Assembly: GCA_963716175.1 (NCBI GenBank)
Contig: OY970296.1
Location: forward strand, 992,001-1,056,000
DNA length: 64,000 bases
Reading direction: 5' to 3'
From: an uncultured Armatimonadetes bacterium
Lineage (GTDB): Bacteria; Armatimonadota; Hebobacteria; Hebobacterales; Hebobacteraceae
Position numbers and translations under genes: made by a program. How positions within the stretch are numbered: position 1 is the first letter of the stretch; every line of letters starts with the position of its first letter. This document shows, piece by piece, positions 1 to 64,000 of this stretch. The notes beneath the pieces were generated by a model. That model had not been told where the DNA came from and made no database searches. It was given only the letters and a program-made list of their open reading frames with translations.

Positions 1-179
1 GCCTGAACCGGCAGGAGGCAAATCTGCCCGCCTCGGGCGGGCCCCTGCCCTAGGAGCAGCGCCCGCGACTCCTCCCGGTAGAGCGGCCTATGCTTGCCAT
101 CGCCAAGATGAGCCGCGAGCAACTCGCGCGGTATGGGCCAATCTGGGGGGAATTCAGCCACACGCTACATGCTGTAGAC

Positions 180-758
180 TCATGCATTTTGATCTTCGCC
201 CCGCCCAGCAGGGCGGAAGGCGCTCGGCACCTCGTAGCCCGCCGCGGTGAGCAGATCGAAGAGTCGGTGCCGCTGCGCCTGGTGGGCCGCATCGAAGAGC
301 GGCGCACACCGCACCACGCTCACACGCTCCGCCGCCAGTTCGACAGCAAAGGCCAGGCACGTGGGCAAACCACACGCTTTGCAGTTCGTCCTGGGGAGCA
401 GCTCGAACACCGGCAGCGGAGTGAGGCGCTCCCGCCGCGCGTGGGAGGGGGTGATCTCCTCTCGGCGATCCCACGTGCCATTGAGCAGGCCCTTGAGCCA
501 GTCCAGGAGGCCGCGCGCATCTTCCACATCGTCGGCCTTGGCGCCGGTGATGAGACGGCGCTGAAGGCAGATGATGCGGTAGTCCCGGTAGAGGGTGAGT
601 GACTGGGAGGTCGGGTTGTAGATCGCCTTCGGCAGCACGGCATTCAGGTAGGGCAGAACGGGGCTCACATCGACAGAAGCGCGTGCGTGGAACCGAATCT
701 TGCTCGCATCGGCAAGACACGGAAGAACGTGGGTGATTTCGAGCGTCTCGACAAGCAT
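180..758 (-). CDS. Fe-S cluster domain protein (C-terminal putative Fe-S motif, COG4871-like)
   Basis: C-terminal LLPRTNCKACGLPTCLAFA...C motif typical of the PF04060-type FeS domain; N-terminal 'PCLAD...VLPYLNA'; last gene of the minus-strand operon. Confidence 0.75.
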   Translation of the reverse strand: MLVETLEITHVLPCLADASKIRFHARASVDVSPVLPYLNAVLPKAIYNPTSQSLTLYRDYRIICLQRRLITGAKADDVEDARGLLDWLKGLLNGTWDRREEITPSHARRERLTPLPVFELLPRTNCKACGLPTCLAFAVELAAERVSVVRCAPLFDAAHQAQRHRLFDLLTAAGYEVPSAFRPAGRGEDQNA

Positions 759-791
759 GTGCGCGCAATCCAGCGGAAGCAGGCGGCGGTG

Positions 792-1493
792 CTAGTGCGC
801 CGTATAGATCAAGTACAGCCCGCCCAGCAGCACCAGAACTCCGCACACCTTCCTAAGGATGTCGGCTCCCCGCGAGCGGTCGGTCCAGTGCAGGTAGCGC
901 TGCACCGCCTCAGTGGAGGTGCCCGCCGCCACGATCACCGAGCAGTGCCCGACGCCGAAGGCGAGCAGCAGCGCGCCCGCGTAGAGCGGGTTCGTGGTGG
1001 CCACCTGGAGCGTGACGCCCAGCATGGGGGCCATGTAGGCGAAGGTGCACGGACCGAGGGCCACGCCGAAGAGCAGTCCGAGGATGAAGCCGGCAAGCAG
1101 GCCGCGCTGCTTCGTCCCTACTTGCCCCGGCCCCGACCAGGGCGCTGGAATCACGCCGATCAGATGCAGCCCGACGAGGAAGAAGATGCCGGCGAGGAGG
1201 TAGTTCCCGTAGCGTCCGACGTCACCCATCATGCGCCCGAGGGCCGCAGTAACCGCACCGATGAGGGCGATGGTGACGAGGATGCCCACCGCGAACGCGG
1301 TCGAGATGGTAAAGGCGCGCCGGGTGGTCAGGTTCGACTGCTCCCCGACGAACCCGACGATGAGCGGGACGCTGGAGAGGTGACAGGGGCTCAGCAGAAT
1401 GCTCAGCACCCCCCACACGAAGGAGGCCCCGAGCGCGAGGTGGGGCGCGCCCTGGACGGCGTGGGTCAGCGCGGCGAGCCACTCCGCCATCAC
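792..1493 (-). CDS. ccdA: Cytochrome c biogenesis CcdA / DsbD transmembrane domain protein
   Basis: About six hydrophobic segments with conserved LSPCHL and LGPCT Cys motifs; start overlaps the upstream thioredoxin stop. Confidence 0.85.
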   Translation of the reverse strand: MMAEWLAALTHAVQGAPHLALGASFVWGVLSILLSPCHLSSVPLIVGFVGEQSNLTTRRAFTISTAFAVGILVTIALIGAVTAALGRMMGDVGRYGNYLLAGIFFLVGLHLIGVIPAPWSGPGQVGTKQRGLLAGFILGLLFGVALGPCTFAYMAPMLGVTLQVATTNPLYAGALLLAFGVGHCSVIVAAGTSTEAVQRYLHWTDRSRGADILRKVCGVLVLLGGLYLIYTAH

Positions 1494-2407
1494 TTGACCC
1501 CCAGCTCCGCGAGCTTCGCTCTGAGCTGCGCCTCCGGGAAGACCCCGACGTGCCGGAACACCTCCTTGCCTTCCCGATCGAAGAACACCTGGAGAGGGAT
1601 GGTCCTCACGCCAAAGCGAGAGCCCAGCACCTGCTCCTTGCGCACGTCCACAAAGAGCACATCGGCCTTGCCCTTCAGTTCACCGCCGAGCAACGTGAGG
1701 ATCGGGGCCATGGTCTCGCAGGCCACGCAGCCTTCGGCCCCGAAGTCCACCAGACTCGGCCGGCCCGAAAGGCGTGCCTTGTCCACCGGGTTGTCAATCA
1801 GCTGGCGGTACTGAGTCTTCACCCACGTCCCGGCCAGCTCGACGCCCACACGTTCGCTGAGGGTGTTCACGTACTGCCGCTTCGCCTCCTCGCGCTTCTG
1901 GCGGACAACATAGCTGGTGAGTTGGGGCTTGACCTGTTCGAAGCTCACTCCTCCGAGCATCTCCTTGTTCTCGCTATAGAAGCGACGCAGGTCCGCGTCG
2001 GTGATTGTCACGCGGGTCGCGATGCTGCCCAGGTAAGCCTGCACGCGGGCGGTCTCAGTCTCTTTGGCATCACGCTTCGTCGTCTTCGCCCATTGTTCGG
2101 CCTCGACTGAAACGAGCCGCTTCATCGCAAGCTGCTCGAGGACGAACACGCGGTTCCGCTCCAGTTGGGACCGCACGTCGGGAGAAGCCTTCGCGATCTC
2201 TCCGTCCACGTCCTGCGTGGTGACGGTGATGGATCCCGCGCGCAGCAGCATCCCGACCGGCAGTTCGGCCAGGTGGGCAGAGGCGAGGGGGCTCGCGCTC
2301 AGCAGCGGGCACTCCTGGGCGAGCGTGCGCGGCGCGGCCTCGGCCTGAAACAGGGCCGCGCACATCACGAGGGCGAGAAGAGCGAGGGGGCCGCCGATGC
2401 TCCTCAC
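1490..2407 (-). CDS. Exported protein: SurA/PrsA-like helical N-domain fused to a thioredoxin domain
   Basis: Signal peptide (…AEA); 'ITDADLRRFY..NK…SFEQVKPQL' resembles PPIase-chaperone helices; C-terminal DFGAEGCVACETM…TIP thioredoxin. Confidence 0.7.
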   Translation of the reverse strand: MRSIGGPLALLALVMCAALFQAEAAPRTLAQECPLLSASPLASAHLAELPVGMLLRAGSITVTTQDVDGEIAKASPDVRSQLERNRVFVLEQLAMKRLVSVEAEQWAKTTKRDAKETETARVQAYLGSIATRVTITDADLRRFYSENKEMLGGVSFEQVKPQLTSYVVRQKREEAKRQYVNTLSERVGVELAGTWVKTQYRQLIDNPVDKARLSGRPSLVDFGAEGCVACETMAPILTLLGGELKGKADVLFVDVRKEQVLGSRFGVRTIPLQVFFDREGKEVFRHVGVFPEAQLRAKLAELGVK

Positions 2408-2952
2408 TTGGCCCCTCGCAGCACGACGCCGTGCTCCGTGAACTTGGCGAGAATGTCCGCCTTGGGGAAGAACCCCTCGTGCCGGAAGAACTCCTTGCCG
2501 TCGGCCCTGACAAACACTTGCGTGGGAATCACGCGAATCTTGTAGGCCTTCGCCTTGTCCGGGTGCTCATAGACGTCCCAGAAGGGGACCTCCAGCTGCC
2601 CCTTGTACTCCTTGCGCAACTCCTCCAGGATGGGCTGCATCATCTGGCACGGGATGCAGGTCTTGGAGCCGAGCTCGATTATCTGCGGGAGCGCCTTCTG
2701 TTTGGGCGTCCGAGTGGGGTTTGGCTTGGCTGCGGTCGCCGGAGGCGGCGCCTGCGATGGACTCGCGGCAGCTTTGACCGGCGCGGTGGCGGGAGTCTGC
2801 GAGGAGGCAGTTGATGGTTGTGCTGCCATCTCCCGCGGAGTCGAAGACGACGGCGGTGATGCTGTATTCGCGCCATTCCGCTTGCCGGCGAGGATCGCGG
2901 CTACCGCGATAACAAGGACCACAACGATAAGGACCTTCCACGTGTTACGCAT
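2404..2952 (-). CDS. Membrane-anchored thioredoxin family protein
   Basis: Start re-called to MRNTWKVLIVVVLV; TM anchor, Pro/Ala/Ser-rich linker, ELGSKTCIPCQMM (CxxC) and cis-Pro 'VIPT'. Confidence 0.85.
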   Translation of the reverse strand: MRNTWKVLIVVVLVIAVAAILAGKRNGANTASPPSSSTPREMAAQPSTASSQTPATAPVKAAASPSQAPPPATAAKPNPTRTPKQKALPQIIELGSKTCIPCQMMQPILEELRKEYKGQLEVPFWDVYEHPDKAKAYKIRVIPTQVFVRADGKEFFRHEGFFPKADILAKFTEHGVVLRGAK

Positions 2953-3022
2953 GAGTCGCTCTGCTCCTGATAGCGAGATTCGTTTGAAGAGTGACGCCAG
3001 AATCCGGACGGCAGCGACGCCG

Positions 3023-3718
3023 CTACCGGTCTGACGCGAGGGGGGTCCGATATGCCTCCACAAGCGCGGCCGCGTAGGCCTGTGCTTCACTGTCGTCAAT
3101 GGCATGGTAGACGCGAACCACTTCGAGCAGGCGCGCCGGGGCGTCGGGGCTGTCGGCCGCCAGTCCATCCTCCTGGCACTGCCTGAAGATCAGCGGCAGC
3201 CCGGCGATCTCGACGGTCTTGCCGTTCACCTGGATGACGCCCGAGGGAAGGCCGACGGCGCAGCCGCAGGCCGATGAGGCCTCTGCTGCCACTGGCTGGT
3301 CTCCGGCACGGTTTGCAGCAGCCTCATCCAGCGCCTCCGCAAGCCGCGCCGCGACCAGCTCGACTGCGGCGACGTCGGCCTCCGTGAGGTCGCGGCCGGA
3401 CCGTGCGCCACTGAGGGGCGCGGCGTCCTTCAGCATCTCGGTCACTACGAAGGCGGCGTTGACCGGGCCGCTGTACTTCTCCGTACCCCACTGGGCGCAG
3501 CGCTTGTGGCAGCCGTCAATGGTGATGGTGGAGAAGTTGCGGGCGAAGTCGCGCTCGCCCTCATTGCCGGCCAGGAAGAGGGGCAAGCAGATGGTCACCG
3601 CCTGCCCGGGCCGAAGCTGCTCCATAACCCGGCGCACCGCCAGCCGGGAGATGGTTCCCTCCGGGATCTCCTCGCCCGCGCACGAGATGATGCCAACCTT
3701 GATGGTCTCTTCGGCCAT
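3023..3718 (-). CDS. DGC-domain (putative zinc-binding) protein with extra C-terminal CGC-containing domain
   Basis: IISCAG…TICLP…ITIDGCHKRCA DGC signature; C-terminal SACGCAVG…VEIAGLPLIF; start re-called to MAEETIK. Confidence 0.8.
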   Translation of the reverse strand: MAEETIKVGIISCAGEEIPEGTISRLAVRRVMEQLRPGQAVTICLPLFLAGNEGERDFARNFSTITIDGCHKRCAQWGTEKYSGPVNAAFVVTEMLKDAAPLSGARSGRDLTEADVAAVELVAARLAEALDEAAANRAGDQPVAAEASSACGCAVGLPSGVIQVNGKTVEIAGLPLIFRQCQEDGLAADSPDAPARLLEVVRVYHAIDDSEAQAYAAALVEAYRTPLASDR

Positions 3719-3720
3719 GC

Positions 3721-4140
3721 TCACTGCTCCTCCCCGCCGCACAGCTCGCGCACTCGCGCCGCGAGCTGCTGGGCGATCTCATCGGTGATGGCCCAGCCGT
3801 CCTCGGAAAGCTCGGTAGCGGTGCCGGGCTGGGCGCCCTTGTGGCCCTTGAAGGCGTCCACTACGCGCAGGCTCTCCGCGATGTTGCCGCCCGCGAGCTG
3901 CACATTCTTGTAGGAGCAGAGCTTCGGGCAGCCGTCTATGGTGATACAGGGCCGGGTGCGGACCGCCTCCACTGCTTCCGCGTCGCCCTTCACCAGCAGG
4001 GCGAGGCAGATCGTGTCAGAGGCGCCGGGCTCGATGCCCTCGACGACGCGGTAGGTCGCCTCCCGCGCCATCAGCCCGTGCACTTTGCCGATGCCGCTGC
4101 ATGGGATCACGAGCACCTTGTTATTCGCTGATGCGGCCAT
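3721..4140 (-). CDS. DGC-domain (putative zinc-binding) protein
   Basis: VIPCSG…TICLA…CITIDGCPKLC signature; GGAG RBS upstream. Confidence 0.85.
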   Translation of the reverse strand: MAASANNKVLVIPCSGIGKVHGLMAREATYRVVEGIEPGASDTICLALLVKGDAEAVEAVRTRPCITIDGCPKLCSYKNVQLAGGNIAESLRVVDAFKGHKGAQPGTATELSEDGWAITDEIAQQLAARVRELCGGEEQ

Positions 4141-4230
4141 CCGGTATCTCCTTCGTTTCTCCCGCCACTAGGGACGATGGCTAGGTCTGCCTCGGGCAGA
4201 CCGCCATGGCGGCCTCGGCAGAGCCGAGGC

Positions 4231-5079
4231 CTAGCCATAGTCGGCGGCCTGCTGTCGCACCAGCGCCAGGTAGGCCTCGCCGTCAAGCAGCAGTGCTCGG
4301 TCGCTCTCCAGCTCACGAAGCTCGAGCTCCGCCACCCACCCGCGGACATAGGGGTCTTCGTTGATGATCTCAGGCGCTTCCGCGACCGCGGGGTTGACGG
4401 CCACCACCCGGCCGCTCACCGGAGAGATGATGTCGGACACCGCCTTCACCGACTCCACGCTGCCAACGGCGTCGAACTGGCCCACCTCGGCTCCTACCTG
4501 CGGCAGCTCGCAGAAGGTGAGATCACCCAGTTCCTGCTGCATGTAGTCGGAGATGCCGACCCGCGCCCGGCTGCCGGCCACCCGCGCCCAGCAGTGGTTC
4601 TCGTTGAACAGGTAGCCCTGCGTCGGGATGCGGAAGATGAACTTGTCATGGGTGACGGTGGCGTACTCGACCGGCTCTGCGAAGGCGGCCTCGCTGTCAA
4701 GCGCGGTTCCCTCCTCCGGCAACGACAGCAGTCTCTCCGCCAGGAGGCGACACAGAGCGAGTCGCTGCGCATCCGGGGTTAGGCTTTCACCGGCCGATTC
4801 GCCCATGAGCTTCAGCGCCTCCGCGACCTGGAGCTTGCGTGCGGTCTTCAGCTCGTGTTCACCGGCCAGCTTGGTGGCGCACCGGGTGCCGCAGCCGTCA
4901 ATCACGATCAAGGGCAACTCCAGCGCCTTGGCATAGCGGGCTGGAAGGTTGTTGAACAGCACCGGGCAGATCAGCTCGCCCTGGCAGGCCGCCACCACCG
5001 CCAGCGCGATCTCGCGCGCCAGCGGACCGACGGCCTTGTCGAGACCATTGCAGGGAAGCACTGCGAATCGCTCAGCCAT
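4231..5079 (-). CDS. DGC domain fused to glycine cleavage H-like lipoyl carrier domain
   Basis: N-term LPCNG…LICP…IVIDGCGTRCA; C-term ARVGISDYMQQELGD…SVESVKAVSDIISPVSG…INEDPYVRGW with intact lipoyl Lys. Confidence 0.85.
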   Translation of the reverse strand: MAERFAVLPCNGLDKAVGPLAREIALAVVAACQGELICPVLFNNLPARYAKALELPLIVIDGCGTRCATKLAGEHELKTARKLQVAEALKLMGESAGESLTPDAQRLALCRLLAERLLSLPEEGTALDSEAAFAEPVEYATVTHDKFIFRIPTQGYLFNENHCWARVAGSRARVGISDYMQQELGDLTFCELPQVGAEVGQFDAVGSVESVKAVSDIISPVSGRVVAVNPAVAEAPEIINEDPYVRGWVAELELRELESDRALLLDGEAYLALVRQQAADYG

Positions 5080-5365
5080 CGCCGCCCTCCGCCTCTGCTC
5101 GCAATCGCTTGATCAGCTCGATTGTCTCAGGCTTGCCCGGAAACGAGAGGGCATCCGGCCCGCACGTCTTCGCGCAGGCGCGACAGAAGACGACGCAGTG
5201 CTCGGGGTGGGCGACGACCAGCTTGACCTCGCCCTCTCGCCGTTCGTACACCTGGTGCGGGCAGAACTTGTCGCACTCCATGCAGAAGTCGCACTTGCTG
5301 TAGTCAATGGTCGGGGACCAGGCGATCTCCTCCCTGGGGACGCCCATGAAGGTCTCGTCGCTCAT
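5072..5365 (-). CDS. 4Fe-4S dicluster ferredoxin
   Basis: CDFCMECDKFCP and CVVFCRACAKTC motifs. Confidence 0.9.
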   Translation of the reverse strand: MSDETFMGVPREEIAWSPTIDYSKCDFCMECDKFCPHQVYERREGEVKLVVAHPEHCVVFCRACAKTCGPDALSFPGKPETIELIKRLRAEAEGGDG

Positions 5366-5733
5366 GCCGACTGCTCCTGCGCGGCCAGCGCATCGGCGAC
5401 CTTCTTCACCGCCTCATCGGTGGTCATGTCCCGGATGTCCAGCGGCACAAGGTCGGCCTTGATATCCATGCCGGCCGCGGCGAAGGCATCCCGGAACATC
5501 TTGTACTGCATGTTCGGCGCACAGCCCGCGACGATAACTCTGCGGTGGGCCTGCAGGAAGTCGGCCAGGAACCGGTCGCCATCCTCCTCGCACAACTGCG
5601 GGTGGATGAAGCCATACTCCACCGGCAGCTCCACCCGCACCCGGTTGATGAAGTCCCAGATATCCATCTTCGCGAACCCCGGACACTTGCCGGTGCACAC
5701 ACACATGATCAAGCCGGGCTTGTTGTTCTCCAC
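5362..5733 (-). CDS. Stand-alone heterodisulfide reductase subunit A N-terminal-like protein
   Basis: MCVCTGKC…HPQLC…VIVAGCAP…DIRD pattern resembles the HdrA N-terminal CxC…C…AACSP…NIRE domain; GTG start with GGAGG RBS. Confidence 0.7.
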   Translation of the reverse strand: MENNKPGLIMCVCTGKCPGFAKMDIWDFINRVRVELPVEYGFIHPQLCEEDGDRFLADFLQAHRRVIVAGCAPNMQYKMFRDAFAAAGMDIKADLVPLDIRDMTTDEAVKKVADALAAQEQSA

Positions 5734-5746
5734 GATCCGACCTCCC

Positions 5747-5977
5747 TTAGCCAGCGATCAGCTGCTTGATCTCTTCAGGCGAGAGCACTCGCCCGGCCGC
5801 TTTCACCACGCCATCCACCGCCAGTGCGGGAGTGGCGAGGACGCGGAACTTCATGATCTCTTTGATGTCCTCGACCTTCTCGATCTCAACGCCGTCGGTG
5901 CCGGCGACCGCCTGCTCCACATTGGCCAGCAGCTGCTTGCATCGCGGGCAGCCTGTTCCCAGTATCTGCAGCTTCAT
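5747..5977 (-). CDS. Small redox-active disulfide protein (TM0996/MTH895 thioredoxin-like)
   Basis: MKLQILGTGCPRCKQL…TPALAVDG; start re-called after GAGGAGG RBS. Confidence 0.9.
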   Translation of the reverse strand: MKLQILGTGCPRCKQLLANVEQAVAGTDGVEIEKVEDIKEIMKFRVLATPALAVDGVVKAAGRVLSPEEIKQLIAG

Positions 5978-6029
5978 CGCATGCTCCTCCTCACTGTGAG
6001 ATGCTCGGAACGCGAGGGTGCTCAACGCG

Positions 6030-6350
6030 TCAACGGGCCAACGCGGCCACTCGCTCCTGGGTACGCGCGTTGTTGCGAACCACCGCGTCCGCGCAGTCCA
6101 GGAAGCCCTTGAGGCAGGTGATCTCAAGTCGGTAGAAGACCTTGAGGCCCTGCTTCCGGTCGGATACGATGCCAGCCGCCTTCAGGAGGGCCAGGTGCTT
6201 GGAGACCGTGGACATATCGGAGCCCACGAGCTCCTGCAATTCGCAGACACACCGCTCGCCCTCGCTGAGGGCATCCACCATCACCAGCCGGCTGGGGTGG
6301 GCCAGCGCCTTCAGGATGTGTGCTCGGTACTCGTAGAGCTCTCGGTCCAT
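6030..6350 (-). CDS. arsR: ArsR/SmtB family transcriptional repressor
   Basis: LKALAHPSRL…GERCVCEL…STVSKHL HTH with CVC metal(loid) site; AAGGAG RBS before MDRELY. Confidence 0.88.
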   Translation of the reverse strand: MDRELYEYRAHILKALAHPSRLVMVDALSEGERCVCELQELVGSDMSTVSKHLALLKAAGIVSDRKQGLKVFYRLEITCLKGFLDCADAVVRNNARTQERVAALAR

Positions 6351-6367
6351 CGCAGCTATCTCCTTGC

Positions 6368-6402
6368 TAGTTGGTAGTATAGCCAATTAGCCACAAAAGT
6401 AA
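6368..6402 (-). promoter_or_regulatory. Putative promoter and ArsR operator for the redox operon
   Basis: Inverted repeat TAgTTGG-N8-CCAAtTA (6368-6389) overlaps a minus-strand TATACT -10 with TTTACT 16 bp upstream. Confidence 0.5.
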
Positions 6403-6435
6403 ACCCCTGAGGCCCACAAAGCTAGCCCGGTGGGA

Positions 6436-6783
6436 CTAGCGCCCGCCGGTGCGCAAGACGGAGGCGAACTCGTGCGGCAGGTCGGTCGCCTCGATGGCCC
6501 TGGCAGCGGCCTTCACATCGTACGCGACGCGTGGGGAGGTCGCGGTCACATCACCGTCGAGCTCGATCGGGACATAGCAGGCGCGCGGGTCGCCGCCTTT
6601 GGGCTTGCCGACGCTGCCGACATTGATCAGGTGAACTGACCCGATGCGGCGGTGGGAGGGAAGTTGAGTGTGCCCGCACAGGACCACGTCGCCTCCGAGG
6701 TTGGCGAGCATCCTCCCCAAGCTGCGCTCGGGCCAATCCTCGAGAAGGTACTCGTTCAGCCCAGCGAGGACCTCTGCGCTCAT
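6436..6783 (-). pseudogene. Metallophosphoesterase C-terminal fragment
   Basis: VLCGHTQLP…INVGSVGKPKGGDPRACY retained; N-terminal DxH/GD/GNHD motifs absent. Confidence 0.65.
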
Positions 6784-6935
6784 TCGGCCCGCAGGGCAAG
6801 GATCAGATCGAGCGCGGTTGTGAAGAAGTAGTCCTGCAGCAGGCAGCTCAACAGGAGCCCAAGCAGTCCGAGCGTGCCGATCACGATCAGGACATACAGG
6901 CTCATCAGGCGGCCGAAGAGGCTGCGGAACCTAAA
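6780..6935 (-). pseudogene. Possible N-terminal fragment of a sensor histidine kinase
   Basis: 'FRSLFGRLMSLYVLIVIGTLGLLGLLLSCLLQDYFF' resembles a first TM helix of HKs; no further domains. Confidence 0.35.
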
Positions 6936-7117
6936 CGTGGTGGGCCACCTCGAACTGGCACCCCCCCCAGGGGCAGCGATCATGCCGATGCTCCTCCGGA
7001 ATCGCAGCCGCGTGGCGTGGCCGTTCGGCGGATCCGCCGCGACGGTCGGGCAGTTGCTGAGTGTGGTCGCTGTTGGCTGGGCGGCGCAAGCGGTGCCCGC
7101 TCCGACCGGCCCCGGTG

Positions 7118-7252
7118 CTACTTCCTCTTCCTGGGGCTGGCGCCCGTCCCGCAGGGATGCCCGGCGTCTTTCCCGTGGCACTTCCTGATCTGCTCCGGAG
7201 AGCAGGTCTTCGGGTCCTTGCCCTTCTCACACTTCTTGGTCGCTGCGCCCAT
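7118..7252 (-). CDS. 44-aa Cys/His-rich small protein
   Basis: MGAATKKCEKGKDPKTCSPEQIRKCHGKDAGHPCG…; strong GGAGG RBS; directly after ArsR. Confidence 0.7.
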   Translation of the reverse strand: MGAATKKCEKGKDPKTCSPEQIRKCHGKDAGHPCGTGASPRKRK

Positions 7253-7628
7253 AGGTGCTGCCTCCTTCGGTAGGGATAGCTGACCCGGGCCGGCCCTGCC
7301 TCGGACACGCGGCCTGCGGACAGCCTGCCGGGGAATCCGAGCAGAGCCTGCCGAGCCAGCCCGAAAGCTCTTCTCGAGCCGCATCGGCTCGTTCTCGGCT
7401 GATGCCGTAGTGCACCCAGTAGCCCCGCTTGTCGCCGTTCACCATCCCGGCCTCCCGCAGCACCCGTAGATGCTGAGAAACCGCGGAGGGAGTGACACCA
7501 AGCCGGCGCGCGAGGGCGCCGACGCAGAGGTCGCCCGCCGCCAGGTGCTCGAGGATGCGCAGGCGGGTAGGGTCGCACAATGCTCTGAACAGCTTCACAA
7601 GGTCGCTCACGGACGAGCTCGTAAGCAT
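7227..7628 (-). CDS. ArsR/SmtB family regulator with Cys-rich C-terminal tail
   Basis: LFRALCDPTRLRIL…LCVGAL…SAVSQHLRVL; tail LCSDSPAGCPQAACP. Confidence 0.85.
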   Translation of the reverse strand: MLTSSSVSDLVKLFRALCDPTRLRILEHLAAGDLCVGALARRLGVTPSAVSQHLRVLREAGMVNGDKRGYWVHYGISRERADAAREELSGWLGRLCSDSPAGCPQAACPRQGRPGSAIPTEGGSTYGRSDQEV

Positions 7629-7665
7629 TTCCGCAGATACTAACATACTCTCGCGAATGCGTCAA
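7621..7665 (-). promoter_or_regulatory. Sigma70-type promoter, probably leaderless, overlapping an imperfect palindrome
   Basis: Minus strand TTGACG-17 bp-TAGTAT (TG extended -10), ATG 8 nt after the -10; imperfect inverted repeat GTAAGCAT…ATACTAAC across the start. Confidence 0.6.
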
Positions 7666-7802
7666 CCAGTGGCGCGCGGGCACATCGGGGATCGCCTCCT
7701 GCTGCACCGGAAGGTAAGGAGCCGGGCTCGCACCAGGATGACCCGTCAACCCCACTCGCGGCAGCGCGCCCCGGTATGGCACGCGGATATGACAAGAGCA
7801 GC

Positions 7803-9803
7803 CTAAAGCGGAACCCCGAACACCATCGAGAGACCGCAGCGGAATATCGAGATGCTGGCAGAGCCCACGATCAGGCCCAGGAAGAACCCAAGCGCCTTGC
7901 GATGAGCGCGCAGGCCCCCGTAGCGCAGGAGCAGGGACTTGACCATCCAGGTTAGGGCCAGTGCCGGCAGCATGTCGTCTACCACCATGTCATACCCGAG
8001 CGGAAAGGCGACCGGATGCAGCGGCCACAGGGGGAACCAGAGCTTAACCGACATGAGCACGACCACCACAACGAACCCGACCCCGATCGCTGCCACACCT
8101 CCCCAGTCAGGCGGAGCCGGCTGGGTGAGCCAGTCCTCCATGGTCCGGATGACGCGGCGAGCATGGAAGATCATAGACTCATGCACCTTCCCACTGCCCA
8201 GCCCCAGATGTGATCCGATTTGCAGGCTGGCCCAGAAGTACGTGAGCACCCCCAATGGCACGATGGCCGCCATCAAGAGGGCCATCCGCCCAGGTTTCAC
8301 CTTGAGCACCTGCGCCATGCGAAGCGCCTCGAGCTGAACCGGGGCCGGATTGGCCGTCTGTTCCCGCAGATAGGGCTGAAGCAGAGCCAGCATGACAAGG
8401 GTACGGGGGGCGAGGGCCTGCGTTCCCGGATACTGAGCGAGAGCGAAGTCGGGCATGGTTCCCCACATCTCATTGCTCGGCGGCCCAAGCTGGGCCCGCA
8501 ATCGGCTGATCATCATCACCATGAGGAAGTATCCGGGGAGGAAGAGCGCGATGATGACCTGCGCCATACCTGCGCGGGCCAAGAACCAAGAGAGGAAGGC
8601 CAGGCCCATCACTGCCCCCAGCAGGGCAGTTCGGTAGCTGAAGGCTTCTTCGCTGTCGTCGGCGTACGACCGCAGGCCCAGTGCCTTGCGGACGACTTGC
8701 AGCAGGTATCGGCGTTCGAGCCATAGGAAGATGCCGCCCAGTGCGAGATACGCCCCCATGACCTGCTGCTCCCCGTAGGGGAATCCGCCCCAGGAGCTGA
8801 CAGACCATCCCAACTGACGGGACGAGATGAGCTCGGCGCGCCAGAACAGGTTGAAGGCAACCAGCGAGAAAGCCAGTTCCAGCGGCATGAGGTAGGCCAG
8901 CCCCAGCTCCCAGGGCCCCCAGTCGAAATGAGGGATGCGGATCGCGTTCCACGGTCTGTTGTTCGTAACCCAGGCCCCGTAGTCGATCCCGGTCGGGATC
9001 AGCGGAACCGCGGGCGCAATGCGAGCAATCGCTTGGTTTGCTCCAATCAGCGCCGAGGCAGCAACCCCGATCCAGAACAGCGGGCTCCGAAGAAGCCCTT
9101 CCTTCTCCTGGCTCATCTGCAGGGGCAGCGTGGTCATGGGGAAGGGCAGCTGCTCCTCCTGAGACCACCTCCGTCGCACGATGACGTTCAGGCAGAGGCT
9201 GACCCACAGCAGCGCGGTGGCCCACGCGGTCCACCACAGTGCTGGCCCCAGCCAGGCGGCCAGCACATACCGCCGATAGGGACTGGCGTCGCCCAGGAAG
9301 AACCCCGCCAGGGCGTCCCGGTCCATGACGAGCAGCCAGCTCGGAAGGTTGGGCAGCAGCAGGTCTTCCCAGCGATTGCCCGGGCTCGCGTTCCAGACAG
9401 GCCAGGCGATCACGCTGGCGACGTTACCACCCCAGTCGTAGACGCTCGCGCAGAGTCCAGTGCTGATCCCCAGGGCCGCGTAGACTGCGATCAGCTCTCC
9501 CGGAGAGAGCACCCAACGGGGCCATCTGCGCTGCAGCAGCCGGTTGATCCCCGCCAGCGCGAACAGGCCAGCGACCGCCGGCGCCACCATGGACACTGCC
9601 GCGACGCCGTAACCGGTCCAGTTCCCTCTCACCACCATGAAGACGTTGACCGGTACGGCGAGGAGACAGATCAGCACTCCGCGTAGCCTGATGCTGAAGA
9701 AGCGGCCCGGATCCCCGGTCTGTGGCGTTCCCTCTCTGCCCATCAGGTCCTGACCCATCGTGCCCTGAGCACGGCAAGGCGCACTATAGAGGCAGCAGGG
9801 CAC
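7803..9803 (-). CDS. DUF6785/DUF6784-type polytopic membrane protein (OPT-like putative transporter)
   Basis: Many TMs; RRRWSQEEQLPFPM…WWPLHPV-like…LLRYGG…FFLGLIVG motifs; true start probably near 9743-9758. Confidence 0.7.
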   Translation of the reverse strand: MPCCLYSAPCRAQGTMGQDLMGREGTPQTGDPGRFFSIRLRGVLICLLAVPVNVFMVVRGNWTGYGVAAVSMVAPAVAGLFALAGINRLLQRRWPRWVLSPGELIAVYAALGISTGLCASVYDWGGNVASVIAWPVWNASPGNRWEDLLLPNLPSWLLVMDRDALAGFFLGDASPYRRYVLAAWLGPALWWTAWATALLWVSLCLNVIVRRRWSQEEQLPFPMTTLPLQMSQEKEGLLRSPLFWIGVAASALIGANQAIARIAPAVPLIPTGIDYGAWVTNNRPWNAIRIPHFDWGPWELGLAYLMPLELAFSLVAFNLFWRAELISSRQLGWSVSSWGGFPYGEQQVMGAYLALGGIFLWLERRYLLQVVRKALGLRSYADDSEEAFSYRTALLGAVMGLAFLSWFLARAGMAQVIIALFLPGYFLMVMMISRLRAQLGPPSNEMWGTMPDFALAQYPGTQALAPRTLVMLALLQPYLREQTANPAPVQLEALRMAQVLKVKPGRMALLMAAIVPLGVLTYFWASLQIGSHLGLGSGKVHESMIFHARRVIRTMEDWLTQPAPPDWGGVAAIGVGFVVVVVLMSVKLWFPLWPLHPVAFPLGYDMVVDDMLPALALTWMVKSLLLRYGGLRAHRKALGFFLGLIVGSASISIFRCGLSMVFGVPL

Positions 9804-9960
9804 ACGCAGCGCGCCAGCCCTGGTCCGGACCTGTCCGGCCTGTATGCCGTAGGTGTCATTCAGGCCATACGCTGGGAAGGACGGGCTTGCGGCCGCCCGT
9901 CCTTCCTTCGCTTACACGGACCAGTCGCCTGCAATTGTCACGTCCGCCTCGGGTGTGCTG

Positions 9961-10998
9961 CTACCAGTCGGGGCAGGCCACCACGTTCGCGTAGCAGTCG
10001 GCGCCCTCAATCGTCCCCGGGTGGTAGGGGCGCCCTTCGCAGGGGCAGTCCTGGTGAGGCACCTCGGCCAGGAAGGCGTTGGCGTTCCACCAGGCGGCGT
10101 GACCATCCGCGAACCCGTAGTTGCCGCCGCCCAGGTGGCGGGTGTACCTGCTGCGGTAGGTGGAGTCAGTCCAGAACTGCTTGAGGTGCGCCGAGTCAAT
10201 GCCGCACTGCTGGCTGAAGGAGCAGTTGACCCAGTCTGCGCAGCCTCCACTCCACTCGCAGCAGACATCCCAGGCGACGCGACACGGGTTCCCCATCTGG
10301 GGCACCTGGCTGTCACCGCAAACCAGGAACTTGACCGGGTCGTTGATCTGGGCGGTCTTCAGGCCGGAGTTGTTGGTTTCGGTCACGCCAATGCTGCCGC
10401 CGAACTGTCCCTCAACTGACTCATAGGCGATGCCCAAGTATGAAACTTCAGTGAACTGAACCGCCGAGTCGGTGACGCTGCCACCCCAGCCGACCGGGAA
10501 GTTGGTCTCGCAGGGATGCTGAAGATATTGCCCGTCCCATCCCGTGAAGGGGTGGTCGGCCATCCAGTGGGCCCAACCGTCCGGGCCGCCTGGATCATAG
10601 GCGATGTCAAAACCCTCCATGTACCTAGCACTCGGGCAGTTCCACACCTCGCGGTTCTTGACGTACTCGTCCAGGATCACAGGCCACCGCAGATAGGGAT
10701 TGGCCTGGGTGGCCCTCTCGATGCAGGGTGCATCGGGGTGGCCACCAATCCAGCTGGTCCTGAGCAGATCTTCCACCCGGTTGTAGGCGTCCTGGCTGAG
10801 ATAGGGTGGAAACCTGTCGTAGTCGGTGAGGTACATCTGGATCGCCATGGCGATGTTCTTCACGTTCGACAGGCACTGGATCTTGCGGGCAGACTCCCGG
10901 GCTCTGGCAAAGACCGGGAACAGCATGGCCGCCAGGATCGCAATAATCGCGATCACTACCAACAGCTCAATCAGGGTGAACCCCTTGCGTCGCATCAC
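9961..10998 (-). CDS. Prepilin-type N-terminal cleavage/methylation protein, DUF1559 / H-X9-DG type
   Basis: [34 protein letters not shown]…CLSN; C-term RHLGGGNYGFADGHA. Confidence 0.9.
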   Translation of the reverse strand: MMRRKGFTLIELLVVIAIIAILAAMLFPVFARARESARKIQCLSNVKNIAMAIQMYLTDYDRFPPYLSQDAYNRVEDLLRTSWIGGHPDAPCIERATQANPYLRWPVILDEYVKNREVWNCPSARYMEGFDIAYDPGGPDGWAHWMADHPFTGWDGQYLQHPCETNFPVGWGGSVTDSAVQFTEVSYLGIAYESVEGQFGGSIGVTETNNSGLKTAQINDPVKFLVCGDSQVPQMGNPCRVAWDVCCEWSGGCADWVNCSFSQQCGIDSAHLKQFWTDSTYRSRYTRHLGGGNYGFADGHAAWWNANAFLAEVPHQDCPCEGRPYHPGTIEGADCYANVVACPDW

Positions 10999-11636
10999 GT
11001 TACACCTGCCTTCTCATCGAGAGTGTGCAGCGCTCACCACCGATGCAGGGAACGCCGGCGTCAGTGTCCTCACCTCCTTTCTCAGCCCTACCGGCGCGGG
11101 ATGCTCTGGACCATGTAGAAAGGGCGCGCAGACAATGCGCGCCCGGCTGCAATCTGGACCACGTGGGCCGATGAGAGCAGAACCCAGCCCGATCTGGCCG
11201 GATAAAGGTGCATCGCCTCCCTCCACTGGCCGGCAAACAGCATATGGCGGACAACCCAGGGTGTCAAGGAGGAGGAGTAGCAAACGCTGGTTTGAATCAC
11301 AGAGCGGAGGACGATGCGTTCTCCAATCCCCGCGACAGCACGACGCGGATGCCAGCGCGGGTTTCCTTGCCATCGTGTACTGGCTCGGTCTTGAACGCGC
11401 TTCCTACTCCGCGCACACGGACCAAGACGCCCGAAGTCACCCAAAAAAGCAAGCAATTCCCTTGCTTTCTGCACATCGAACGGACTCGTACAAGTCCGAT
11501 GAGGACGCAGAAGGAGAGGCCGCAAGCAACATCTTCAGGCCGGGAAGAGCTTCCAGATGGCCTCGCTCGTCCGGTGACCACTGAGACCGGGAGCGCCACA
11601 TAGTCGCCACACGCGCCCCGACACTCGTAGGCGGTC

Positions 11637-12569
11637 TCAGTACCGGCCAAGCTCGCGCGCAGTCTCCCACAGCGCCGACATGTTCTCACCAGGTATCCCG
11701 GGAATGGACTGGTCCGGGCTGCAGATGTACCCGCCGCCGGGCTTCAGGATCTCCATGACGCGCGCGACTTCGGCGCGGACATTCTCGGGCGTGCCGAGGG
11801 CGAGCACGCCGGTGTCGATCGCGCCGTGGAGGGCCATGCGGCCGACGGTCTCGGCCTTGATCTTCCGCAGATCGTTGGCGCGCGCCTGAACCGGGTTAAG
11901 CACAGTGACGCCGAGTTGTGCAAGATCGCCGGCGATGGCGTCCACGCAGCCGCAACTGTGGAAGCAGATCATCTTGCCCGCGCGCAGCACGGGCTCAAAG
12001 CAGTAGGCATACTCGGGCAGGAGAAACTCCCGGAACATGGCAGGGGACATCATCAAGGCGCGCTGGCTGCCGAGGTCCTCGCTGAAGCCGATGCCATCCA
12101 CGCCCAGCTCCAGGTAGCGGGCGAAGACCTGGCGGTCAAACTCGGCGATGCTGTGGAGGAACGCGTGCACCCCGGCAGGGTGCGTGACCAGGGAGGCAAG
12201 GAAGTTTTCCATCCCCATCACCGCCCACGCGCGCTCGAACAGCAGGTAGGTCAGTTCGCCGATGACCAGCCTCTCGCCGCGGTCCACGCGGGAGAGCTCG
12301 GCCTTCATGTCATCCGTGAGCGCGAGGTCGGCGGGATTCGGGAACCGGTAGTCGGCCAGGCGGTCGAGCGACGGCAGAGGATTGCCCTTGGGGAATGGCA
12401 CCGTCTCCGGCAGGCCCACCTCCCACCCCACACCCCAGAGATCGGTCCAGTCACCAATGCGCAGGTTGCCCTCGAGCTGAAACGAGTACGAGACCGACTC
12501 GTCCCCAAGGGGGACGTGGTCCGGGTGACCGAAGTGGATCGCCTCCAAGTAGTTCTCTTTCAGGTTCAT
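11637..12569 (-). CDS. Uroporphyrinogen decarboxylase (URO-D/MtaA) family protein
   Basis: TDLWGVGW, MGMENFL, EDLGSQRALMMSP, FHSCG, LNPVQ, GGGYICSP motifs. Confidence 0.85.
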   Translation of the reverse strand: MNLKENYLEAIHFGHPDHVPLGDESVSYSFQLEGNLRIGDWTDLWGVGWEVGLPETVPFPKGNPLPSLDRLADYRFPNPADLALTDDMKAELSRVDRGERLVIGELTYLLFERAWAVMGMENFLASLVTHPAGVHAFLHSIAEFDRQVFARYLELGVDGIGFSEDLGSQRALMMSPAMFREFLLPEYAYCFEPVLRAGKMICFHSCGCVDAIAGDLAQLGVTVLNPVQARANDLRKIKAETVGRMALHGAIDTGVLALGTPENVRAEVARVMEILKPGGGYICSPDQSIPGIPGENMSALWETARELGRY

Positions 12570-12811
12570 CCAGCTCCCTGTCTGCTGCCAGAAAAGCGGT
12601 CCTCGCAGCCCGAGAGCACCGGGCCTCCGGCGGAACGGCCCATCGCACGCCTCCCCGCGAGCGGCAGCAGACTCTCGCAGACTCGTCCGCGGTTGTCAAC
12701 GCACCCTATCTTCAGTTACCATGCGCGGCTGACGTCAGGCCCCGCGGTCATGTCGGCCGAACCAGGGGGCCGAGGCGACACAGAACGCTCAACTGCCTTC
12801 ATACCGGTCGC

Positions 12812-13858
12812 TCAGAAACGCACCGCGAATTTGATGACCTTGCTCGGCTCACGGTCGATCCAGGAGAAGACCCGTGGGCCTTCATCGAGAGAGACGATCG
12901 GCCAGACCAGGTCCGGCAGGGCGAGCCGCCGGGAGCGGAGCAGGCCTACGATCACATCGTAGGCACGTCTCTCATCCCAGCGCGGGAAGTCCCGCGGCGG
13001 ATGCCCGGAGCCGCACCCATGCGGCACCACCATGCTGAGCCGGTTGTGGTGCCACTCATTCCCAAGCCAGATTCTACTGGCCTCGCCCTGGTAGAACCCG
13101 GCCGAGCAGATTGTGCCGCAGAGGCGCGTCGCACGGATCGCGGTGTGCAGACCAGCATAGCTGCCGGACACCTCGATGGCGACATCAACACCCTTGCCGC
13201 CGGTCAGCTTATGGACCTCCAGCGCGGCATCACAGGCGGTCGGATCCAAGACCGCGGTGGCGCCGTGAGCGGCGCACCACTCCCGGCGAGCGGGCAGCGG
13301 ATCAATGGCGAAGACCCCTTCGGCGCCGGCGCCCAGCGCCATGCGCACGGCGACCAGACCGATCGCGCCCAGGCCAACGACGGCCACAGAGTCGCCGTAG
13401 CGGACGTTGGACTCGCGCACCGAATGGAACGCGACATAGGCGGGGTCTATGCAGAGCGCCTCGTCGGGTGGAATGTCGCCCAGTTCATAGAGGCCATTCG
13501 CATCGCAGACGTTCGTTTCACGCACATCCATCCAGCCAAAGACGCGATCGCCCAGCTTCCAGCGAGTCACCCCCTCGCCGAGCTCCACTACCACCCCGAC
13601 GCCGGCGTTCCCGGTGTCCCGGGGCTCGCTGCCTGGAGCAACCCAGGGAGGCGCCGCTTCATCCGGTGTGAAGAGCCGCATCTCCGAATGGAACCGGTAC
13701 CCTTTTGTGGCCGTCCCGCGGAAGGCGGCCATGGTGGTGCCGTGCTTCCCCGAAGCCAGCTCGGTCTTCACCCGCACCTTCCCTGGCTGGAGTGGGGGTT
13801 CGTCGTAATCGCGTATCTCGGCCGTGTGCGGGCCGGTCATCGCAAGTCGTTTCGGCAT
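12812..13858 (-). CDS. Zinc-binding (MDR) alcohol dehydrogenase family protein
   Basis: Start re-called to MPKRLAM; VAVVGLGAIG Rossmann motif, GVDVAIEVSG. Confidence 0.85.
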   Translation of the reverse strand: MPKRLAMTGPHTAEIRDYDEPPLQPGKVRVKTELASGKHGTTMAAFRGTATKGYRFHSEMRLFTPDEAAPPWVAPGSEPRDTGNAGVGVVVELGEGVTRWKLGDRVFGWMDVRETNVCDANGLYELGDIPPDEALCIDPAYVAFHSVRESNVRYGDSVAVVGLGAIGLVAVRMALGAGAEGVFAIDPLPARREWCAAHGATAVLDPTACDAALEVHKLTGGKGVDVAIEVSGSYAGLHTAIRATRLCGTICSAGFYQGEASRIWLGNEWHHNRLSMVVPHGCGSGHPPRDFPRWDERRAYDVIVGLLRSRRLALPDLVWPIVSLDEGPRVFSWIDREPSKVIKFAVRF

Positions 13859-13920
13859 GATCTTCCTCCTGCGTGGCAGATGGAGAAGAGCAATTCGCTG
13901 GAGGCACCCACGCGCCCTGT

Positions 13921-14024
13921 CTAATGGCGTTCGCACAAAGAAGCTATGTGCGAACGCCGCTCTGGGCCCGTCCGAGCAGTTGCCTGAGCTTCGCCCCCTT
14001 ACTTCCCTGGGCGAAGCGCAGTAG
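13921..14024 (+). mobile_element. 104-bp double-hairpin MITE-like element, family B, copy 1
   Basis: CTAA…GTAG ends; hairpins GCGTTCGCACA/TGTGCGAACGC and CTTCGCCC/GGGCGAAG; three further 104-bp copies in window. Confidence 0.75.
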
Positions 14025-14198
14025 GGTGAAGCAGGTTCGAAGCGGGAGAGAACGGCCGGACCATCGTTCATCGCGGGGGAGACTTCATCGAAGCCGCCCG
14101 ACTGTGCTTTGGGATCGGGTAAGCCACAGTCGAACGAGGGCACCGCTGCGCCGCCATCTGCCTCCACCTCGGCATCAGGCCAGCCGGCCGCTGAGGTG

Positions 14199-14789
14199 CT
14201 ACCAGGAGCTGCTGTTGCCGGCCCCCCGGAGCAGGCCCTCGGCCATCTCCCTCAACGTGACCCCGGATTCCGCAGCCCTTTGTCTGAGCGACTGGAAGGC
14301 GTTTGCCATGTTGGCCTCGCCCCGAGCTACCAGCATCGCTTTCGCTCGCTCGACGGTCATGCGCGTTTCCAGCGCCTCGGCGAGGTCACGCGCTTCCGCC
14401 TGGATGGCCTCGAACTCAGCGAACCGCGCCTGTGCCTGGGGGATGGCCTCCAGCACCGCGGCGGCCTGGATCGGCTTCGACAGAAAGCCCATGGCACCGG
14501 CCGCTTCCGCCTTCGCCATGGTCTGCTCATCAGAGTAGGCGGTGACCACAATGACACAAGTCGGGCAATCCTGCATGATCAGGCGGGTGCCCTCGATGCC
14601 ATCGGTCTCGGGCATGCGGACGTCCATCAGCACCACGTCCGGGCGCGCCTGGTGGCACTGCTCCAGGGTCGCCCTGCCGCTTGCCGTCAGCCCCACCACC
14701 TCGATCCCGCGCTGCTCCAGTTGCCCGCGCATGACGTAGGCCAGGATCAGCTCATCTTCGGCGATCAGGACGCGCAACATGGTTCCCAT
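14199..14789 (-). CDS. ANTAR-domain response regulator
   Basis: REC (IAEDE, LMDVRMP, TAY, KP) plus coiled coil and VERAKAML…AFQSLRQRA ANTAR. Confidence 0.9.
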   Translation of the reverse strand: MGTMLRVLIAEDELILAYVMRGQLEQRGIEVVGLTASGRATLEQCHQARPDVVLMDVRMPETDGIEGTRLIMQDCPTCVIVVTAYSDEQTMAKAEAAGAMGFLSKPIQAAAVLEAIPQAQARFAEFEAIQAEARDLAEALETRMTVERAKAMLVARGEANMANAFQSLRQRAAESGVTLREMAEGLLRGAGNSSSW

Positions 14790-14822
14790 GCTCCTGACGT
14801 GTGTGAGATCATGGCTATGTGG

Positions 14823-16967
14823 CTATCGCCCCTCGCGCACTCTCCTATCATCCAGAACGATCTGTGCCAGAGTGCCGCCCTGGTGAGGAACCAGGGTGAG
14901 CGAACCTCCGTACTGTTCTTCCACAATGGTGCGCACTAGGCCCAACCCCGTCTTGCCCCACCTCCCGAGGTCGAAGTCCTCTGGAATGGGGTTGCCAGAA
15001 TCCCAGATAGAGAGAGTCAGCATCCCAGCAGCGTGGGACAACTGCACCTCGACCTGCCGCGCCCCGTCCTGCGAGCCGCCGTGCTTGATGGCATTGGTCA
15101 GCAGCTCGTTCGCCACCACGCAGATGTTAGTTCCCACATCAGAGGGGTAATGCACTGGCTCGCCCTCCACCGAGATCACGACATCGCCAGCGGAGAGGGC
15201 CTGGCGATTGACGTCGCCGATGCGCCGCAGCGCGTTCACCAGCTCTATGGTGTCGGTCCGGCTCTGGTACATCTGCTCGTGGAGGGCGGCGAACGATAGT
15301 ATGCGCGTCACTGCATCGCGGATGAGATCGGGGCCGGAGATCCGTCCCGCCTCTCGGTCCATCTGCATCTGGAGCAGTCCGGCCACGATCGCCAGGTTGT
15401 TCTTGGTGCGATGGCCGATCTCGGAGACCAGGGTCTCGGCGAGCCGAGCCCTCGCCCGCTCCGCCTCCAGCAGCTTCTCCCGCGTCTGCACCTGGTCGGT
15501 GATGTCCATCATCGAGGTGACCAGGCCGTCCGCCTCCCCACGCTCGTTCTTAATCGGCACAGCTTCGATCCGGACGCACCTCGGACCGACCTCTGGGCGG
15601 TACAAGGGAACCCCGGTGTACTCGGGGATGGCATCCGGCGCTCCGGTATCGAGGACGCGCTGGTACATCGCCGCGACCTCCGGGGCATTGGGGAACACTT
15701 CCAGGCGGTGGCGGCCCACAAAGTCCTCAGGGGCCATCCGTGCGTTCGCCGCGTAGGCGGCATTGACGCGGACGTAACGAAGGTTGCGGTCGAGGTAGGC
15801 AAGCCGGCTGTCTGTCGCCGTGAGGATGGTGTCGAGCAGTCGCGCCTCGGCGGCGCGGGCGCGCTCGCTCTCCCGCAGCGCCTGCTCCCTTGCCCCGATC
15901 TCATCGGCCATCTGGTTGAAGGCGCCGGCCAGATCCACCAGGTCGGACGGCCCCCTCAGCTCGGCTCTCTCCTCGACATCACCGCGCCCGAAGGCGAGCG
16001 CTCGTTCTCGCAGGTGTGTCAGTGGCACCGTGATCGAGCGCGCTGCCGCCGTCGCCAGCAGCACTCCCAGAGTGGCCACCAGGAGGAATGCCACGGCGCT
16101 TCTGGCCGTTCCCGCCTTGATGGGCGCGATGGCCTCCTCCTCGGGCCTGCCGGCGCTTGCCGCCCAGCCTACCGAGCGGATCGGGACCGCGGCCACAACG
16201 CGCGGCCCCTTCTGGTAGCCGACGTACTCGACGAGCTTGGTCTCCCGCCCTTCCAGCGCGCCGCGCACCACCCGGTACAGCTTGCCCCAGTCGCGCTCCT
16301 CGTAGCTCAGCGCTACCACCGGCAGGCGAAACGTCAGCCATCCGCTGCTGTCAACGATGCTCACCGCCCCGGCCCCGGACCGCTTGATCGTGATCACTTG
16401 GTCCAGCCGGTTCGGGTCAACCACCGCCACCACGATCCCCCGCAGCGCGCCCGTCTCATCCCGCGCCCTACGCGCCACCGAGAACCTGGCCTCCTTGGCG
16501 TCCGGAGGGCGAGTGACATTCGTCACCACCGACTGGCGGCCGCGCATGATCTCCCCCAGCCACGAGCGGTCAGGCCACTGCCTTCCGAGCAACTGACTCT
16601 CGCTCGACGCAGCCACCCGGCCATCCGGCTCCAGCCAGCTCACCGACACGACCTCGGGATAGGCCTTCTTCACCTGCGCGAGGTACCAGTTCGCCTGCTG
16701 TTTCGAGAACGGGGCCAGCAACAGCAGCCCCTGCCCAACGGCCTTCTCCTCGTGCGCGAGGTCGTCGAGGAAGGCGTCGAAAGACGCGGCCACCGCCCGC
16801 GCGATCTCCAGGTTGGCCTGGAGTTCCGCGTCCCGCTTCGCCCGGTAGTCGTGCAGATACACCCAAGCCTGGAGCAGCACGATGGGCACAAGGACCACGA
16901 ACAGCCGGGCCAGGAGGATGGCTCTCACACTGCGGTGCCGCCCGGGTTTCTGCTCGCCTGTCGCCAT
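14823..16967 (-). CDS. Sensor histidine kinase (Cache-HAMP-PAS-HisKA_2/HATPase)
   Basis: Two TMs, HAMP (PLTHL…AFNQM), PAS, EIGHRTKNNL H-box, NELLTNAIKHG, GLGL; start re-called to MATGEQK. Confidence 0.88.
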   Translation of the reverse strand: MATGEQKPGRHRSVRAILLARLFVVLVPIVLLQAWVYLHDYRAKRDAELQANLEIARAVAASFDAFLDDLAHEEKAVGQGLLLLAPFSKQQANWYLAQVKKAYPEVVSVSWLEPDGRVAASSESQLLGRQWPDRSWLGEIMRGRQSVVTNVTRPPDAKEARFSVARRARDETGALRGIVVAVVDPNRLDQVITIKRSGAGAVSIVDSSGWLTFRLPVVALSYEERDWGKLYRVVRGALEGRETKLVEYVGYQKGPRVVAAVPIRSVGWAASAGRPEEEAIAPIKAGTARSAVAFLLVATLGVLLATAAARSITVPLTHLRERALAFGRGDVEERAELRGPSDLVDLAGAFNQMADEIGAREQALRESERARAAEARLLDTILTATDSRLAYLDRNLRYVRVNAAYAANARMAPEDFVGRHRLEVFPNAPEVAAMYQRVLDTGAPDAIPEYTGVPLYRPEVGPRCVRIEAVPIKNERGEADGLVTSMMDITDQVQTREKLLEAERARARLAETLVSEIGHRTKNNLAIVAGLLQMQMDREAGRISGPDLIRDAVTRILSFAALHEQMYQSRTDTIELVNALRRIGDVNRQALSAGDVVISVEGEPVHYPSDVGTNICVVANELLTNAIKHGGSQDGARQVEVQLSHAAGMLTLSIWDSGNPIPEDFDLGRWGKTGLGLVRTIVEEQYGGSLTLVPHQGGTLAQIVLDDRRVREGR

Positions 16968-17208
16968 ATCACTTGCCTCCGGGACGAAAGCTCTGGGCCC
17001 ACGTAGGGGCGAGAGAGCTGCCGAGAGCAGCTTCGTCGCCCGGGCGGATTGCCCTGCGTCAGACCGGCACGGGCACCGCGGCCCATCGCTAGCCCTCTCC
17101 ACCCTCTGTGTCACGGTTCTCCAGAGCTGAGGCGGCAGGAGCCGGGTTGATCTGCGAGAATGTGTGGCCTGGTGCGCCGACGCGCGCGGGAAGGAGGGGA
17201 CAGCTCCT

Positions 17209-17754
17209 ATGTTCGACGACAAGCGGAGCAAGCGGGTTGTCCTGGTCGTCCACTGCATCCTCAACCACAACGCACGCATTGATGGATGCGCCTACTACCC
17301 GGGGCCGATGACGGAGATCGTGGAGGTGCTGGCGGATGCAGGCGTGGGGATCGTGCAGATGCCCTGCCCTGAACTCCGTTGCCTCGGGCTGGACCGCTCG
17401 GGGCGCATCCGGGAGGGCGAGGACATCGGGATTCGGGAGGCCCTGCTGGGGGAGGCGCGAGCGGCCTGCCGGGTGCTGGTGCAGGGCGTGATGCGCGATG
17501 TCATGGAGTATCGCAAGCACGGGTTCGCCATCCTCGGCGTCGTTGGCAACGATGGCTCCCCGGCCTGCGGAGTGGACTTCACCCACTACCTTGACAGCGG
17601 GTTCCAGCCTGGCGCAGGCGCCTTCGTGACCATGCTCCGCGAGGAGCTGGAGCGCCAGGGAATCGCGCTTCCCTTCGTGGCGACACAGGACCACCAATGG
17701 ACGGAGAGGCTGGCGCGGATCAGGGCACTGGTGAGCGGCGAGGCGAAGCCGTAG
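17209..17754 (+). CDS. DUF523/TudS-related (CD3072-like) putative Fe-S desulfidase
   Basis: HCILNHNA…QMPCPE…GSPACGV motifs; GGAGGG RBS before MFDDKRS. Confidence 0.7.
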   Translation: MFDDKRSKRVVLVVHCILNHNARIDGCAYYPGPMTEIVEVLADAGVGIVQMPCPELRCLGLDRSGRIREGEDIGIREALLGEARAACRVLVQGVMRDVMEYRKHGFAILGVVGNDGSPACGVDFTHYLDSGFQPGAGAFVTMLREELERQGIALPFVATQDHQWTERLARIRALVSGEAKP

Positions 17755-17838
17755 TGGCGTTCCCGCCACGCGTCGAGCTTCCCATGCACTCCCGCCGGCC
17801 AACAAGCTCCAGTGCCGCCTCAGCGTTCGGGGCGCGGC

Positions 17839-19098
17839 CTATCGGCCGAGCAACTCCATCACCTTCTCGATGATGGTATCTTCAGCTTCCGGACGCAGCG
17901 GCGCAGGAAGGAGCGTGTAGAAGTAGTTGCCATCCACCTCGTACCCGCCTTCGGGGAAGCGGTGCTTGGGCATCACGTAGTCGGTGAGCACGGAGGGCCC
18001 GGCATAGGCGGCCACCAGGATGGGGCGGCCCAGGAGCATCTGCTTGATCCTCAGCCCGATCTCCACACCCACCTCCCCGCTCAGCGCGATCAAGGCGAAG
18101 TCGCCGATGGTGAGCACCTGCACCATCGCCGGGCAGCTTCGCGGCAGCGCCTCACCCCGTTCCAGGCTTGCCAGCATGCGGCCGGCCCAGGCGGCCCTCC
18201 AGGGATTGGTGTCACGCCGTGCCGCCTCTGCTTCCTCGCGCGTGGGCGGGTCAGCGAGAGGCAGTTCGAAGTCGGCTCTGCTCACGTGAAGCGGGCCCTC
18301 AAGCGAGCGCATCGGCCTTTGCAGCACCTCCGAGACGGCCTCCGCAAACTCGCCTCCCAGGCGCGCCACGTTTTCGAGGGGTCCGGACTGGAAGCGCCCA
18401 TCTGGCCCGATGTTGCGGACCTTGACGTCTCCGGCACAGCCCTGCAGGAACATCGCCTGCACGTCCGGGTGCTTCTGCTCGATGAGCTGCTGGGCGAAGC
18501 CCGGGTAGTCACCGCCTAACAGGTAACCCTCCCAGCTGCTCGGGTGGCAAGCGTAGCTCATCACCACCGCCTCTCCCGCGCGCAGCACCGCGACTTCGGG
18601 GTCGGTCGGACCATCGGGGTTGGGCTGCATCACGATCCCCTCGGGGGTGCTGCGACGCCGGTTCACGCCGACGTGACAGGCACCGACACCGAACCCTAGA
18701 GCGCCCTCGCGGAGACCGGTAAACGCCTTCTCGGCCGCTTTCCCCACGTTGTCAACGAGTTCCGCAACGTAGTCGCGGTCGAAGTCGGGGTAGATCGGCC
18801 ACTCTCGCTCGTTGATGGCTGGCCCGGAGTGGGTATGTGAGGCGGTGAGGATGATCTCGCGCGGCTCCAGGCCAAGCGCACCCCGGAGGCGCTGCTCGAT
18901 CCGCCCCTGGAGCAGATCGTCGAAGAAGAGCAGATCGGTGCTGATCAAGGCGGCGCGGTTCTGCCCGTCATCGAGTGCCAGCACTTTGGCGAACAGGTCC
19001 TGGTAGACGCCTTCCGACGGCCGGTTCCGCGTGAAGAAGCCCGCCATCCAGACCGGGCGTGTTGGTGTGATGGTGATAGCCGCCGTGCCGATCTTCAT
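17839..19098 (-). CDS. Neutral/alkaline ceramidase N-terminal-like hydrolase
   Basis: ITP…MAGF, ASHTHSGP, VNRR, YACHP, QGCAGD, EGGYE motifs. Confidence 0.8.
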   Translation of the reverse strand: MKIGTAAITITPTRPVWMAGFFTRNRPSEGVYQDLFAKVLALDDGQNRAALISTDLLFFDDLLQGRIEQRLRGALGLEPREIILTASHTHSGPAINEREWPIYPDFDRDYVAELVDNVGKAAEKAFTGLREGALGFGVGACHVGVNRRRSTPEGIVMQPNPDGPTDPEVAVLRAGEAVVMSYACHPSSWEGYLLGGDYPGFAQQLIEQKHPDVQAMFLQGCAGDVKVRNIGPDGRFQSGPLENVARLGGEFAEAVSEVLQRPMRSLEGPLHVSRADFELPLADPPTREEAEAARRDTNPWRAAWAGRMLASLERGEALPRSCPAMVQVLTIGDFALIALSGEVGVEIGLRIKQMLLGRPILVAAYAGPSVLTDYVMPKHRFPEGGYEVDGNYFYTLLPAPLRPEAEDTIIEKVMELLGR

Positions 19099-19246
19099 CT
19101 CACGCCGCGTTCCTTTCCGACAAGCCGGACAACCCATGCCCGCTCGGCCTTCGGCAACGGCCGCAGCCCTCCCTGCTCACGGCCGGCAAGGGAGAGGCCG
19201 CCATCGGGTGGAAACTGAGCACTCATACGCTGCACTGTAGGAGGAG

Positions 19247-19900
19247 ATGATGTCGGGTATCACCGTTCCGAAGAACAGCTTCGTCCATCCCTCAGCGGTG
19301 CTCGATGGAAGTATCAGCATCGGCGAGCACTCGTGGGTGGCGGAGGGAGCGATGCTGAAGGGGGATATCACGATCGGAGATGGCTCCTACATCGGGGAAA
19401 GGAGCGTCTTGTCCGGCCGCATCACAGTCGGCAGCCACACGCGCATTCAGATCGGGGTTGTCATTCGCGGGACCAATGCCATCGGCAGCTATGTGAACAT
19501 CTACGATCTGGTGAACATCGAAGGCGGCCGGCCGAAGGGCTACCACGACTCCGACGACCGGTCTGTCATCAGCGACTACGGCTGGGTGAACCACGGCGCG
19601 ACCATGCACGGATCGCACGTAGGAAGTGGCGCCGCGGTCGGCATCAATGCGGCTCTGGACTACAACACGATTCTCGGTGAGGGCGCCATCCTCCTCAACG
19701 GCAGTGCAACGACGGTCAACACGACGATCCCCGCCAACGCCATCGCCCAGGGCGTTCCCGCGCAGGTCGTGAAGGAGAACATCACCGACGCGGACCGCGT
19801 GCGGATCATGGGACTGGTTCCGAGCGAATGGGTGAGAATCGAGGCCGAGGGGATCATGCACTGGGTCAAGGGGCAGCTAGAGGCCATGGGGAGGAGCTGA
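19247..19900 (+). CDS. Left-handed beta-helix (hexapeptide repeat), gamma-carbonic-anhydrase-like protein
   Basis: Repeated [LIV]-G-x4 hexapeptides; NHGATMHG; GVPA tail; AGGAG RBS. Confidence 0.75.
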   Translation: MMSGITVPKNSFVHPSAVLDGSISIGEHSWVAEGAMLKGDITIGDGSYIGERSVLSGRITVGSHTRIQIGVVIRGTNAIGSYVNIYDLVNIEGGRPKGYHDSDDRSVISDYGWVNHGATMHGSHVGSGAAVGINAALDYNTILGEGAILLNGSATTVNTTIPANAIAQGVPAQVVKENITDADRVRIMGLVPSEWVRIEAEGIMHWVKGQLEAMGRS

Positions 19901-19921
19901 ACTAACCGCAGGCAGCGGCGC

Positions 19922-20687
19922 CTATGGCAGCCCGAAGAGGCGGGCGATGTTGCCGCCCATAATCAGGTCTTTCTCCTCGGCAGTCACCTCGCCGTCGAGC
20001 AGTGCGTGGTACTTGGCGACCTCAACGTGCATCAGGCTGAAGGGAGTGTCACTGCCGAAGCATACGCGCGATGCGCCAAGCGTACGGATCGCCTTCAGCA
20101 CCGCCACCTCGCGCACGCCGCTGCCGATCAGTGTGATATTGGGGCGCTGCTGGGCGAACTCGATCATCGCATTGGTGAGATCGGCGTGCCCGACTCCCCC
20201 CATGTGGACCGCCAGGATCGGCAGGCCAGGGTACTCCGCTGCGATCTTGGCGACGCGAAAAGGATGGGTCTGCTCGAAAGCGTCCGCGCCGACGTGAAAC
20301 GCGAGTCGGCTGCCGAGCCTGGCCACCTCTCTGATCACCGGTAGCGAAAGCTCCGGGTCATCTGATGTAGAAGCTGTTCTGCGCGCCGTTCAGCTTCACG
20401 CCATGGAAGCCATAGTCTTCGATGCACCGGCGGGCGGCAGCGATGGCCTGCTCGACCCCGAGGTTCGGGTCAGCCCAGCCAAAGCCAAGGATGCGATCCG
20501 GGTATCGCCTGGTGGCCTGATAGACGTACGCGTTCGCCTCCTCGATCTCGCGGCGATAGGGCGGCTGCAGCCAGGTCAGGGCTTTCCCAATGCCCGAGCG
20601 ATCCATGCGGCGGAGCAGCTCTTCGATGCCGATACTCACCGCGCTTTCCGGGGTGGGCGAGATATGGCAATCCGCATCTATGATCAT
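19922..20687 (-). pseudogene. Amidohydrolase_2 family protein with a +1 frameshift near 20363
   Basis: MIIDADCHI…GVKLNGAQNSFYI then, after removing one base, DDPELSLPVIREVA…HMGG…FGSDTPF. Confidence 0.8.
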
Positions 20688-21154
20688 CTCAGCCTCCCTT
20701 GCGCGCCCTGCGCAGTGCTCCCAGCTCGCGGCTCCGGAAGCCAAATCCCTGGTTCGACCGCGGACGGGCTTGCACCTGGCAGGGCTGTCGCTCGTGCCGC
20801 CGAGGGGCGGGGGGCGGGGCGCCAGCGATAGGGCTCTGCTCCACCAGCCCATAGCGGCATTGGTAGGTTGCGTTCACCCCAGGGGAAAGCTTACGCGGCG
20901 TGTGAGAGCTGCTCTCCGGGTGGTCGCCTCTTGGCCGATAGTCACCACAAAGGGCCGTTCGGGTGTGCTCGGAGAGCACAGGGCGACCGAGACTTGTGAT
21001 GTATCCTGCAGGCAAACCGGTGAGGAGCTCACATGCTCGCGGGCATCAGGTCGGTACCTCGGAGGCAGAGGCCGCTGGAGGAGCGGGACGAGCTGCGCGG
21101 CCTCAGCCCAGATAGAGGATCCATCTCAAGCGCCGCCAGGAGAGGGGTGATGGT

Positions 21155-22288
21155 ATGACACGCGGATTCCGCATCGGACGGGTGTTCGGCATCGAGATCG
21201 AGATTGACTACACCTGGTTCGTGATCTTCTTCCTCCTGGTCTACATGCTCGCCAGCCCAAACGGGCCCTTTGGGCGAGGCATCCTGGCGGCCCCGGTTGG
21301 GCTTCGTGTGGCGATGTCGGTTTTGGCAGCACTGCTCTTTTTCGGCAGCGTGCTACTGCATGAGCTGTCTCACTCTGTGGTGGCGCTGCGCAATGGCATG
21401 AAGATCACGGGTATCACGCTGTTCATCTTCGGGGGCGTCTCCAAGTTGAGCGACGAGCCCCAGAGCCCGGGCATCGAGTTCCGGATGGCGATTGCCGGTC
21501 CTATCACCAGCTTCGTGCTCGCCGCCATCTTCTTCGCGCTCGCGCGCGGCGTGCACGTGGGCATCCACGGGGTCGTCCTGGGCACCGTCTTCGCGTGGCT
21601 GGCCGCCATCAATGCTATGCTGGGCCTGTTCAACCTGCTGCCGGGCTTTCCCCTCGATGGTGGGCGCGTGCTCCGTGCCACCCTATGGCGCTGGCTGCGC
21701 AGCCTGGGCGAGGCCACCCGCATCGCCGCCGCTTCCGGCCGCGGCCTTGGCGCTCTCATGATCGTGGGAGGCATCTTCCTGTTCCTGACCGGCCAGGGAC
21801 TCAACGGTATCTGGCTGGCCATGATCGGTTGGTTCCTCACCAACGCGGCGCACGCGAGCTACCAGCAGCTGGTAGTCCGCCAGGCTCTGGCAGGAGTGCC
21901 GGTATCCACGGTGATGACCCGTGAGGTCCATTCCGTGCCGGGCGACCTCACCCTTGAGGAGCTCATCCACGAACACATCCTGACCTACGATCACTCGTCA
22001 TACCCGGTGTTCGACGGCGACCAGCTCGTAGGCACGCTCACCCTCAAGAGCGTGGGCGCGGTGCCGCGCGAGAAACGTGCCGCGGTGACTGCGCGCGAAG
22101 TGGCGTCACCTCTCTCCCAGGACCAGACCATCTCGCCGGAGGCGGACCTATGGACCACGCTGACCAAAATGGCCGCCAGTGGCGACGGTCCTTTGCTCGT
22201 CATCTCCCGTGTCTCCCTGGTCGGTATCATCTCGCGGTCGGACATTATGCGGTCGATGCGGACGCGGATGGAGCTCGGCATCCCCTGA
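21155..22288 (+). CDS. Site-2 protease (M50) with tandem CBS domains
   Basis: HELSH zinc motif, FNLLPGFPLDGG, C-terminal CBS pair. Confidence 0.92.
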   Translation: MTRGFRIGRVFGIEIEIDYTWFVIFFLLVYMLASPNGPFGRGILAAPVGLRVAMSVLAALLFFGSVLLHELSHSVVALRNGMKITGITLFIFGGVSKLSDEPQSPGIEFRMAIAGPITSFVLAAIFFALARGVHVGIHGVVLGTVFAWLAAINAMLGLFNLLPGFPLDGGRVLRATLWRWLRSLGEATRIAAASGRGLGALMIVGGIFLFLTGQGLNGIWLAMIGWFLTNAAHASYQQLVVRQALAGVPVSTVMTREVHSVPGDLTLEELIHEHILTYDHSSYPVFDGDQLVGTLTLKSVGAVPREKRAAVTAREVASPLSQDQTISPEADLWTTLTKMAASGDGPLLVISRVSLVGIISRSDIMRSMRTRMELGIP

Positions 22289-22423
22289 GCACGAGGAGAT
22301 GATGTGCCTTGCGAAAGCAGCCGGCATAGGGGCCGGCCGCCCGCTTCTCTGGCGGAGGGTGCCGAACTGGCCGGGCAAGAGCGGAGGACGAGCGCGATGC
22401 GTGCTACGAGAGCGCGAGACCAC

Positions 22424-23782
22424 ATGAACCGGGATTCCGACCGCGGCTGGCGACGGCTGTCCGGGTGGCTGGTAGTGGCAGTCGCCGCCTGTGGCCTGGC
22501 AACTGCTCTCGCCGGTCCCGCGACGCCTCCAGTCGCGGTGATCAACATCAGGGGGATGATTGACGTCCCCACCGCGGAGTACCTGAATCACGGCCTGGAG
22601 ATCGCCCGCCAGAGAAACGCGCAGTGCCTGGTCGTCACCCTGGACACACCCGGCGGTATGGGCCAGCCGATGATCGACATGACCGAGGCCTTGCTCAACT
22701 CCACCATCCCGACGGTCGTGTTCGTCTACCCCGCGGGAGCTTGGGCGATGTCGGCCGGCACCTTCATCACCCTCGCTACCAACGTCGCCGCCATGAACCC
22801 GGACACGAACATCGGCGCGGCGCACCCAGTCGGCTTGTTCGGCGGCGCGCCGGCGCCGCCTCACGACCCGGAGACGCAGAAGATCCTGAATGCCTTCGCT
22901 GGGCGCATTGGCGTGATCGCCAAGGAGCGGGGCCGCAACGTCGCCTGGGCAGAGCAAGCGGTCCGCAGCAGCGCCACCCTCTCCGCCAGCGATGCCGTCA
23001 AGATGCACGTGGTGAACTTCCTCGCCAGCGACATGCCCGACTTGCTGGCGAAGCTCGACGGCCGGGTGGTGACCGTTGCGGGTAACCGGAAGGTCGTCCT
23101 CCACACCGTCGGAGCCCCCCTGCTTCTGGTTCCGCCTAGCCTCAAGGACCAGTTCCTCCACCTCCTCTCCGACCCCAATATGCTGCTCGTGCTGATGGTG
23201 CTGGCGGGCATGGGCCTGCTGTTCGAGTTCCTGCATCCAGGTGCCATCTTCCCGGGGATAGTGGGGGTGATCTGCCTGCTACTCACCCTCTACTCGATGG
23301 CGGTGATCCCGGTCAGGCCGGCCGGGGTGGGGCTGATCGTGTTCGCCTTGCTGCTCTTCGCGGCCGATGTCAAACTGGCCTCCCACGGTGTGCTCACTGT
23401 TGGCGGCATCGCCTCCTTCATTCTGGGGGCGCTGATGCTCACCGGCGGCGTCGCCTCCCGGGGACTGCAGCCGGCGTGGGTGGTGATCCTCACCCTGGTT
23501 GGGATGCTCGTGCTCTTCTTCGGGTTCCTGGTGCGCGCCGTCTACCGAGCCCGCAAGAGAAAGGTGCAGACCGGCGAGGAAGCGATGCTGGGAGAGAAGG
23601 GCCGCGCCCTGACCGCGCTCAACCCCAATGGCGAGATCTCCCTGGAAGGAGAGCTGTGGAAAGCTCGATCGCTCGAGGGCGACATCGCCGCGGGCGAGCA
23701 GATCGAGGTGGCCGGAGAGGATGGTCTGACCTTGCTCGTCCGCCGCAGCGGAGACCATCGCTCCGAGGCCGCGCAGGCCTAG
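22424..23782 (+). CDS. nfeD: NfeD-like membrane-bound serine protease (long form)
   Basis: LDTPGG, AMSAG, NIGAAHPV, TM block, C-terminal OB domain GELWKARS; start uncertain (22397 or 22424). Confidence 0.88.
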   Translation: MNRDSDRGWRRLSGWLVVAVAACGLATALAGPATPPVAVINIRGMIDVPTAEYLNHGLEIARQRNAQCLVVTLDTPGGMGQPMIDMTEALLNSTIPTVVFVYPAGAWAMSAGTFITLATNVAAMNPDTNIGAAHPVGLFGGAPAPPHDPETQKILNAFAGRIGVIAKERGRNVAWAEQAVRSSATLSASDAVKMHVVNFLASDMPDLLAKLDGRVVTVAGNRKVVLHTVGAPLLLVPPSLKDQFLHLLSDPNMLLVLMVLAGMGLLFEFLHPGAIFPGIVGVICLLLTLYSMAVIPVRPAGVGLIVFALLLFAADVKLASHGVLTVGGIASFILGALMLTGGVASRGLQPAWVVILTLVGMLVLFFGFLVRAVYRARKRKVQTGEEAMLGEKGRALTALNPNGEISLEGELWKARSLEGDIAAGEQIEVAGEDGLTLLVRRSGDHRSEAAQA

Positions 23783-24047
23783 CAGAGCCTTTCCCTCGCG
23801 CGACCATGACCCGGTCTTGGTCCGCCACGAGCATTTGCCCTCGGGGGAATCCCAATCAGATGCGGTGATCGGCAAAGGCAACTGATCCCCGGTAAGGCCA
23901 CGAGCACAATCCCCAGCAGATGTGCGTGGCCGCGAACGCATCGGCCCGCCCTGGAGCTGCCTCCCGGAGGCGGCCCCAGGAACCGCATCTGTGTTGTGAG
24001 GGTGCAGCCTCCGCAGGAGGCCGCACCCTCGGATGCCGGTCGAGACG

Positions 24048-25235
24048 TCACCTCGGGAGCGCTGGGCGTCCTATCCAGAGCGGTGTGCCATCCGATCTCC
24101 GCAACTCGATCCGCTCATCGTGCCAGGTGATGACGCTCGCCAGCATGACCTGCTTCCCTTGCACCGTCACCACGGAGCCTGTCACGCTCACCTCATCTCC
24201 TGCCGTCGGTGTCAGGCGCAGTTGCCGCATGTACCAGGCCGGCGCCAGGTGGACCAGCAGCTCGCGCCCTTCCCGGGATCGCACCGCAATCCCGAGGCCC
24301 TGCCCTGACAGCTCCGTAGGCGTGATCCTCCCCACTCGAACTACCTGCCCGGTGATGGTCTCGATGGCACTCGGGTTGTAGAGCCGGCCGTAGCGCGAGC
24401 CAGGCCCCCATCCGCCCCAGTTCCGCCAGCCGCCGGCCCACGCCGGCACGCCCTCGTCGCTCCTCAGGCGAACCTTCTTGCCGCCACGCTCCACCACCGA
24501 GGCGATCAGCACATCCTGCTTCTGCCACTTCACCTCCGCGCCGCTCACGGTAACTTGCTCGCCCTGCTTGAGATTCGGGAGTTCATCGTGGATGAACCAA
24601 GCCGGCCCCAGGTGCACTTGCACCTGCTTGCTCTGAGGCGTCCTCAGGCGCAGCATCACTCCCGCGCCCGTCTCTTCGCCACCGGGCCAGATCTCCTCCA
24701 CCGACTCGATCTGGCCAACCACCGTTCGCTTCTCACCGCTGTCCCACACCTCGCTGTAGCGCTGCCATGCGGCCGAGCTGCCCCCCAGCCCGAGAGGAGC
24801 GCCATCAGCTGTTCGGAGCGGATAGGTAGCGCCGCCCCAGATCACTTCCCGCGCGACGACCGCCTCCTGCCCTCGCTCCTGAATGGGCATGCCGATCACC
24901 TCGACGGTGTCGCCAGGGGCTGGCTTCAGTCCGAGTTCGGTCAGGAACCAGGGAGGCCCCAACAGCACCGTGCGCACCGCCCCGGTCTCGGCGCGCACTG
25001 TCATCGGACTACCCAGGGCTTGACCGCGCCCCGCCACAGGTGCCTCCACAACCGTCCCGCGAAACGTCACCTCCTTGGCCTTGTCCCAGGCCAATGCCAC
25101 TCCGCCATGCCGGGCACCCCTTTGGCCTCTGTAGCCGGGCCCGCCTCGGCCCCGCATTCGGCCCGCTTGCGCAGCCGTCGGCAGTGCCAGCGCCGCCACC
25201 AGGATCACAATCGCCAGGTACCTGTTCCAGTTCAT
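24048..25235 (-). CDS. Secreted protein with three tandem OB-fold-like repeats
   Basis: Signal peptide AQA; three ~110-aa repeats each with V(H/L)LGP/APxW[FY]…G..V.V.G…LR…G.P. Confidence 0.7.
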   Translation of the reverse strand: MNWNRYLAIVILVAALALPTAAQAGRMRGRGGPGYRGQRGARHGGVALAWDKAKEVTFRGTVVEAPVAGRGQALGSPMTVRAETGAVRTVLLGPPWFLTELGLKPAPGDTVEVIGMPIQERGQEAVVAREVIWGGATYPLRTADGAPLGLGGSSAAWQRYSEVWDSGEKRTVVGQIESVEEIWPGGEETGAGVMLRLRTPQSKQVQVHLGPAWFIHDELPNLKQGEQVTVSGAEVKWQKQDVLIASVVERGGKKVRLRSDEGVPAWAGGWRNWGGWGPGSRYGRLYNPSAIETITGQVVRVGRITPTELSGQGLGIAVRSREGRELLVHLAPAWYMRQLRLTPTAGDEVSVTGSVVTVQGKQVMLASVITWHDERIELRRSDGTPLWIGRPALPR

Positions 25236-25570
25236 CTCTGCACCTCACGTTCCAGGCTGTTCCCGCCATGGGTGCAGCCTTACGGCCCACAGGCGAGGTG
25301 CCCTTGTGCGTTCGCGCCACACGCGCGGGCCCTCCATTGCCCCAGGTTGGCCCGCGGGCCGCCGTGTTCGCCGGACTGATGCCTGCAGCTGGGGTCATCG
25401 CCTGCACGCGGCCCGAGTGATCGGTAGGCAGTCTCCCATGCCTGCCCCGGTGCATTGCGCGTTCTTCTAACATCCATCGCTGCCTATCCGGACAGCGACA
25501 GCAACCAGCGGGTTGATCCACCTCGGGCACACCTTCTATCATCACCCAAGACACCTATGGAGGAAGACCG

Positions 25571-26128
25571 ATGAGGAAGGCTGCGATTGCCCTGCTGACC
25601 ATCGCCGTGGCCAGCCTGGCTGCGATCGCGTATGCCCAGGCCACTCGCCGGGCAGTGACCGATGACCCCACCGCGGGCGTGGCATCGGGGGTGGTTCACA
25701 ACGGCCATCTGCTGGTGCTCCGCGACAACGTCATCAGCATCTATCGGCTCGACGACCTGCCTCGCCTGGCCCTGGTCAACGCGGTCGAGATCCCTACGTC
25801 CATGGAGACGGCCAGGCAGATGATGGGCAGGCTGGGCACGAGTGGGAGCCAGACCGCCGAAGCGTCCGAGCCAGGAAAGCCCGCCGCGATCGAGATGGGG
25901 CGGAAGGCCTATCTCGGCCAGAGCTGCTCTGACTGCCACCGCATCGGCGGCAGGGGTGGCATGGTCGGGCCGGACCTCAGTGATGAGGGTACGCGCCACA
26001 ACGCCGAGTGGATCAGGAAGAAGATCACCGACCCCAGGGCTTCGGATGCCAACAGCATGATGCCGGCTTACCACCTGCCCGAGGGCGAGCTGGGCGCGCT
26101 CGCCGAGTACCTGGCGTCGCTTCACTGA
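25571..26128 (+). CDS. Exported monoheme c-type cytochrome
   Basis: Signal peptide; CSDCH heme motif, GPDLS, distal MMP; GGAGG RBS. Confidence 0.88.
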   Translation: MRKAAIALLTIAVASLAAIAYAQATRRAVTDDPTAGVASGVVHNGHLLVLRDNVISIYRLDDLPRLALVNAVEIPTSMETARQMMGRLGTSGSQTAEASEPGKPAAIEMGRKAYLGQSCSDCHRIGGRGGMVGPDLSDEGTRHNAEWIRKKITDPRASDANSMMPAYHLPEGELGALAEYLASLH

Positions 26129-26154
26129 ATCGCGGGTTACAGGTCCTGGCGCGC

Positions 26155-27543
26155 ATGCACTACCCATTCTGGTACATCCCGGGGTTGATGTCGCCCATGC
26201 TGATTGCCATCATCGCGACGCTCCACGTATTCGTCGCGATGTTCGCGGTGGGCGGCGGGCTCGTGATGGCCCTGGGCACGCACGCCGGCCATCGCGATCA
26301 CGACCAGCAGCTCATCGCCTACTTCGGCTCCTTCGCCTGGTTCTTCGTGCTGATCACAGTGGTCTTTGGGGCGATCACCGGAGTGGGGGTGTGGTGGACG
26401 ATCGGACTCGCTTCTCCCCTGGCGACCGAGGAGCTGATTCACATCTTCGTGTTCGTGTGGGCGATGGAGTACGCAACCTTCCTGGTCGAGATCGTGTCCG
26501 CGTTCGTGTTCTTCCACGGCTGGAGGCGGCTCGATGCGCGGACCCACCAGGCGGCGCTGTGGAGCTACGCGGGGTCGGCCTGGCTGAGCCTGGTGCTGAT
26601 CACGGGCATCACCGCGTTCATGCTCCACTCCGGCAACTGGCTGCCAGGGCAAGGGCTGTGGCGCGCCTTCTGGAATCCGCAGGCGATTCCTCAGATCGTG
26701 GCGCGGACCGGCAGCTCGCTGCTGCTCGCCGCCCTCTTCATCTTCCTGCACGCGGCCTTCAGGCTCCCCGGACAAGACGGCCTGCGCGCCAGCATCGCCC
26801 AGCACGCCGCGCGCTGGGCCATGCTCGGCGGGTTGCTCGTGATCGTCGGCGGGATCGCCTGGTTCACCTTCTCTCCCCCCAGCGCGCGGGCGGCCTTGGA
26901 GGCCGCGGCCACCTTGAACCTGCTCATTGTGCTGCTCTTCGCGCTCACCGCGACTGTGGTCGTGATGCTCTACGTCGGGCCCTACCGGCATCCCGGCTGG
27001 GTCAACCCCGGGTTCGCCATCCTGTTCTTCGCCATGGGCTTTGCCGCCACCAGCACCGGCGAGTTCGTGCGGGAGGCCGTGCGCAAGCCCTACGTGGTGT
27101 ACGGCAGCATCCTGGGGAATGGCATTCGCGCGTCGGAGGTGCCTCGGGCGCGTGCCGAGGGGCTGCTGAACGTGGGCCTCTGGCCGCGGCTGTGGATGTC
27201 GGATCACCACCCCGATGTCATGGCTCCGGGAGGCCGCGTGGATGAGCCCCGGCTGATGCTCCAGCCCCAGGAGCAACGCCAGCAGATCGGCAGAGTCGTC
27301 TTCCTCTACCACTGCAACGATTGCCATGCGGTGCGAGGCTACTCTGCCATTAGCCAGCTCACTCGGGGCAAGACGCGCGGCATGATGATGGACATCATGC
27401 TTCAGCTCAACCGGGCGGACTTCTTCATGCCGCCATTCTCGGGGCGGCCGGAGGAAGCGGAGGTGCTGCTCGACTACCTCGCCACCGTCATGGAGCCTTA
27501 CCCGCCAGGGCTGGTGGAGGCGAGTGGAGAGAAGTCACGGTGA
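26155..27543 (+). CDS. Cytochrome bd subunit I-like membrane protein with C-terminal cytochrome c domain
   Basis: LHVFVAMFAVGGG, GAITGVGVWW, WAME, EFVREAVRKPY motifs; CNDCH and FMPPF; start re-called to MHYPFWY. Confidence 0.8.
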   Translation: MHYPFWYIPGLMSPMLIAIIATLHVFVAMFAVGGGLVMALGTHAGHRDHDQQLIAYFGSFAWFFVLITVVFGAITGVGVWWTIGLASPLATEELIHIFVFVWAMEYATFLVEIVSAFVFFHGWRRLDARTHQAALWSYAGSAWLSLVLITGITAFMLHSGNWLPGQGLWRAFWNPQAIPQIVARTGSSLLLAALFIFLHAAFRLPGQDGLRASIAQHAARWAMLGGLLVIVGGIAWFTFSPPSARAALEAAATLNLLIVLLFALTATVVVMLYVGPYRHPGWVNPGFAILFFAMGFAATSTGEFVREAVRKPYVVYGSILGNGIRASEVPRARAEGLLNVGLWPRLWMSDHHPDVMAPGGRVDEPRLMLQPQEQRQQIGRVVFLYHCNDCHAVRGYSAISQLTRGKTRGMMMDIMLQLNRADFFMPPFSGRPEEAEVLLDYLATVMEPYPPGLVEASGEKSR

Positions 27544-28658
27544 TCCCACTCGCTCCGCAAAGCCCACATGGCTATCCTGCTCCCTTCTGGCTGCTGGAGG
27601 CGCTCAAGGTCTTCGGGTTCACGCTGCACGCGACCGTGATGCACCTGTGGTACGCTGGCATGCCCCTCGCCTTCCTGCTCTGGCTGGCCGGCGGCGCCCG
27701 CGGCCGCCTTCTCGCCGGCCGGCTGGCCAGAGTCATGCCCTTCGCCATCGCGCTGGGCGTGAACTTCGGGATCATCCCGCTGCTCTTCACCCAGGTGGTT
27801 AACTACCAGTTCTTCTACCCCGCCGGCATCCTCATCGCCTGGCCCTGGCTCAGCGTGATCCCCTTACTGATCGTGGCCTACTATGCCGTGTACCTGCAGG
27901 CCCAGGGCAGGCGGCCTGTCCTAGTGGTCGCCGCCGCTGGTGTCAGCGCTCTCCTGCTGGTGATCATCGGCTTCTTCTTTGCCAACAACTTCAGCCTGAT
28001 GACCAACCCGGAGCGATGGCTGGTCATATTCCGGCGAACCGCCATCGCCGGAGCCCCCTCCGGGCTCGCCCTCAATGTTGGCGACCCCACCCTGGCGCCG
28101 CGCTGGCTGATGATGTTCGGCCTCGCCATCACCACCACCGCCGCATTCATCGCCCTCGACACCGTTCTCTTCGCACGCCCGGGCCGACCGGACTACGCGA
28201 TCTGGACGCGCCGCTTCGTCCTCGGCCTCTACACCATCGGCCTGCTCTGGTTCGCCGCGGCCGGCTCCTGGTACGTATTCGGCACCTTCTCGCATCTGAT
28301 GCATCAGGCCATGCTGGCCAACCGGGCAGTGACCGCCCTGATGGTGTTGACGGCCATCGCCCCGGGGCTTCCTTGGCTGCTCATCCTCCTGTGGCAGCGC
28401 TTCGCCTCAGCTCTCCTGGTCGGCGCCGCCGCCATCGCCCAGTTCGGGGTGCTCGGGATCAACGCCATCTCCCGCCAATGGGTGCAGAACATGGAGATGC
28501 GGCCCTACGCCGATCTTGCGGCGGTGCCGGTGCACATGCAGTGGGGCGGGCTGATCCTGTTTCTCCTGATGTTCGCGATCGCGGTCGTGCTGTGCATCTG
28601 GCTAGCGCACAGGCTGCGGGCCGCCCTGATCGCACAGGCGACGCAGGCAGTGCCGTGA
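27540..28658 (+). CDS. Polytopic membrane partner of the bd-like protein
   Basis: GTGA overlap; FTLHATVMH…ALGVNFGIIPLLFTQV; about 9 TMs. Confidence 0.65.
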   Translation: MIPLAPQSPHGYPAPFWLLEALKVFGFTLHATVMHLWYAGMPLAFLLWLAGGARGRLLAGRLARVMPFAIALGVNFGIIPLLFTQVVNYQFFYPAGILIAWPWLSVIPLLIVAYYAVYLQAQGRRPVLVVAAAGVSALLLVIIGFFFANNFSLMTNPERWLVIFRRTAIAGAPSGLALNVGDPTLAPRWLMMFGLAITTTAAFIALDTVLFARPGRPDYAIWTRRFVLGLYTIGLLWFAAAGSWYVFGTFSHLMHQAMLANRAVTALMVLTAIAPGLPWLLILLWQRFASALLVGAAAIAQFGVLGINAISRQWVQNMEMRPYADLAAVPVHMQWGGLILFLLMFAIAVVLCIWLAHRLRAALIAQATQAVP

Positions 28659-28721
28659 CGGCTTAGGCCGGGTGTCCCGGGAAATAGTAGGAACTCGACG
28701 GCGGCGAGACCCCGCGGGGCG

Positions 28722-29453
28722 GTGACTATGATCAACCTCGAAGGCGTTGGGGGCGACATGGCAGAGGCGGAGCTTGGCAGGAGACAGCGCGCTGCCGAAG
28801 TCGTGGTCTTCCTGGCGCTGATCATCTCGTCTGTGGTGTTCTCCTTCTTCGCCATTCCCCAGGAGCGGATCAGCTTCCGCCTGGTCGCCGCCTCCGTCAT
28901 CCTGCGGGACGTGGCCCTGGTCGGCCTGGTCCTTTTCTTCGTCTGGCGCAACGGCGAGGCCCTCTCTCACATCGGCTGGCGCCTGCGGGCCTGGCGGAAG
29001 GAAGCCGGCATCGGGGTTCTGCTGTTCCCGGTGTTGTTTGCCGGCGCCGGCCTGCTGGAGGCAGGGCTGAAGCGCATAGGACTCTCGGTCCCGCTCAAGC
29101 CGCCCTCGTTCCTGGTCTACCACCGGCCCGCCGACGTGTTCCTCGCCCTGGCATTAGTGGTAGTCGTGGCCATCTCCGAGGAGACCATATTCCGCGGCTA
29201 CCTGATACTGCGCCTGGGCGAGGCCACCCGAAGCGTCTCTCAGGCGATCATTCTGTCCGCCATCGTCTTCTCGCTCGGCCATGGATATGAAGGCACGGCC
29301 GGCGTCGTCACCGTGGGGATGATGGGCGCCGTCTTCGGATGGATCTACGTGTGGAGGCGCAGCCTGGTGGCGCCCATTGTCCTGCATTTCCTCCAGGACT
29401 TCGTTGGCATCGTCGCCGTGCCGCTGGTGAGAATGCTGCATGGGCCGGGATAG
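28722..29453 (+). CDS. CPBP (CAAX/Abi) family intramembrane metalloprotease
   Basis: EETIFRGY, FSLGHGY, HFLQD motifs. Confidence 0.9.
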   Translation: MTMINLEGVGGDMAEAELGRRQRAAEVVVFLALIISSVVFSFFAIPQERISFRLVAASVILRDVALVGLVLFFVWRNGEALSHIGWRLRAWRKEAGIGVLLFPVLFAGAGLLEAGLKRIGLSVPLKPPSFLVYHRPADVFLALALVVVVAISEETIFRGYLILRLGEATRSVSQAIILSAIVFSLGHGYEGTAGVVTVGMMGAVFGWIYVWRRSLVAPIVLHFLQDFVGIVAVPLVRMLHGPG

Positions 29454-29705
29454 CGGTCGGCAGACACCTCGCAGTCCCGCTGCCAACCAAGGGATCAGCC
29501 CCTCGCCTCTCGGCCTTGGATGGCCGCAGCAGGAGGTACTGCAGATTGTCTGGAAGTCTGTCCGCGCTTTCCTGAACGCGGGGCTAGCGGGTTCTCCCCA
29601 ACGAGCTGATGCCGCGATCCCTCAGGCCGTTGAGGAGCCCAGCGTCTATTGCTTCGATATGCGAACCTCATCAGGTCACCGCATCCAGGGCGAGACGGCG
29701 ATTTC

Positions 29706-30539
29706 ATGAGTGTGCTCGAGCTGACTGGAGCGATCTGGATTGGCGCGCTGGTGGCGGGTTTTCTCGGGTCCCTCACTGGGCTGGGCGGTGGGGTGGTCAT
29801 TGTGCCCTTGCTCACCCTCGGATTCGGGGCCGATATCCGCTATGCCATCGGTGCCTCGCTGATCTCGGTCATCGCCACCTCCTCCGGGGCCGCGATCGCC
29901 TACGTGAGAGAAGGCTTTACCAACATCCGGGTCGGCATGCTGCTTGAGATCGCGACCACTCTGGGCGCCAGCTTAGGAGCGCTGCTGGCAACCGTCGTGG
30001 CCCCACGGGTCATCGCCGTGGTGTTCGGGCTGGTGCTGCTCTGCTCCGTCTACCGGTCTGGGAGGGAGCGGGCCCCAAGCGGGCATCAGCCTCCGGACCC
30101 GCTGGCGGCGCGGCTGCGGTTGCATGGCACCTACCCGGGGCCCGAAGGCCTGCGCAGCTACCAGGTCCGGCGGGTGCCGCTGGGATTCGGCCTGATGGCC
30201 ATTGCCGGAGCGCTCTCCGGGCTGCTGGGCATCGGCTCCGGGGCCATGAAGGTGTTGGCCATGGATCAGGCCATGGGCATCCCCTTCAAGGTCTCCACCA
30301 CCACCAGCAACTTCATGATCGGAGTCACCGCCGCCGCCAGCGCCGGTATCTACCTGAATCGAGGGTACATAGACCCGGGGCTAGCCTGGCCCACCATGCT
30401 CGGCGTGCTCGTAGGTTCCCTGCTCGGTGCCCGGATGCTGGGCGAGGCAAAGACGAGAGTGCTCCGGGTGGTCTTCACTGTGGTTGTCTTCGCACTGGGC
30501 CTGGAGATGATCTACGACGGCCTGAGTGGGAGGATCTAG
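29706..30539 (+). CDS. Sulfite exporter TauE/SafE family protein
   Basis: GSLTGLGGG…SGLLGIGSG…STTTSNFMIG; start re-called to MSVLEL. Confidence 0.88.
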   Translation: MSVLELTGAIWIGALVAGFLGSLTGLGGGVVIVPLLTLGFGADIRYAIGASLISVIATSSGAAIAYVREGFTNIRVGMLLEIATTLGASLGALLATVVAPRVIAVVFGLVLLCSVYRSGRERAPSGHQPPDPLAARLRLHGTYPGPEGLRSYQVRRVPLGFGLMAIAGALSGLLGIGSGAMKVLAMDQAMGIPFKVSTTTSNFMIGVTAAASAGIYLNRGYIDPGLAWPTMLGVLVGSLLGARMLGEAKTRVLRVVFTVVVFALGLEMIYDGLSGRI

Positions 30540-30540
30540 C

Positions 30541-30930
30541 ATGCGGCGAGTGCGCGTCGCTTGGACCGATGATCAGATGCAAGCCATCATCAGCGCGCTG
30601 CTGCGTGCCGGTGTCACCGCGACCTCGTTCGTCGTGCTGGCAGGGGGCATCTACTATCTGGCACTCCATGGCGGGGAACACCTGGACTACCGAGCATTCC
30701 ATGGGCAGCCCGCCGCGCTGCGTACCATACCCGGCATCGTCGCCTTCGCGCTGTCTTCCCACAGCCGCGGCATCATCGAACTCGGACTAGTGATGCTGGT
30801 GATGACTCCCATCGCCCGCGTCCTCATCTCCGTGGTAGGCTTCGCCCGGCAGCGTGACTACCTCTACGTAGGCGCGACGCTTCTGGTGCTGGCCATCCTT
30901 CTCCACAACCTGCTCGTGGGAACCCTCTAG
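30541..30930 (+). CDS. DUF1634 family membrane protein
   Basis: LLRAGV…LGLVMLVMTPIARV; the usual partner downstream of this TauE subfamily. Confidence 0.8.
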   Translation: MRRVRVAWTDDQMQAIISALLRAGVTATSFVVLAGGIYYLALHGGEHLDYRAFHGQPAALRTIPGIVAFALSSHSRGIIELGLVMLVMTPIARVLISVVGFARQRDYLYVGATLLVLAILLHNLLVGTL

Positions 30931-30940
30931 CGCTGCCGCC

Positions 30941-31936
30941 TTGGCGGTGACCAGATACCAGCGTTGGCTGTCGCCCAAGTTCGTCATCGGTGAGAGTTAT
31001 GGCACGACCAGAGCTGCCGCCCTCGCCAGCCATTTGCAGCGGGCCACTGGCCTGGACCTCGTCGGCGTGATCCTGCTTTCCTCCGCGCTCGACTTCCAGA
31101 CCTTCTCACCCGGTGAGGGCAACGATCTCCCCTACGCGCTGGCCCTGCCCAGCTTCACCGCGGCGGCCTGGTACCACAAGAAGCTAGCCGCTGATCCGGC
31201 CCAGGCGCTGACCGAAGTGGAGCACTGGGCATTGACGGAATACACGACCGCACTGGCGCAGGGTGACGTTCTCGCGAGCGCGGAACGCGACCACATCATC
31301 GCGCGGATGGCGGAGTTCACCGGGCTATCTGCGAACTACCTCCAGACCAGCCGCCTGCGGGTCCGCCCCCCTCGGTTCGCCAAGGAGCTACTGCGGGGCG
31401 AGGACCGCACGCTCGGCCTGCTAGACAGCCGCGTTAAGGGAGTGGACGTCTCGCCCCGCGGCGAGTTCCCCGAGTACGACCCGGCCATGTTCCTGGTCAC
31501 CGGCCCGTACGTCGCTACCTTCAATGACTACGTGCGCCGCGACCTGAAGTATGAAACGACGCTGCGGTACGAGTTCCTCTCTCAGGAGGTGCACGATTCC
31601 TGGAGCTATGCTCCCGGCGGGCAGGGCTACCTATATGTGGGCGACAGGCTGGCCGAGGCGATGTCCAGAGACACCCGGCTGCAGGTCTTTGCAGGAGCCG
31701 GCTGCTACGACTTGACCACGCCTTACCTCTCTCAGAAGTACACCCTCGACCACCTTGAGCTGGACCCCAGCCTGCGCGGCCATCTCACCTTTAAGGTGTA
31801 CCAGTCCGGTCACCAGATCTACACCGACATTCCGTCATTGAGAGCACTGAAGTCAGACCTGGCGGCCTTTGTGAGAAGCGCTCGCGCACCTGCCTCGTCA
31901 CCACCCGCGAAGGGAAAACCGGGGGCTCGCCCCTGA
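30941..31936 (+). pseudogene. 5'-truncated serine carboxypeptidase S10 family gene
   Basis: Begins abruptly at TRYQRWLSPKFVIGESYGTTR; retains GCYDLTTP and SGHQIY; N-terminal region absent, no RBS. Confidence 0.75.
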
Positions 31937-32789
31937 GAGTGCTCCCGCTCAACTTGCGATCTCTGCTCTTGCGCGTCGGCCGGCCAAGAGCACTGGCCCG
32001 GCGTCGGGGACGGACGCCGGGCCAGTTATGGCGCGGGAGGGAGTTGCGCCGTTCAGTCATCGCCCGCGGCTAAGGGCAGGTGGCGGCCGTATGCTGCCCT
32101 GGCACCGCGGGATTCACATTGTCGGCCACCCCGGCGATGCTGGCGCCGCCCCAGAGGGCCGCGGCCAGCGCGGGAGCGTGAGGGTGCCGCGAGTGACCAA
32201 GTACCACAGTGGACATTACTGCCTGGACGTGCCGCACCGGCCGAGCGCATAGCCCACGGGGTTTCGGAGAGCGCCCGTCTGACCGGTGCAGTGTCCGCAA
32301 TTCCGCCTCCTTTCAGGGGCTGCCCCCCTTGGCTCGTCCAGGGCTCGCCCCACAAAGCAAACAGGCTGCCGTAGCTGTCACGCTCACCCGAGCCTTCTCG
32401 ACTCGGCGCGAGCTTGGCCTCTTCGGCAGCCTGGTGATCTCGTCCGCCGTACCGTCCGCCGACAGGGCGGAACCACGGCGGGCTTTGGACCCAGAAGCTT
32501 TGCGCCTACGCCGTCGGCGCTGCTACCTGCTGGCAACGCTCCCGGCGCTGTTTCGCTGTTCGGTTGTCAACCACCATCTGCTTCATTCCACAGAACCCGC
32601 CGATTTCTGAGAAGAGGTTCATCCCATGTGTGCCGGCAGCCTCCCGAGGCGCGTAGCGGCCGCCGCGCCCGGCACACGAGCGCGATCTTCGGCGGGCATG
32701 CGGCTCGGCCGCGACGATCTTGTTTCCGGAACAGGCATGTGGGCACAGACAGAGAATCCAGTCTCGCTATCTGGTGAGAGGCGGGTGAG

Positions 32790-33221
32790 GTGCAGATGAG
32801 GAGCGCAAGCTTGACCCCTGCGGAGGTAGCGCGACGCTGCCGGTACGACTGCGACAGCCGGTGCTGTCGCTACATCACGGTCGTGCTGCCAGCTCCCAGG
32901 CGCAAGGCGGACTTCGATGAGCTGAGCTGGTTTCTCGCCCACAAGGACATCAGCGTCTACGTGGAGGAGCGACGTTGGCACCTCGAGGTGCGCACCCCCT
33001 GCAAGTACCTCAACGATGCCAACCTATGCACCATCTACGAGAGGCGCCCAGACATCTGCCGGGAGTACGACCTCGAGGACTGCGAGTTCCCAGCTCGGCC
33101 CAGGCACTCCCTCCACTTCGACACCAAGGAGGAGTTCGATGCCTGGATGACCGAGCGCAAGGGGGAAAAGAGGCGCAGAGCGCCAGGCCGCAGCGCACAG
33201 CCGACCCGTGGCAGCCCTTGA
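32790..33221 (+). CDS. YkgJ family Cys-cluster (Fe-S/Zn) protein
   Basis: CRYDCDSRCC…PCKYL…CTIYERRPDICREY. Confidence 0.85.
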   Translation: MQMRSASLTPAEVARRCRYDCDSRCCRYITVVLPAPRRKADFDELSWFLAHKDISVYVEERRWHLEVRTPCKYLNDANLCTIYERRPDICREYDLEDCEFPARPRHSLHFDTKEEFDAWMTERKGEKRRRAPGRSAQPTRGSP

Positions 33222-33753
33222 GGTGACGCACACCCCTCGAATGCACCAGACCCATCGCCACGCACTTGGCGGAGCAATGTATGAGAAAGATGATAAGAGC
33301 CGCAAGCACCAGTCTCTCGGGGGATTCTACAGGTCCGCCATCAGACGGGAAATGGCATCAGGACAGCCCCAGTGCCTATTGAGCGGCTTCCTGGCTCCAC
33401 GGGCCGGCACTGGCAAGCGGCACAGGCGAACGGTTGGGGCACTGGGGCAATCGCGGGTTCACAGCCCCCGGCGGGATTTGCCCGCTCTTGACTTCTCAGC
33501 TGCCGCCCAGATGCATTCGCCTGACCGCATGTGGTCAGGGCAGTGGATCACGTCGTGGTCAGCAGAAACGCCATGTTGCGAGCGCGTAGGCAGAGAGCCC
33601 TGGCTCAGCTGGTAGGGTATACGGCAGACGCTAGGATGAACTAGCCCCAATCCCCTGGCGCTGTCATCAGGCCCGCGTGACCGGTGCATGTGGCACCGTG
33701 ATGCCTCCCCGTCCGTCGACCGCCGGCAAATGCCCAGCACGCGCAGATCCGGC

Positions 33754-35700
33754 CTAGGTCCATGGGAACCAGGGTGCGCGGATGTGCCAGATGATGGCGG
33801 CCAGAGTCCAGCTCACGGCGGTGGTAAACTCGCCGAAGATCATCCCGAGGAACATGGGCCGCAGGCGGGCGTAGAGGCCCATGCCGCCGTAGCGGACAAC
33901 GAGCGATTTGATGACCCACGCGACGAACATGGGGAACCAGAAGGTCAGGACACCCCATGACGTCGAGAGCGCGTATCCCAGAGGCAGAAACGGCCAGCCA
34001 GCGAACCGCACGCGCATGAAGCCAAGCCACGCCGTGATCACCGCGCCAGCGATGAAGCAGACGAGCGAGCCCGGTGTGTAGACCTGCTCTCCCTGCAAGT
34101 GAGCGCTGTTCTCCTGGAAGAACTGGAGGGCGTTCTGGCGCTCGAAATGGCTCCACAGAGTCAGCGCACCGCGGTGGTAGATGATGGGCATCTGGATCGC
34201 CGCCGACATCGGAATGGTCAGGACAACCGCGGCCACGAACGACACCAGGACGACCCGTCGCGACAGCCCCATCAGGTCCCCGATCTTCTGGCTGTCTAAC
34301 AGGGTCGGCAAGAGCCCGCCGCGCAGGTCGCGTGTGAAGAAGGAATCGAAGAACCCGACTGTTGTGAGGTTGTGTGGGCCCAGCAATCGGGGAGCGATCA
34401 CGAGGCTGCTGATATCGATGGGCGTGAAGCAGCCTTCCGTCATAGGCAGACCGCCTTCGGCGGTGGCCCGCGCCATCACCACCGCCTCGACGAACACGTA
34501 CACCAGCACGCAGAAGGCCGCGAACGCGATCGTCATGCCGGCGAAGTGAAGCCATGTGACCGCTGCCACGAGAGCAGCAAGCAGGAGCCAAACCGCAGCT
34601 CGGTAGGGCATCAGTTCGCCCTCTCCCGCCGGGGCCTCCCGGCTGATCGCTCTCTTCAGCACGAGTCTGACGTGACGAACGGCCATCACGATCATGAAGG
34701 CGACGAGCACGAAGAAGGCCCCATCGGTCTGATAGCCGACATACCCGTTCGCCCCGACGTGCATACCCCGGATCGGAGGCAGCGCCAGCCATAACGTGAC
34801 CACCTCCTCGAGTTTCCCGAGGAGGTGGAAGAACCAGAAGCTCAAGAGCAACTCGCGCGGGAGCAGGTAGAAGAACCCCAGGGCACCGGGTGAGACCGAG
34901 ACCAGCCAGGTGCTCAGGTCCGACAACGGCGGCGGGAGGCGTCCGGAGATGTCCAGATAGACGGTGATCTCCGGCACCTCCGGCCTCAGGTTGTGGATGC
35001 CATTCACGCTGAAGAGCAACGCCGGGATCGCGAATCCGATCCACATGAGCGGGTCGCGGAAGAAGCGCTGGCCCGCTCGTCCCCGCATCATCTCGACGGG
35101 GAGCTGAACCAGGGGGAAGGAGACCTTCTCGTTATCGCTCCACTGCCGCCGCAGGATGGTCGCGAGCGAGAGGAAGGCGACGACGAAGAAGCCGTACAGC
35201 ATCAGACAGAAGCCAAGGGGCCTGATCCAGAGCCGCCAGGGGATTCGCTCGCCCTCGCGCAAGCCCTCGTAGAACGCTGCTGAGACGAACTGGGCCGGTC
35301 CGCCCGCCGGGTCCCAGGGCACCATCCACGGTCGCACGTTGGGGAAGTAGAGCTGCTCCCATCGGTTCCCGGGGTCGGCGAAGTAGTTCAGCCCGACCAG
35401 CGCCGGAAGCAGCCGCTCCATCAACCCGAACGAGCAGACCATGGTCGCGGTGACCATCATGATATACACGACGGCCATCTCATGCGGCCGCACGCTCAGC
35501 GAGGGTGCAAGTCGCCGGGTGATCTGGCTCATCACCAGAAGCACCAGAAGGCCCGCTACGGCCACTGGAGGAATGGCGAGGATGCCAAGCATTATCTGCC
35601 CGGTGACCAGTTCGGCCCAGGGGACAAGCCAGCAGATAGCGCAGATGGCAGCAGCGCCGATACTCAGCGCGCGGACTGGGATTCCGGCTTGGGTCGTCAC
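33754..35700 (-). CDS. DUF6785/DUF6784-type polytopic membrane protein (second paralogue)
   Basis: RRQWSDNEKVSFPLVQLP…WPFLPLGY…VRYGG…PMFLGMIFGE. Confidence 0.72.
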   Translation of the reverse strand: MTTQAGIPVRALSIGAAAICAICWLVPWAELVTGQIMLGILAIPPVAVAGLLVLLVMSQITRRLAPSLSVRPHEMAVVYIMMVTATMVCSFGLMERLLPALVGLNYFADPGNRWEQLYFPNVRPWMVPWDPAGGPAQFVSAAFYEGLREGERIPWRLWIRPLGFCLMLYGFFVVAFLSLATILRRQWSDNEKVSFPLVQLPVEMMRGRAGQRFFRDPLMWIGFAIPALLFSVNGIHNLRPEVPEITVYLDISGRLPPPLSDLSTWLVSVSPGALGFFYLLPRELLLSFWFFHLLGKLEEVVTLWLALPPIRGMHVGANGYVGYQTDGAFFVLVAFMIVMAVRHVRLVLKRAISREAPAGEGELMPYRAAVWLLLAALVAAVTWLHFAGMTIAFAAFCVLVYVFVEAVVMARATAEGGLPMTEGCFTPIDISSLVIAPRLLGPHNLTTVGFFDSFFTRDLRGGLLPTLLDSQKIGDLMGLSRRVVLVSFVAAVVLTIPMSAAIQMPIIYHRGALTLWSHFERQNALQFFQENSAHLQGEQVYTPGSLVCFIAGAVITAWLGFMRVRFAGWPFLPLGYALSTSWGVLTFWFPMFVAWVIKSLVVRYGGMGLYARLRPMFLGMIFGEFTTAVSWTLAAIIWHIRAPWFPWT

Positions 35701-35818
35701 TCGCGTGCTCTCACGTGTGGTCGCTCACCGCGGCGCAACGGCTGGGCGATCTCGGTCGGCACTTCCTCTCTTCCGCGCAGGCCTCCTTCCGCTGAGCAGG
35801 CCACCAGTCCAGCTTCCT

Positions 35819-35922
35819 CTAAGGAGCTTCGCCGAATGAAGTAACACGGCGAAGCTCAAGAAGCGGCCCAGACAGGCAGAGGGCGATGTTCGCACATTAC
35901 TTCGTTGTGCGAACATCATTAG
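35819..35922 (-). mobile_element. 104-bp MITE-like element, family B, copy 2 (inverted)
   Basis: Reverse complement closely matches 49584-49687; CTAA…TTAG ends. Confidence 0.75.
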
Positions 35923-36008
35923 GGGCGAGCAGCCGCATGGTGGGTGCCGAAGACCTACCTCACCCATCAGGCCGACGATGGCAGGAACCACCTGGCACAT
36001 TTCGCACC

Positions 36009-36068
36009 TGGCAGAGCATCGGCCTGAGAATCCGCCTGTCCCCAGTTCAACTCTTGGACCCGGCACCA
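36009..36068 (+). pseudogene. Decayed 3' fragment of a tRNA (tRNA-Phe-like), possible att scar
   Basis: TGGCAGAGCA-tcggc-CTGAGAA-tccgc-CTGTC-cccag-TTCAACT-cttgg-ACCCGGC-ACCA; stem mismatches, 5' acceptor strand absent. Confidence 0.6.
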
Positions 36069-36367
36069 AAGGATGAAAGGCGATGGCGGAGATGCCGTCG
36101 CCTTTGCCACGCAAGATGAGCGCGTCTACCTCTAAGCGTGGTTCGACCGGGTCAGTTCGGTGGAGGAAACTGACCTGGCATCGAAACTACGAGAACGTGG
36201 ACGGGGTTCGGCGTTTCGATGGCGGGACGTTCTCCCAGTCCGCGTGAGGATCGAACTCCCTCTGTTTTCGTCGGCGGCCCCGTCCCCGCGCCCCGGTTTT
36301 ACGGCCGCCAGCGAACTCCCATGTTCCCGCTCGCCGGCTTTCTCCGTGGCAGGTGGGCGTCGGCCCG

Positions 36368-38388
36368 CTATTCTGCCCCACGAGCGCGCAGGAGCCGGAC
36401 AAGCGCGTCCTTCTCCGCCCTGATCCTGATGGCCAGCTGAAGGGGCGTCTCCCCGCGGCTGTTGGGCGCGTCGATATCCGCGTGTCCATCCAGGAGCGCC
36501 TGGATGACTGACGGGATACCTCCTGATGCCACCGCCACGTGGAGCGGCGTGTCTCCGCCTCTGTCGTTGTGCGCGTTGACAACCGCGCCGTGCTCGGCGA
36601 GCACCCTCACGCACTGCGCGATGTTCTGCACCGCCTGCTCTGTGATGGACGGGAGGGAGGGGTCACCCCGGGCCTCCGCTTCTCCCGCGGCAGCCGCGGC
36701 CACGTGGAGAGGTGTGTCGCCCCACACGTTCCGCGCGTTGGCGTCCGCCCCGCGTTCCAAGAGTGTCTGAAGAACATCCGGAAGCCCGCGTGCTGCGAGG
36801 TGCACGGGTGTGTCCCCGTTGGCATCGGCTGTATCCACGTTAGCTCCCGCAGCCAGCAGGACTTCCACCGTGCTCGCGATACGCTTGTAGACGCCGGGGT
36901 AGTGTGGCTGCGCCCGCGCCGCCGCGAGAGCGCAGAGGGCGCAGTGGAGGGGGGTGCGTCCGGCCTTGTTGCGCGCGTTCACCTCCGCCCCCCGGCGCAG
37001 GAGGGCCTTGGCCGTGGCGCCGGGGACGCTGTCCGGCGGCCAGGCTGGGGACTGCCGCACATCGAGGTCGCCCAGGCCGATCGGCTGCGTCGACCGATTG
37101 CCCCCCACGGAGATATTGCGGTAGAGAGTAGGCACAGAGGCACCGTGGGGTATCCAGGGGGCTCCCTTCGCCACCATGTGAAGCGGCGTATCCCCGTCGA
37201 CAGTGGTATCGTGGACGCTGGCACCGTGATCCAAGAGGCGATCTGTAAGGTCACGGAGGTCATTCCGAGCGGCAAGGTGGAGCGGTGTCTCGTCGCGCCA
37301 GTTTCGGACCCGCGGGTCCGCCCCCTTCTCCAGCAGCACGAAGGCCCACTCGATGCACCCGAGGGCGACGGCGGTGTGAAGCAAGGTATCACCCTCGTTG
37401 TTGCGGACCTCCAGGTCAGGCCTAGCCTCGAGTAGTAGAGCGGCGGCCGCCAGCCCCGTCTTGCCACTTGCACCAAGATGGAGCGGCGTATTGCCGTCTC
37501 GGTCACGCGCCCGGGATCGGCCCCGTAGCGCAGCAACATCCGGGTCAGGTCGAGACAGAAGGACTTCCCTTTGCGGCTGGCAAGCGCCGTGTAGTGCAGC
37601 GGTGTCCAGCCCTGGCGGTCCCTCGCGTTCACATCAGCGCCCGAGTCCAGCAGTGTCGTGGCCGCCTCCAGCCAGGCCATGACAGCGGTGACGTGAAGGG
37701 GGGTGCGGCCCGCGTCGTCGCGTGCCTCCTTGTCCGCCCCCCGGTCTAGCAGTAGCTTCACCAGGTCCGGCTTCCCGGTGAGGTGTAGCAGGCTGGCGCC
37801 GGCCCAGTCCTTCGCACTGACGTCGGCGCCATGATCGAGGAGCATCCGCGCGACCTCGACGTGCCCGGGCGCCACGGCCAGCAACAGGGGACTGATGCCG
37901 TTGGCGCGGCCATTGACGTCGGCGCCGTGGTCCAGCAGCAGTGCCACCAGGTCGGCATGGCCATCCTCCGAGGCCTGGTCGAGGGCGGTGTAATCGCTGT
38001 GATGACTGCCGGCGCTGACCGGGTCGCGCGTGTGGTTCGTGGCGTCCACCAGGGCGCCCCTCTCCAGGAGCAGCTTCGCCACCGAAACGTGGGCGCCCAC
38101 GGCCGCGTAGTAGAGCGGCTTCGAGCCGAAGTCGCGGTCCTCTGCGTCCACAGCTGCCCCGGCGTCCAGAAGGAGCTGGATGACGTCCGTATGGCCTGCT
38201 TGCGCCGCCAGGTGCAAAGGCGTGCGACCTTCACGGTCACGGACGTCGGCTGGCACGCCTGCGGCCAGCGCGGCGCGCACTGCCTCCGCGTCGCCTTGCT
38301 TCGCCGCCTCCAGGAGATCCGCGCGGCAAGCGCCCGACGTGAACAGGAGCACTACCGAGAGGAACGCGAACATACGGATTGCGGCCAT
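36368..38388 (-). pseudogene. Secreted ankyrin-repeat protein with a -1 frameshift near 37512
   Basis: Signal-like MAAIRMFAFLSVVLLF; many G.TPLH.A repeats; ADP|ARDRDGNTPLH restored by a one-base shift joining the two ORFs. Confidence 0.8.
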
Positions 38389-38970
38389 GCCCCTACCCTC
38401 CTGTGGTGTGCGGGATGGTGTCACGCCATCATCCCGCGAGCGCCGGGCACTATTCCTGCCGTCCGCCTGCTGCGCCCGCTGGCCTCGGCGCTTTCTCCTC
38501 GTCCGCAATCTCCTTCAGGGCCTCCTGAAGGTCCTCGTGATCTTCGGTCAGTTTCGAGAGTATGTCCTTCGCCTCCTGGATCCCCGCGCAGACCCGCAAG
38601 GTGACGCTGCTGCAGAACCGCCACTACCGCATGGGCCTGGCGACGCAGGGCATGGGGTACTGGTGCCCACCGCAGGTGGGGCCGTAGCCCAGGGGGTTCC
38701 ACGAGATCCGTCTCCCGTGGTGCGCGTGCTCGCATGGGCGCGTGCGTTCCTGGACGCGGGCGGCGGGGGAGCGACCCGCTGCCGGAGGGTCTCCGCGCAT
38801 CCCCGCCGAACCTCTGTCATTGGCCAGAGGTCTCTCGCTGAGCAGTCTATCACTCCGGCAGGATGACCGACTCCGGTACGGAGGGTACTGACATGGTTGC
38901 CGCTCTGGGTGTTCCAACACCGAGAGCCCTGCTGTTCCCGGGGAGGAAGCGCCACTCCGTTCGCGGTCGC

Positions 38971-39858
38971 ATGGTCGCTCTCGCGCTTCCGTGTCTGCTC
39001 GTGTGGGCAGTCGCGGCATCTGCCGCGGACGCACCAGAGCCGTCGGCCGCGCAGTTGGGTGTGCTTGCGCCTGTCCAAGTTGAGGCTCAGGTGAACGTGC
39101 CCAAGGACGGGTTATGGCGCTCTCCGCACTCCACCTTCGTCTGCGCTGACACAGTCCGGGTCGTCCCAGAAAAGGGCCAGCCTCTGCAGGCGTGCGAGGG
39201 CGAACCGCAGCGCGGCCAGTTTCAGTGTCGCCCGGACGGGAGCATCAAGTTCGCCGCGGCGGACGCGGGGCGGAGGCTGGTGGTGCGCTACCAGTTTCGG
39301 CCTCGCCGCGCGGCTGTCCTGGACGCGGCCACGCCAACCGACTACCCCGATGTCGTCCCTCTGCTCGGCAAGGCCCTCACCGAGGAGCTCGGCAAACGCG
39401 GCTTCGTGGTCATATCCACGAAGGAGATAGCGGATGCCGCGGCCGCGGTAGCGCTGGGCGCCGCCTCCCCCCGCTCCATTCCGCCACCGGAGAAGCTGGT
39501 GGCACTGGCCCAGCGGGTGAACGCCGCCTACGTGGTCGTCCCCGGTGTAGCCGTCACGCACCACAGCACGCCAGGCAGCGTTGATCTCGGGATCCCGGTG
39601 CCTGAGAAGAAGCCCGAGCGCCACCCCAGGTCCCCTACCGAAGAAGAGCAGACTCTGTCGCTCCCGATCTCGCAGGATAGGCTCTACGGCGCGGTCCGCA
39701 TCACTGTGGTGGACGGCGCTTCTGGCAGTGTGATCGCCGACGAGGCCACGTCGGGCTACCAGCGGGTGCGCCTGTACTGGTTCTCGCACGCGCGGCGCTC
39801 GCTGGTGCTAGACCTCGCCGCCCAGGCCGTGGCCGCCTGGCGTGAGCCATCGCCGTGA
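38971..39858 (+). CDS. Hypothetical secreted protein
   Basis: Signal-like MVALALPCLLVWAVAASAA; C-terminal alpha/beta region weakly CsgG/TolB-N-like; start uncertain (38863-38971). Confidence 0.55.
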   Translation: MVALALPCLLVWAVAASAADAPEPSAAQLGVLAPVQVEAQVNVPKDGLWRSPHSTFVCADTVRVVPEKGQPLQACEGEPQRGQFQCRPDGSIKFAAADAGRRLVVRYQFRPRRAAVLDAATPTDYPDVVPLLGKALTEELGKRGFVVISTKEIADAAAAVALGAASPRSIPPPEKLVALAQRVNAAYVVVPGVAVTHHSTPGSVDLGIPVPEKKPERHPRSPTEEEQTLSLPISQDRLYGAVRITVVDGASGSVIADEATSGYQRVRLYWFSHARRSLVLDLAAQAVAAWREPSP

Positions 39859-40013
39859 TGGGCCGTGCGACGGATGTGGAGTAAGCGGCTGACGGGCGAT
39901 CCCATAGGCCGCCTGGCCGACGACGCGATAGGAACACCCTGCCATGAGCGCGGTACACGGCCTAGGCGCATGGCATCGTGGCGGCGTCAAGTGGGGGTGG
40001 AAGGGCAGGCCCA

Positions 40014-41387
40014 TCACCTGGGAGTGAGGAAGCCGCCTATGCGCGCGAGCGCGAAAGCTCGCTGCTCCGGATCATTGATGCGCCGTGCCATGCTCAGGGC
40101 ATCTTCGGGCGATATCCAGGTCAGATTCGCGGCCAAGATCCCCATCGCCTCCTCGCGCCGGTCGCAAGGTGTTACTTGCTCCACGAGGGCGGTAGCCTTC
40201 TCGCGCTGCTGACGCGTCATCACCCCCAGTACCATCTCCAGCGCCCCCTGCCTCTGCTCCAGGCCTTCGATCGCGGCGGCCATTCGGAACGCCTCCTCGC
40301 CTCGTCCCACCTGCGCCAATGGTCCGAACATGGCCATCAAGAGCGAGATCCGCTCCGTCTCCGGCGCTTCGCGGGCGAGCCCCAGGGCCCGGTCCGGGTC
40401 TACTCGACAGAGGGCGGCAAGCACGCTCTGCCGCGCCTCGAATCGAGCCATGGCCCCCTTGATGGCATCCGCCATCGCCAGCGCTCTGTCCGCGTCAACA
40501 CCGGCTAGCCCTGCGAGGACGCCGTAGGCCAATGCACCCTCTCGCAGCTCCTGGCCCACGATCGCTTGCGCAAGGTCGAGGCCCCGGAGCGGCTGTCCGT
40601 GCTGGGCGAACTCAATCGCGATCATCTGGAGGGCCTCGTCATGCGCGGCGGCGGACTCAACCTCCGCCAGCATCTCCAGAGCACGCTCCGGGGACTCGGA
40701 AGCTAGAGCTGTGAGCACTTCCGCCAGCGCGCTGTCGCGAAGCGCTTTGTCCTGGATCGCCTTCGCTGCCACGAGCCGCTTCTCCGTATCCCCCGCAGTC
40801 CAGCCCCTTCTGGGGGCCATGATGGCCATAAGATCCAGCGCGGCATCTCGCTTCTGGGGGTCCCGGATCCGTTGAGCTGCCTGGTAGGCTCGGTCCATGT
40901 CCTCCTGGACAAGCACCTCAACGTTGCGTGACAGCTCATCGTCACTGCCGGTAAGGAAGGAGTCAGGGTCATCGGCGAACTTCGCGCGGGCTCTTATCAA
41001 TTCCGCAATGCGTGCAAGATCCTCGCGCGAGCCATATTCCCTCTCGCATGCGGGCAACAGACGCAGGGCCAGCCTGGGATCTCGCGCGGAGGCCTGGTCG
41101 AGGATGAAGCCGACAATCCCCTTGTGTCCGCCTTCCACACCCATGCGCCGCATGACGGCTAGCGCCCCCTCCGGGTCCGGACCCGCCTGGGCCAGCACCA
41201 AGAGGTACACGGCCCAGTCTCGCCGCGGCAAATCGGGTATCTGCCTTGCCGCCCGGAGCGCCTCGATGAATGCCTGCTGCGCCAGCCTGGGATCCCGCTT
41301 GACATCCTGTTCAGCCGCGCGCAGCCCCGGGCACGCGAGCCCGATAAGCACCGCCACCGCACCCAGCAGCCAAATGTGTCTGCACAT
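40014..41387 (-). CDS. Secreted alpha-helical repeat (TPR/HEAT-like) protein
   Basis: Signal peptide; ~35-aa repeats 'DP..AL..A..I.D…RD.AL'. Confidence 0.7.
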   Translation of the reverse strand: MCRHIWLLGAVAVLIGLACPGLRAAEQDVKRDPRLAQQAFIEALRAARQIPDLPRRDWAVYLLVLAQAGPDPEGALAVMRRMGVEGGHKGIVGFILDQASARDPRLALRLLPACEREYGSREDLARIAELIRARAKFADDPDSFLTGSDDELSRNVEVLVQEDMDRAYQAAQRIRDPQKRDAALDLMAIMAPRRGWTAGDTEKRLVAAKAIQDKALRDSALAEVLTALASESPERALEMLAEVESAAAHDEALQMIAIEFAQHGQPLRGLDLAQAIVGQELREGALAYGVLAGLAGVDADRALAMADAIKGAMARFEARQSVLAALCRVDPDRALGLAREAPETERISLLMAMFGPLAQVGRGEEAFRMAAAIEGLEQRQGALEMVLGVMTRQQREKATALVEQVTPCDRREEAMGILAANLTWISPEDALSMARRINDPEQRAFALARIGGFLTPR

Positions 41388-41618
41388 GGGGCACTCCCAT
41401 CGGTCGGCCTGTGTGGCCTGGTGAAGTGGTCACTTCGCCCTGAGACCGCCGCAGCCTTGCTCTGACCCGGGCCAGCGCAGAATGACCCGCGGTTCTGACC
41501 ACTATCCGCGGCCGGACCCCTTCAGTGACTCCCAGGCGAGGTGGTAGCCGAAGCCGGGGGTGCCTGGGGCCGTACGCACGAGCGTGGCGCCGGCCGGTGG
41601 CTGACTCACGCGTGCGCG

Positions 41619-42332
41619 CTACTTCGTGCTCTCGCGTCCCTTCGTCTGCCCGGAAGCCCCCGGCTTCTGCCGCTTCAGCACCACTGGCGCCTTGAACGCT
41701 CTATCCTCGCTCGCGTGCTCCAGCAGAAACGCGCGGAGCTGCTCCGGCGAGGCGGTCAGTGTCAGCGCGCCCTCTCTGTCCACGTGCGGAAGATTCAGCG
41801 GCTTCTCCCCGGCCTTCTCAGCCAGCCAGTCCGCATTCAACTCCGCGATCTTCAGCTCGTCGCCCGAAAGGTGGATCCGCGAGACGGTGTGAGTGGGCGC
41901 AAAGTGGAGGAAGAAGGAGAGGAGCACGAAATCGCCCTCCGAGCCATCACCGTCGGTCGTAGTGTCTCCGGGCTTCTCGCCGAGCGCCTGCGGGCAGATG
42001 TCCTCGGGGTAGAGGTCGAGGAAGCGATCCTCTCCCAGCTTGGCGAGCTGCACGCTGAATGTCGCCCAGCGATCCCCCTGGCTCATCTTCAGTTCATAGC
42101 TGGCGGCATCGTTCTCCGCCGCCTCCTCGCTCTTCTTGAACGCCCAGATAACGGGGGACTTCTCGGCCGCCTGCTCGCCCTTCTCCGGCTGTTGCTCCCA
42201 CGACCCGATCAGCGCTGGCTCGAAGACGACGTCCCTCTCGGTGTAGAACGGCTGCAGAGAGTTGACGACGAAAACACAGCCACAGACGCAGACGACCATC
42301 GCGAGGAAAACGATAAGCAGCGCTGTACGCAT
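41619..42332 (-). CDS. Hypothetical lipoprotein
   Basis: Lipobox-like VCGC followed by SLQPFYT…LIGSW; AAGGA RBS. Confidence 0.7.
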   Translation of the reverse strand: MRTALLIVFLAMVVCVCGCVFVVNSLQPFYTERDVVFEPALIGSWEQQPEKGEQAAEKSPVIWAFKKSEEAAENDAASYELKMSQGDRWATFSVQLAKLGEDRFLDLYPEDICPQALGEKPGDTTTDGDGSEGDFVLLSFFLHFAPTHTVSRIHLSGDELKIAELNADWLAEKAGEKPLNLPHVDREGALTLTASPEQLRAFLLEHASEDRAFKAPVVLKRQKPGASGQTKGRESTK

Positions 42333-42734
42333 GGTTCTGGTCCTTTGCCCTTAGGTGGCAGGTTCTACCTCCGGCCTGGATGCCAGCTGCACGGAGGGCA
42401 CGAGTCAAGTGGGGCAACCGGGCCCGACGTCCGCTGCACGTTCTCGGATCTCTGCCCCCCGAACGATGCGCCCACACCCCAGATCGCGGTGTCGCCCGTG
42501 CAGGCCGGCGCGCACGCAAGGGACAGCAGAAGAATGGGTGCGATGAGCAGCCGAGCCTTCATCCGTCGGGCGTAGCATGCTATCTGGGCCGCCAAACCAG
42601 TGTCCCAAGGCTACTTTACAGCCACACAGATCCCTATGCCCTCCCCGGCCCAAGTGCAATCGATTCGATCCCAGGCCAACCCCGTCCACTCTACGACGAC
42701 TGCTGTCAAGATGATAGGGAGTCTCGAGGCGGTG

Positions 42735-44732
42735 CTACGGGCGTGTCACCACTTCGGCAGGCCCGAGCTCGAAGACCAGCAGCTTGTGGGTGCCGAGGTC
42801 GAAGGTGGTACTCACTACACCTTCGCTCACCTGGGCGCACAGACTCTCTTCCGCCCCCGATGGGTAGTCTATCTGCCGCGCCCCTACCAAGCGCCTTCCT
42901 GCTGGGAGAGAGATGCGCAGGCCGATGCCCGATACGGGTCTGGGGACCATATGGTCTGGGCCGACGCCGCAGTAGTTGGTGGCGCGCACGATGATGCGAT
43001 CATCGGAGCAGTAAGGCAGCAGCAGGACCTTGCGAGGAGCATCGGTCTGGAGAGGCTGTTGGATGCTGGCCTGCTGCAGCATTGCCAGCAGTTGCTGGCG
43101 CAGCGGTTCGCCCTGGGCCTGCTCCGGGTCCTGCTCGGCCGCGTCGCCCCTGTCCCTGCGCCCGCCCCGGCCGGGGCGGGCGAGCCGCACGTATTGGCCG
43201 CCCAGAAGTGGCCCCGCCAGCTGGCCAGCCAGTAGGGCTTCCCCGGTCTCCGGGGTGGGGGAGCCGTTCTCGTCCATGGTGGCGTTCTCGCCGAGGGCGA
43301 GGATCTTGCCGCCTCGCTGCACGAAGCCCTGTAGCTGGGAGGCTTCTGTCGCTCCGATGCATCTGGCTCCAGGGAGTATGAGCAGGTCAATGCCCTCCAG
43401 GGAGCCCAGGCTGTCTTCGGTCAAGACCTGGAAGGGGAGGTTGGATTCCAAGAGCATCATCGCTACCCCGAAGAACTCGGAGGCGAAGATATCCTCCTGG
43501 GCCGCCAGGTCCACCCGGTCAACGGTCTGCTGGGAGAAATAGAGGCCCAGCTTGCGCATCGGGCGCAGTGCGGGATGGTAGTAGAGTTCCTCGTGGGAGC
43601 GGATGTAGGAGAAGATCTCCCTGCGGGCGCCATAGTCGGCGGAGCCACTCATCCCGGGGGGCTTGTTCTCATAAAAGCAGCAGCCGTGGCTGATCTGGGT
43701 GGCGGCATTCAGCCGCTGCGCGTCCCCGCTGTCCCCGTAGGAGAGTATCCAGGTGGGATGGTCGCGGTCAACTCCCCGGTAGAAGGCGTAGACAGCATTG
43801 TCATACAGCCAGTTGTAGTAACGGGCGCGGCCGGAAGCACGCGCCGCCGAGCCATACTCGTGGGCCAGGTAGTCAGTCACCCTCTGCAGCCTGGTAGCTG
43901 CCTTAGCCTCGGCAGGCCCCTGCCAGTCGAAGCCGCCATAGTGCTCTACCCCGAATCTCAGCTTGGGCGACACCGACTGGGCGGCCTCCCTCAGGGTGCT
44001 CACGAACTCAGCCATCGTGTCCTGCCGCCAGCGGACCCAGGCTCTCCAGGCGGGGTCTTCCCAGTTCACCTTCCGGGGGGCCTCAAAGCCAGTTTCCGCT
44101 TTGAATTTCTCGAGAGAGAAGCGGTCGAAGCTCGCCCAATGGGGGCCTGAGCGGGCCCAATACATGACGAAGTGCGGAACATCGAACCAGATGCCGTCGG
44201 CCCCATCGGAGGCGATCCTCTTCACCAGCGCGATGGCCCGCTCCCTGACAAATGGGCTGGTGGGAGTTACCCAGGCATCCTCAGCGTCATTCTCCACCCA
44301 GAAGGCGGCCCGGCCGTAGCTGACTATTGGCTGGCCCCCGATACCCACCTGGACTGCTTCGGGGTGTTCGGTGAAGAAGGTCTGCTGACCCGGATCGAGC
44401 TTGCCGTCCCCGTCCTTGTCCGCGCCCGGGGTCTGGACTTCCAGAGGGGCGATGTAGATGACGATCTTCAGGTCCGGGTACTGCTTCCTCAGTTCCGCCA
44501 GGTCGGGATAGAGCACACCCGGGGGCACATCTACATCCGGCAGCCCATTGACGTGGAACAGCACCACGTTGACGCCGTCTCTCTGCACGGCTGGAAGGTC
44601 CTCGGTCCCTTCCGGGGTGGTGATGCGGGCGGCGCGCAGCCAGCTCACTCCGTCCCTGACAGCATTCTCCGCTCTCAGCCCGCAACAGGACAGGAACAGC
44701 GCGAGACCGGCAAACAGAAGTGTCTTCACCAT
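42735..44732 (-). CDS. Secreted glycoside-hydrolase-like TIM barrel with GH42-type trimerisation (GATase-like) domain
   Basis: Signal MVKTLLFAGL; GADGIWFD, FKAETG…WVRWR, LESNLPFQVL…LLILPG…FVQRGGKIL. Confidence 0.7.
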   Translation of the reverse strand: MVKTLLFAGLALFLSCCGLRAENAVRDGVSWLRAARITTPEGTEDLPAVQRDGVNVVLFHVNGLPDVDVPPGVLYPDLAELRKQYPDLKIVIYIAPLEVQTPGADKDGDGKLDPGQQTFFTEHPEAVQVGIGGQPIVSYGRAAFWVENDAEDAWVTPTSPFVRERAIALVKRIASDGADGIWFDVPHFVMYWARSGPHWASFDRFSLEKFKAETGFEAPRKVNWEDPAWRAWVRWRQDTMAEFVSTLREAAQSVSPKLRFGVEHYGGFDWQGPAEAKAATRLQRVTDYLAHEYGSAARASGRARYYNWLYDNAVYAFYRGVDRDHPTWILSYGDSGDAQRLNAATQISHGCCFYENKPPGMSGSADYGARREIFSYIRSHEELYYHPALRPMRKLGLYFSQQTVDRVDLAAQEDIFASEFFGVAMMLLESNLPFQVLTEDSLGSLEGIDLLILPGARCIGATEASQLQGFVQRGGKILALGENATMDENGSPTPETGEALLAGQLAGPLLGGQYVRLARPGRGGRRDRGDAAEQDPEQAQGEPLRQQLLAMLQQASIQQPLQTDAPRKVLLLPYCSDDRIIVRATNYCGVGPDHMVPRPVSGIGLRISLPAGRRLVGARQIDYPSGAEESLCAQVSEGVVSTTFDLGTHKLLVFELGPAEVVTRP

Positions 44733-44875
44733 GGACCCAATCCTTCTTCCCCCTGTCCTGGTTCTTCGCCCCGATGCCGGCCCAACCCTGCTCTGACGGG
44801 CTTTCGGCGGTATCGTGGACACTCCATTTCCCTGGAAAGCGAACCCACGTGGAAGCAACTGGGACCTCGGTCTGC

Positions 44876-45007
44876 CTGGAGCCCATTTCATAACCTACCT
44901 GCTGGCTGGCCGCACCACGCCCTCGCATGAAATGCGCCTGCCACGGCCTGACGTTGTGCAGTGCTGTTTCATAACCTCCCCTGGGAAGGTTATGAAACAG
45001 CTTCTAA
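44876..45007 (+). mobile_element. 132-bp MITE-like element, family A, copy 1
   Basis: Near-identical to 46565-46696; ends CTGGAGCCCATTTCATAACC…GGTTATGAAACAGCTTCTAA. Confidence 0.75.
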
Positions 45008-45107
45008 TGGCGTTCGCACAAAGAAGTAATGTGCGAACGCCGCTGTGGGCCCGTCTGAGCAGTTGCCCGAGCTTCGCCCCGTTACTTCCTTGGGCGAACC
45101 TCAGTAG
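45004..45107 (+). mobile_element. 104-bp MITE-like element, family B, copy 3
   Basis: Closely matches 13921-14024; shares its CTAA with the end of family A copy 1. Confidence 0.75.
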
Positions 45108-45159
45108 TGATGAAGGCGGAGCTGTTCAGAGCGTGTCAGCGCCGCCGCGTTCGTCTTAC

Positions 45160-45222
45160 GCGACGGAACCCCAGGCAGTGGCACCCAGCCGAGCGGGTAG
45201 CCCGAGTCGGAGGCGCCTGGCA
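45160..45222 (+). repeat. Partial copy of repeat family C
   Basis: GCCGAGCGGGTAGCCCGAGTCGG matches 46902-46924. Confidence 0.5.
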
Positions 45223-45459
45223 GGGGACGGGCAGCGGGCTGTCGTATAGGACAAGAGGATGTTGGATTCGGTGGAGCGTTGGGACGCGGCCGTTCCTGGT
45301 CCTGGGTCGGCTGATCGATGGCAATCCCGGAGATGCGTCCCGTGACACACCTCTCGCCTCTGGTCGGCACCGCGGTACGAGAGGAGAGAAGGGAGGGCTG
45401 CAGGCGCTCCTATCGTGAGCATCGTGAATGTCGTTCACTTCTCGTTGAGGAGGAAACCA

Positions 45460-46554
45460 ATGCTGAGACGACGGGGTTTCACACTGATCGAACTGCTGGT
45501 CGTGATCGCGATTATTGCGATCTTGGCCGCGATGCTGTTTCCTGTGTTCGCCCGAGCGCGAGAATCGGCTCGGAAGATTCAGTGTCTGTCGAATGTGAAG
45601 AACGTCGCCATGGCGATCCAGATGTACCTGACGGACTATGACCGGCTCATGCCCAACGAGACCAACCAGATGGCCATCACCTTCTTCAGCGGCGATGGCT
45701 CGACCGGCCCGGGGGGTGATAGTGACGGCATGTCGAGCAGCGGCGTATGCCTGGAGCGCGCCTACGACGCGAATCCATTCCTGCGTCCGGCCACGATCCT
45801 GGAGGAGTACGTGAAGAACCGGGACGTCTACAGGTGCCCGAGCGCCAAGAACCCAAGCTACGCGAGCTGGATCGTCCCGAACTACGGCCCTGGAGGCTAC
45901 CTCGGCTACCTGATCGCGACGAATGGGCAGTGGGGCCGGGCCAATTCGGACTACGGCCCCTGCAACATCGCCTGGCCGCCCGGCTGGGGCGGAACAGTGA
46001 CCGACTCCATGATCCAGCAGGCTGGGGGCAGCGCCGATACTGGAGCCGTTGAGTTCGGCGCCAACATCAACGTCAACCAGTGGAACGCCGGCACGAAGAC
46101 GAGCCAGATCGATGATCCGAGCTGGTATGTGGCCTGCGGCGACAGCGGCGGCCGCATCGACCGAATGGATCCGGCACTGCTGGCCTATCCTGACGTCTGC
46201 ATCCTGGCCTGCGCCAGCCCAGTCTGCTGGCAAGCGGACTGGGTGAACTGTTCCTGGACCCAGTCCTGCGGCGCGCACATTGAGCTCAAGCAAGACAAGG
46301 AGGCGTTGAAGCAGTTCGCGCGTCACCTTGGCGGCAGCAACATCGGCTTCATGGACGGTCATGCCGGGTGGATGCCCGCCCAGGCCATTCTGAATGCATC
46401 ACCGAGATTCGCGTGCGGCTGCTGGGGAGGCGGGCTTGTACAGCGCCAACTCAAGGGGTTCAGCGACCTCGGCTTTCCCACTTCTGCGGCCGGCACGTCA
46501 GGCCATCCCGAGGGATCCTGGCCGGGCTGCAGCGATCAGATTCCGCTCTACTGA
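45460..46554 (+). CDS. Prepilin-type N-terminal cleavage/methylation protein, DUF1559 / H-X9-DG type (paralogue)
   Basis: [31 protein letters not shown]; [15 protein letters not shown]; GAGGAGG RBS. Confidence 0.9.
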
Positions 46555-46564
46555 GTCGTTCAGC

Positions 46565-46696
46565 CTAGAGCGCATTTCATAACCTACCTGCTGGCTGGCC
46601 ACACCATGCCCTCGCATGAAATGCGCCTGCCACTGCCTGACGTTGTGCAGTGCTGTTTCATAACCTCCTCTGGGAAGGTTATGAAACAGCTTCTAG
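46565..46696 (+). mobile_element. 132-bp MITE-like element, family A, copy 2
   Basis: CTAG at both ends; imperfect TIR CTAGAGCGCATTTCATAACC / GGTTATGAAACAGCTTCTAG; internal hairpin GCTGTTTCATAACCT…AGGTTATGAAACAGC. Confidence 0.8.
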
Positions 46697-46781
46697 GGAT
46701 CTGACAGCAATCGGCGGCTGGTGGGGTGTCGATGACACTCCGCCGGCTTCCGCCTGTCACCGGAGTGGCACCCCGTGCCCA

Positions 46782-46935
46782 TGTCAGGGGCCCCCTGGAG
46801 CCGGCCTGACATCACGCCGCCAATCGGAATGCTGTGAGCCGTGCGTCCGAGAGGAGCAGCGGCCCGACGGTGCGCGACAGAGCCCCGAACAGTAACTCCC
46901 GGCCGAGCGGGTAGCCGGAGTCGGGGGTGCTCGGG
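46782..46935 (+). repeat. Repeat family C, copy 1 (~150 bp, function unknown)
   Basis: Core TGGAGCCGGCCTGACATCACGCCGCCAA.CGGAATGC.GTGA shared with 49139-49290. Confidence 0.65.
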
Positions 46936-47046
46936 GCCGGCGCGGCCGGGTGCCCGCTCAGGCATAACTGATAGGCAGAGGAGACGCTCGGCGCACGACG
47001 AAGGCCGGTCTTGGGTGCCTGCAGTTCGTGGCAAGAAGGAACAGGA

Positions 47047-49104
47047 ATGGCCTGGCGCCGCCGCGCGCTCGCGGTCCTGATCGTCTGTCTGCTGTTGTCT
47101 ACCAGCGCTTTCGGAGGCGCCGAAAGGAGAAGCACTGTGCCCGCTCAGTCACCTCGGCCCATTACGCTGTATGTCGCTGCCGACGGCGATGACGGGTGGT
47201 CCGGTAGGCGGCGAAGCGCGAATGCCGAGAGGAGCGACGGCCCCTTCGCCACCATCACCCGCGCCCGCGATGCGATCCGAGTCCTGCCCGCGGCAGTTCG
47301 CCGTGCGCGGCGCATCATCATCTCCATTCGCGGTGGCGTCTATCGCCTCTCGGAGCCTCTCGTGTTCACCCCCCAGGATTCCGGCACGATGGCACATCCC
47401 GTCACTTACCAGGCCTCCCGCGGCGAGACGCCGGTGTGGAGCGGCGGCCGCCGCATCGCCGGCTGGACCAAGACCGAAGGCGGCCTGTGGAAGGCGCACG
47501 TGCCAGCGGCGGCAAAGGGAGAGTGGCAGTTCGGTCAGCTCTTCGTGAACGGCCGCCGCGCGCAGCGCGCGAGGATGCCGAACCCGGGCAGCTTCTTCCT
47601 GGTGGAGGGGAAGATCTCCTCGACCGGCCCGGCGACCTTCCGATATCGCGGCTCCGATATCAACCCGGCATGGGCGCAGCGGGGAGACGTGGAGGTGATC
47701 CCCCTACTGACCTGGACGGCGAGCCGGCTGAAGATCAGGTCCGTTGACCCCACGACAAAGACGGTAACGCTGTCCGGTCCGGTGCTGCAGTGGGGTGCGG
47801 AGTGGGAAAGCGACCCGCGCTATTGGGTCGAGAACACGCGCGACGCACTGGACCAACCCGGCGAGTGGTACTTGGAAAGGCGGAGCGGGGACATCTACTA
47901 TCTGCCGCGGCCAGGCGAGGACATGGCGGCCGCGGAAGTGATCGCTTCGACGCTGGTTCAGCTCGTGCGCTTCGAGGGCGATCCGGCGCAGGGCGAGTTC
48001 GTCCATGATATCGCCATCCGGGGCTTGACGTTCGCGCATACGGACTGGACGCTCCCCGCGGACGGCTACACCGAGACCCAGGCCGCCGTCGGCATCCCAG
48101 CAGCGCTGGAGGCGAACGGCGCCAACCGGGTCACCATCCAGCGCTGCCAGTTCACGCATCTCGGCGGCTATGCGCTCGCCTTCGCTCGCGGCTGCCATGA
48201 CATCTCCATCGACCACAATCAGATCGCCGACATCGGCGCGGGCGGGATCAAGATCGGCGAGACCGAGATTCGGCAGGAGGCGGCCGACCAGACGCGCGGG
48301 GTGGCCGTCACCAACAACCACATCCACGATATCGGCATCGTTTACCCGGCGGCCGTCGGCATCTGGGTGGGGCAGAGCGCAGGCAATCGCCTCGCCCACA
48401 ACCGCATCCACGACACCTACTACTCGGCCATGTCCGTCGGTTGGACCTGGGGCTATGGCCCGACGAACGCTCGCGACAACGTCATCGAGTACAACCTGGC
48501 GCACGACATCGGCCGAGGAATGCTCAGCGACATGGGCGCCATCTACACGCTCGGCGTCCAGCCCGGCACCGTGATCCGCCACAACCTCTTCCACGACATC
48601 CGCTGCCAGCCCGGGGGCTACGGCGGCTGGGGCATCTACCTGGATGAAGGGAGCACCAGCATCCTGGCGGAGGACAACGTAGTCTACAACACCGCGACCG
48701 GTGGTTTCCACCAGCATTACGGGAAAGAGAACACAGTCCGCAACAACATCTTCGCCTTCTCCGCCCGCGGCCAGCTCCAGCGCACCCGTCCTGAGCCGCA
48801 CCTCAGTTTCACCTTCGCGCGCAACATCGTCTACTGGACCAACGGATCGCTGCTCGACGGCAACTGGCTGGAGGGGCAGGTGAGCCTAGACCGCAACTTG
48901 TACTTCAACGCCGCGGGTCATCCGATCACCTTCGCTGGCAAATCGCTCGCCGAGTGGCAGGCCGCCGGCCGCGATGTGCATTCCCTGATCGCCGACCCGC
49001 GCTTCGTGAACCCTCAGCGGCACAACTTCGCGCTCAAGCCGGATTCCCCTGCCCTCCGGCTCGGCTTCCGCCCCATCGACCTGCGGGGCGTTGGGCCCCA
49101 GTAG
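47047..49104 (+). CDS. Secreted right-handed parallel beta-helix protein (GH141-like)
   Basis: Signal peptide; YVAADGDD…GPFAT…RGGVY, LDQPGEWY, SDMGAIYTLG, GIYLDEGS motifs. Confidence 0.8.
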   Translation: MAWRRRALAVLIVCLLLSTSAFGGAERRSTVPAQSPRPITLYVAADGDDGWSGRRRSANAERSDGPFATITRARDAIRVLPAAVRRARRIIISIRGGVYRLSEPLVFTPQDSGTMAHPVTYQASRGETPVWSGGRRIAGWTKTEGGLWKAHVPAAAKGEWQFGQLFVNGRRAQRARMPNPGSFFLVEGKISSTGPATFRYRGSDINPAWAQRGDVEVIPLLTWTASRLKIRSVDPTTKTVTLSGPVLQWGAEWESDPRYWVENTRDALDQPGEWYLERRSGDIYYLPRPGEDMAAAEVIASTLVQLVRFEGDPAQGEFVHDIAIRGLTFAHTDWTLPADGYTETQAAVGIPAALEANGANRVTIQRCQFTHLGGYALAFARGCHDISIDHNQIADIGAGGIKIGETEIRQEAADQTRGVAVTNNHIHDIGIVYPAAVGIWVGQSAGNRLAHNRIHDTYYSAMSVGWTWGYGPTNARDNVIEYNLAHDIGRGMLSDMGAIYTLGVQPGTVIRHNLFHDIRCQPGGYGGWGIYLDEGSTSILAEDNVVYNTATGGFHQHYGKENTVRNNIFAFSARGQLQRTRPEPHLSFTFARNIVYWTNGSLLDGNWLEGQVSLDRNLYFNAAGHPITFAGKSLAEWQAAGRDVHSLIADPRFVNPQRHNFALKPDSPALRLGFRPIDLRGVGPQ

Positions 49105-49138
49105 CCCGGGCCCCGGTGGCGACGAGACATACTGTCGT

Positions 49139-49290
49139 TGCCAGGGCCCGTGGAGCCGGCCTGACATCACGCCGCCAACCGGAATGCGGTGACCCGCGTG
49201 TCTGGGAAGAGCCGTCTGCGATGAGTGGCGACGAAACCCCGAGCAGCGACTCCAAGCCGAAGGGGTGAATAGAGTCGGGAAGCACCCGGA
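49139..49290 (+). repeat. Repeat family C, copy 2
   Basis: Colinear, diverged match to 46782-46935. Confidence 0.65.
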
Positions 49291-49429
49291 GGTCTTGCCT
49301 GGGCTGCACTGTTGTCGAGAGCAACAGCTTTGCTGGATGCCCCCGGAATGCCATGACGGACCGAGAAGGGACCACAGTAGCAGCGACGTGCGACTGTTAG
49401 CGTTGGCCGGCATTGTCGGCGCTCCCGCG

Positions 49430-49763
49430 CTGCCCCGCCCTGCCTGGGAGTATGAACGGGTTGAGCCGCGAGGAGTCGCAGGGCGCGGTTCCCTTCCGCG
49501 GTCAGCCGGTGGGGGTGCGAGCTACCGCTACCGATGGTCTGGTGGAGGTGCTCTTCTGCCATCAGGTGGTCAAACGCCTGAACCTAATGGTGTTCGCACA
49601 ACGAAGGAATGTGCGAACATCGCCCTGTGTCTGTCTGGGCCGCTTCCTGAGCTTCGCCATGTTACTTCATTCGGCGAAGCTCTTTAGCGGAGTGCCGGAA
49701 GGCGGAGTAGAAGCGTTACCTATGTATTCGGCACATCCGTTACCCATGTAGCCGGTCCGCACA
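49430..49763 (+). mobile_element. IS481-family remnant (transposase C-terminus plus right end), interrupted by a MITE
   Basis: PAWEYE…FRGQPVGVRATATDGLVEVLFCHQ resembles IS481 transposase tails; tandem GTTACC[TC]ATGTA repeats ending in …CCGCACA resemble an IS481 right IR. Confidence 0.65.
49584..49687 (+). mobile_element. 104-bp MITE-like element, family B, copy 4
   Basis: CTAA…TTAG; two hairpins; lies inside the IS481 remnant. Confidence 0.78.
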
Positions 49764-49869
49764 GGAGTCACTGGCCGGGGTCTAGTCGCTCATGCGTCCG
49801 CTATGGCATAGCAGCCGCGCCACGGCGGCGATCACCGGCAAGCCCGCCCAGTCCAACCCCCGACCGACC

Positions 49870-50814
49870 TCATCCTCCATCCGCAGTGCTCTCCCGGACT
49901 GGGGTCGTGCGCGCAGGTACAGGATGGCATGAGACGTGCCGGGCCGGGGCGCTCGAGGCCGCACGACTGTCTGGACAGCGTGGGGTGTGGGGGTGCATCT
50001 GGTTCATCGCGGAAGGGTGAAAGGCGATGGTGTCACCATTGGGCGCATGGAAGGCGGAGACCTCAACGTGATAGATCCGTTTGATGGTGGATGGGGTGAC
50101 CACCTCCGCAGGCGGGCCATCCAGCACGATGGCGCCATCGCAGAGCAGGGCCACGCGAGTGGATGCCAACAAGGTGTGCTCCGGGTGATGGGTTGCTTTG
50201 AGAATCGCATAACCGTGGGCGGCGAGGCCGCGCAGGAGGGCTAGGAATCTGAGCTGGTTGCCGTAGTCGAGGCCGCTGACCGGCTCATCCATGATGAGAA
50301 TGCGCGCGCCCTGGGCCAGCGCACGAGCGATCAGAGCGAGCTGGCGCTCGCCGCCAGAGATCTCCGTGTAGGGGCGATCCGCCAGATCCGCGATGCCCAG
50401 CCGCTCCAGCATCTCCATCGCGACATGATGGTCGCGACGGGTGGCGGATCGGACCAGGCCAGTGTACGGAAGACGTCCGAGCACCGCGATCTCCCGCACC
50501 GTATAGGGGAACGGCGTGACATGGGTCTGGGGCACATAGGCGAGGTACCGTGCAAGCTCCCGGCGCGGGTAATGCGCCAACGGTTTTCCGTTCAGGGCGA
50601 CGAGCCCGGACCTGGGTCTAGACAGGCCCAGCAGCAGACGCAGGAGCGTTGTCTTCCCGGACCCGTTTGCACCGAGAAGCGATACGACCTCTCCAGACCG
50701 GATCTTCAGGGTGACACCGTGGAGTACGCTACGACCTGCGTAGGCGAAGTGCACCTCCTGTGCCACCAGCTCCAGAGACTCAGGCATGACGGATTCGGAT
50801 ACGCTCATATCCAT
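49870..50814 (-). CDS. ABC transporter ATP-binding protein (FecE/BtuD type)
   Basis: GANGSGKT, ISGGERQ, IMDEP, H-loop THHP. Confidence 0.92.
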   Translation of the reverse strand: MDMSVSESVMPESLELVAQEVHFAYAGRSVLHGVTLKIRSGEVVSLLGANGSGKTTLLRLLLGLSRPRSGLVALNGKPLAHYPRRELARYLAYVPQTHVTPFPYTVREIAVLGRLPYTGLVRSATRRDHHVAMEMLERLGIADLADRPYTEISGGERQLALIARALAQGARILIMDEPVSGLDYGNQLRFLALLRGLAAHGYAILKATHHPEHTLLASTRVALLCDGAIVLDGPPAEVVTPSTIKRIYHVEVSAFHAPNGDTIAFHPSAMNQMHPHTPRCPDSRAASSAPARHVSCHPVPARTTPVRESTADGG

Positions 50815-51827
50815 CCCTTGCGTGCGCGGCGCACCACGAGCAGAAAGACGGGAACGCCGAAAAGGGCGGTGAGGATGCCGATGGGAATCTCCACGTTGTA
50901 TAAAGTCCGCGATACACTGTCGGTGGCGAGAAGGAAGACGGCCCCCAGACAGGCGCTGGTCGGGAGCAGCCGGGTGTTGCCGGGGCCGATCGCCAGCCGG
51001 GCGACATGGGGGATGATCAGCCCGACCCAGCCGACCATCCCGGCCAGCGAGACCGTTGCCGACGAAATCAAGGTGGCGACGGCGATCACGCTGTAGCGGA
51101 CGGTGGTCACGGGCACCCCCAGAGTGCGAGCCTCATCATCCCCCATGGAGAGGGCATCCAGCGCTCGGCCCAAGCCGGTGAGTGCGACGATTCCCAGCGC
51201 CATGGGAGCGACGACCCAGCCGATGACCTTGATATCCGCCAGAGACAGGCTCCCCATGAGCCAGTACTCGATCGCCGGAAGCTTGTTGCCAGGATCGGCC
51301 GCGAACTTGGCGATCGACAGGAGGGCGGTGAACAGGGTCCCGCTGATGACGCCACCCAACACCAGCATGATGATAGAGGCGCCTCCCGCCAACTGGGCAA
51401 TGCCCACAGCCACCGCCACGGCAACGACTCCCATGATAAAGGCTGTTACCTGAACCACCACCCAGTTCCCGGAAGCGAGGATCGCGATCGCCGCGCCGAA
51501 CGCGGCACCGGCCAAGACGCCCATCAGTTCCGGCGAGACCAGAGGATTGCGGAACACCGCCTGATAGGCGCCTCCCGATGTCGCCAATGCTGCCCCCACC
51601 AGCACCGCGCTCAGCACCCGCGGCAGACGAATCTGCACGATGACGTTGTAGAGCAAATCGTAGGCGTCTTTCGGCATCTGCTTGAGGCCGGTAGCGGCGA
51701 GAAGGAAGTCTGCAATATCCTTCACCCGCAGCGGATAGCGCCCAACCGACAGGGCGGCAAGAACTGCGACCACAAGGAGAGCCAGGAGGAAAGCGGTCCA
51801 GGGTACACCTCGTCTCACTTCAACCAC
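50805..51827 (-). CDS. FecCD/BtuC family ABC permease
   Basis: IRLPRVL…FRNPLVSP, WLMGSL, EARTLGV, GLIIPH. Confidence 0.92.
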   Translation of the reverse strand: MVEVRRGVPWTAFLLALLVVAVLAALSVGRYPLRVKDIADFLLAATGLKQMPKDAYDLLYNVIVQIRLPRVLSAVLVGAALATSGGAYQAVFRNPLVSPELMGVLAGAAFGAAIAILASGNWVVVQVTAFIMGVVAVAVAVGIAQLAGGASIIMLVLGGVISGTLFTALLSIAKFAADPGNKLPAIEYWLMGSLSLADIKVIGWVVAPMALGIVALTGLGRALDALSMGDDEARTLGVPVTTVRYSVIAVATLISSATVSLAGMVGWVGLIIPHVARLAIGPGNTRLLPTSACLGAVFLLATDSVSRTLYNVEIPIGILTALFGVPVFLLVVRRARKGWI

Positions 51828-52861
51828 TCGCCCAGGTCAGCATCGGTCACTTCGACACCCATGAAGAGGAGGCAGAACTGCCGAATCTCCTTGCGGATGT
51901 CGACGCGATATGCGTTGGGATAGAAGCGATAGGCCAGCCACTGCACGCCCAGTATGCGCATGACCGATGGAGGGCGGTCAATCCAGTTGAACGGCGTGCG
52001 GGGAACCGTGTAGATCCTGTGGGTGGCGACGGCTTTGACCTTCTGCCAGCGCGGGTCATGGTACGCGTTCGTCGCGAACTCCGGCTCCTGGGAGATGATC
52101 ACCTCCGGGTCGTAGAGAAGCACCTGTTCCAGGCTCAACTTCTCCATGCCCTGGTGGGTCTTGATGTCACCGTGATGGACGATGTTGCCTCCGGCCATGC
52201 GAATGGCATCCGTGTGGAGGGACCGGTCAGATTCAGTGGCCAGGCCATCGGCGGATTCGGCGTAGTAGACGCGCACGCGCTTCTCAGGCGGGATGGTCGC
52301 CACCGCCTTCTGCACCTCGGCAAACACGCGGCTGGCGTACTGGCTCAAGCGTGTGGCCCGGGACTCCCGGCCCAACAGTTCTCCGAGGAACTCGATGCCT
52401 GCCGGATAGGCGTCGATGGTGCGAATGTCAACAAAAACCAGTGGGAGATTGAGCTTGGCGAACCGCTCCTCGGTTCTGCTCAGGCCAGCTCCCTTTCCAC
52501 CCATCGCCAAGACGATGTCCGGCTTCAGCTTGAGCACCTCCTCCATGTTCACCTGTGCCCGCTCTCCGCCCGGAGGCTGCGTTGCCAGTTCGGGCAGCCC
52601 AGCGATCTCCCTTCGCAGGAATCGCCTGTCCTCGGCCCGGAACGGCAGGCAGCCCGGCTGAAGGCCGAGCGACAGGTCTGGAGCGACGACGTAGAGCAAC
52701 ACGTTGGTGTAGGGGTCGGAGGCATACACCTTGGTGATCTTATCAGGGATCGTCACCTTTCGGCCCACCATGTCGGTGATCTCCCGCCCCCATGCGGACG
52801 ACAAGGCAGTCACCGCCAGCAGACAACTCGAACACAGCCGGCGTACCAGTGTGCTCGTCAT
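51815..52861 (-). CDS. Iron-siderophore/cobalamin-type ABC substrate-binding protein
   Basis: Signal peptide; ITDMVGRKVTIP, NMEEVLKLKPD, SLEQVLLYDPE, PFNWIDRPPS. Confidence 0.9.
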   Translation of the reverse strand: MTSTLVRRLCSSCLLAVTALSSAWGREITDMVGRKVTIPDKITKVYASDPYTNVLLYVVAPDLSLGLQPGCLPFRAEDRRFLRREIAGLPELATQPPGGERAQVNMEEVLKLKPDIVLAMGGKGAGLSRTEERFAKLNLPLVFVDIRTIDAYPAGIEFLGELLGRESRATRLSQYASRVFAEVQKAVATIPPEKRVRVYYAESADGLATESDRSLHTDAIRMAGGNIVHHGDIKTHQGMEKLSLEQVLLYDPEVIISQEPEFATNAYHDPRWQKVKAVATHRIYTVPRTPFNWIDRPPSVMRILGVQWLAYRFYPNAYRVDIRKEIRQFCLLFMGVEVTDADLGEWLK

Positions 52862-53025
52862 GAAGCACCTCCATGCAGTATCAATCTCCGCCACCTTTGG
52901 CCTCCCTCAATATCCGCAAACCGGTGCGCTCGGCCAACTCGCAAGCGCTACAGATCCGGCGCCACACCATCCAGAACTGCCTTGCCCACCGTGCCGCCCG
53001 TTCAGCCTGAAAGACCCGGCGCCGC

Positions 53026-53169
53026 TCACTCGGGCGCGCCTATAGTCCCGGTGGTCGCCGCCAGCAGGACCTGAACCAGCGCTCTCATCAATCCTGCCGT
53101 CCCGACAGCGACGCTGGCCGTCGCAATCGCCGTGACGACGAACAGCAGCAGCGATTCCGATTTCACCAT
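53026..53169 (-). CDS. Small hydrophobic 47-aa protein
   Basis: GAGAGG RBS; single TM-like stretch; co-directional between tonB and the ABC genes. Confidence 0.45.
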   Translation of the reverse strand: MVKSESLLLFVVTAIATASVAVGTAGLMRALVQVLLAATTGTIGAPE

Positions 53170-53208
53170 TGGCGCACCTCTCAATGGGTCAGCGACTCGC
53201 CACCCCAC

Positions 53209-54111
53209 CTATGACTCCACAAGCCGGAACTTGACCTTGAAGGATATGGTCATCGCGACCCGCTCTCCATCCTTCAGTGCGGGTTCGAAGCGCAACCGTG
53301 CCGCGTGATCGAGAGCTGCCTGGTCCAGATCGCCGCGGCCTGACGACTTCGTCAGGCCAATGCAGGTGGGCCGCCCGTCGGCTGTGACCGTGATTCTGAG
53401 GGTGGTGGTTCCCTCTGCTCCCTGCTGTCGTGCAGCATCCGGATACGGCGGCTCGGTCCAGTTCAGAACGCGTGGTGGCGAGGACGGGCCCTTTGGCTTT
53501 GGGGGAGCAGGAGGCGCCGGCGCTGGCTTCGGCGCCAGCTCCGGCGTTGGCAACTCCGGAGCGACCTCCGTGCTCGTGAGACTGGTGCCAGACGCTCTGG
53601 GATCAGTGCTTCTTCCAGTGCCGCCGAGGCCGTACTCGCCAGGTGGGCCTGCCGACAGTGAATCGGCGCGGTCGAAGAGCGATGGCGTTGCCAGCACCGG
53701 CGCCGACACCTCGGATGCCTTGACAACGACCTCTCGCGGCAGCACTGGCAACTCGGCGGTCGTCTCGCCCTTCGGCCTCTGCGGCTTCACGAATGCCTCG
53801 TCAGGCAGGACGACGCGTCCCCTCTTCGGCGCGGCTGTGTGCGCCTTCGGCTTCGGCGCTTCGACGACGGCCGGCTTCGGCCGTGGCATGGGCTTCGTCG
53901 GTGGGGGCGGCAAAGTGGCGATCTCAAGGTCGAGTCTCTCTTGATCGCACAGCTTGGGGCAGACCACCTTCCCCAGATTGCAGAGGCAGTTGCCCCACCG
54001 ATCGGCCGCGTAGAGGATGCCTCCGTGCAGAACTAGGGAGGCGACAAGAGCGAGGCCGGCAATCCGGTCAATGCCGACGCGGACATGTGAGCGGGGGATG
54101 GCAATCGCCAT
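53209..54111 (-). CDS. tonB: Energy transducer TonB
   Basis: N-term TM with SLVLH motif, Pro-rich linker, C-term YPDAARQQGAEG…SSG…LDQAAL. Confidence 0.9.
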   Translation of the reverse strand: MAIAIPRSHVRVGIDRIAGLALVASLVLHGGILYAADRWGNCLCNLGKVVCPKLCDQERLDLEIATLPPPPTKPMPRPKPAVVEAPKPKAHTAAPKRGRVVLPDEAFVKPQRPKGETTAELPVLPREVVVKASEVSAPVLATPSLFDRADSLSAGPPGEYGLGGTGRSTDPRASGTSLTSTEVAPELPTPELAPKPAPAPPAPPKPKGPSSPPRVLNWTEPPYPDAARQQGAEGTTTLRITVTADGRPTCIGLTKSSGRGDLDQAALDHAARLRFEPALKDGERVAMTISFKVKFRLVES

Positions 54112-54123
54112 GGCGCGAGCCTC

Positions 54124-54564
54124 CTACTTCCTCGGGCCCTGCTTGGGTCTCTCGGTGGCAAGCGACACGTGCCGTAACCCGACCAGCCTCGCCGCGTCCA
54201 TGATCCAGATGACCTTGCCGTAGGCGGCCTGGCGGTCGCCGCGAATCACGACGGTCTTGTCGGGCGTGGCGATACGGCGCGCGGCATCCATCAGAGCCTG
54301 TGTGAGTCCGTCTTCTGACACCGCGGTATCGCCGACTCGCATCTCACCTGCGCTGTTGACGAGCACTGTGATCTCGTTCTGTTCCTTCGTCACGAGCTCG
54401 CTGCTCACAGCAGGCGGAAGCTCGACCTGCATCGCCGGCTCGGCGACGAAGAATGTCGCTGTAACCATGAAGATGATGAGCAGAACCAACATCACATCGG
54501 TGAGGGGTGTGATGTTTATCTCGGAGATGATGTCATTGTTCTCGCGTTGGAGAGACACTGCCAT
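54124..54564 (-). CDS. exbD: Biopolymer transport protein ExbD
   Basis: INITPLTDVMLVLLIIFMV; IRGD…YGKV. Confidence 0.92.
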   Translation of the reverse strand: MAVSLQRENNDIISEINITPLTDVMLVLLIIFMVTATFFVAEPAMQVELPPAVSSELVTKEQNEITVLVNSAGEMRVGDTAVSEDGLTQALMDAARRIATPDKTVVIRGDRQAAYGKVIWIMDAARLVGLRHVSLATERPKQGPRK

Positions 54565-54565
54565 G

Positions 54566-55165
54566 CTAGCTCTCCCGAACGGCAAGGGTTATCGCCTCGG
54601 CCGCCGCAAGCTCGGCCCGCTTGAGCAGACGGGACTGCCAGGTGATGAACACGTTGTAGATGATGACAGAGGTGATGGCGACGGCCAGACCGGCCGCGGT
54701 CGCGACCAGCGCCTCTGAGATGCCAGCCGCGACCACGGCCGGGCCGGCCGCGCCGACTTGGCCGATGTCCCGGAAGGCGCGGATGATCCCGAGCACTGTT
54801 CCGAAGAGGCCGATGAAGGGGCTGATGTTGCCAATGGTGCCGACGACGCTCAGGTGTGCGCTGAGACGAAGCCCTTCTGCTGAAAGCGCAGTGCGAACCC
54901 GCTCCTCGACCTCAGCCCGCGGCAGCTCCCGATGCCGGAGTACCGCGGCTATCGCCCGCACCCCAGGTGCCGGCGCGTCCGGCCACTTCGGGTGGGGGTT
55001 GCCTGCTTGAGCGAGGGCTGTTCGGGCGTGGGCGATGAGCTCCTGCGGATCCCGATCAGCGCGCCAGAAGTGCCAGAGGCGCTCCACCAGAATGGCAACG
55101 CTCAACAGAGAGCAGAGCGCCAACGGGTAGATGACAAGCCCGCCTTGCCCGAGCAACTGGAACAT
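54566..55165 (-). CDS. exbB: MotA/TolQ/ExbB proton channel protein
   Basis: Own AGGAGG RBS and MFQLLGQGG start; PFIGLFGTVLGII…GISEALVATAAGL. Confidence 0.9.
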   Translation of the reverse strand: MFQLLGQGGLVIYPLALCSLLSVAILVERLWHFWRADRDPQELIAHARTALAQAGNPHPKWPDAPAPGVRAIAAVLRHRELPRAEVEERVRTALSAEGLRLSAHLSVVGTIGNISPFIGLFGTVLGIIRAFRDIGQVGAAGPAVVAAGISEALVATAAGLAVAITSVIIYNVFITWQSRLLKRAELAAAEAITLAVRES

Positions 55166-55176
55166 GGGATCACCTC

Positions 55177-56620
55177 CTATCCTGACACTGGCTGGGCCGG
55201 GACTGAAGCCGAGCATCTGCGCGGCCGCATCGCGAGGTACACGGGTATGCCCGCGGCAAGAAATGCCGCGAGCCAGAGCATATCCCCAGGGTTGCGCAGC
55301 AAGTGGTTGACCATCAGCGCCATCGAGGACAGGCAGAAGATCGCCGGCACCCAGGGATAGCCCCAGGCTCGGTACGGTCGTGGCGCATCCGGTGCGCGAC
55401 GGCGGAGCACGAAGATCGCCGCGCCGGTGACGGCTGAGAGCAGCCAGATGACCAGGACAGTGAATGCCAGAATCCGACCGAGCGTCGCGCTCGAGAACGA
55501 TGATGCACGCGAGAGTCGCTTGGGCAGCGATGGCTGCCACCGGCACCCGTCTCTGTCGGTGGACTGAAGCCAACACGCGAGGGAAGAGCCCATCTTGTGC
55601 CATCGCGTAGTAGATGCGGGGGCCGACCATGACGGTGGCGTTGAGCGATCCCAGAATGCAGACCAGGATAGCCAGGGTCAGGATGCCGGACAGGCCGGGG
55701 CCGAGCAGCGAGTTCGCCACATCTCGCACCGGGACGGTCGACCCCGCCAGTCCAGCCACGGGGATCCCGTAGAGCAGCACGACGTTGAACATCAGGTATA
55801 ACACGATGACCAGCAGCGTCCCGAACACGAGCGAGCGCGGGACACTGCGCTGAGGATGGCGCACCTCCGCCGCCATATAGGTGGCTGCATCCCATCCGAG
55901 GTAGGCGAACGACACGCCGATGAGGGCAGCGCCGAACTCCGCGAGCCCGGCGCCGCCCACGACCGGCGTGCCACCACCGAGGTTGGCCCAGCTCCCCCGC
56001 CCGGCAAACAGTCCAAAGCCGGCAATGCCGACCAGGGCGGCGATCTTCAGCCCAGTGAGGAGGTTCTGGGCGCCGCTGCCCGTGCGCAGTCCGAGACCAT
56101 TGATCACCGAGAGGGCGATGATCAAGGCGATGGCGAGGATGTTCGCAGAGGCGACACTCCATCGGAAGATGGGTGTCTCGACAGTCCAGAGGGCATGCCC
56201 GGTCCACGCGGACGGCAGATAGGTCATGAGACCAAGTGCGACGAACGCGATGGACCCCGGGAAGGACGCGACGAACGACAGCCATCCATCGAAGAAGCCA
56301 ACGAGCGGACCATACGCCTCCCGGAGGTAGACGTAGTGGCCGCCGGCGCGGGGGATGGCGGCGCCCAGTTCAGCGTATGTCAAGGCGCCCGTGAGCGCCA
56401 TGATCCCTCCGACCAGCCAGGCGCCGAGGATAAGCGAAGGCGTCGGCAGATGCTTCGCGACCTCGCCGGTCGTCAGGAAGATGCCGCTGCCGATCATGCT
56501 GCCCACGACCAGCAGAACGCAGTCCGCGAGCCCCAGGCCTCGCATGAGCCCGGCCGGCTCCTGTGTGACGCTCGCCGCATCCTGCGCCACTTCAGCCGCC
56601 GCATCGCCGATTGTCGTCAT
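55177..56620 (-). pseudogene. APC family amino acid permease with a frameshift near 55493
   Basis: GSMIGSGIF, AELGAAIPRAGGHY, AYLGWD…AAEV; C-term TMs and RPYRAWGYP continue in the adjacent frame to a stop at 55177. Confidence 0.82.
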
Positions 56621-56652
56621 GGGTATCCCTGCTTCCCATTGCACACGGGCAT

Positions 56653-57444
56653 CTATCCGAACGCGAGGTAGAGTGCTCGGTAGTAAGCCTTGACCTCTTG
56701 GGCAGCCGAGGTTATCGACGCGAGATTGCCCGACCTCACCGCAGCCTCGAGTTGCTGCACCGCCTTGGTCTCGCCAGCGACTAACTCGCGGTGCTTCTCC
56801 CGCTCGCCCTCACCAACGGGGGTGAAACCAAAGTCGAGGACGCGCTGCCATGCGGTTCGGGCCTCGCGCACGAGGCCAGCGATGGTAGGCAGAGCGGCCT
56901 GAGTGGCCGACCTCGGGTCAGCGATGATGGGGTCGCAGGCCGCCTCCATCACGTTGTGATACTCGAACAGAGCATCGCCATAGTAGGCGATGCCGTTGCG
57001 CCGCCGCAGGTCCAGCAAGACCGATCTAACCGGGCCCAGCGCCCGGTGCGCCTGCATCACACGGCCCGAGGCCAGCAGCCGGCGGGCGATCTCAAGGTAG
57101 CCGGTCACCGTCGCTAGGTCCCGCTGCCAGTTCGCATCGGCCGCATAGACCGAGGGAGCAGTCTCGTAGAACCGGCCGAGCAGAGCCACCCATGCCGCCA
57201 GAGCGTCGTTGGTGGTAAGCAAGAGCGTGTCCGCGCGTGCGTCCGGCCGGTTCGTACCAACGAGGGCCTGCTTGTAAAGGGTGTTCCACTCCTGGAACTT
57301 TGCCTGGAACTGATCGGAAGATTGGCCCGCCCCGAGTTGCTCTGATGCCGCGATCGCCAAGGTACAGCAGGCAGCGATCAGAAGGAGGCTGGCAAACACA
57401 GCCCGAGCAGGGAGGGAAGCCGCGGCAGGCGCGCGACTCGTCAT
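56653..57444 (-). CDS. Secreted all-helical hypothetical protein
   Basis: Signal peptide; AHRALGPVR…RRRNG…YHNVME; ATGA overlap with the upstream gene. Confidence 0.65.
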   Translation of the reverse strand: MTSRAPAAASLPARAVFASLLLIAACCTLAIAASEQLGAGQSSDQFQAKFQEWNTLYKQALVGTNRPDARADTLLLTTNDALAAWVALLGRFYETAPSVYAADANWQRDLATVTGYLEIARRLLASGRVMQAHRALGPVRSVLLDLRRRNGIAYYGDALFEYHNVMEAACDPIIADPRSATQAALPTIAGLVREARTAWQRVLDFGFTPVGEGEREKHRELVAGETKAVQQLEAAVRSGNLASITSAAQEVKAYYRALYLAFG

Positions 57445-58826
57445 GATTGGCCGGCCTTCTTCCTGATCTCAATCCAGTTGCCACCCTCGCGGATGACCTT
57501 GTAGCCGCCAATGCCAGCCCTGGTCATGAGCGCGTCGTAGGAGAGCACCGGGAACGGAAATGCTGACTTGCTCGCTTGAGGAGAGGCCGGATCGACGCCG
57601 TACCACGCTTCCCGCCTGCCGCCGCGGATCTGGTTCTCCTCCTCCGTGGACGTGTAGCGCCCGAAGCCGCCGCCGATGAAGGCCACCCCGCCGGGCCTGA
57701 GCACGCGGTAGATCTCCTTGACCGCGAGGACCTGATCGCGCAGGAACGGGATTGTGCCCTTGGACATGACCAGGTCAATGGAGTTGTCTGCAAACGGCAG
57801 GCTGTGAGCATCAGCGCAGATGAACTGCGCCCGGTCGCTTAGCCCTGCCTCCTTGGCTCGCCGCCTGCCGGCCTCGACTGCTTCAGGCTCGATATCGAGG
57901 CCGATCACGGTGAGATCAGTCATTTGGACGAGCTTCACCGCCATCTGCCCGGAGCCGCATCCGATGTCCACGGCCGTGCCCTTCGTGATCCTGTAGTCGT
58001 CTATCAACTGCTGGCAGATGTTCTGGTAGGCTTTCATCATGCGGCTGCCGGCACCGGGATCGTCGGCGGGAGCATGGGTGCCGTCGTCCAGCATCAGGCC
58101 GTGAGACAGGTAGACCCGCCGGGCGCGCGCGTCGCCGCTCAGGAAGTCGACAAGCGCCCCCGCCTCCTTGGGTGATCGCGCCTTCGGCGTCACGAAAGCC
58201 GGGATCAGCGCGGCCAGCTCGGAACCATAGCGGCTGACGGGAAGCCGGATGACGACCGGGCTGAGCGGGTTCCCGGAGACGGTGTAGTCCCATCCAAGAA
58301 CGGCGTCCACCTTGCCTCTCGCCAGCAGGTCCATCATGTCGTCGGCGTCAACGGTGGTGGCGACGAAGCTGCTCTCCTTTCCCTTCAGCAGCTTCTCGCC
58401 CCGCCATGCGCAGAACTCGATCTTCCCCCATCTCACGCCGGGCTTGCCCAGGTCCTCGATTCCTCGGATGTTCCGCGGGTTGCCTGGAGGGACAATCACC
58501 GCCATCCGCCCGCAGAACAGGGGCTTCCGGCTCGCTGGCACGACGTATCCCTTCTGCTCCCAGATGTCGGCCGAGCGATTGCAGGAGGGGACTAGCACGT
58601 CCATGTCACCCTTCGCCGGAAACTGCATGAGCTGCGGGTGAGGGAACCGGTGGACGATCACCTGGTTGCCTGTGTCAGCCACCCAGATAGCGGCCGCTTC
58701 GCGTACGACTGGCCCATACTCGTCGTAGACGCCCACATCGATACGGGCCGCGCCTGCCGCGGCGGCAAACAGAGCGCTCGCCAGGAGCGCAAATCCGAGT
58801 ATCGTCAAGAGTCGCAGGCGCATCAC
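57441..58826 (-). CDS. Signal peptide + ModA-like substrate-binding domain + class I SAM methyltransferase fusion (copy 2)
   Basis: Sec-type signal; VIVPPGNPRNIRGIEDLGKPGV (ModA-like); AVDIGCGSG…ADAHSLPFADNSIDL…VLRPGG. Confidence 0.85.
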   Translation of the reverse strand: MMRLRLLTILGFALLASALFAAAAGAARIDVGVYDEYGPVVREAAAIWVADTGNQVIVHRFPHPQLMQFPAKGDMDVLVPSCNRSADIWEQKGYVVPASRKPLFCGRMAVIVPPGNPRNIRGIEDLGKPGVRWGKIEFCAWRGEKLLKGKESSFVATTVDADDMMDLLARGKVDAVLGWDYTVSGNPLSPVVIRLPVSRYGSELAALIPAFVTPKARSPKEAGALVDFLSGDARARRVYLSHGLMLDDGTHAPADDPGAGSRMMKAYQNICQQLIDDYRITKGTAVDIGCGSGQMAVKLVQMTDLTVIGLDIEPEAVEAGRRRAKEAGLSDRAQFICADAHSLPFADNSIDLVMSKGTIPFLRDQVLAVKEIYRVLRPGGVAFIGGGFGRYTSTEEENQIRGGRREAWYGVDPASPQASKSAFPFPVLSYDALMTRAGIGGYKVIREGGNWIEIRKKAGQS

Positions 58827-60266
58827 TTATCCTGCCTTTGCCGGAGCTGCTGGCTTGCGGAACTCGAGCCAGCTTCCACCTTCAGTGATGTGCCGGTAGT
58901 CGGAGATGCCGGCGCGGGCCATGAGCGCGGGCACGTTGTCCAGGGGGAAGGGGAAGTTGAAGTCCCTAGGAGTGGGCTGGCGCGTCTTCTCCGCGTCTTC
59001 TTTGGGGAGGAAGCGACCGGAGCCGCCGCCGAGGAAGGCCCAGCCGCCGGGCTTGAGCACGCGCATGATCTCGCGCAGCGCCATCGCCTGATCGCGCCAG
59101 AAGAAGATGGAGCCGCGACTCATGACCACGTCGAAGCTGTTATCAGGGAAGGGCAGCGCATGAACATCCGCCGCCACCCAGTGCATGCGTGAATCAAGTC
59201 CGCACTCCTTGCCGTACTGAACAGCGAAGTCAATCGCCTCCGGCTCTATGTCGAGGCCCGTCACCTCCAGCCCGGAGGCCTTTGCCACCTCGACCGTCAG
59301 CTGACCGGGCCCGCAGCCCAGATCGAGGCAGTTGGCCGCTCCTGCAGCGTAGTCCGCCGCGACCGTCTTGGCCACCGAAATATAGGAGGGCATCATCCTC
59401 TTTCCCGCGCCCTCCTTGTAGTCGGCTACCCTTCCGCCGTCGCTATCGAGGATGGCGCGAGACAACGTCAGGCCCCTAGCCTCGCGCGACTTGACGCAGA
59501 ACTGGAGGAGCGCCTGAGCATCAGCAAGACGTTTGGTTCCTCGCACCGCGTAGCCATGTCCGGCCTGCGCTGCATCATCGCCAGCGACCGAGCGGGGCAG
59601 ACGGATTGTGACCAGCTCCGGTCGCAGGTGACCGGCGAGATCCATCCCGACTACGACGTCCAGCTCGCCGTGCTGTAGGCGGTCGAGAAGCGCGTCCATC
59701 GAGTCGCCGACCACCGCTCCCTTGGCCTTGAGCTTCTCCCCCAGCGGACCGGAGACGTGATCGGTGCAGAGCCCTACGCGCAGCCCAGGCCGGTCCAGAT
59801 CCTGCGCCGACATGATCTGGAGGGGATCGGCCGGAGCCAGGAACATCGCCAAGCGGCCGTAGTACAGGATGGTGTCCGATTCGGGGATGACCAGGCCCGC
59901 GTCCGTAGCCTTCTTGGTCGAACCGGGACACGCTCCCAGCACGACGTCGACGCGCCCGGCCTTCATCGCCTCCTCCAGCGGAGGGTATCCCTCAAAGAGG
60001 GTGACGCTGGCGGCTACGCCGGAGCTGGCGATCCATGCCCCCACCAGCTCCTCCCCCAGGTGACGCGGTGAAAAGGGTATCACCGCGACCCTGAGGGGCT
60101 CGACGCTCCGCCCGTGCTCGTCGCTCTGGGCTGCCGGTGCCGCTGGCGCGCCGGCCCGGCCGCCCGCACCGCCGGGCGGTCCTCCGGGGCCGCCACCAAA
60201 CGCGGCGCCTGCCACCACGCCAATCAGGGCGAGACAGATGACCAACCGCCAGGAGTGCGTCCTCAT
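58827..60266 (-). CDS. Signal peptide + ModA-like substrate-binding domain + class I SAM methyltransferase fusion (copy 1)
   Basis: Sec-type signal; DPLQIMSAQDLDRPGLRVGLC; CLDLGCGPG…ADVHALPFPDNSFDVVMSRGSIFFW. Confidence 0.85.
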   Translation of the reverse strand: MRTHSWRLVICLALIGVVAGAAFGGGPGGPPGGAGGRAGAPAAPAAQSDEHGRSVEPLRVAVIPFSPRHLGEELVGAWIASSGVAASVTLFEGYPPLEEAMKAGRVDVVLGACPGSTKKATDAGLVIPESDTILYYGRLAMFLAPADPLQIMSAQDLDRPGLRVGLCTDHVSGPLGEKLKAKGAVVGDSMDALLDRLQHGELDVVVGMDLAGHLRPELVTIRLPRSVAGDDAAQAGHGYAVRGTKRLADAQALLQFCVKSREARGLTLSRAILDSDGGRVADYKEGAGKRMMPSYISVAKTVAADYAAGAANCLDLGCGPGQLTVEVAKASGLEVTGLDIEPEAIDFAVQYGKECGLDSRMHWVAADVHALPFPDNSFDVVMSRGSIFFWRDQAMALREIMRVLKPGGWAFLGGGSGRFLPKEDAEKTRQPTPRDFNFPFPLDNVPALMARAGISDYRHITEGGSWLEFRKPAAPAKAG

Positions 60267-60303
60267 GCGATTCGCTCCTTTCACCTAAGTCGTCTACCCA
60301 GGC

Positions 60304-62370
60304 TCATTTCATACTGGCCGTGCGGCTGAAACCCACAGTGTAGTTGCGGCCTGGTCGCGGGAAGCCAGGTTGGCTCTCGTAAGCGGCATCGAACATGTTG
60401 TTCAGCGCCGCGTTCAGGCTCCACCCTACGCCCAGCTCCCGAGAGGCGGTCAGGTTGGCGTAGCTGTAACCGTCGAGCGGATAGGCCAGGGCGTAGTAGC
60501 CGGAACGCGCAATCCGGTCGCCCACATTGGTGTAGCTCAGCGCTAGGCGGGTGCGCCTATCTGGCGCCCACCGAAGGCCGAGGCTGGACTGCCCTTTGGG
60601 CGGGACCGCCAACTGGAGAGGCTGACCCTCGGCCATGGGAATGCGCGCGACCTTCTGATGCATGTAGGTGTAGTTGGCGAAGTAGGTCAGGGAGCGCACC
60701 GAGGAGATCGCGCCCTTGAGCTCCGCTTCGAGCCCCGACTGCGTGAAGTCAGCCTGCACCTGGACATAGTCACTTGACTTGCTGGGATCGCCGCCGGTCT
60801 TCAGGTAGCTGACGAAGTAGTTGCTGATCGCAGACTGGAACCAGCCCATGCGCCCCATCAGGTTAGGGCTGAAATGCTTCTCGATCCCCACGTCAACGTT
60901 GCCGCTGGTCTCGTCCTTCAGGTTGGGATTGCTCTGCAAGGCGCTCTGGGTGGGGTAGACGACGCCGGTGCCGTAATGGGCATAGAGGATCGCCTGCTGT
61001 GACAGGTAGTGCTCGAGCCCAAGAGCATAGGTGGAAGCGTGCTTGCGGCCCATTGGTACCTCGTAGCGACCCCCATAGAAGAACCGCGTGTGCGGGGAGA
61101 TGGACCATTCGTCCTGAGCGAAATAGCCGGTCAGCCGGTCGTCGGCGGACGAGGGCGCATACATGCGGAGAGCCCCACCGGCCAGCAAGTTGAGCTGCTG
61201 CGAGTAGCCATTCAGCCGGTAGGTTTCCATGCCCACCCGCAGGTAGTGGTCCTGCGCCGCCTGCAGCCGGAGCATCAGGTCCCCGCCAATCGTATCGTCA
61301 ACCTCGCTATAGAAGGGATTCTGGCCCACCTTGGGAGCTATGGGCCCGCCGAACGTGAAGTTGTGGTAGAAGCGGTTGCGGTACCAGAGCTCAAGGTCCA
61401 GCCCCGAATTGGCCTTCGCAAAGGGCCGAGTGTAGGCGAGGGTTGCCAGCCGCTCCCGGTAAGGCGCTATGCCCCAGTAGGCCGGCCCGGTCTTGGCGAA
61501 ATCCTGCCAGGCCTTGTCCCAGACATCGAAGTTGCGCCGGCCGTCAATGTTCAGCAGCGAGAACTTGACGGTGGCGCCACCCTTCAGGTCCTGGTCTGAC
61601 TTGAGGAACACCCGCTGCAGGCGGTGCCCTCCGAACTCCAGGTTGCTGTTCGAGGTGTCGTAGTCGGCGGCCAGGAACAGGCCCTTGTCGGCCGGCCCCT
61701 GCCCCACGGAGATCCCGCCTCGGATGTAGTCGAAGCTGCCGGCGCTAAGGGAGGAGGTGTACTCACCCGTTCCCTTACCTTTTCCGCTCTTGGTCACGAT
61801 GTTGATGACGCCCCCGCTGAGCGCCTGGGGGCCGTAGATCAGGCTCGACGAGCTCCTGATCACATCCACTCGCTCCACCGCCGACAGCGGCAGCGAGTAG
61901 AGGGTTCGCGCGGAGAACCCGCCGACACTGATCAGAGCGCCGTCCAAGAGGAAGGTGGCGGCGGAGGAGCCCCTGATGTTCACGAAGGTCTCGTATCTCC
62001 GCCCCTGGTGGGTAACCGTGACGCCGGGAAGGAACTCAAGCGCATCGGACAGGTTGGTCTCACCGGTAGCCTCCAGTTCCGCGCTGTTGATCGAGGTGAT
62101 CACCTCACCGGTGGTCGGCGCGAGCGATGGCACCGGCTGCTCCCCCACTTTCTTGCCAACGACCTCGACTTCGATCTCCGGCGTCTCCTCCGCTGTCTTG
62201 GCGGCTGCCGCTGACTCCGGCGGCGCGGGTGCCGCAGGGGCCTCTGCATCCACCTGCTTCTGCTCGGCTGCCACAGCCGAACCCGTGTCTTCAGCGCCAA
62301 GCAACGCTGTGCCACAGATCAGGACAAGCACCAAGGCCAGACAAGCCCCCCAACACAGCTGTCGTCGCAT
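60304..62370 (-). CDS. TonB-dependent outer membrane receptor
   Basis: Signal peptide; EVEVVG TonB-box-like; plug LPGV…IRG…VERVDVIR…GGVINIVTK; C-term NNMFD…PGRNY; GGAGG RBS. Confidence 0.92.
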   Translation of the reverse strand: MRRQLCWGACLALVLVLICGTALLGAEDTGSAVAAEQKQVDAEAPAAPAPPESAAAAKTAEETPEIEVEVVGKKVGEQPVPSLAPTTGEVITSINSAELEATGETNLSDALEFLPGVTVTHQGRRYETFVNIRGSSAATFLLDGALISVGGFSARTLYSLPLSAVERVDVIRSSSSLIYGPQALSGGVINIVTKSGKGKGTGEYTSSLSAGSFDYIRGGISVGQGPADKGLFLAADYDTSNSNLEFGGHRLQRVFLKSDQDLKGGATVKFSLLNIDGRRNFDVWDKAWQDFAKTGPAYWGIAPYRERLATLAYTRPFAKANSGLDLELWYRNRFYHNFTFGGPIAPKVGQNPFYSEVDDTIGGDLMLRLQAAQDHYLRVGMETYRLNGYSQQLNLLAGGALRMYAPSSADDRLTGYFAQDEWSISPHTRFFYGGRYEVPMGRKHASTYALGLEHYLSQQAILYAHYGTGVVYPTQSALQSNPNLKDETSGNVDVGIEKHFSPNLMGRMGWFQSAISNYFVSYLKTGGDPSKSSDYVQVQADFTQSGLEAELKGAISSVRSLTYFANYTYMHQKVARIPMAEGQPLQLAVPPKGQSSLGLRWAPDRRTRLALSYTNVGDRIARSGYYALAYPLDGYSYANLTASRELGVGWSLNAALNNMFDAAYESQPGFPRPGRNYTVGFSRTASMK

Positions 62371-62757
62371 AGAATCATCCTCCGTATGACGTTTCCGGTT
62401 GGGTCAACTGTAACTGCTGGCGATTTCGCTCGCGACAACACGCCGAGAAATAACTGTGAAATGCCTTGGACCCGACTGTCCCGGGTCCGATGAGGTCGGA
62501 CGGCTGCGAGGTCGCGTCAGTTCAGAACACGCGGCCACCCAGGCGAGAGGTACAGGGAAGCCTCTGATTGCGCCTTCCAGCGTCAGCGGAGGGGGGCGTG
62601 GCAGCGAACGGCAGCAGGCAGGAACGGCACCCGAGTCACACTGCGAACCGTGAACAAACGGTGTCAGTCGGGGTTGCGGTGCATGCATGCGCGACGATGC
62701 CGCGCGGCAAGAGGGGCTTCGTGGCGAATGCGCGTGACAGAAAGGTCCGTCAGGTGA

Positions 62758-64000
62758 TTACACGCCAGATGAGGTAATGACGGGTCTTGTAAAGCGCCGG
62801 CACGGTATGTGGGGAGAAGATGAGTGGCCGCCCGAAGCCACCATCCTCAGTGCCTGCAGCAGGTAGCGGATCTCATCCTCGGTGTTGAACCCCGACACGC
62901 CGAAGCGAACGGTCCCTTCAGGCCTGCTGCCGATCGCCTTGTGGATCAGTGGCGCGGCGTGCAGGCCCGCCGAGCAGCGGATGCCGAAACGGAGCTCGAG
63001 TTCGTCCTTGACCTCCTCGGCTCTGCGGCCTGTCATGCGGATTGACATGACGGGGACACGCTGTGCACGCTTGGCGTCCCCGACGATCCACATGCCGCGA
63101 GTCCGTCGTAGCCCGCGGCGCAGGAGCTGTGCCAGCCGCTGACCTTCTCGCCGGCAAGCTTCTCCTTCCCTCTCGTGCCACTGCAAGGCCGCGCACAGCC
63201 CGGCGAAGGCCATCGTGTCGGGCGGGCCGGTTTCGAGGCCTGCAGGCAGCTCTGGAGGCGTATGTGTGATGAATCTGGTCCTGCTGCGCGCAGTGCTCGT
63301 GAAGACCGGCGAGAGCACTAGCCGGGGATCGACGTAAAGGCCACCGGTGCCACTAGGTCCTCGGAGCCTCTTGTGGCCGGTGAGCGCAACCATGTCTGCG
63401 CCGAGCTCATCCGGGCGGACCGGGGCTTCGCCTACTGTTTGAGAAGCGTCGAGGAGCGTGTGCGCGCCTACGGACCTTGCCATCGCGAACAGCGAGGCGA
63501 CATCGAACACGCGGCCGGTGACGTTTGAGGCGTGGGTGACCGCCACCAGACTGGTTCCCCTCTGCAGAGCGGTGGCGAATGACTCGCGGTCCAGCTCTCC
63601 CGTGGCGTCCAGCCCGATGACGGTCAGGTGTATCCGCCTGCAATGCCGCAGGTGGAGTAGCGGCCTCAAGACCGATTCGTGCTCGGCGCAAGTGGTGATG
63701 ACGCGAGCGCCCCTGTACCGTGCGAGGCCGAACAAGGCGAGGTTCAAGGCGTGAGTCGCGCCCGCGGTCAGGAAGATCCGTTCGGGACACGGCACCCCCA
63801 GCAGACGGGCCAGCATCTCCCGGCACTCCCACATGGGGCCGGCGTAGGATGGTTCCTCATCGTCGCGCAGGATGGGTGGGGTCGTCAGTGCCGAAGCCAC
63901 TGCCTCCACAACTCCAGGGGCCTTCGGCCAGGAAGTCGCTGCCTCATCGAGGTAAATGAGGTCGGGCGATACTCGTTGCTTCCTTTGTGCATTCTCGAGC
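62758..64000 (-). CDS. Aminotransferase class V / cysteine desulfurase-like protein (5' end runs to the window edge)
   Basis: Frame open to window end: IYLDEAATSWPK, EHES, HASNVTG, DASQT, TGHK (PLP Lys); catalytic HCAP is replaced by HAAP. Confidence 0.85.
   Translation of the reverse strand, partial: LENAQRKQRVSPDLIYLDEAATSWPKAPGVVEAVASALTTPPILRDDEEPSYAGPMWECREMLARLLGVPCPERIFLTAGATHALNLALFGLARYRGARVITTCAEHESVLRPLLHLRHCRRIHLTVIGLDATGELDRESFATALQRGTSLVAVTHASNVTGRVFDVASLFAMARSVGAHTLLDASQTVGEAPVRPDELGADMVALTGHKRLRGPSGTGGLYVDPRLVLSPVFTSTARSRTRFITHTPPELPAGLETGPPDTMAFAGLCAALQWHEREGEACRREGQRLAQLLRRGLRRTRGMWIVGDAKRAQRVPVMSIRMTGRRAEEVKDELELRFGIRCSAGLHAAPLIHKAIGSRPEGTVRFGVSGFNTEDEIRYLLQALRMVASGGHSSSPHIPCRRFTRPVITSSGV

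Follow-up and report, generated by a model that had tools for sequence, protein, structure and literature searches.

Organization of the locus

The window, i.e. the whole stretch of 64,000 nucleotides of Armatimonadetes DNA that was analyzed, carries the following genes, given from upstream to downstream.

62758-63999, minus strand: class V aminotransferase, cysteine-desulfurase-like (Aminotran_5, E 1.7e-58)
60304-62370, minus strand: TonB-dependent receptor (TBDR), first gene of the unit (Pfam Plug, E 6.6e-20)
58827-60284, minus strand: fusion A, with leader, Gly/Pro-rich linker, SBP_bac_11 domain and class I SAM-methyltransferase (MT) domain
57441-58826, minus strand: fusion B, with leader (MRLRLL... 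AAGA/AR), SBP_bac_11 domain and class I SAM-methyltransferase (MT) domain
56653-57444, minus strand: 263-aa ORF with a hydrophobic leader and a possible lipobox, IAAC
55177-56644, minus strand: LAT/SLC7-like amino-acid exchanger of the APC superfamily (AA_permease_2, E 3.5e-52)
54566-55165, minus strand: ExbB (MotA_ExbB, E 2.9e-30)
54124-54585, minus strand: ExbD (ExbD, E 1.6e-29)
53209-54111, minus strand: TonB (TonB_C, E 8.5e-20)
51815-52894, minus strand: class III periplasmic binding protein of a type II ABC importer (Peripla_BP_2, E 1.2e-20)
50805-51827, minus strand: FecCD-type ABC permease (FecCD, E 6.4e-78)
49870-50814, minus strand: ABC ATPase (ABC_tran, E 2.6e-31)

The aminotransferase gene is the upstream neighbour and runs past the end of the window; a counterpart 52% identical to it occupies the equivalent position in the related locus G045.

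An earlier note on this DNA had described two tandem exported fusions directly behind a TBDR. The open reading frames and their domains were indeed found as described, and the range given for them (56653-62370) holds the receptor and both fusions, but it also takes in an unrelated third gene, the 263-aa ORF. The latter is specific to this locus: Pfam and NCBIfam give no match, its matches in the Atlas are unnamed clusters only, tblastn did not retrieve it from any of the 10 related loci, and it could not be aligned with the ORFs found there in the equivalent position.

Between the TBDR stop codon and the start of fusion A lies a gap of 19-37 nt. Fusions A and B are spaced by 0-3 nt, fusion B overlaps the 263-aa ORF by 4 nt, and 314 nt separate tonB from the class III binding protein gene downstream. 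The ATG of the TBDR is preceded by GGAGGA and that of ExbB, at 55165, by AGGAGG. For the TBDR, none of the 25 best NCBIfam families (out of 28) reaches its cut-off, the top one being a BtuB-type model (101 bits vs 600); its nearest solved chains are also those of BtuB, over the plug region alone (E about 1e-12). It is 68% identical to its counterpart in G045 and 48-51% identical to those in G220 and G212.

The exchanger gene is split in the window by one extra base at 55492, and all contigs covering this position (two from run X1, one from run X2) have one base fewer. Its sequence, spread over two frames, is 66% identical to the intact gene of G212, the product of which matches xCT, b0,+AT, LAT1 and the bacterial homologue 6f2g at E values of 1e-43 to 1e-48.

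Domain composition of fusions A and B

Fusion A was listed at 485 aa, its probable start being the ATG at 60266 with AAGGAG in front; fusion B has 461 aa and probably starts at the ATG at 58823. The two proteins share 37% identity across 420 residues (E 2e-81), and fusion A is 89% identical to its G045 counterpart. The Pfam scan suggested in the earlier note recognized both halves of each protein, with SBP_bac_11 at E 1e-8 in A and 4.4e-19 in B, and Methyltransf_11 at E 7e-26 in A and 1.3e-25 in B (bit scores of 91.1 and 90.3, respectively, vs a gathering cut-off of 21.2). All the motifs that had been quoted are present, namely DLGCGPG, SRGSIFFW and GACPGS in A and DIGCGSG and PSCNRS in B; the second motif of B reads SKGTIPFL where that of A is SRGSIFFW.

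The AlphaFold2 model of fusion B has a pLDDT of 91.5 and a pTM of 0.87, and this single confident two-domain model suggests that the binding and MT domains of A and B are coupled. A Foldseek search, also proposed beforehand, matched the C-terminal half of B to 3dlc and its N-terminal half to PEB3, ModA and AcfC.

Neither fusion reaches the cut-off of any curated family among its 25 best NCBIfam families, which agrees with the idea that this is not a well-annotated family. Our literature search found no paper on this SBP-MT fusion. An identity as ArsM, TehB, UbiE, CpaM or DVU_1556 was rejected (best NCBIfam scores of 58-65 bits vs cut-offs of 155-575), as was TehB in Pfam for the MT domain (16.6 vs 20.4). 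A selenoprotein methyltransferase was also discarded: the "TGA inside" flags are terminal stop codons, with none in-frame.

Export

Both A and B begin with a positively charged stretch that leads into a hydrophobic one, in line with the Sec-like leader without twin-Arg that had been claimed for them. When scored with a home-made hydrophobicity rule, a signal-peptide-like leader was detected in 36 of 43 fusion proteins and in none of the 10 cytoplasmic relatives taken as controls. In six of the seven misses the called start falls within the hydrophobic run or beyond it, and the last one has a less hydrophobic leader. Tat export was rejected, since the leaders read MRLRLL, MRSRIV or MRTKLQ, RR occurs in few members only and the twin-arginine is not conserved. 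Independent support comes from the MT clade being found on the N-terminus of TBDRs, where, according to the established topology, an extension can only be periplasmic. Altogether, A and B are predicted to be Sec-exported periplasmic proteins, and this prediction is supported.

The binding domain

The AlphaFold2 model and Foldseek confirm that the N-terminal domain has the fold of a solute-binding protein. Its description as ModA-like holds at the level of Pfam (SBP_bac_11), but by sequence profile PEB3/AcfC are nearer (PEB3 E 1.1e-13, AcfC 2.9e-8, ModA E 1.2e-9), and a phmmer search with the binding domain alone returned PEB3 and AcfC as sole matches. By fold, ModA-type proteins and PEB3 are matched about equally, with Foldseek TM values of 0.76-0.80 on the ModA-type targets.

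PEB3 from Campylobacter jejuni and AcfC from Vibrio cholerae are orphan SBP_bac_11 proteins and are what the N-terminal half matches best by sequence, the alignment being collinear through the motif that bears the conserved Cys. Like the fusions, they have no SBP_bac_11-type ABC permease encoded alongside; unlike the fusions, they lack an enzyme domain. Their crystals contain phospho-carboxylates or D-aspartate, as stated in the entry titles. ModA has the Pfam family and the fold in common with the fusions, yet the similarity is weaker than to PEB3. A true ModA appears unlikely, as the closest relatives are PEB3/AcfC and the unit in the window contains neither modB nor modC. In locus L004 the fusion comes after a modABC set possessing its own ModA. 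Methylation is not known to take part in Mo or W uptake, be it by ModA/ModABC or by MolA/MolBC.

The methyltransferase domain

The SAM motifs are intact in the alignment, and the class I methyltransferase domain is complete, as had been claimed. D287, G289, G291, D311 and D339 are invariant across 28 family members; they make up the Gly-rich motif I, the acidic residue ending strand 2 and the acidic residue after strand 3. We then compared 23 SBP-MT proteins with 40 members of the exported clade and 10 cytoplasmic relatives. In each of these three groups, 73 sequences in total, motif I and D311 are 90-100% conserved, and Y267, S355-R356-G357, F361, D364, E371 and R374 are each at least 80% conserved in all three; in fusion B from the window, residue 356 is K. 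Exported and cytoplasmic members share the same SAM-binding and pocket residues.

The model of the MT domain shows a Rossmann-like fold, and its Foldseek matches are 3dlc, MitM, RebM and TleD. The first of them, MMP1179 from Methanococcus maripaludis, is a putative SAM-dependent methyltransferase that matches all of the C-terminal half, its tail past the Rossmann core included, both by profile (positions 249-458 to chain residues 10-213, E 2.8e-48) and by fold (E 3.9e-16, TM 0.79 on target). It is a stand-alone protein of 219 residues, whereas the MT domain here is preceded by a leader and a binding domain; being of archaeal source, it presumably has no periplasm to reach.

In the MT tree, the 3dlc-like clade is split from generic methyltransferases with a support of 98, and type A and type B form clades with supports of 99 and 98, respectively. 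The MT domain belongs to this MMP1179 (3dlc)-like clade, which is new here. The tree places the SBP-MT proteins at two distinct locations, which also speaks for a coupling of the two domains. Equally new is a large exported sister group fused to receptors: among 94 proteins matching the L024 MT domain at E<=1e-10, about 77 (a count taken from the table) have a TBDR Plug C-terminal to the MT domain. The MT domain is also joined to other exported enzymes (GH43, AXE1-type esterase). A parallel can be drawn with TonB-dependent transducers of the FecA type, which carry an N-terminal extension. The MT domain of the sister clade takes the pre-plug place of their signalling domain, with an enzyme fold instead of an STN extension, while in the window the MT domains lie on separate soluble proteins.

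Distribution and conserved unit

The fusion is rare: of the 301 genomes sampled within the phylum of the window, 7 have it, all in one family, and it is sporadic in other phyla. In this family the conserved unit consists of the receptor, the fusion(s), the LAT/SLC7-like exchanger and ExbB-ExbD-TonB. The receptor lies directly upstream of the fusions in all six family loci with a visible upstream side, the permease directly downstream in six of the seven with a visible downstream side (window included), and ExbB-ExbD-TonB come next in five family loci. G045 has A without B, and G115 and G058 have B without A, the lone B being placed between receptor and permease. Each paralogue can therefore stand alone, and the obligate heterodimer that the duplication had suggested is unlikely. 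The LAT-like permease is confined to the operons of this family and, among the loci examined, does not adjoin other exported MT forms; it thus does not appear as a general SAM supply.

A possible methylation step in the periplasm

Exported fusions in an import operon, together with MT domains fused to receptors, point to methyl transfer in the periplasm. We propose that A and B could assist a TonB-dependent import pathway as accessory enzymes that capture and methylate receptor-imported cargo in the periplasm, a reading that we hold tentatively and to which we give somewhat less than an even chance. A and B would be exported by Sec, and their PEB3/ModA-like domain would catch a small cargo, probably anionic or metal-bearing, released by the receptor. 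The MT domain would then move a methyl group from SAM onto this cargo, which would be trapped or converted ahead of inner-membrane crossing. The LAT-like exchanger could be the inner-membrane partner, importing the cargo or its product, or swapping SAM for SAH. Gene structure, domain folds, conservation of the leaders, of the SAM and pocket residues and of the gene order, and the receptor fusions of this MT clade are observed; that catalysis takes place in the periplasm, what the cargo is and what the exchanger does are inferred.

The enterobactin esterases PfeE, IroE and Cee are periplasmic enzymes processing receptor-imported cargo, and exported CbiK-like chelatase proteins are tied to heme receptors. 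The common logic would be a periplasmic enzyme beside or fused to a TBDR and acting on incoming cargo. However, these proteins need no cytoplasmic cosubstrate, whereas a SAM-dependent step would. To our knowledge there is no periplasmic SAM pool, our literature search found no described periplasmic SAM-dependent methyltransferase, and export by Sec means that bound SAM cannot be carried across the membrane. The lack of a clear ModA-type identity for the binding domain also counts against this reading.

Alternatively, the MT domain may only bind. It could lack catalysis and serve in the periplasm as a receptor or sensor of SAM, SAH or another adenosyl compound of that kind; the operon would then scavenge these compounds by way of the receptor and the LAT-like permease, or detect them. 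SAM-binding residues strictly kept where no SAM source is known would fit, as would a conserved inner-membrane partner from an amino-acid exchanger family, since both SAM and SAH belong to the alpha-amino acids and the yeast SAM permease Sam3 to the APC superfamily; a receptor that carries an MT domain at its periplasmic end could also use it as a ligand sink. We nevertheless consider this unlikely. The genome carries its own metK (545 bits vs a cut-off of 309) and is therefore not a SAM auxotroph; Y267, SRG, F361 and D364, outside the SAM site, are conserved as in the cytoplasmic relatives, which is unexpected for a mere binding module; and these relatives lie in metal clusters, not in methionine-salvage clusters.

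We attach a low probability to a periplasmic detoxification, in which sulfide, thiols or metalloids (As, Se, Te) would be methylated independently of the receptor cargo. The DNA was found in wetland and freshwater-sediment metagenome runs, with no RNA run among those listed, a locus from Thermodesulfobacteriota contains a rhodanese gene, and there are weak matches to arsenite methyltransferases in NCBIfam (58-60 bits vs cut-offs of 263-575) and to TehB in Pfam. But every such family cut-off is missed, periplasmic SAM is still required, and the receptor fusions and the tight receptor-fusion-permease-ExbBD-TonB order are left unexplained. A protein methyltransferase acting on envelope proteins, such as the receptor or further proteins of the outer membrane, would account for MT domains tethered to receptors, GH43 and AXE1-type esterase, but has a slim chance: after 3dlc the nearest solved relatives are small-molecule methyltransferases, a ligand-binding SBP domain would be an odd partner, and the cytoplasmic relatives lie in small-molecule and metal clusters. 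Finally, that A and B stay inside, their hydrophobic N-termini being wrong starts or anchors that keep the domains in the cytoplasm, is scarcely credible: all leader calls come from our hydrophobicity rule, but nearly all members have positive charges ahead of the hydrophobic run and small residues behind it, the leaders are immediately preceded by starts with SD support, Pfam names SBP_bac_11 as an extracellular solute-binding family, and the receptor-fused relatives have to cross the inner membrane.

Returning to capture and methylation, a broader and rather improbable extension would see here the first hint of a SAM economy in the periplasm, in which an MT clade outside the cytoplasm methylates cargo leaving the receptor. 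Its members would be soluble proteins, partners in a fusion with a binding protein, or extensions at the periplasmic end of a TBDR. Such vectorial methylation would trap the cargo chemically at the outer membrane, much as in group translocation, and the LAT-like exchanger would supply the reaction by trading cytoplasmic SAM for periplasmic SAH.

Metal and molybdenum neighbourhoods

A bolder version would make the cargo a form of Mo or W from sulfidic sediment, or a metal chelate, from which methylation would free the metal. Capture and methylation of imported cargo is itself supported by a link to metals. The earlier note had stated that stand-alone methyltransferases of this subtype often adjoin metal-uptake TBDR/ABC genes in anaerobes, and metal-related neighbours were seen in six of the seven cytoplasmic-relative loci examined, with FecCD/Peripla_BP_2/FmdE/DUF364, TBDR/SBP_bac_6/CobW or MoeA/XdhC/ModA as neighbours. 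DUF364 neighbourhoods are tied, in a part of PMC2954201, to the transport of tungstate, molybdate, iron and vanadium. In Acidobacteriota, one fusion gene immediately follows modABC and a molybdopterin oxidoreductase. Metal-cluster markers occur in 13 of 28 clade loci vs 1 of 52 other MT loci, a count that is partly circular since the marker queries were drawn partly from those loci. As for the window, the nearest solved chains of the class III binding protein are 4pag (3e-65), 4ovk and HI_1472 (5e-19), the last of which we take to be MolA, a binder of molybdate/tungstate; among the related loci compared, its gene is found at the equivalent position in G045 only.

Organization of the gene row

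The paralogues A and B lie in a compact gene row on the minus strand, which also holds a TonB-dependent receptor (TBDR) and the downstream genes, as identified from the ORF list and Pfam:

62370-60304, minus strand: TonB-dependent receptor (Plug domain, E 6.6e-20)
60284-58827, minus strand: fusion A (SBP_bac_11 + Methyltransf_11)
58826-57441, minus strand: fusion B (SBP_bac_11 + Methyltransf_11)
57444-56653, minus strand: ORF263 (263 aa), hydrophobic leader, no family
56644-55177, minus strand: amino-acid permease (Pfam), LAT-like
55165-54566, minus strand: ExbB (Pfam)
54585-54124, minus strand: ExbD (Pfam)
54111-53209, minus strand: TonB (Pfam)
52894-49870, minus strand: Peripla_BP_2 binding protein, FecCD permease and ABC ATPase (Pfam)

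The last three genes are separated from that of TonB by a gap of 314 nt. In Pfam, SBP_bac_11 scores 35.6 bits in A and 69.6 bits in B (cut-off 25) and Methyltransf_11 91.1 and 90.3 bits (cut-off 21.2); the two proteins share 37% identity over 420 residues. Shine-Dalgarno-like sequences make the ATG at 60266 the likely start of A and the ATG at 58823 that of B. This gene row and these domains confirm the tandem leader-bearing fusions of a binding protein and a methyltransferase (MT) that the earlier note had described behind a TBDR, and all the motifs quoted there are present in the translations.

One contig of the public metagenome run X1 lacks 12 bases of the Gly/Pro/Ala-rich linker that follows the leader of A (60178-60192), which looks like an in-frame length variant of a related strain. 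ORF263, which shares 4 nt with the end of B, has a leader and a possible lipobox; it matched no Pfam or NCBIfam family, had no counterpart in any related locus and fell into Atlas clusters that are all unnamed.

Fold and distribution of the fusions

The AlphaFold2 model of B, built with an alignment of 28 family sequences, reached a pLDDT of 91.5 and a pTM of 0.87, the latter suggesting a defined arrangement of the two domains. Foldseek matched its C-terminal half to 3dlc (MMP1179 of Methanococcus maripaludis), a putative methanogen methyltransferase without assigned function, and the profile match to 3dlc (E 2.8e-48) spans the entire domain and tail. For the N-terminal half, Foldseek returned PEB3, ModA-type proteins and AcfC. 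Since the profile is nearer to PEB3 (1.1e-13) than to ModA (1.2e-9), and since PEB3 and AcfC were the sole matches of the binding domain searched alone, the initial description of this domain as ModA-like holds at the Pfam level only. Among the 25 best NCBIfam families for A or for B, no model reached its cut-off.

A search with B, in which scoring was confined to the 8000 candidates with the most words in common with it, found 108 proteins at E<=0.001, nearly all metagenomic, about 42 of them with both domains (counted from the Pfam column). Their sole source names, "methyltransferase domain-containing protein" and "SAM-dependent methyltransferase/AcfC", are automatic. A search of 1.84 billion representatives at 50% identity gave 222 matches at E<=1e-30, and both halves were covered in one stretch in 9 of the best 150 of these. 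Seven of the 301 sampled genomes of the phylum, including the window's own, had a match at E<=1e-40; all belong to the family of the window's genome, of whose 14 other genomes 6 were positive. MAG records titled as Thermodesulfobacteriota, Acidobacteriota and Pirellulaceae also contain full-length matches. At the level of full-text search results, no paper dealt with SAM methyltransferases of the periplasm or with MT domains fused to a receptor or to an SBP.

Evidence for export

In the family alignment, nearly all members open with 1-5 Arg/Lys followed by an uncharged hydrophobic run and then small residues, and there is no conserved twin-arginine, in agreement with the Sec-like leader proposed at the outset. 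A home-made rule, distinct from SignalP (mean hydropathy >=2.0 over 10 residues, uncharged run >=12, positive charge before), classed 36 of the 43 fusion proteins and 0 of the 10 leaderless relatives as signal-peptide-like. Of the seven misses, six begin in or past this hydrophobic stretch, suggesting that their gene calls are truncated.

A stronger argument for export comes from receptor-fused relatives. The family profile retrieved two loci, L014 and L024, whose proteins (873 and 894 residues, respectively) consist of a leader, the MT domain and then a TBDR Plug, with the beta-barrel also present in L024 (genes at L014:9821-12442 and L024:2269-4953; related proteins P0109-P0196). Directly upstream of the L024 gene lies an Nramp gene. 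With the MT part of L024 as query, a set of 5.8 billion proteins restricted to 491-1565 residues yielded 94 matches at E<=1e-10, and every sequence inspected opens with a leader or lipoprotein box. The Plug domain is found in 77 of the 94 (counted from the table); seven others are SBP_bac_11-MT proteins of about 490-515 residues (type C), two are MT-GH43 fusions and one is an MT-AXE1-type esterase fusion. These predicted receptors with an MT domain before the plug are a large and undescribed family (about 77 clusters) in Latescibacterota, Acidobacteriota and others. As an extension N-terminal to the plug of a TBDR is periplasmic, this position of the MT domain would place the work of the clade outside the cytoplasm. 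SAM-dependent methylation is regarded as cytoplasmic. Beside the leaders and the receptor fusions, non-export of A and B is a less likely reading. L083, a stand-alone paralogue in the window's genome (listed with 266 aa), has no leader and so has no bearing on the periplasm.

Conserved neighbourhood

Gene orders around the fusions in the window and in six further genomes of its family (types A and B are the groups of A and B)
Window: desulfurase-like, TBDR, A, B, ORF263, LAT-like permease, ExbB, ExbD, TonB, ABC system
G045: as window but without B and ORF263
G220: TBDR, A, B, permease
G212: TBDR, A, B, permease, ExbB, ExbD, TonB, NifB-like radical SAM
G115: TBDR, B, permease, ExbB, ExbD, TonB, NifB-like radical SAM (also in titled record L001, not counted a second time)
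G058: TBDR, B, permease
G272 (contig begins at fusion): B, ExbB, ExbD, TonB

The TBDR lies directly upstream of the fusion or fusions in all six informative loci, and the permease directly downstream in six of seven. The duplication had been taken to suggest a heterodimer or two substrates. Between TBDR and permease, A occurs without B in G045 and B without A in G115 and G058, which speaks against an obligate A-B pair; the complex prediction for mature A and mature B (score 0.01) counts neither for nor against a heterodimer.

The window permease is split, with one frame up to residue 375 and another beyond. At 55492, one base fewer is present in every covering contig of X1 (2 contigs, depth 9.29 of 9.29) and in that of a second public run, X2 (1 contig, otherwise identical), so that the break is most likely an assembly error or a private variant of the window assembly. 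The extra base fuses the N-terminal part of the permease to the ExbB frame as a false ORF of 692 aa (54566-56644). The G212 orthologue matches the SLC7 light chains xCT, b0,+AT, y+LAT1 and LAT1 as well as the bacterial 6f2g with E-values of 1e-43 to 1e-48; these light chains and the 6f2g-type homologue are obligatory amino-acid exchangers.

The NifB-like radical SAM gene (TIGR01290, 250 bits, below the cut-off of 344) is the last gene of the receptor operon in G212 (L098:4233-5159) and G115 (L099:7226-7888). A homologue in the window's own genome, far from the window (G000:C1:366169-369976; L106:16169-19976), adjoins a NifH-family gene and two nitrogenase-component-1-type genes and is part of a putative nitrogenase-like cluster.

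Relationships among the methyltransferase domains

A quick IQ-TREE analysis of 81 MT domains, with SH-aLRT supports only and five generic MTs as outgroup, split a 3dlc-like clade from the generic MTs (support 98). Type A (99) is sister to type B (98) with a support of 90, and a group of 22 rows (92) unites both with the fusions from Thermodesulfobacteriota and Acidobacteriota. A separate group of 35 rows (100) holds exported forms only: receptor fusions, type C, GH43 and esterase fusions and leader-bearing stand-alone proteins. Leaderless stand-alone MTs are placed between the two groups, in a tree with weak deep nodes and long branches in three rows. We considered whether the two groups of SBP-MT fusions have separate origins; type C is collinear with B in both domains (30% identity over 361 residues) and, given the weak deep nodes, one or two fusion events fit equally.

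A full-profile search added 144 new 50%-identity representatives, 108 of them complete stand-alone proteins (20 with signal-like leaders, 77 with none, 11 with other leaders). In L013, L020 and L025, from Armatimonadota/WS1, a MutL-family gene (PF13941) lies about 5 kb upstream of a leader-bearing stand-alone MT, together with a DUF6754 gene in L020 and L025; this is a different conserved context.

Clues to the cargo

The idea that stand-alone MTs of this kind sit beside metal-uptake genes is borne out by six of the seven leaderless relatives examined, which lie in transport or metal-cofactor clusters; around the seventh, from Sphaerochaetaceae, no such cluster was found.

Gene clusters of leaderless relatives
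Dehalococcoidales: Peripla_BP_2-FecCD-ABC-FmdE-DUF364-MT-YqeC
Ignavibacteria and two Chlorobi records: TBDR-SBP_bac_6-MT-CobW-ABC
Pelotomaculum: XdhC-MoeA-MT-TrmO_N-FmdE-DUF364-ModA
Syntrophomonadaceae: ABC-MT-CobW-ABC-SBP_bac_6-MT

By tblastn over 80 loci, 13 of the 28 clade loci have such markers at a distance of up to 6 kb, versus 1 of the 52 other-MT loci, a count that is only indicative because the marker queries were partly drawn from the same loci. The class III binding protein of the window resembles HI_1472 (E 5e-19), the molybdate/tungstate binder MolA. The Acidobacteriota fusion lies directly behind modABC and a molybdopterin oxidoreductase set, and the Thermodesulfobacteriota fusion beside Peripla_BP_2, DUF4213, FecCD and rhodanese genes. 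PMC2954201, on the structure of a DUF364 protein, links the neighbourhoods of that family to tungstate, molybdate, iron and vanadium transport. Taken together, these contexts suggest that the cargo is a metal, metal chelate or oxyanion, and name none of them. The GH43 glycosidase and AXE1-type esterase partners of exported MT domains (P0177, P0178, P0192) do not fit a role in metal uptake.

A possible periplasmic methylation step

D287, G289, G291, D311 and D339 are invariant in 28 of 28 family members. Y267, S355-R356-G357, F361, D364, E371 and R374-V-L-x-P-G-G are each at least 80% conserved in all three groups compared (23 SBP-MT proteins, 40 of the exported clade and 10 cytoplasmic relatives); position 356 is Lys in B. 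That exported members keep the same residues as cytoplasmic ones argues that they would carry out the same chemistry and have not decayed to a binding module.

The best-supported reading, to which we give a little short of an even chance, is the periplasmic capture-and-methylate step on receptor-imported cargo put forward in the earlier note. The TBDR would bring a scarce small molecule into the periplasm, A and/or B would capture it in the PEB3/ModA-like cleft, and the attached MT domain would methylate it with SAM. The LAT-like exchanger, which is specific to the operons of the window's family, could then move the cargo or the product inward, or swap SAM for SAH. The intact residues, the export and the link to the TBDR support this proposal in part; the methyl transfer itself we infer. 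Its weak point is the supply of SAM: a periplasmic SAM pool is not known, Sec export is unable to carry the cofactor, and the exchanger was not beside the other exported MT forms examined.

The main rival, which we consider unlikely, is that the MT domain only binds SAM, SAH or an adenosyl compound. This reading is weakened by the conserved residues outside the SAM site and by the presence of metK in the genome, which also removes SAM auxotrophy as a motive for SAM import. An exported MTA/SAH nucleosidase, sought with the model TIGR01704, was not found in this genome, an absence that is uninformative at 90.85% completeness. Less likely are a detoxification in the periplasm and a methylation of proteins.

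There are precedents for enzymes that act on receptor cargo in the periplasm, such as the siderophore esterases and the exported chelatase-like proteins encoded beside heme receptors. A and B, if they methylate TBDR cargo, would thus extend this kind of enzyme rather than found a new one; they differ from it by the SAM-dependent fold and the repeated fusion to receptors and binding proteins. Judging from sequence, it is this fold in the periplasm, repeatedly so fused, that is new. An exported clade conserved with intact SAM and pocket residues would mean either that SAM reaches the periplasm or that the fold has an undescribed use there. Either answer would alter the view of TonB-dependent import in large uncultured groups (Armatimonadota-like, Acidobacteriota, Latescibacterota and Planctomycetota), and could offer a first clue to the function of the MMP1179-like methyltransferases in the metal-uptake and Mo/W-cofactor clusters of anaerobes. 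A and B are soluble and small, and suited to direct binding and activity assays.

Other observations

An Rfam scan of the whole window gave no RNA family at gathering score. A riboswitch before the receptor was rejected, as 62300-62800 gave only a sub-threshold AdoCbl-II match on the wrong strand (17 bits, E 0.47). Promoter and terminator signals were no more frequent than the shuffled expectation, and the public runs listed as containing window sequence include no RNA dataset. Selenocysteine was likewise discarded, the "1 TGA inside" flags of five matches in relatives being terminal stops. Elsewhere in the window, 36979-38508 holds a bacterial ORF of 509 aa rich in ankyrin repeats (Ank_2, E 1.8e-47).
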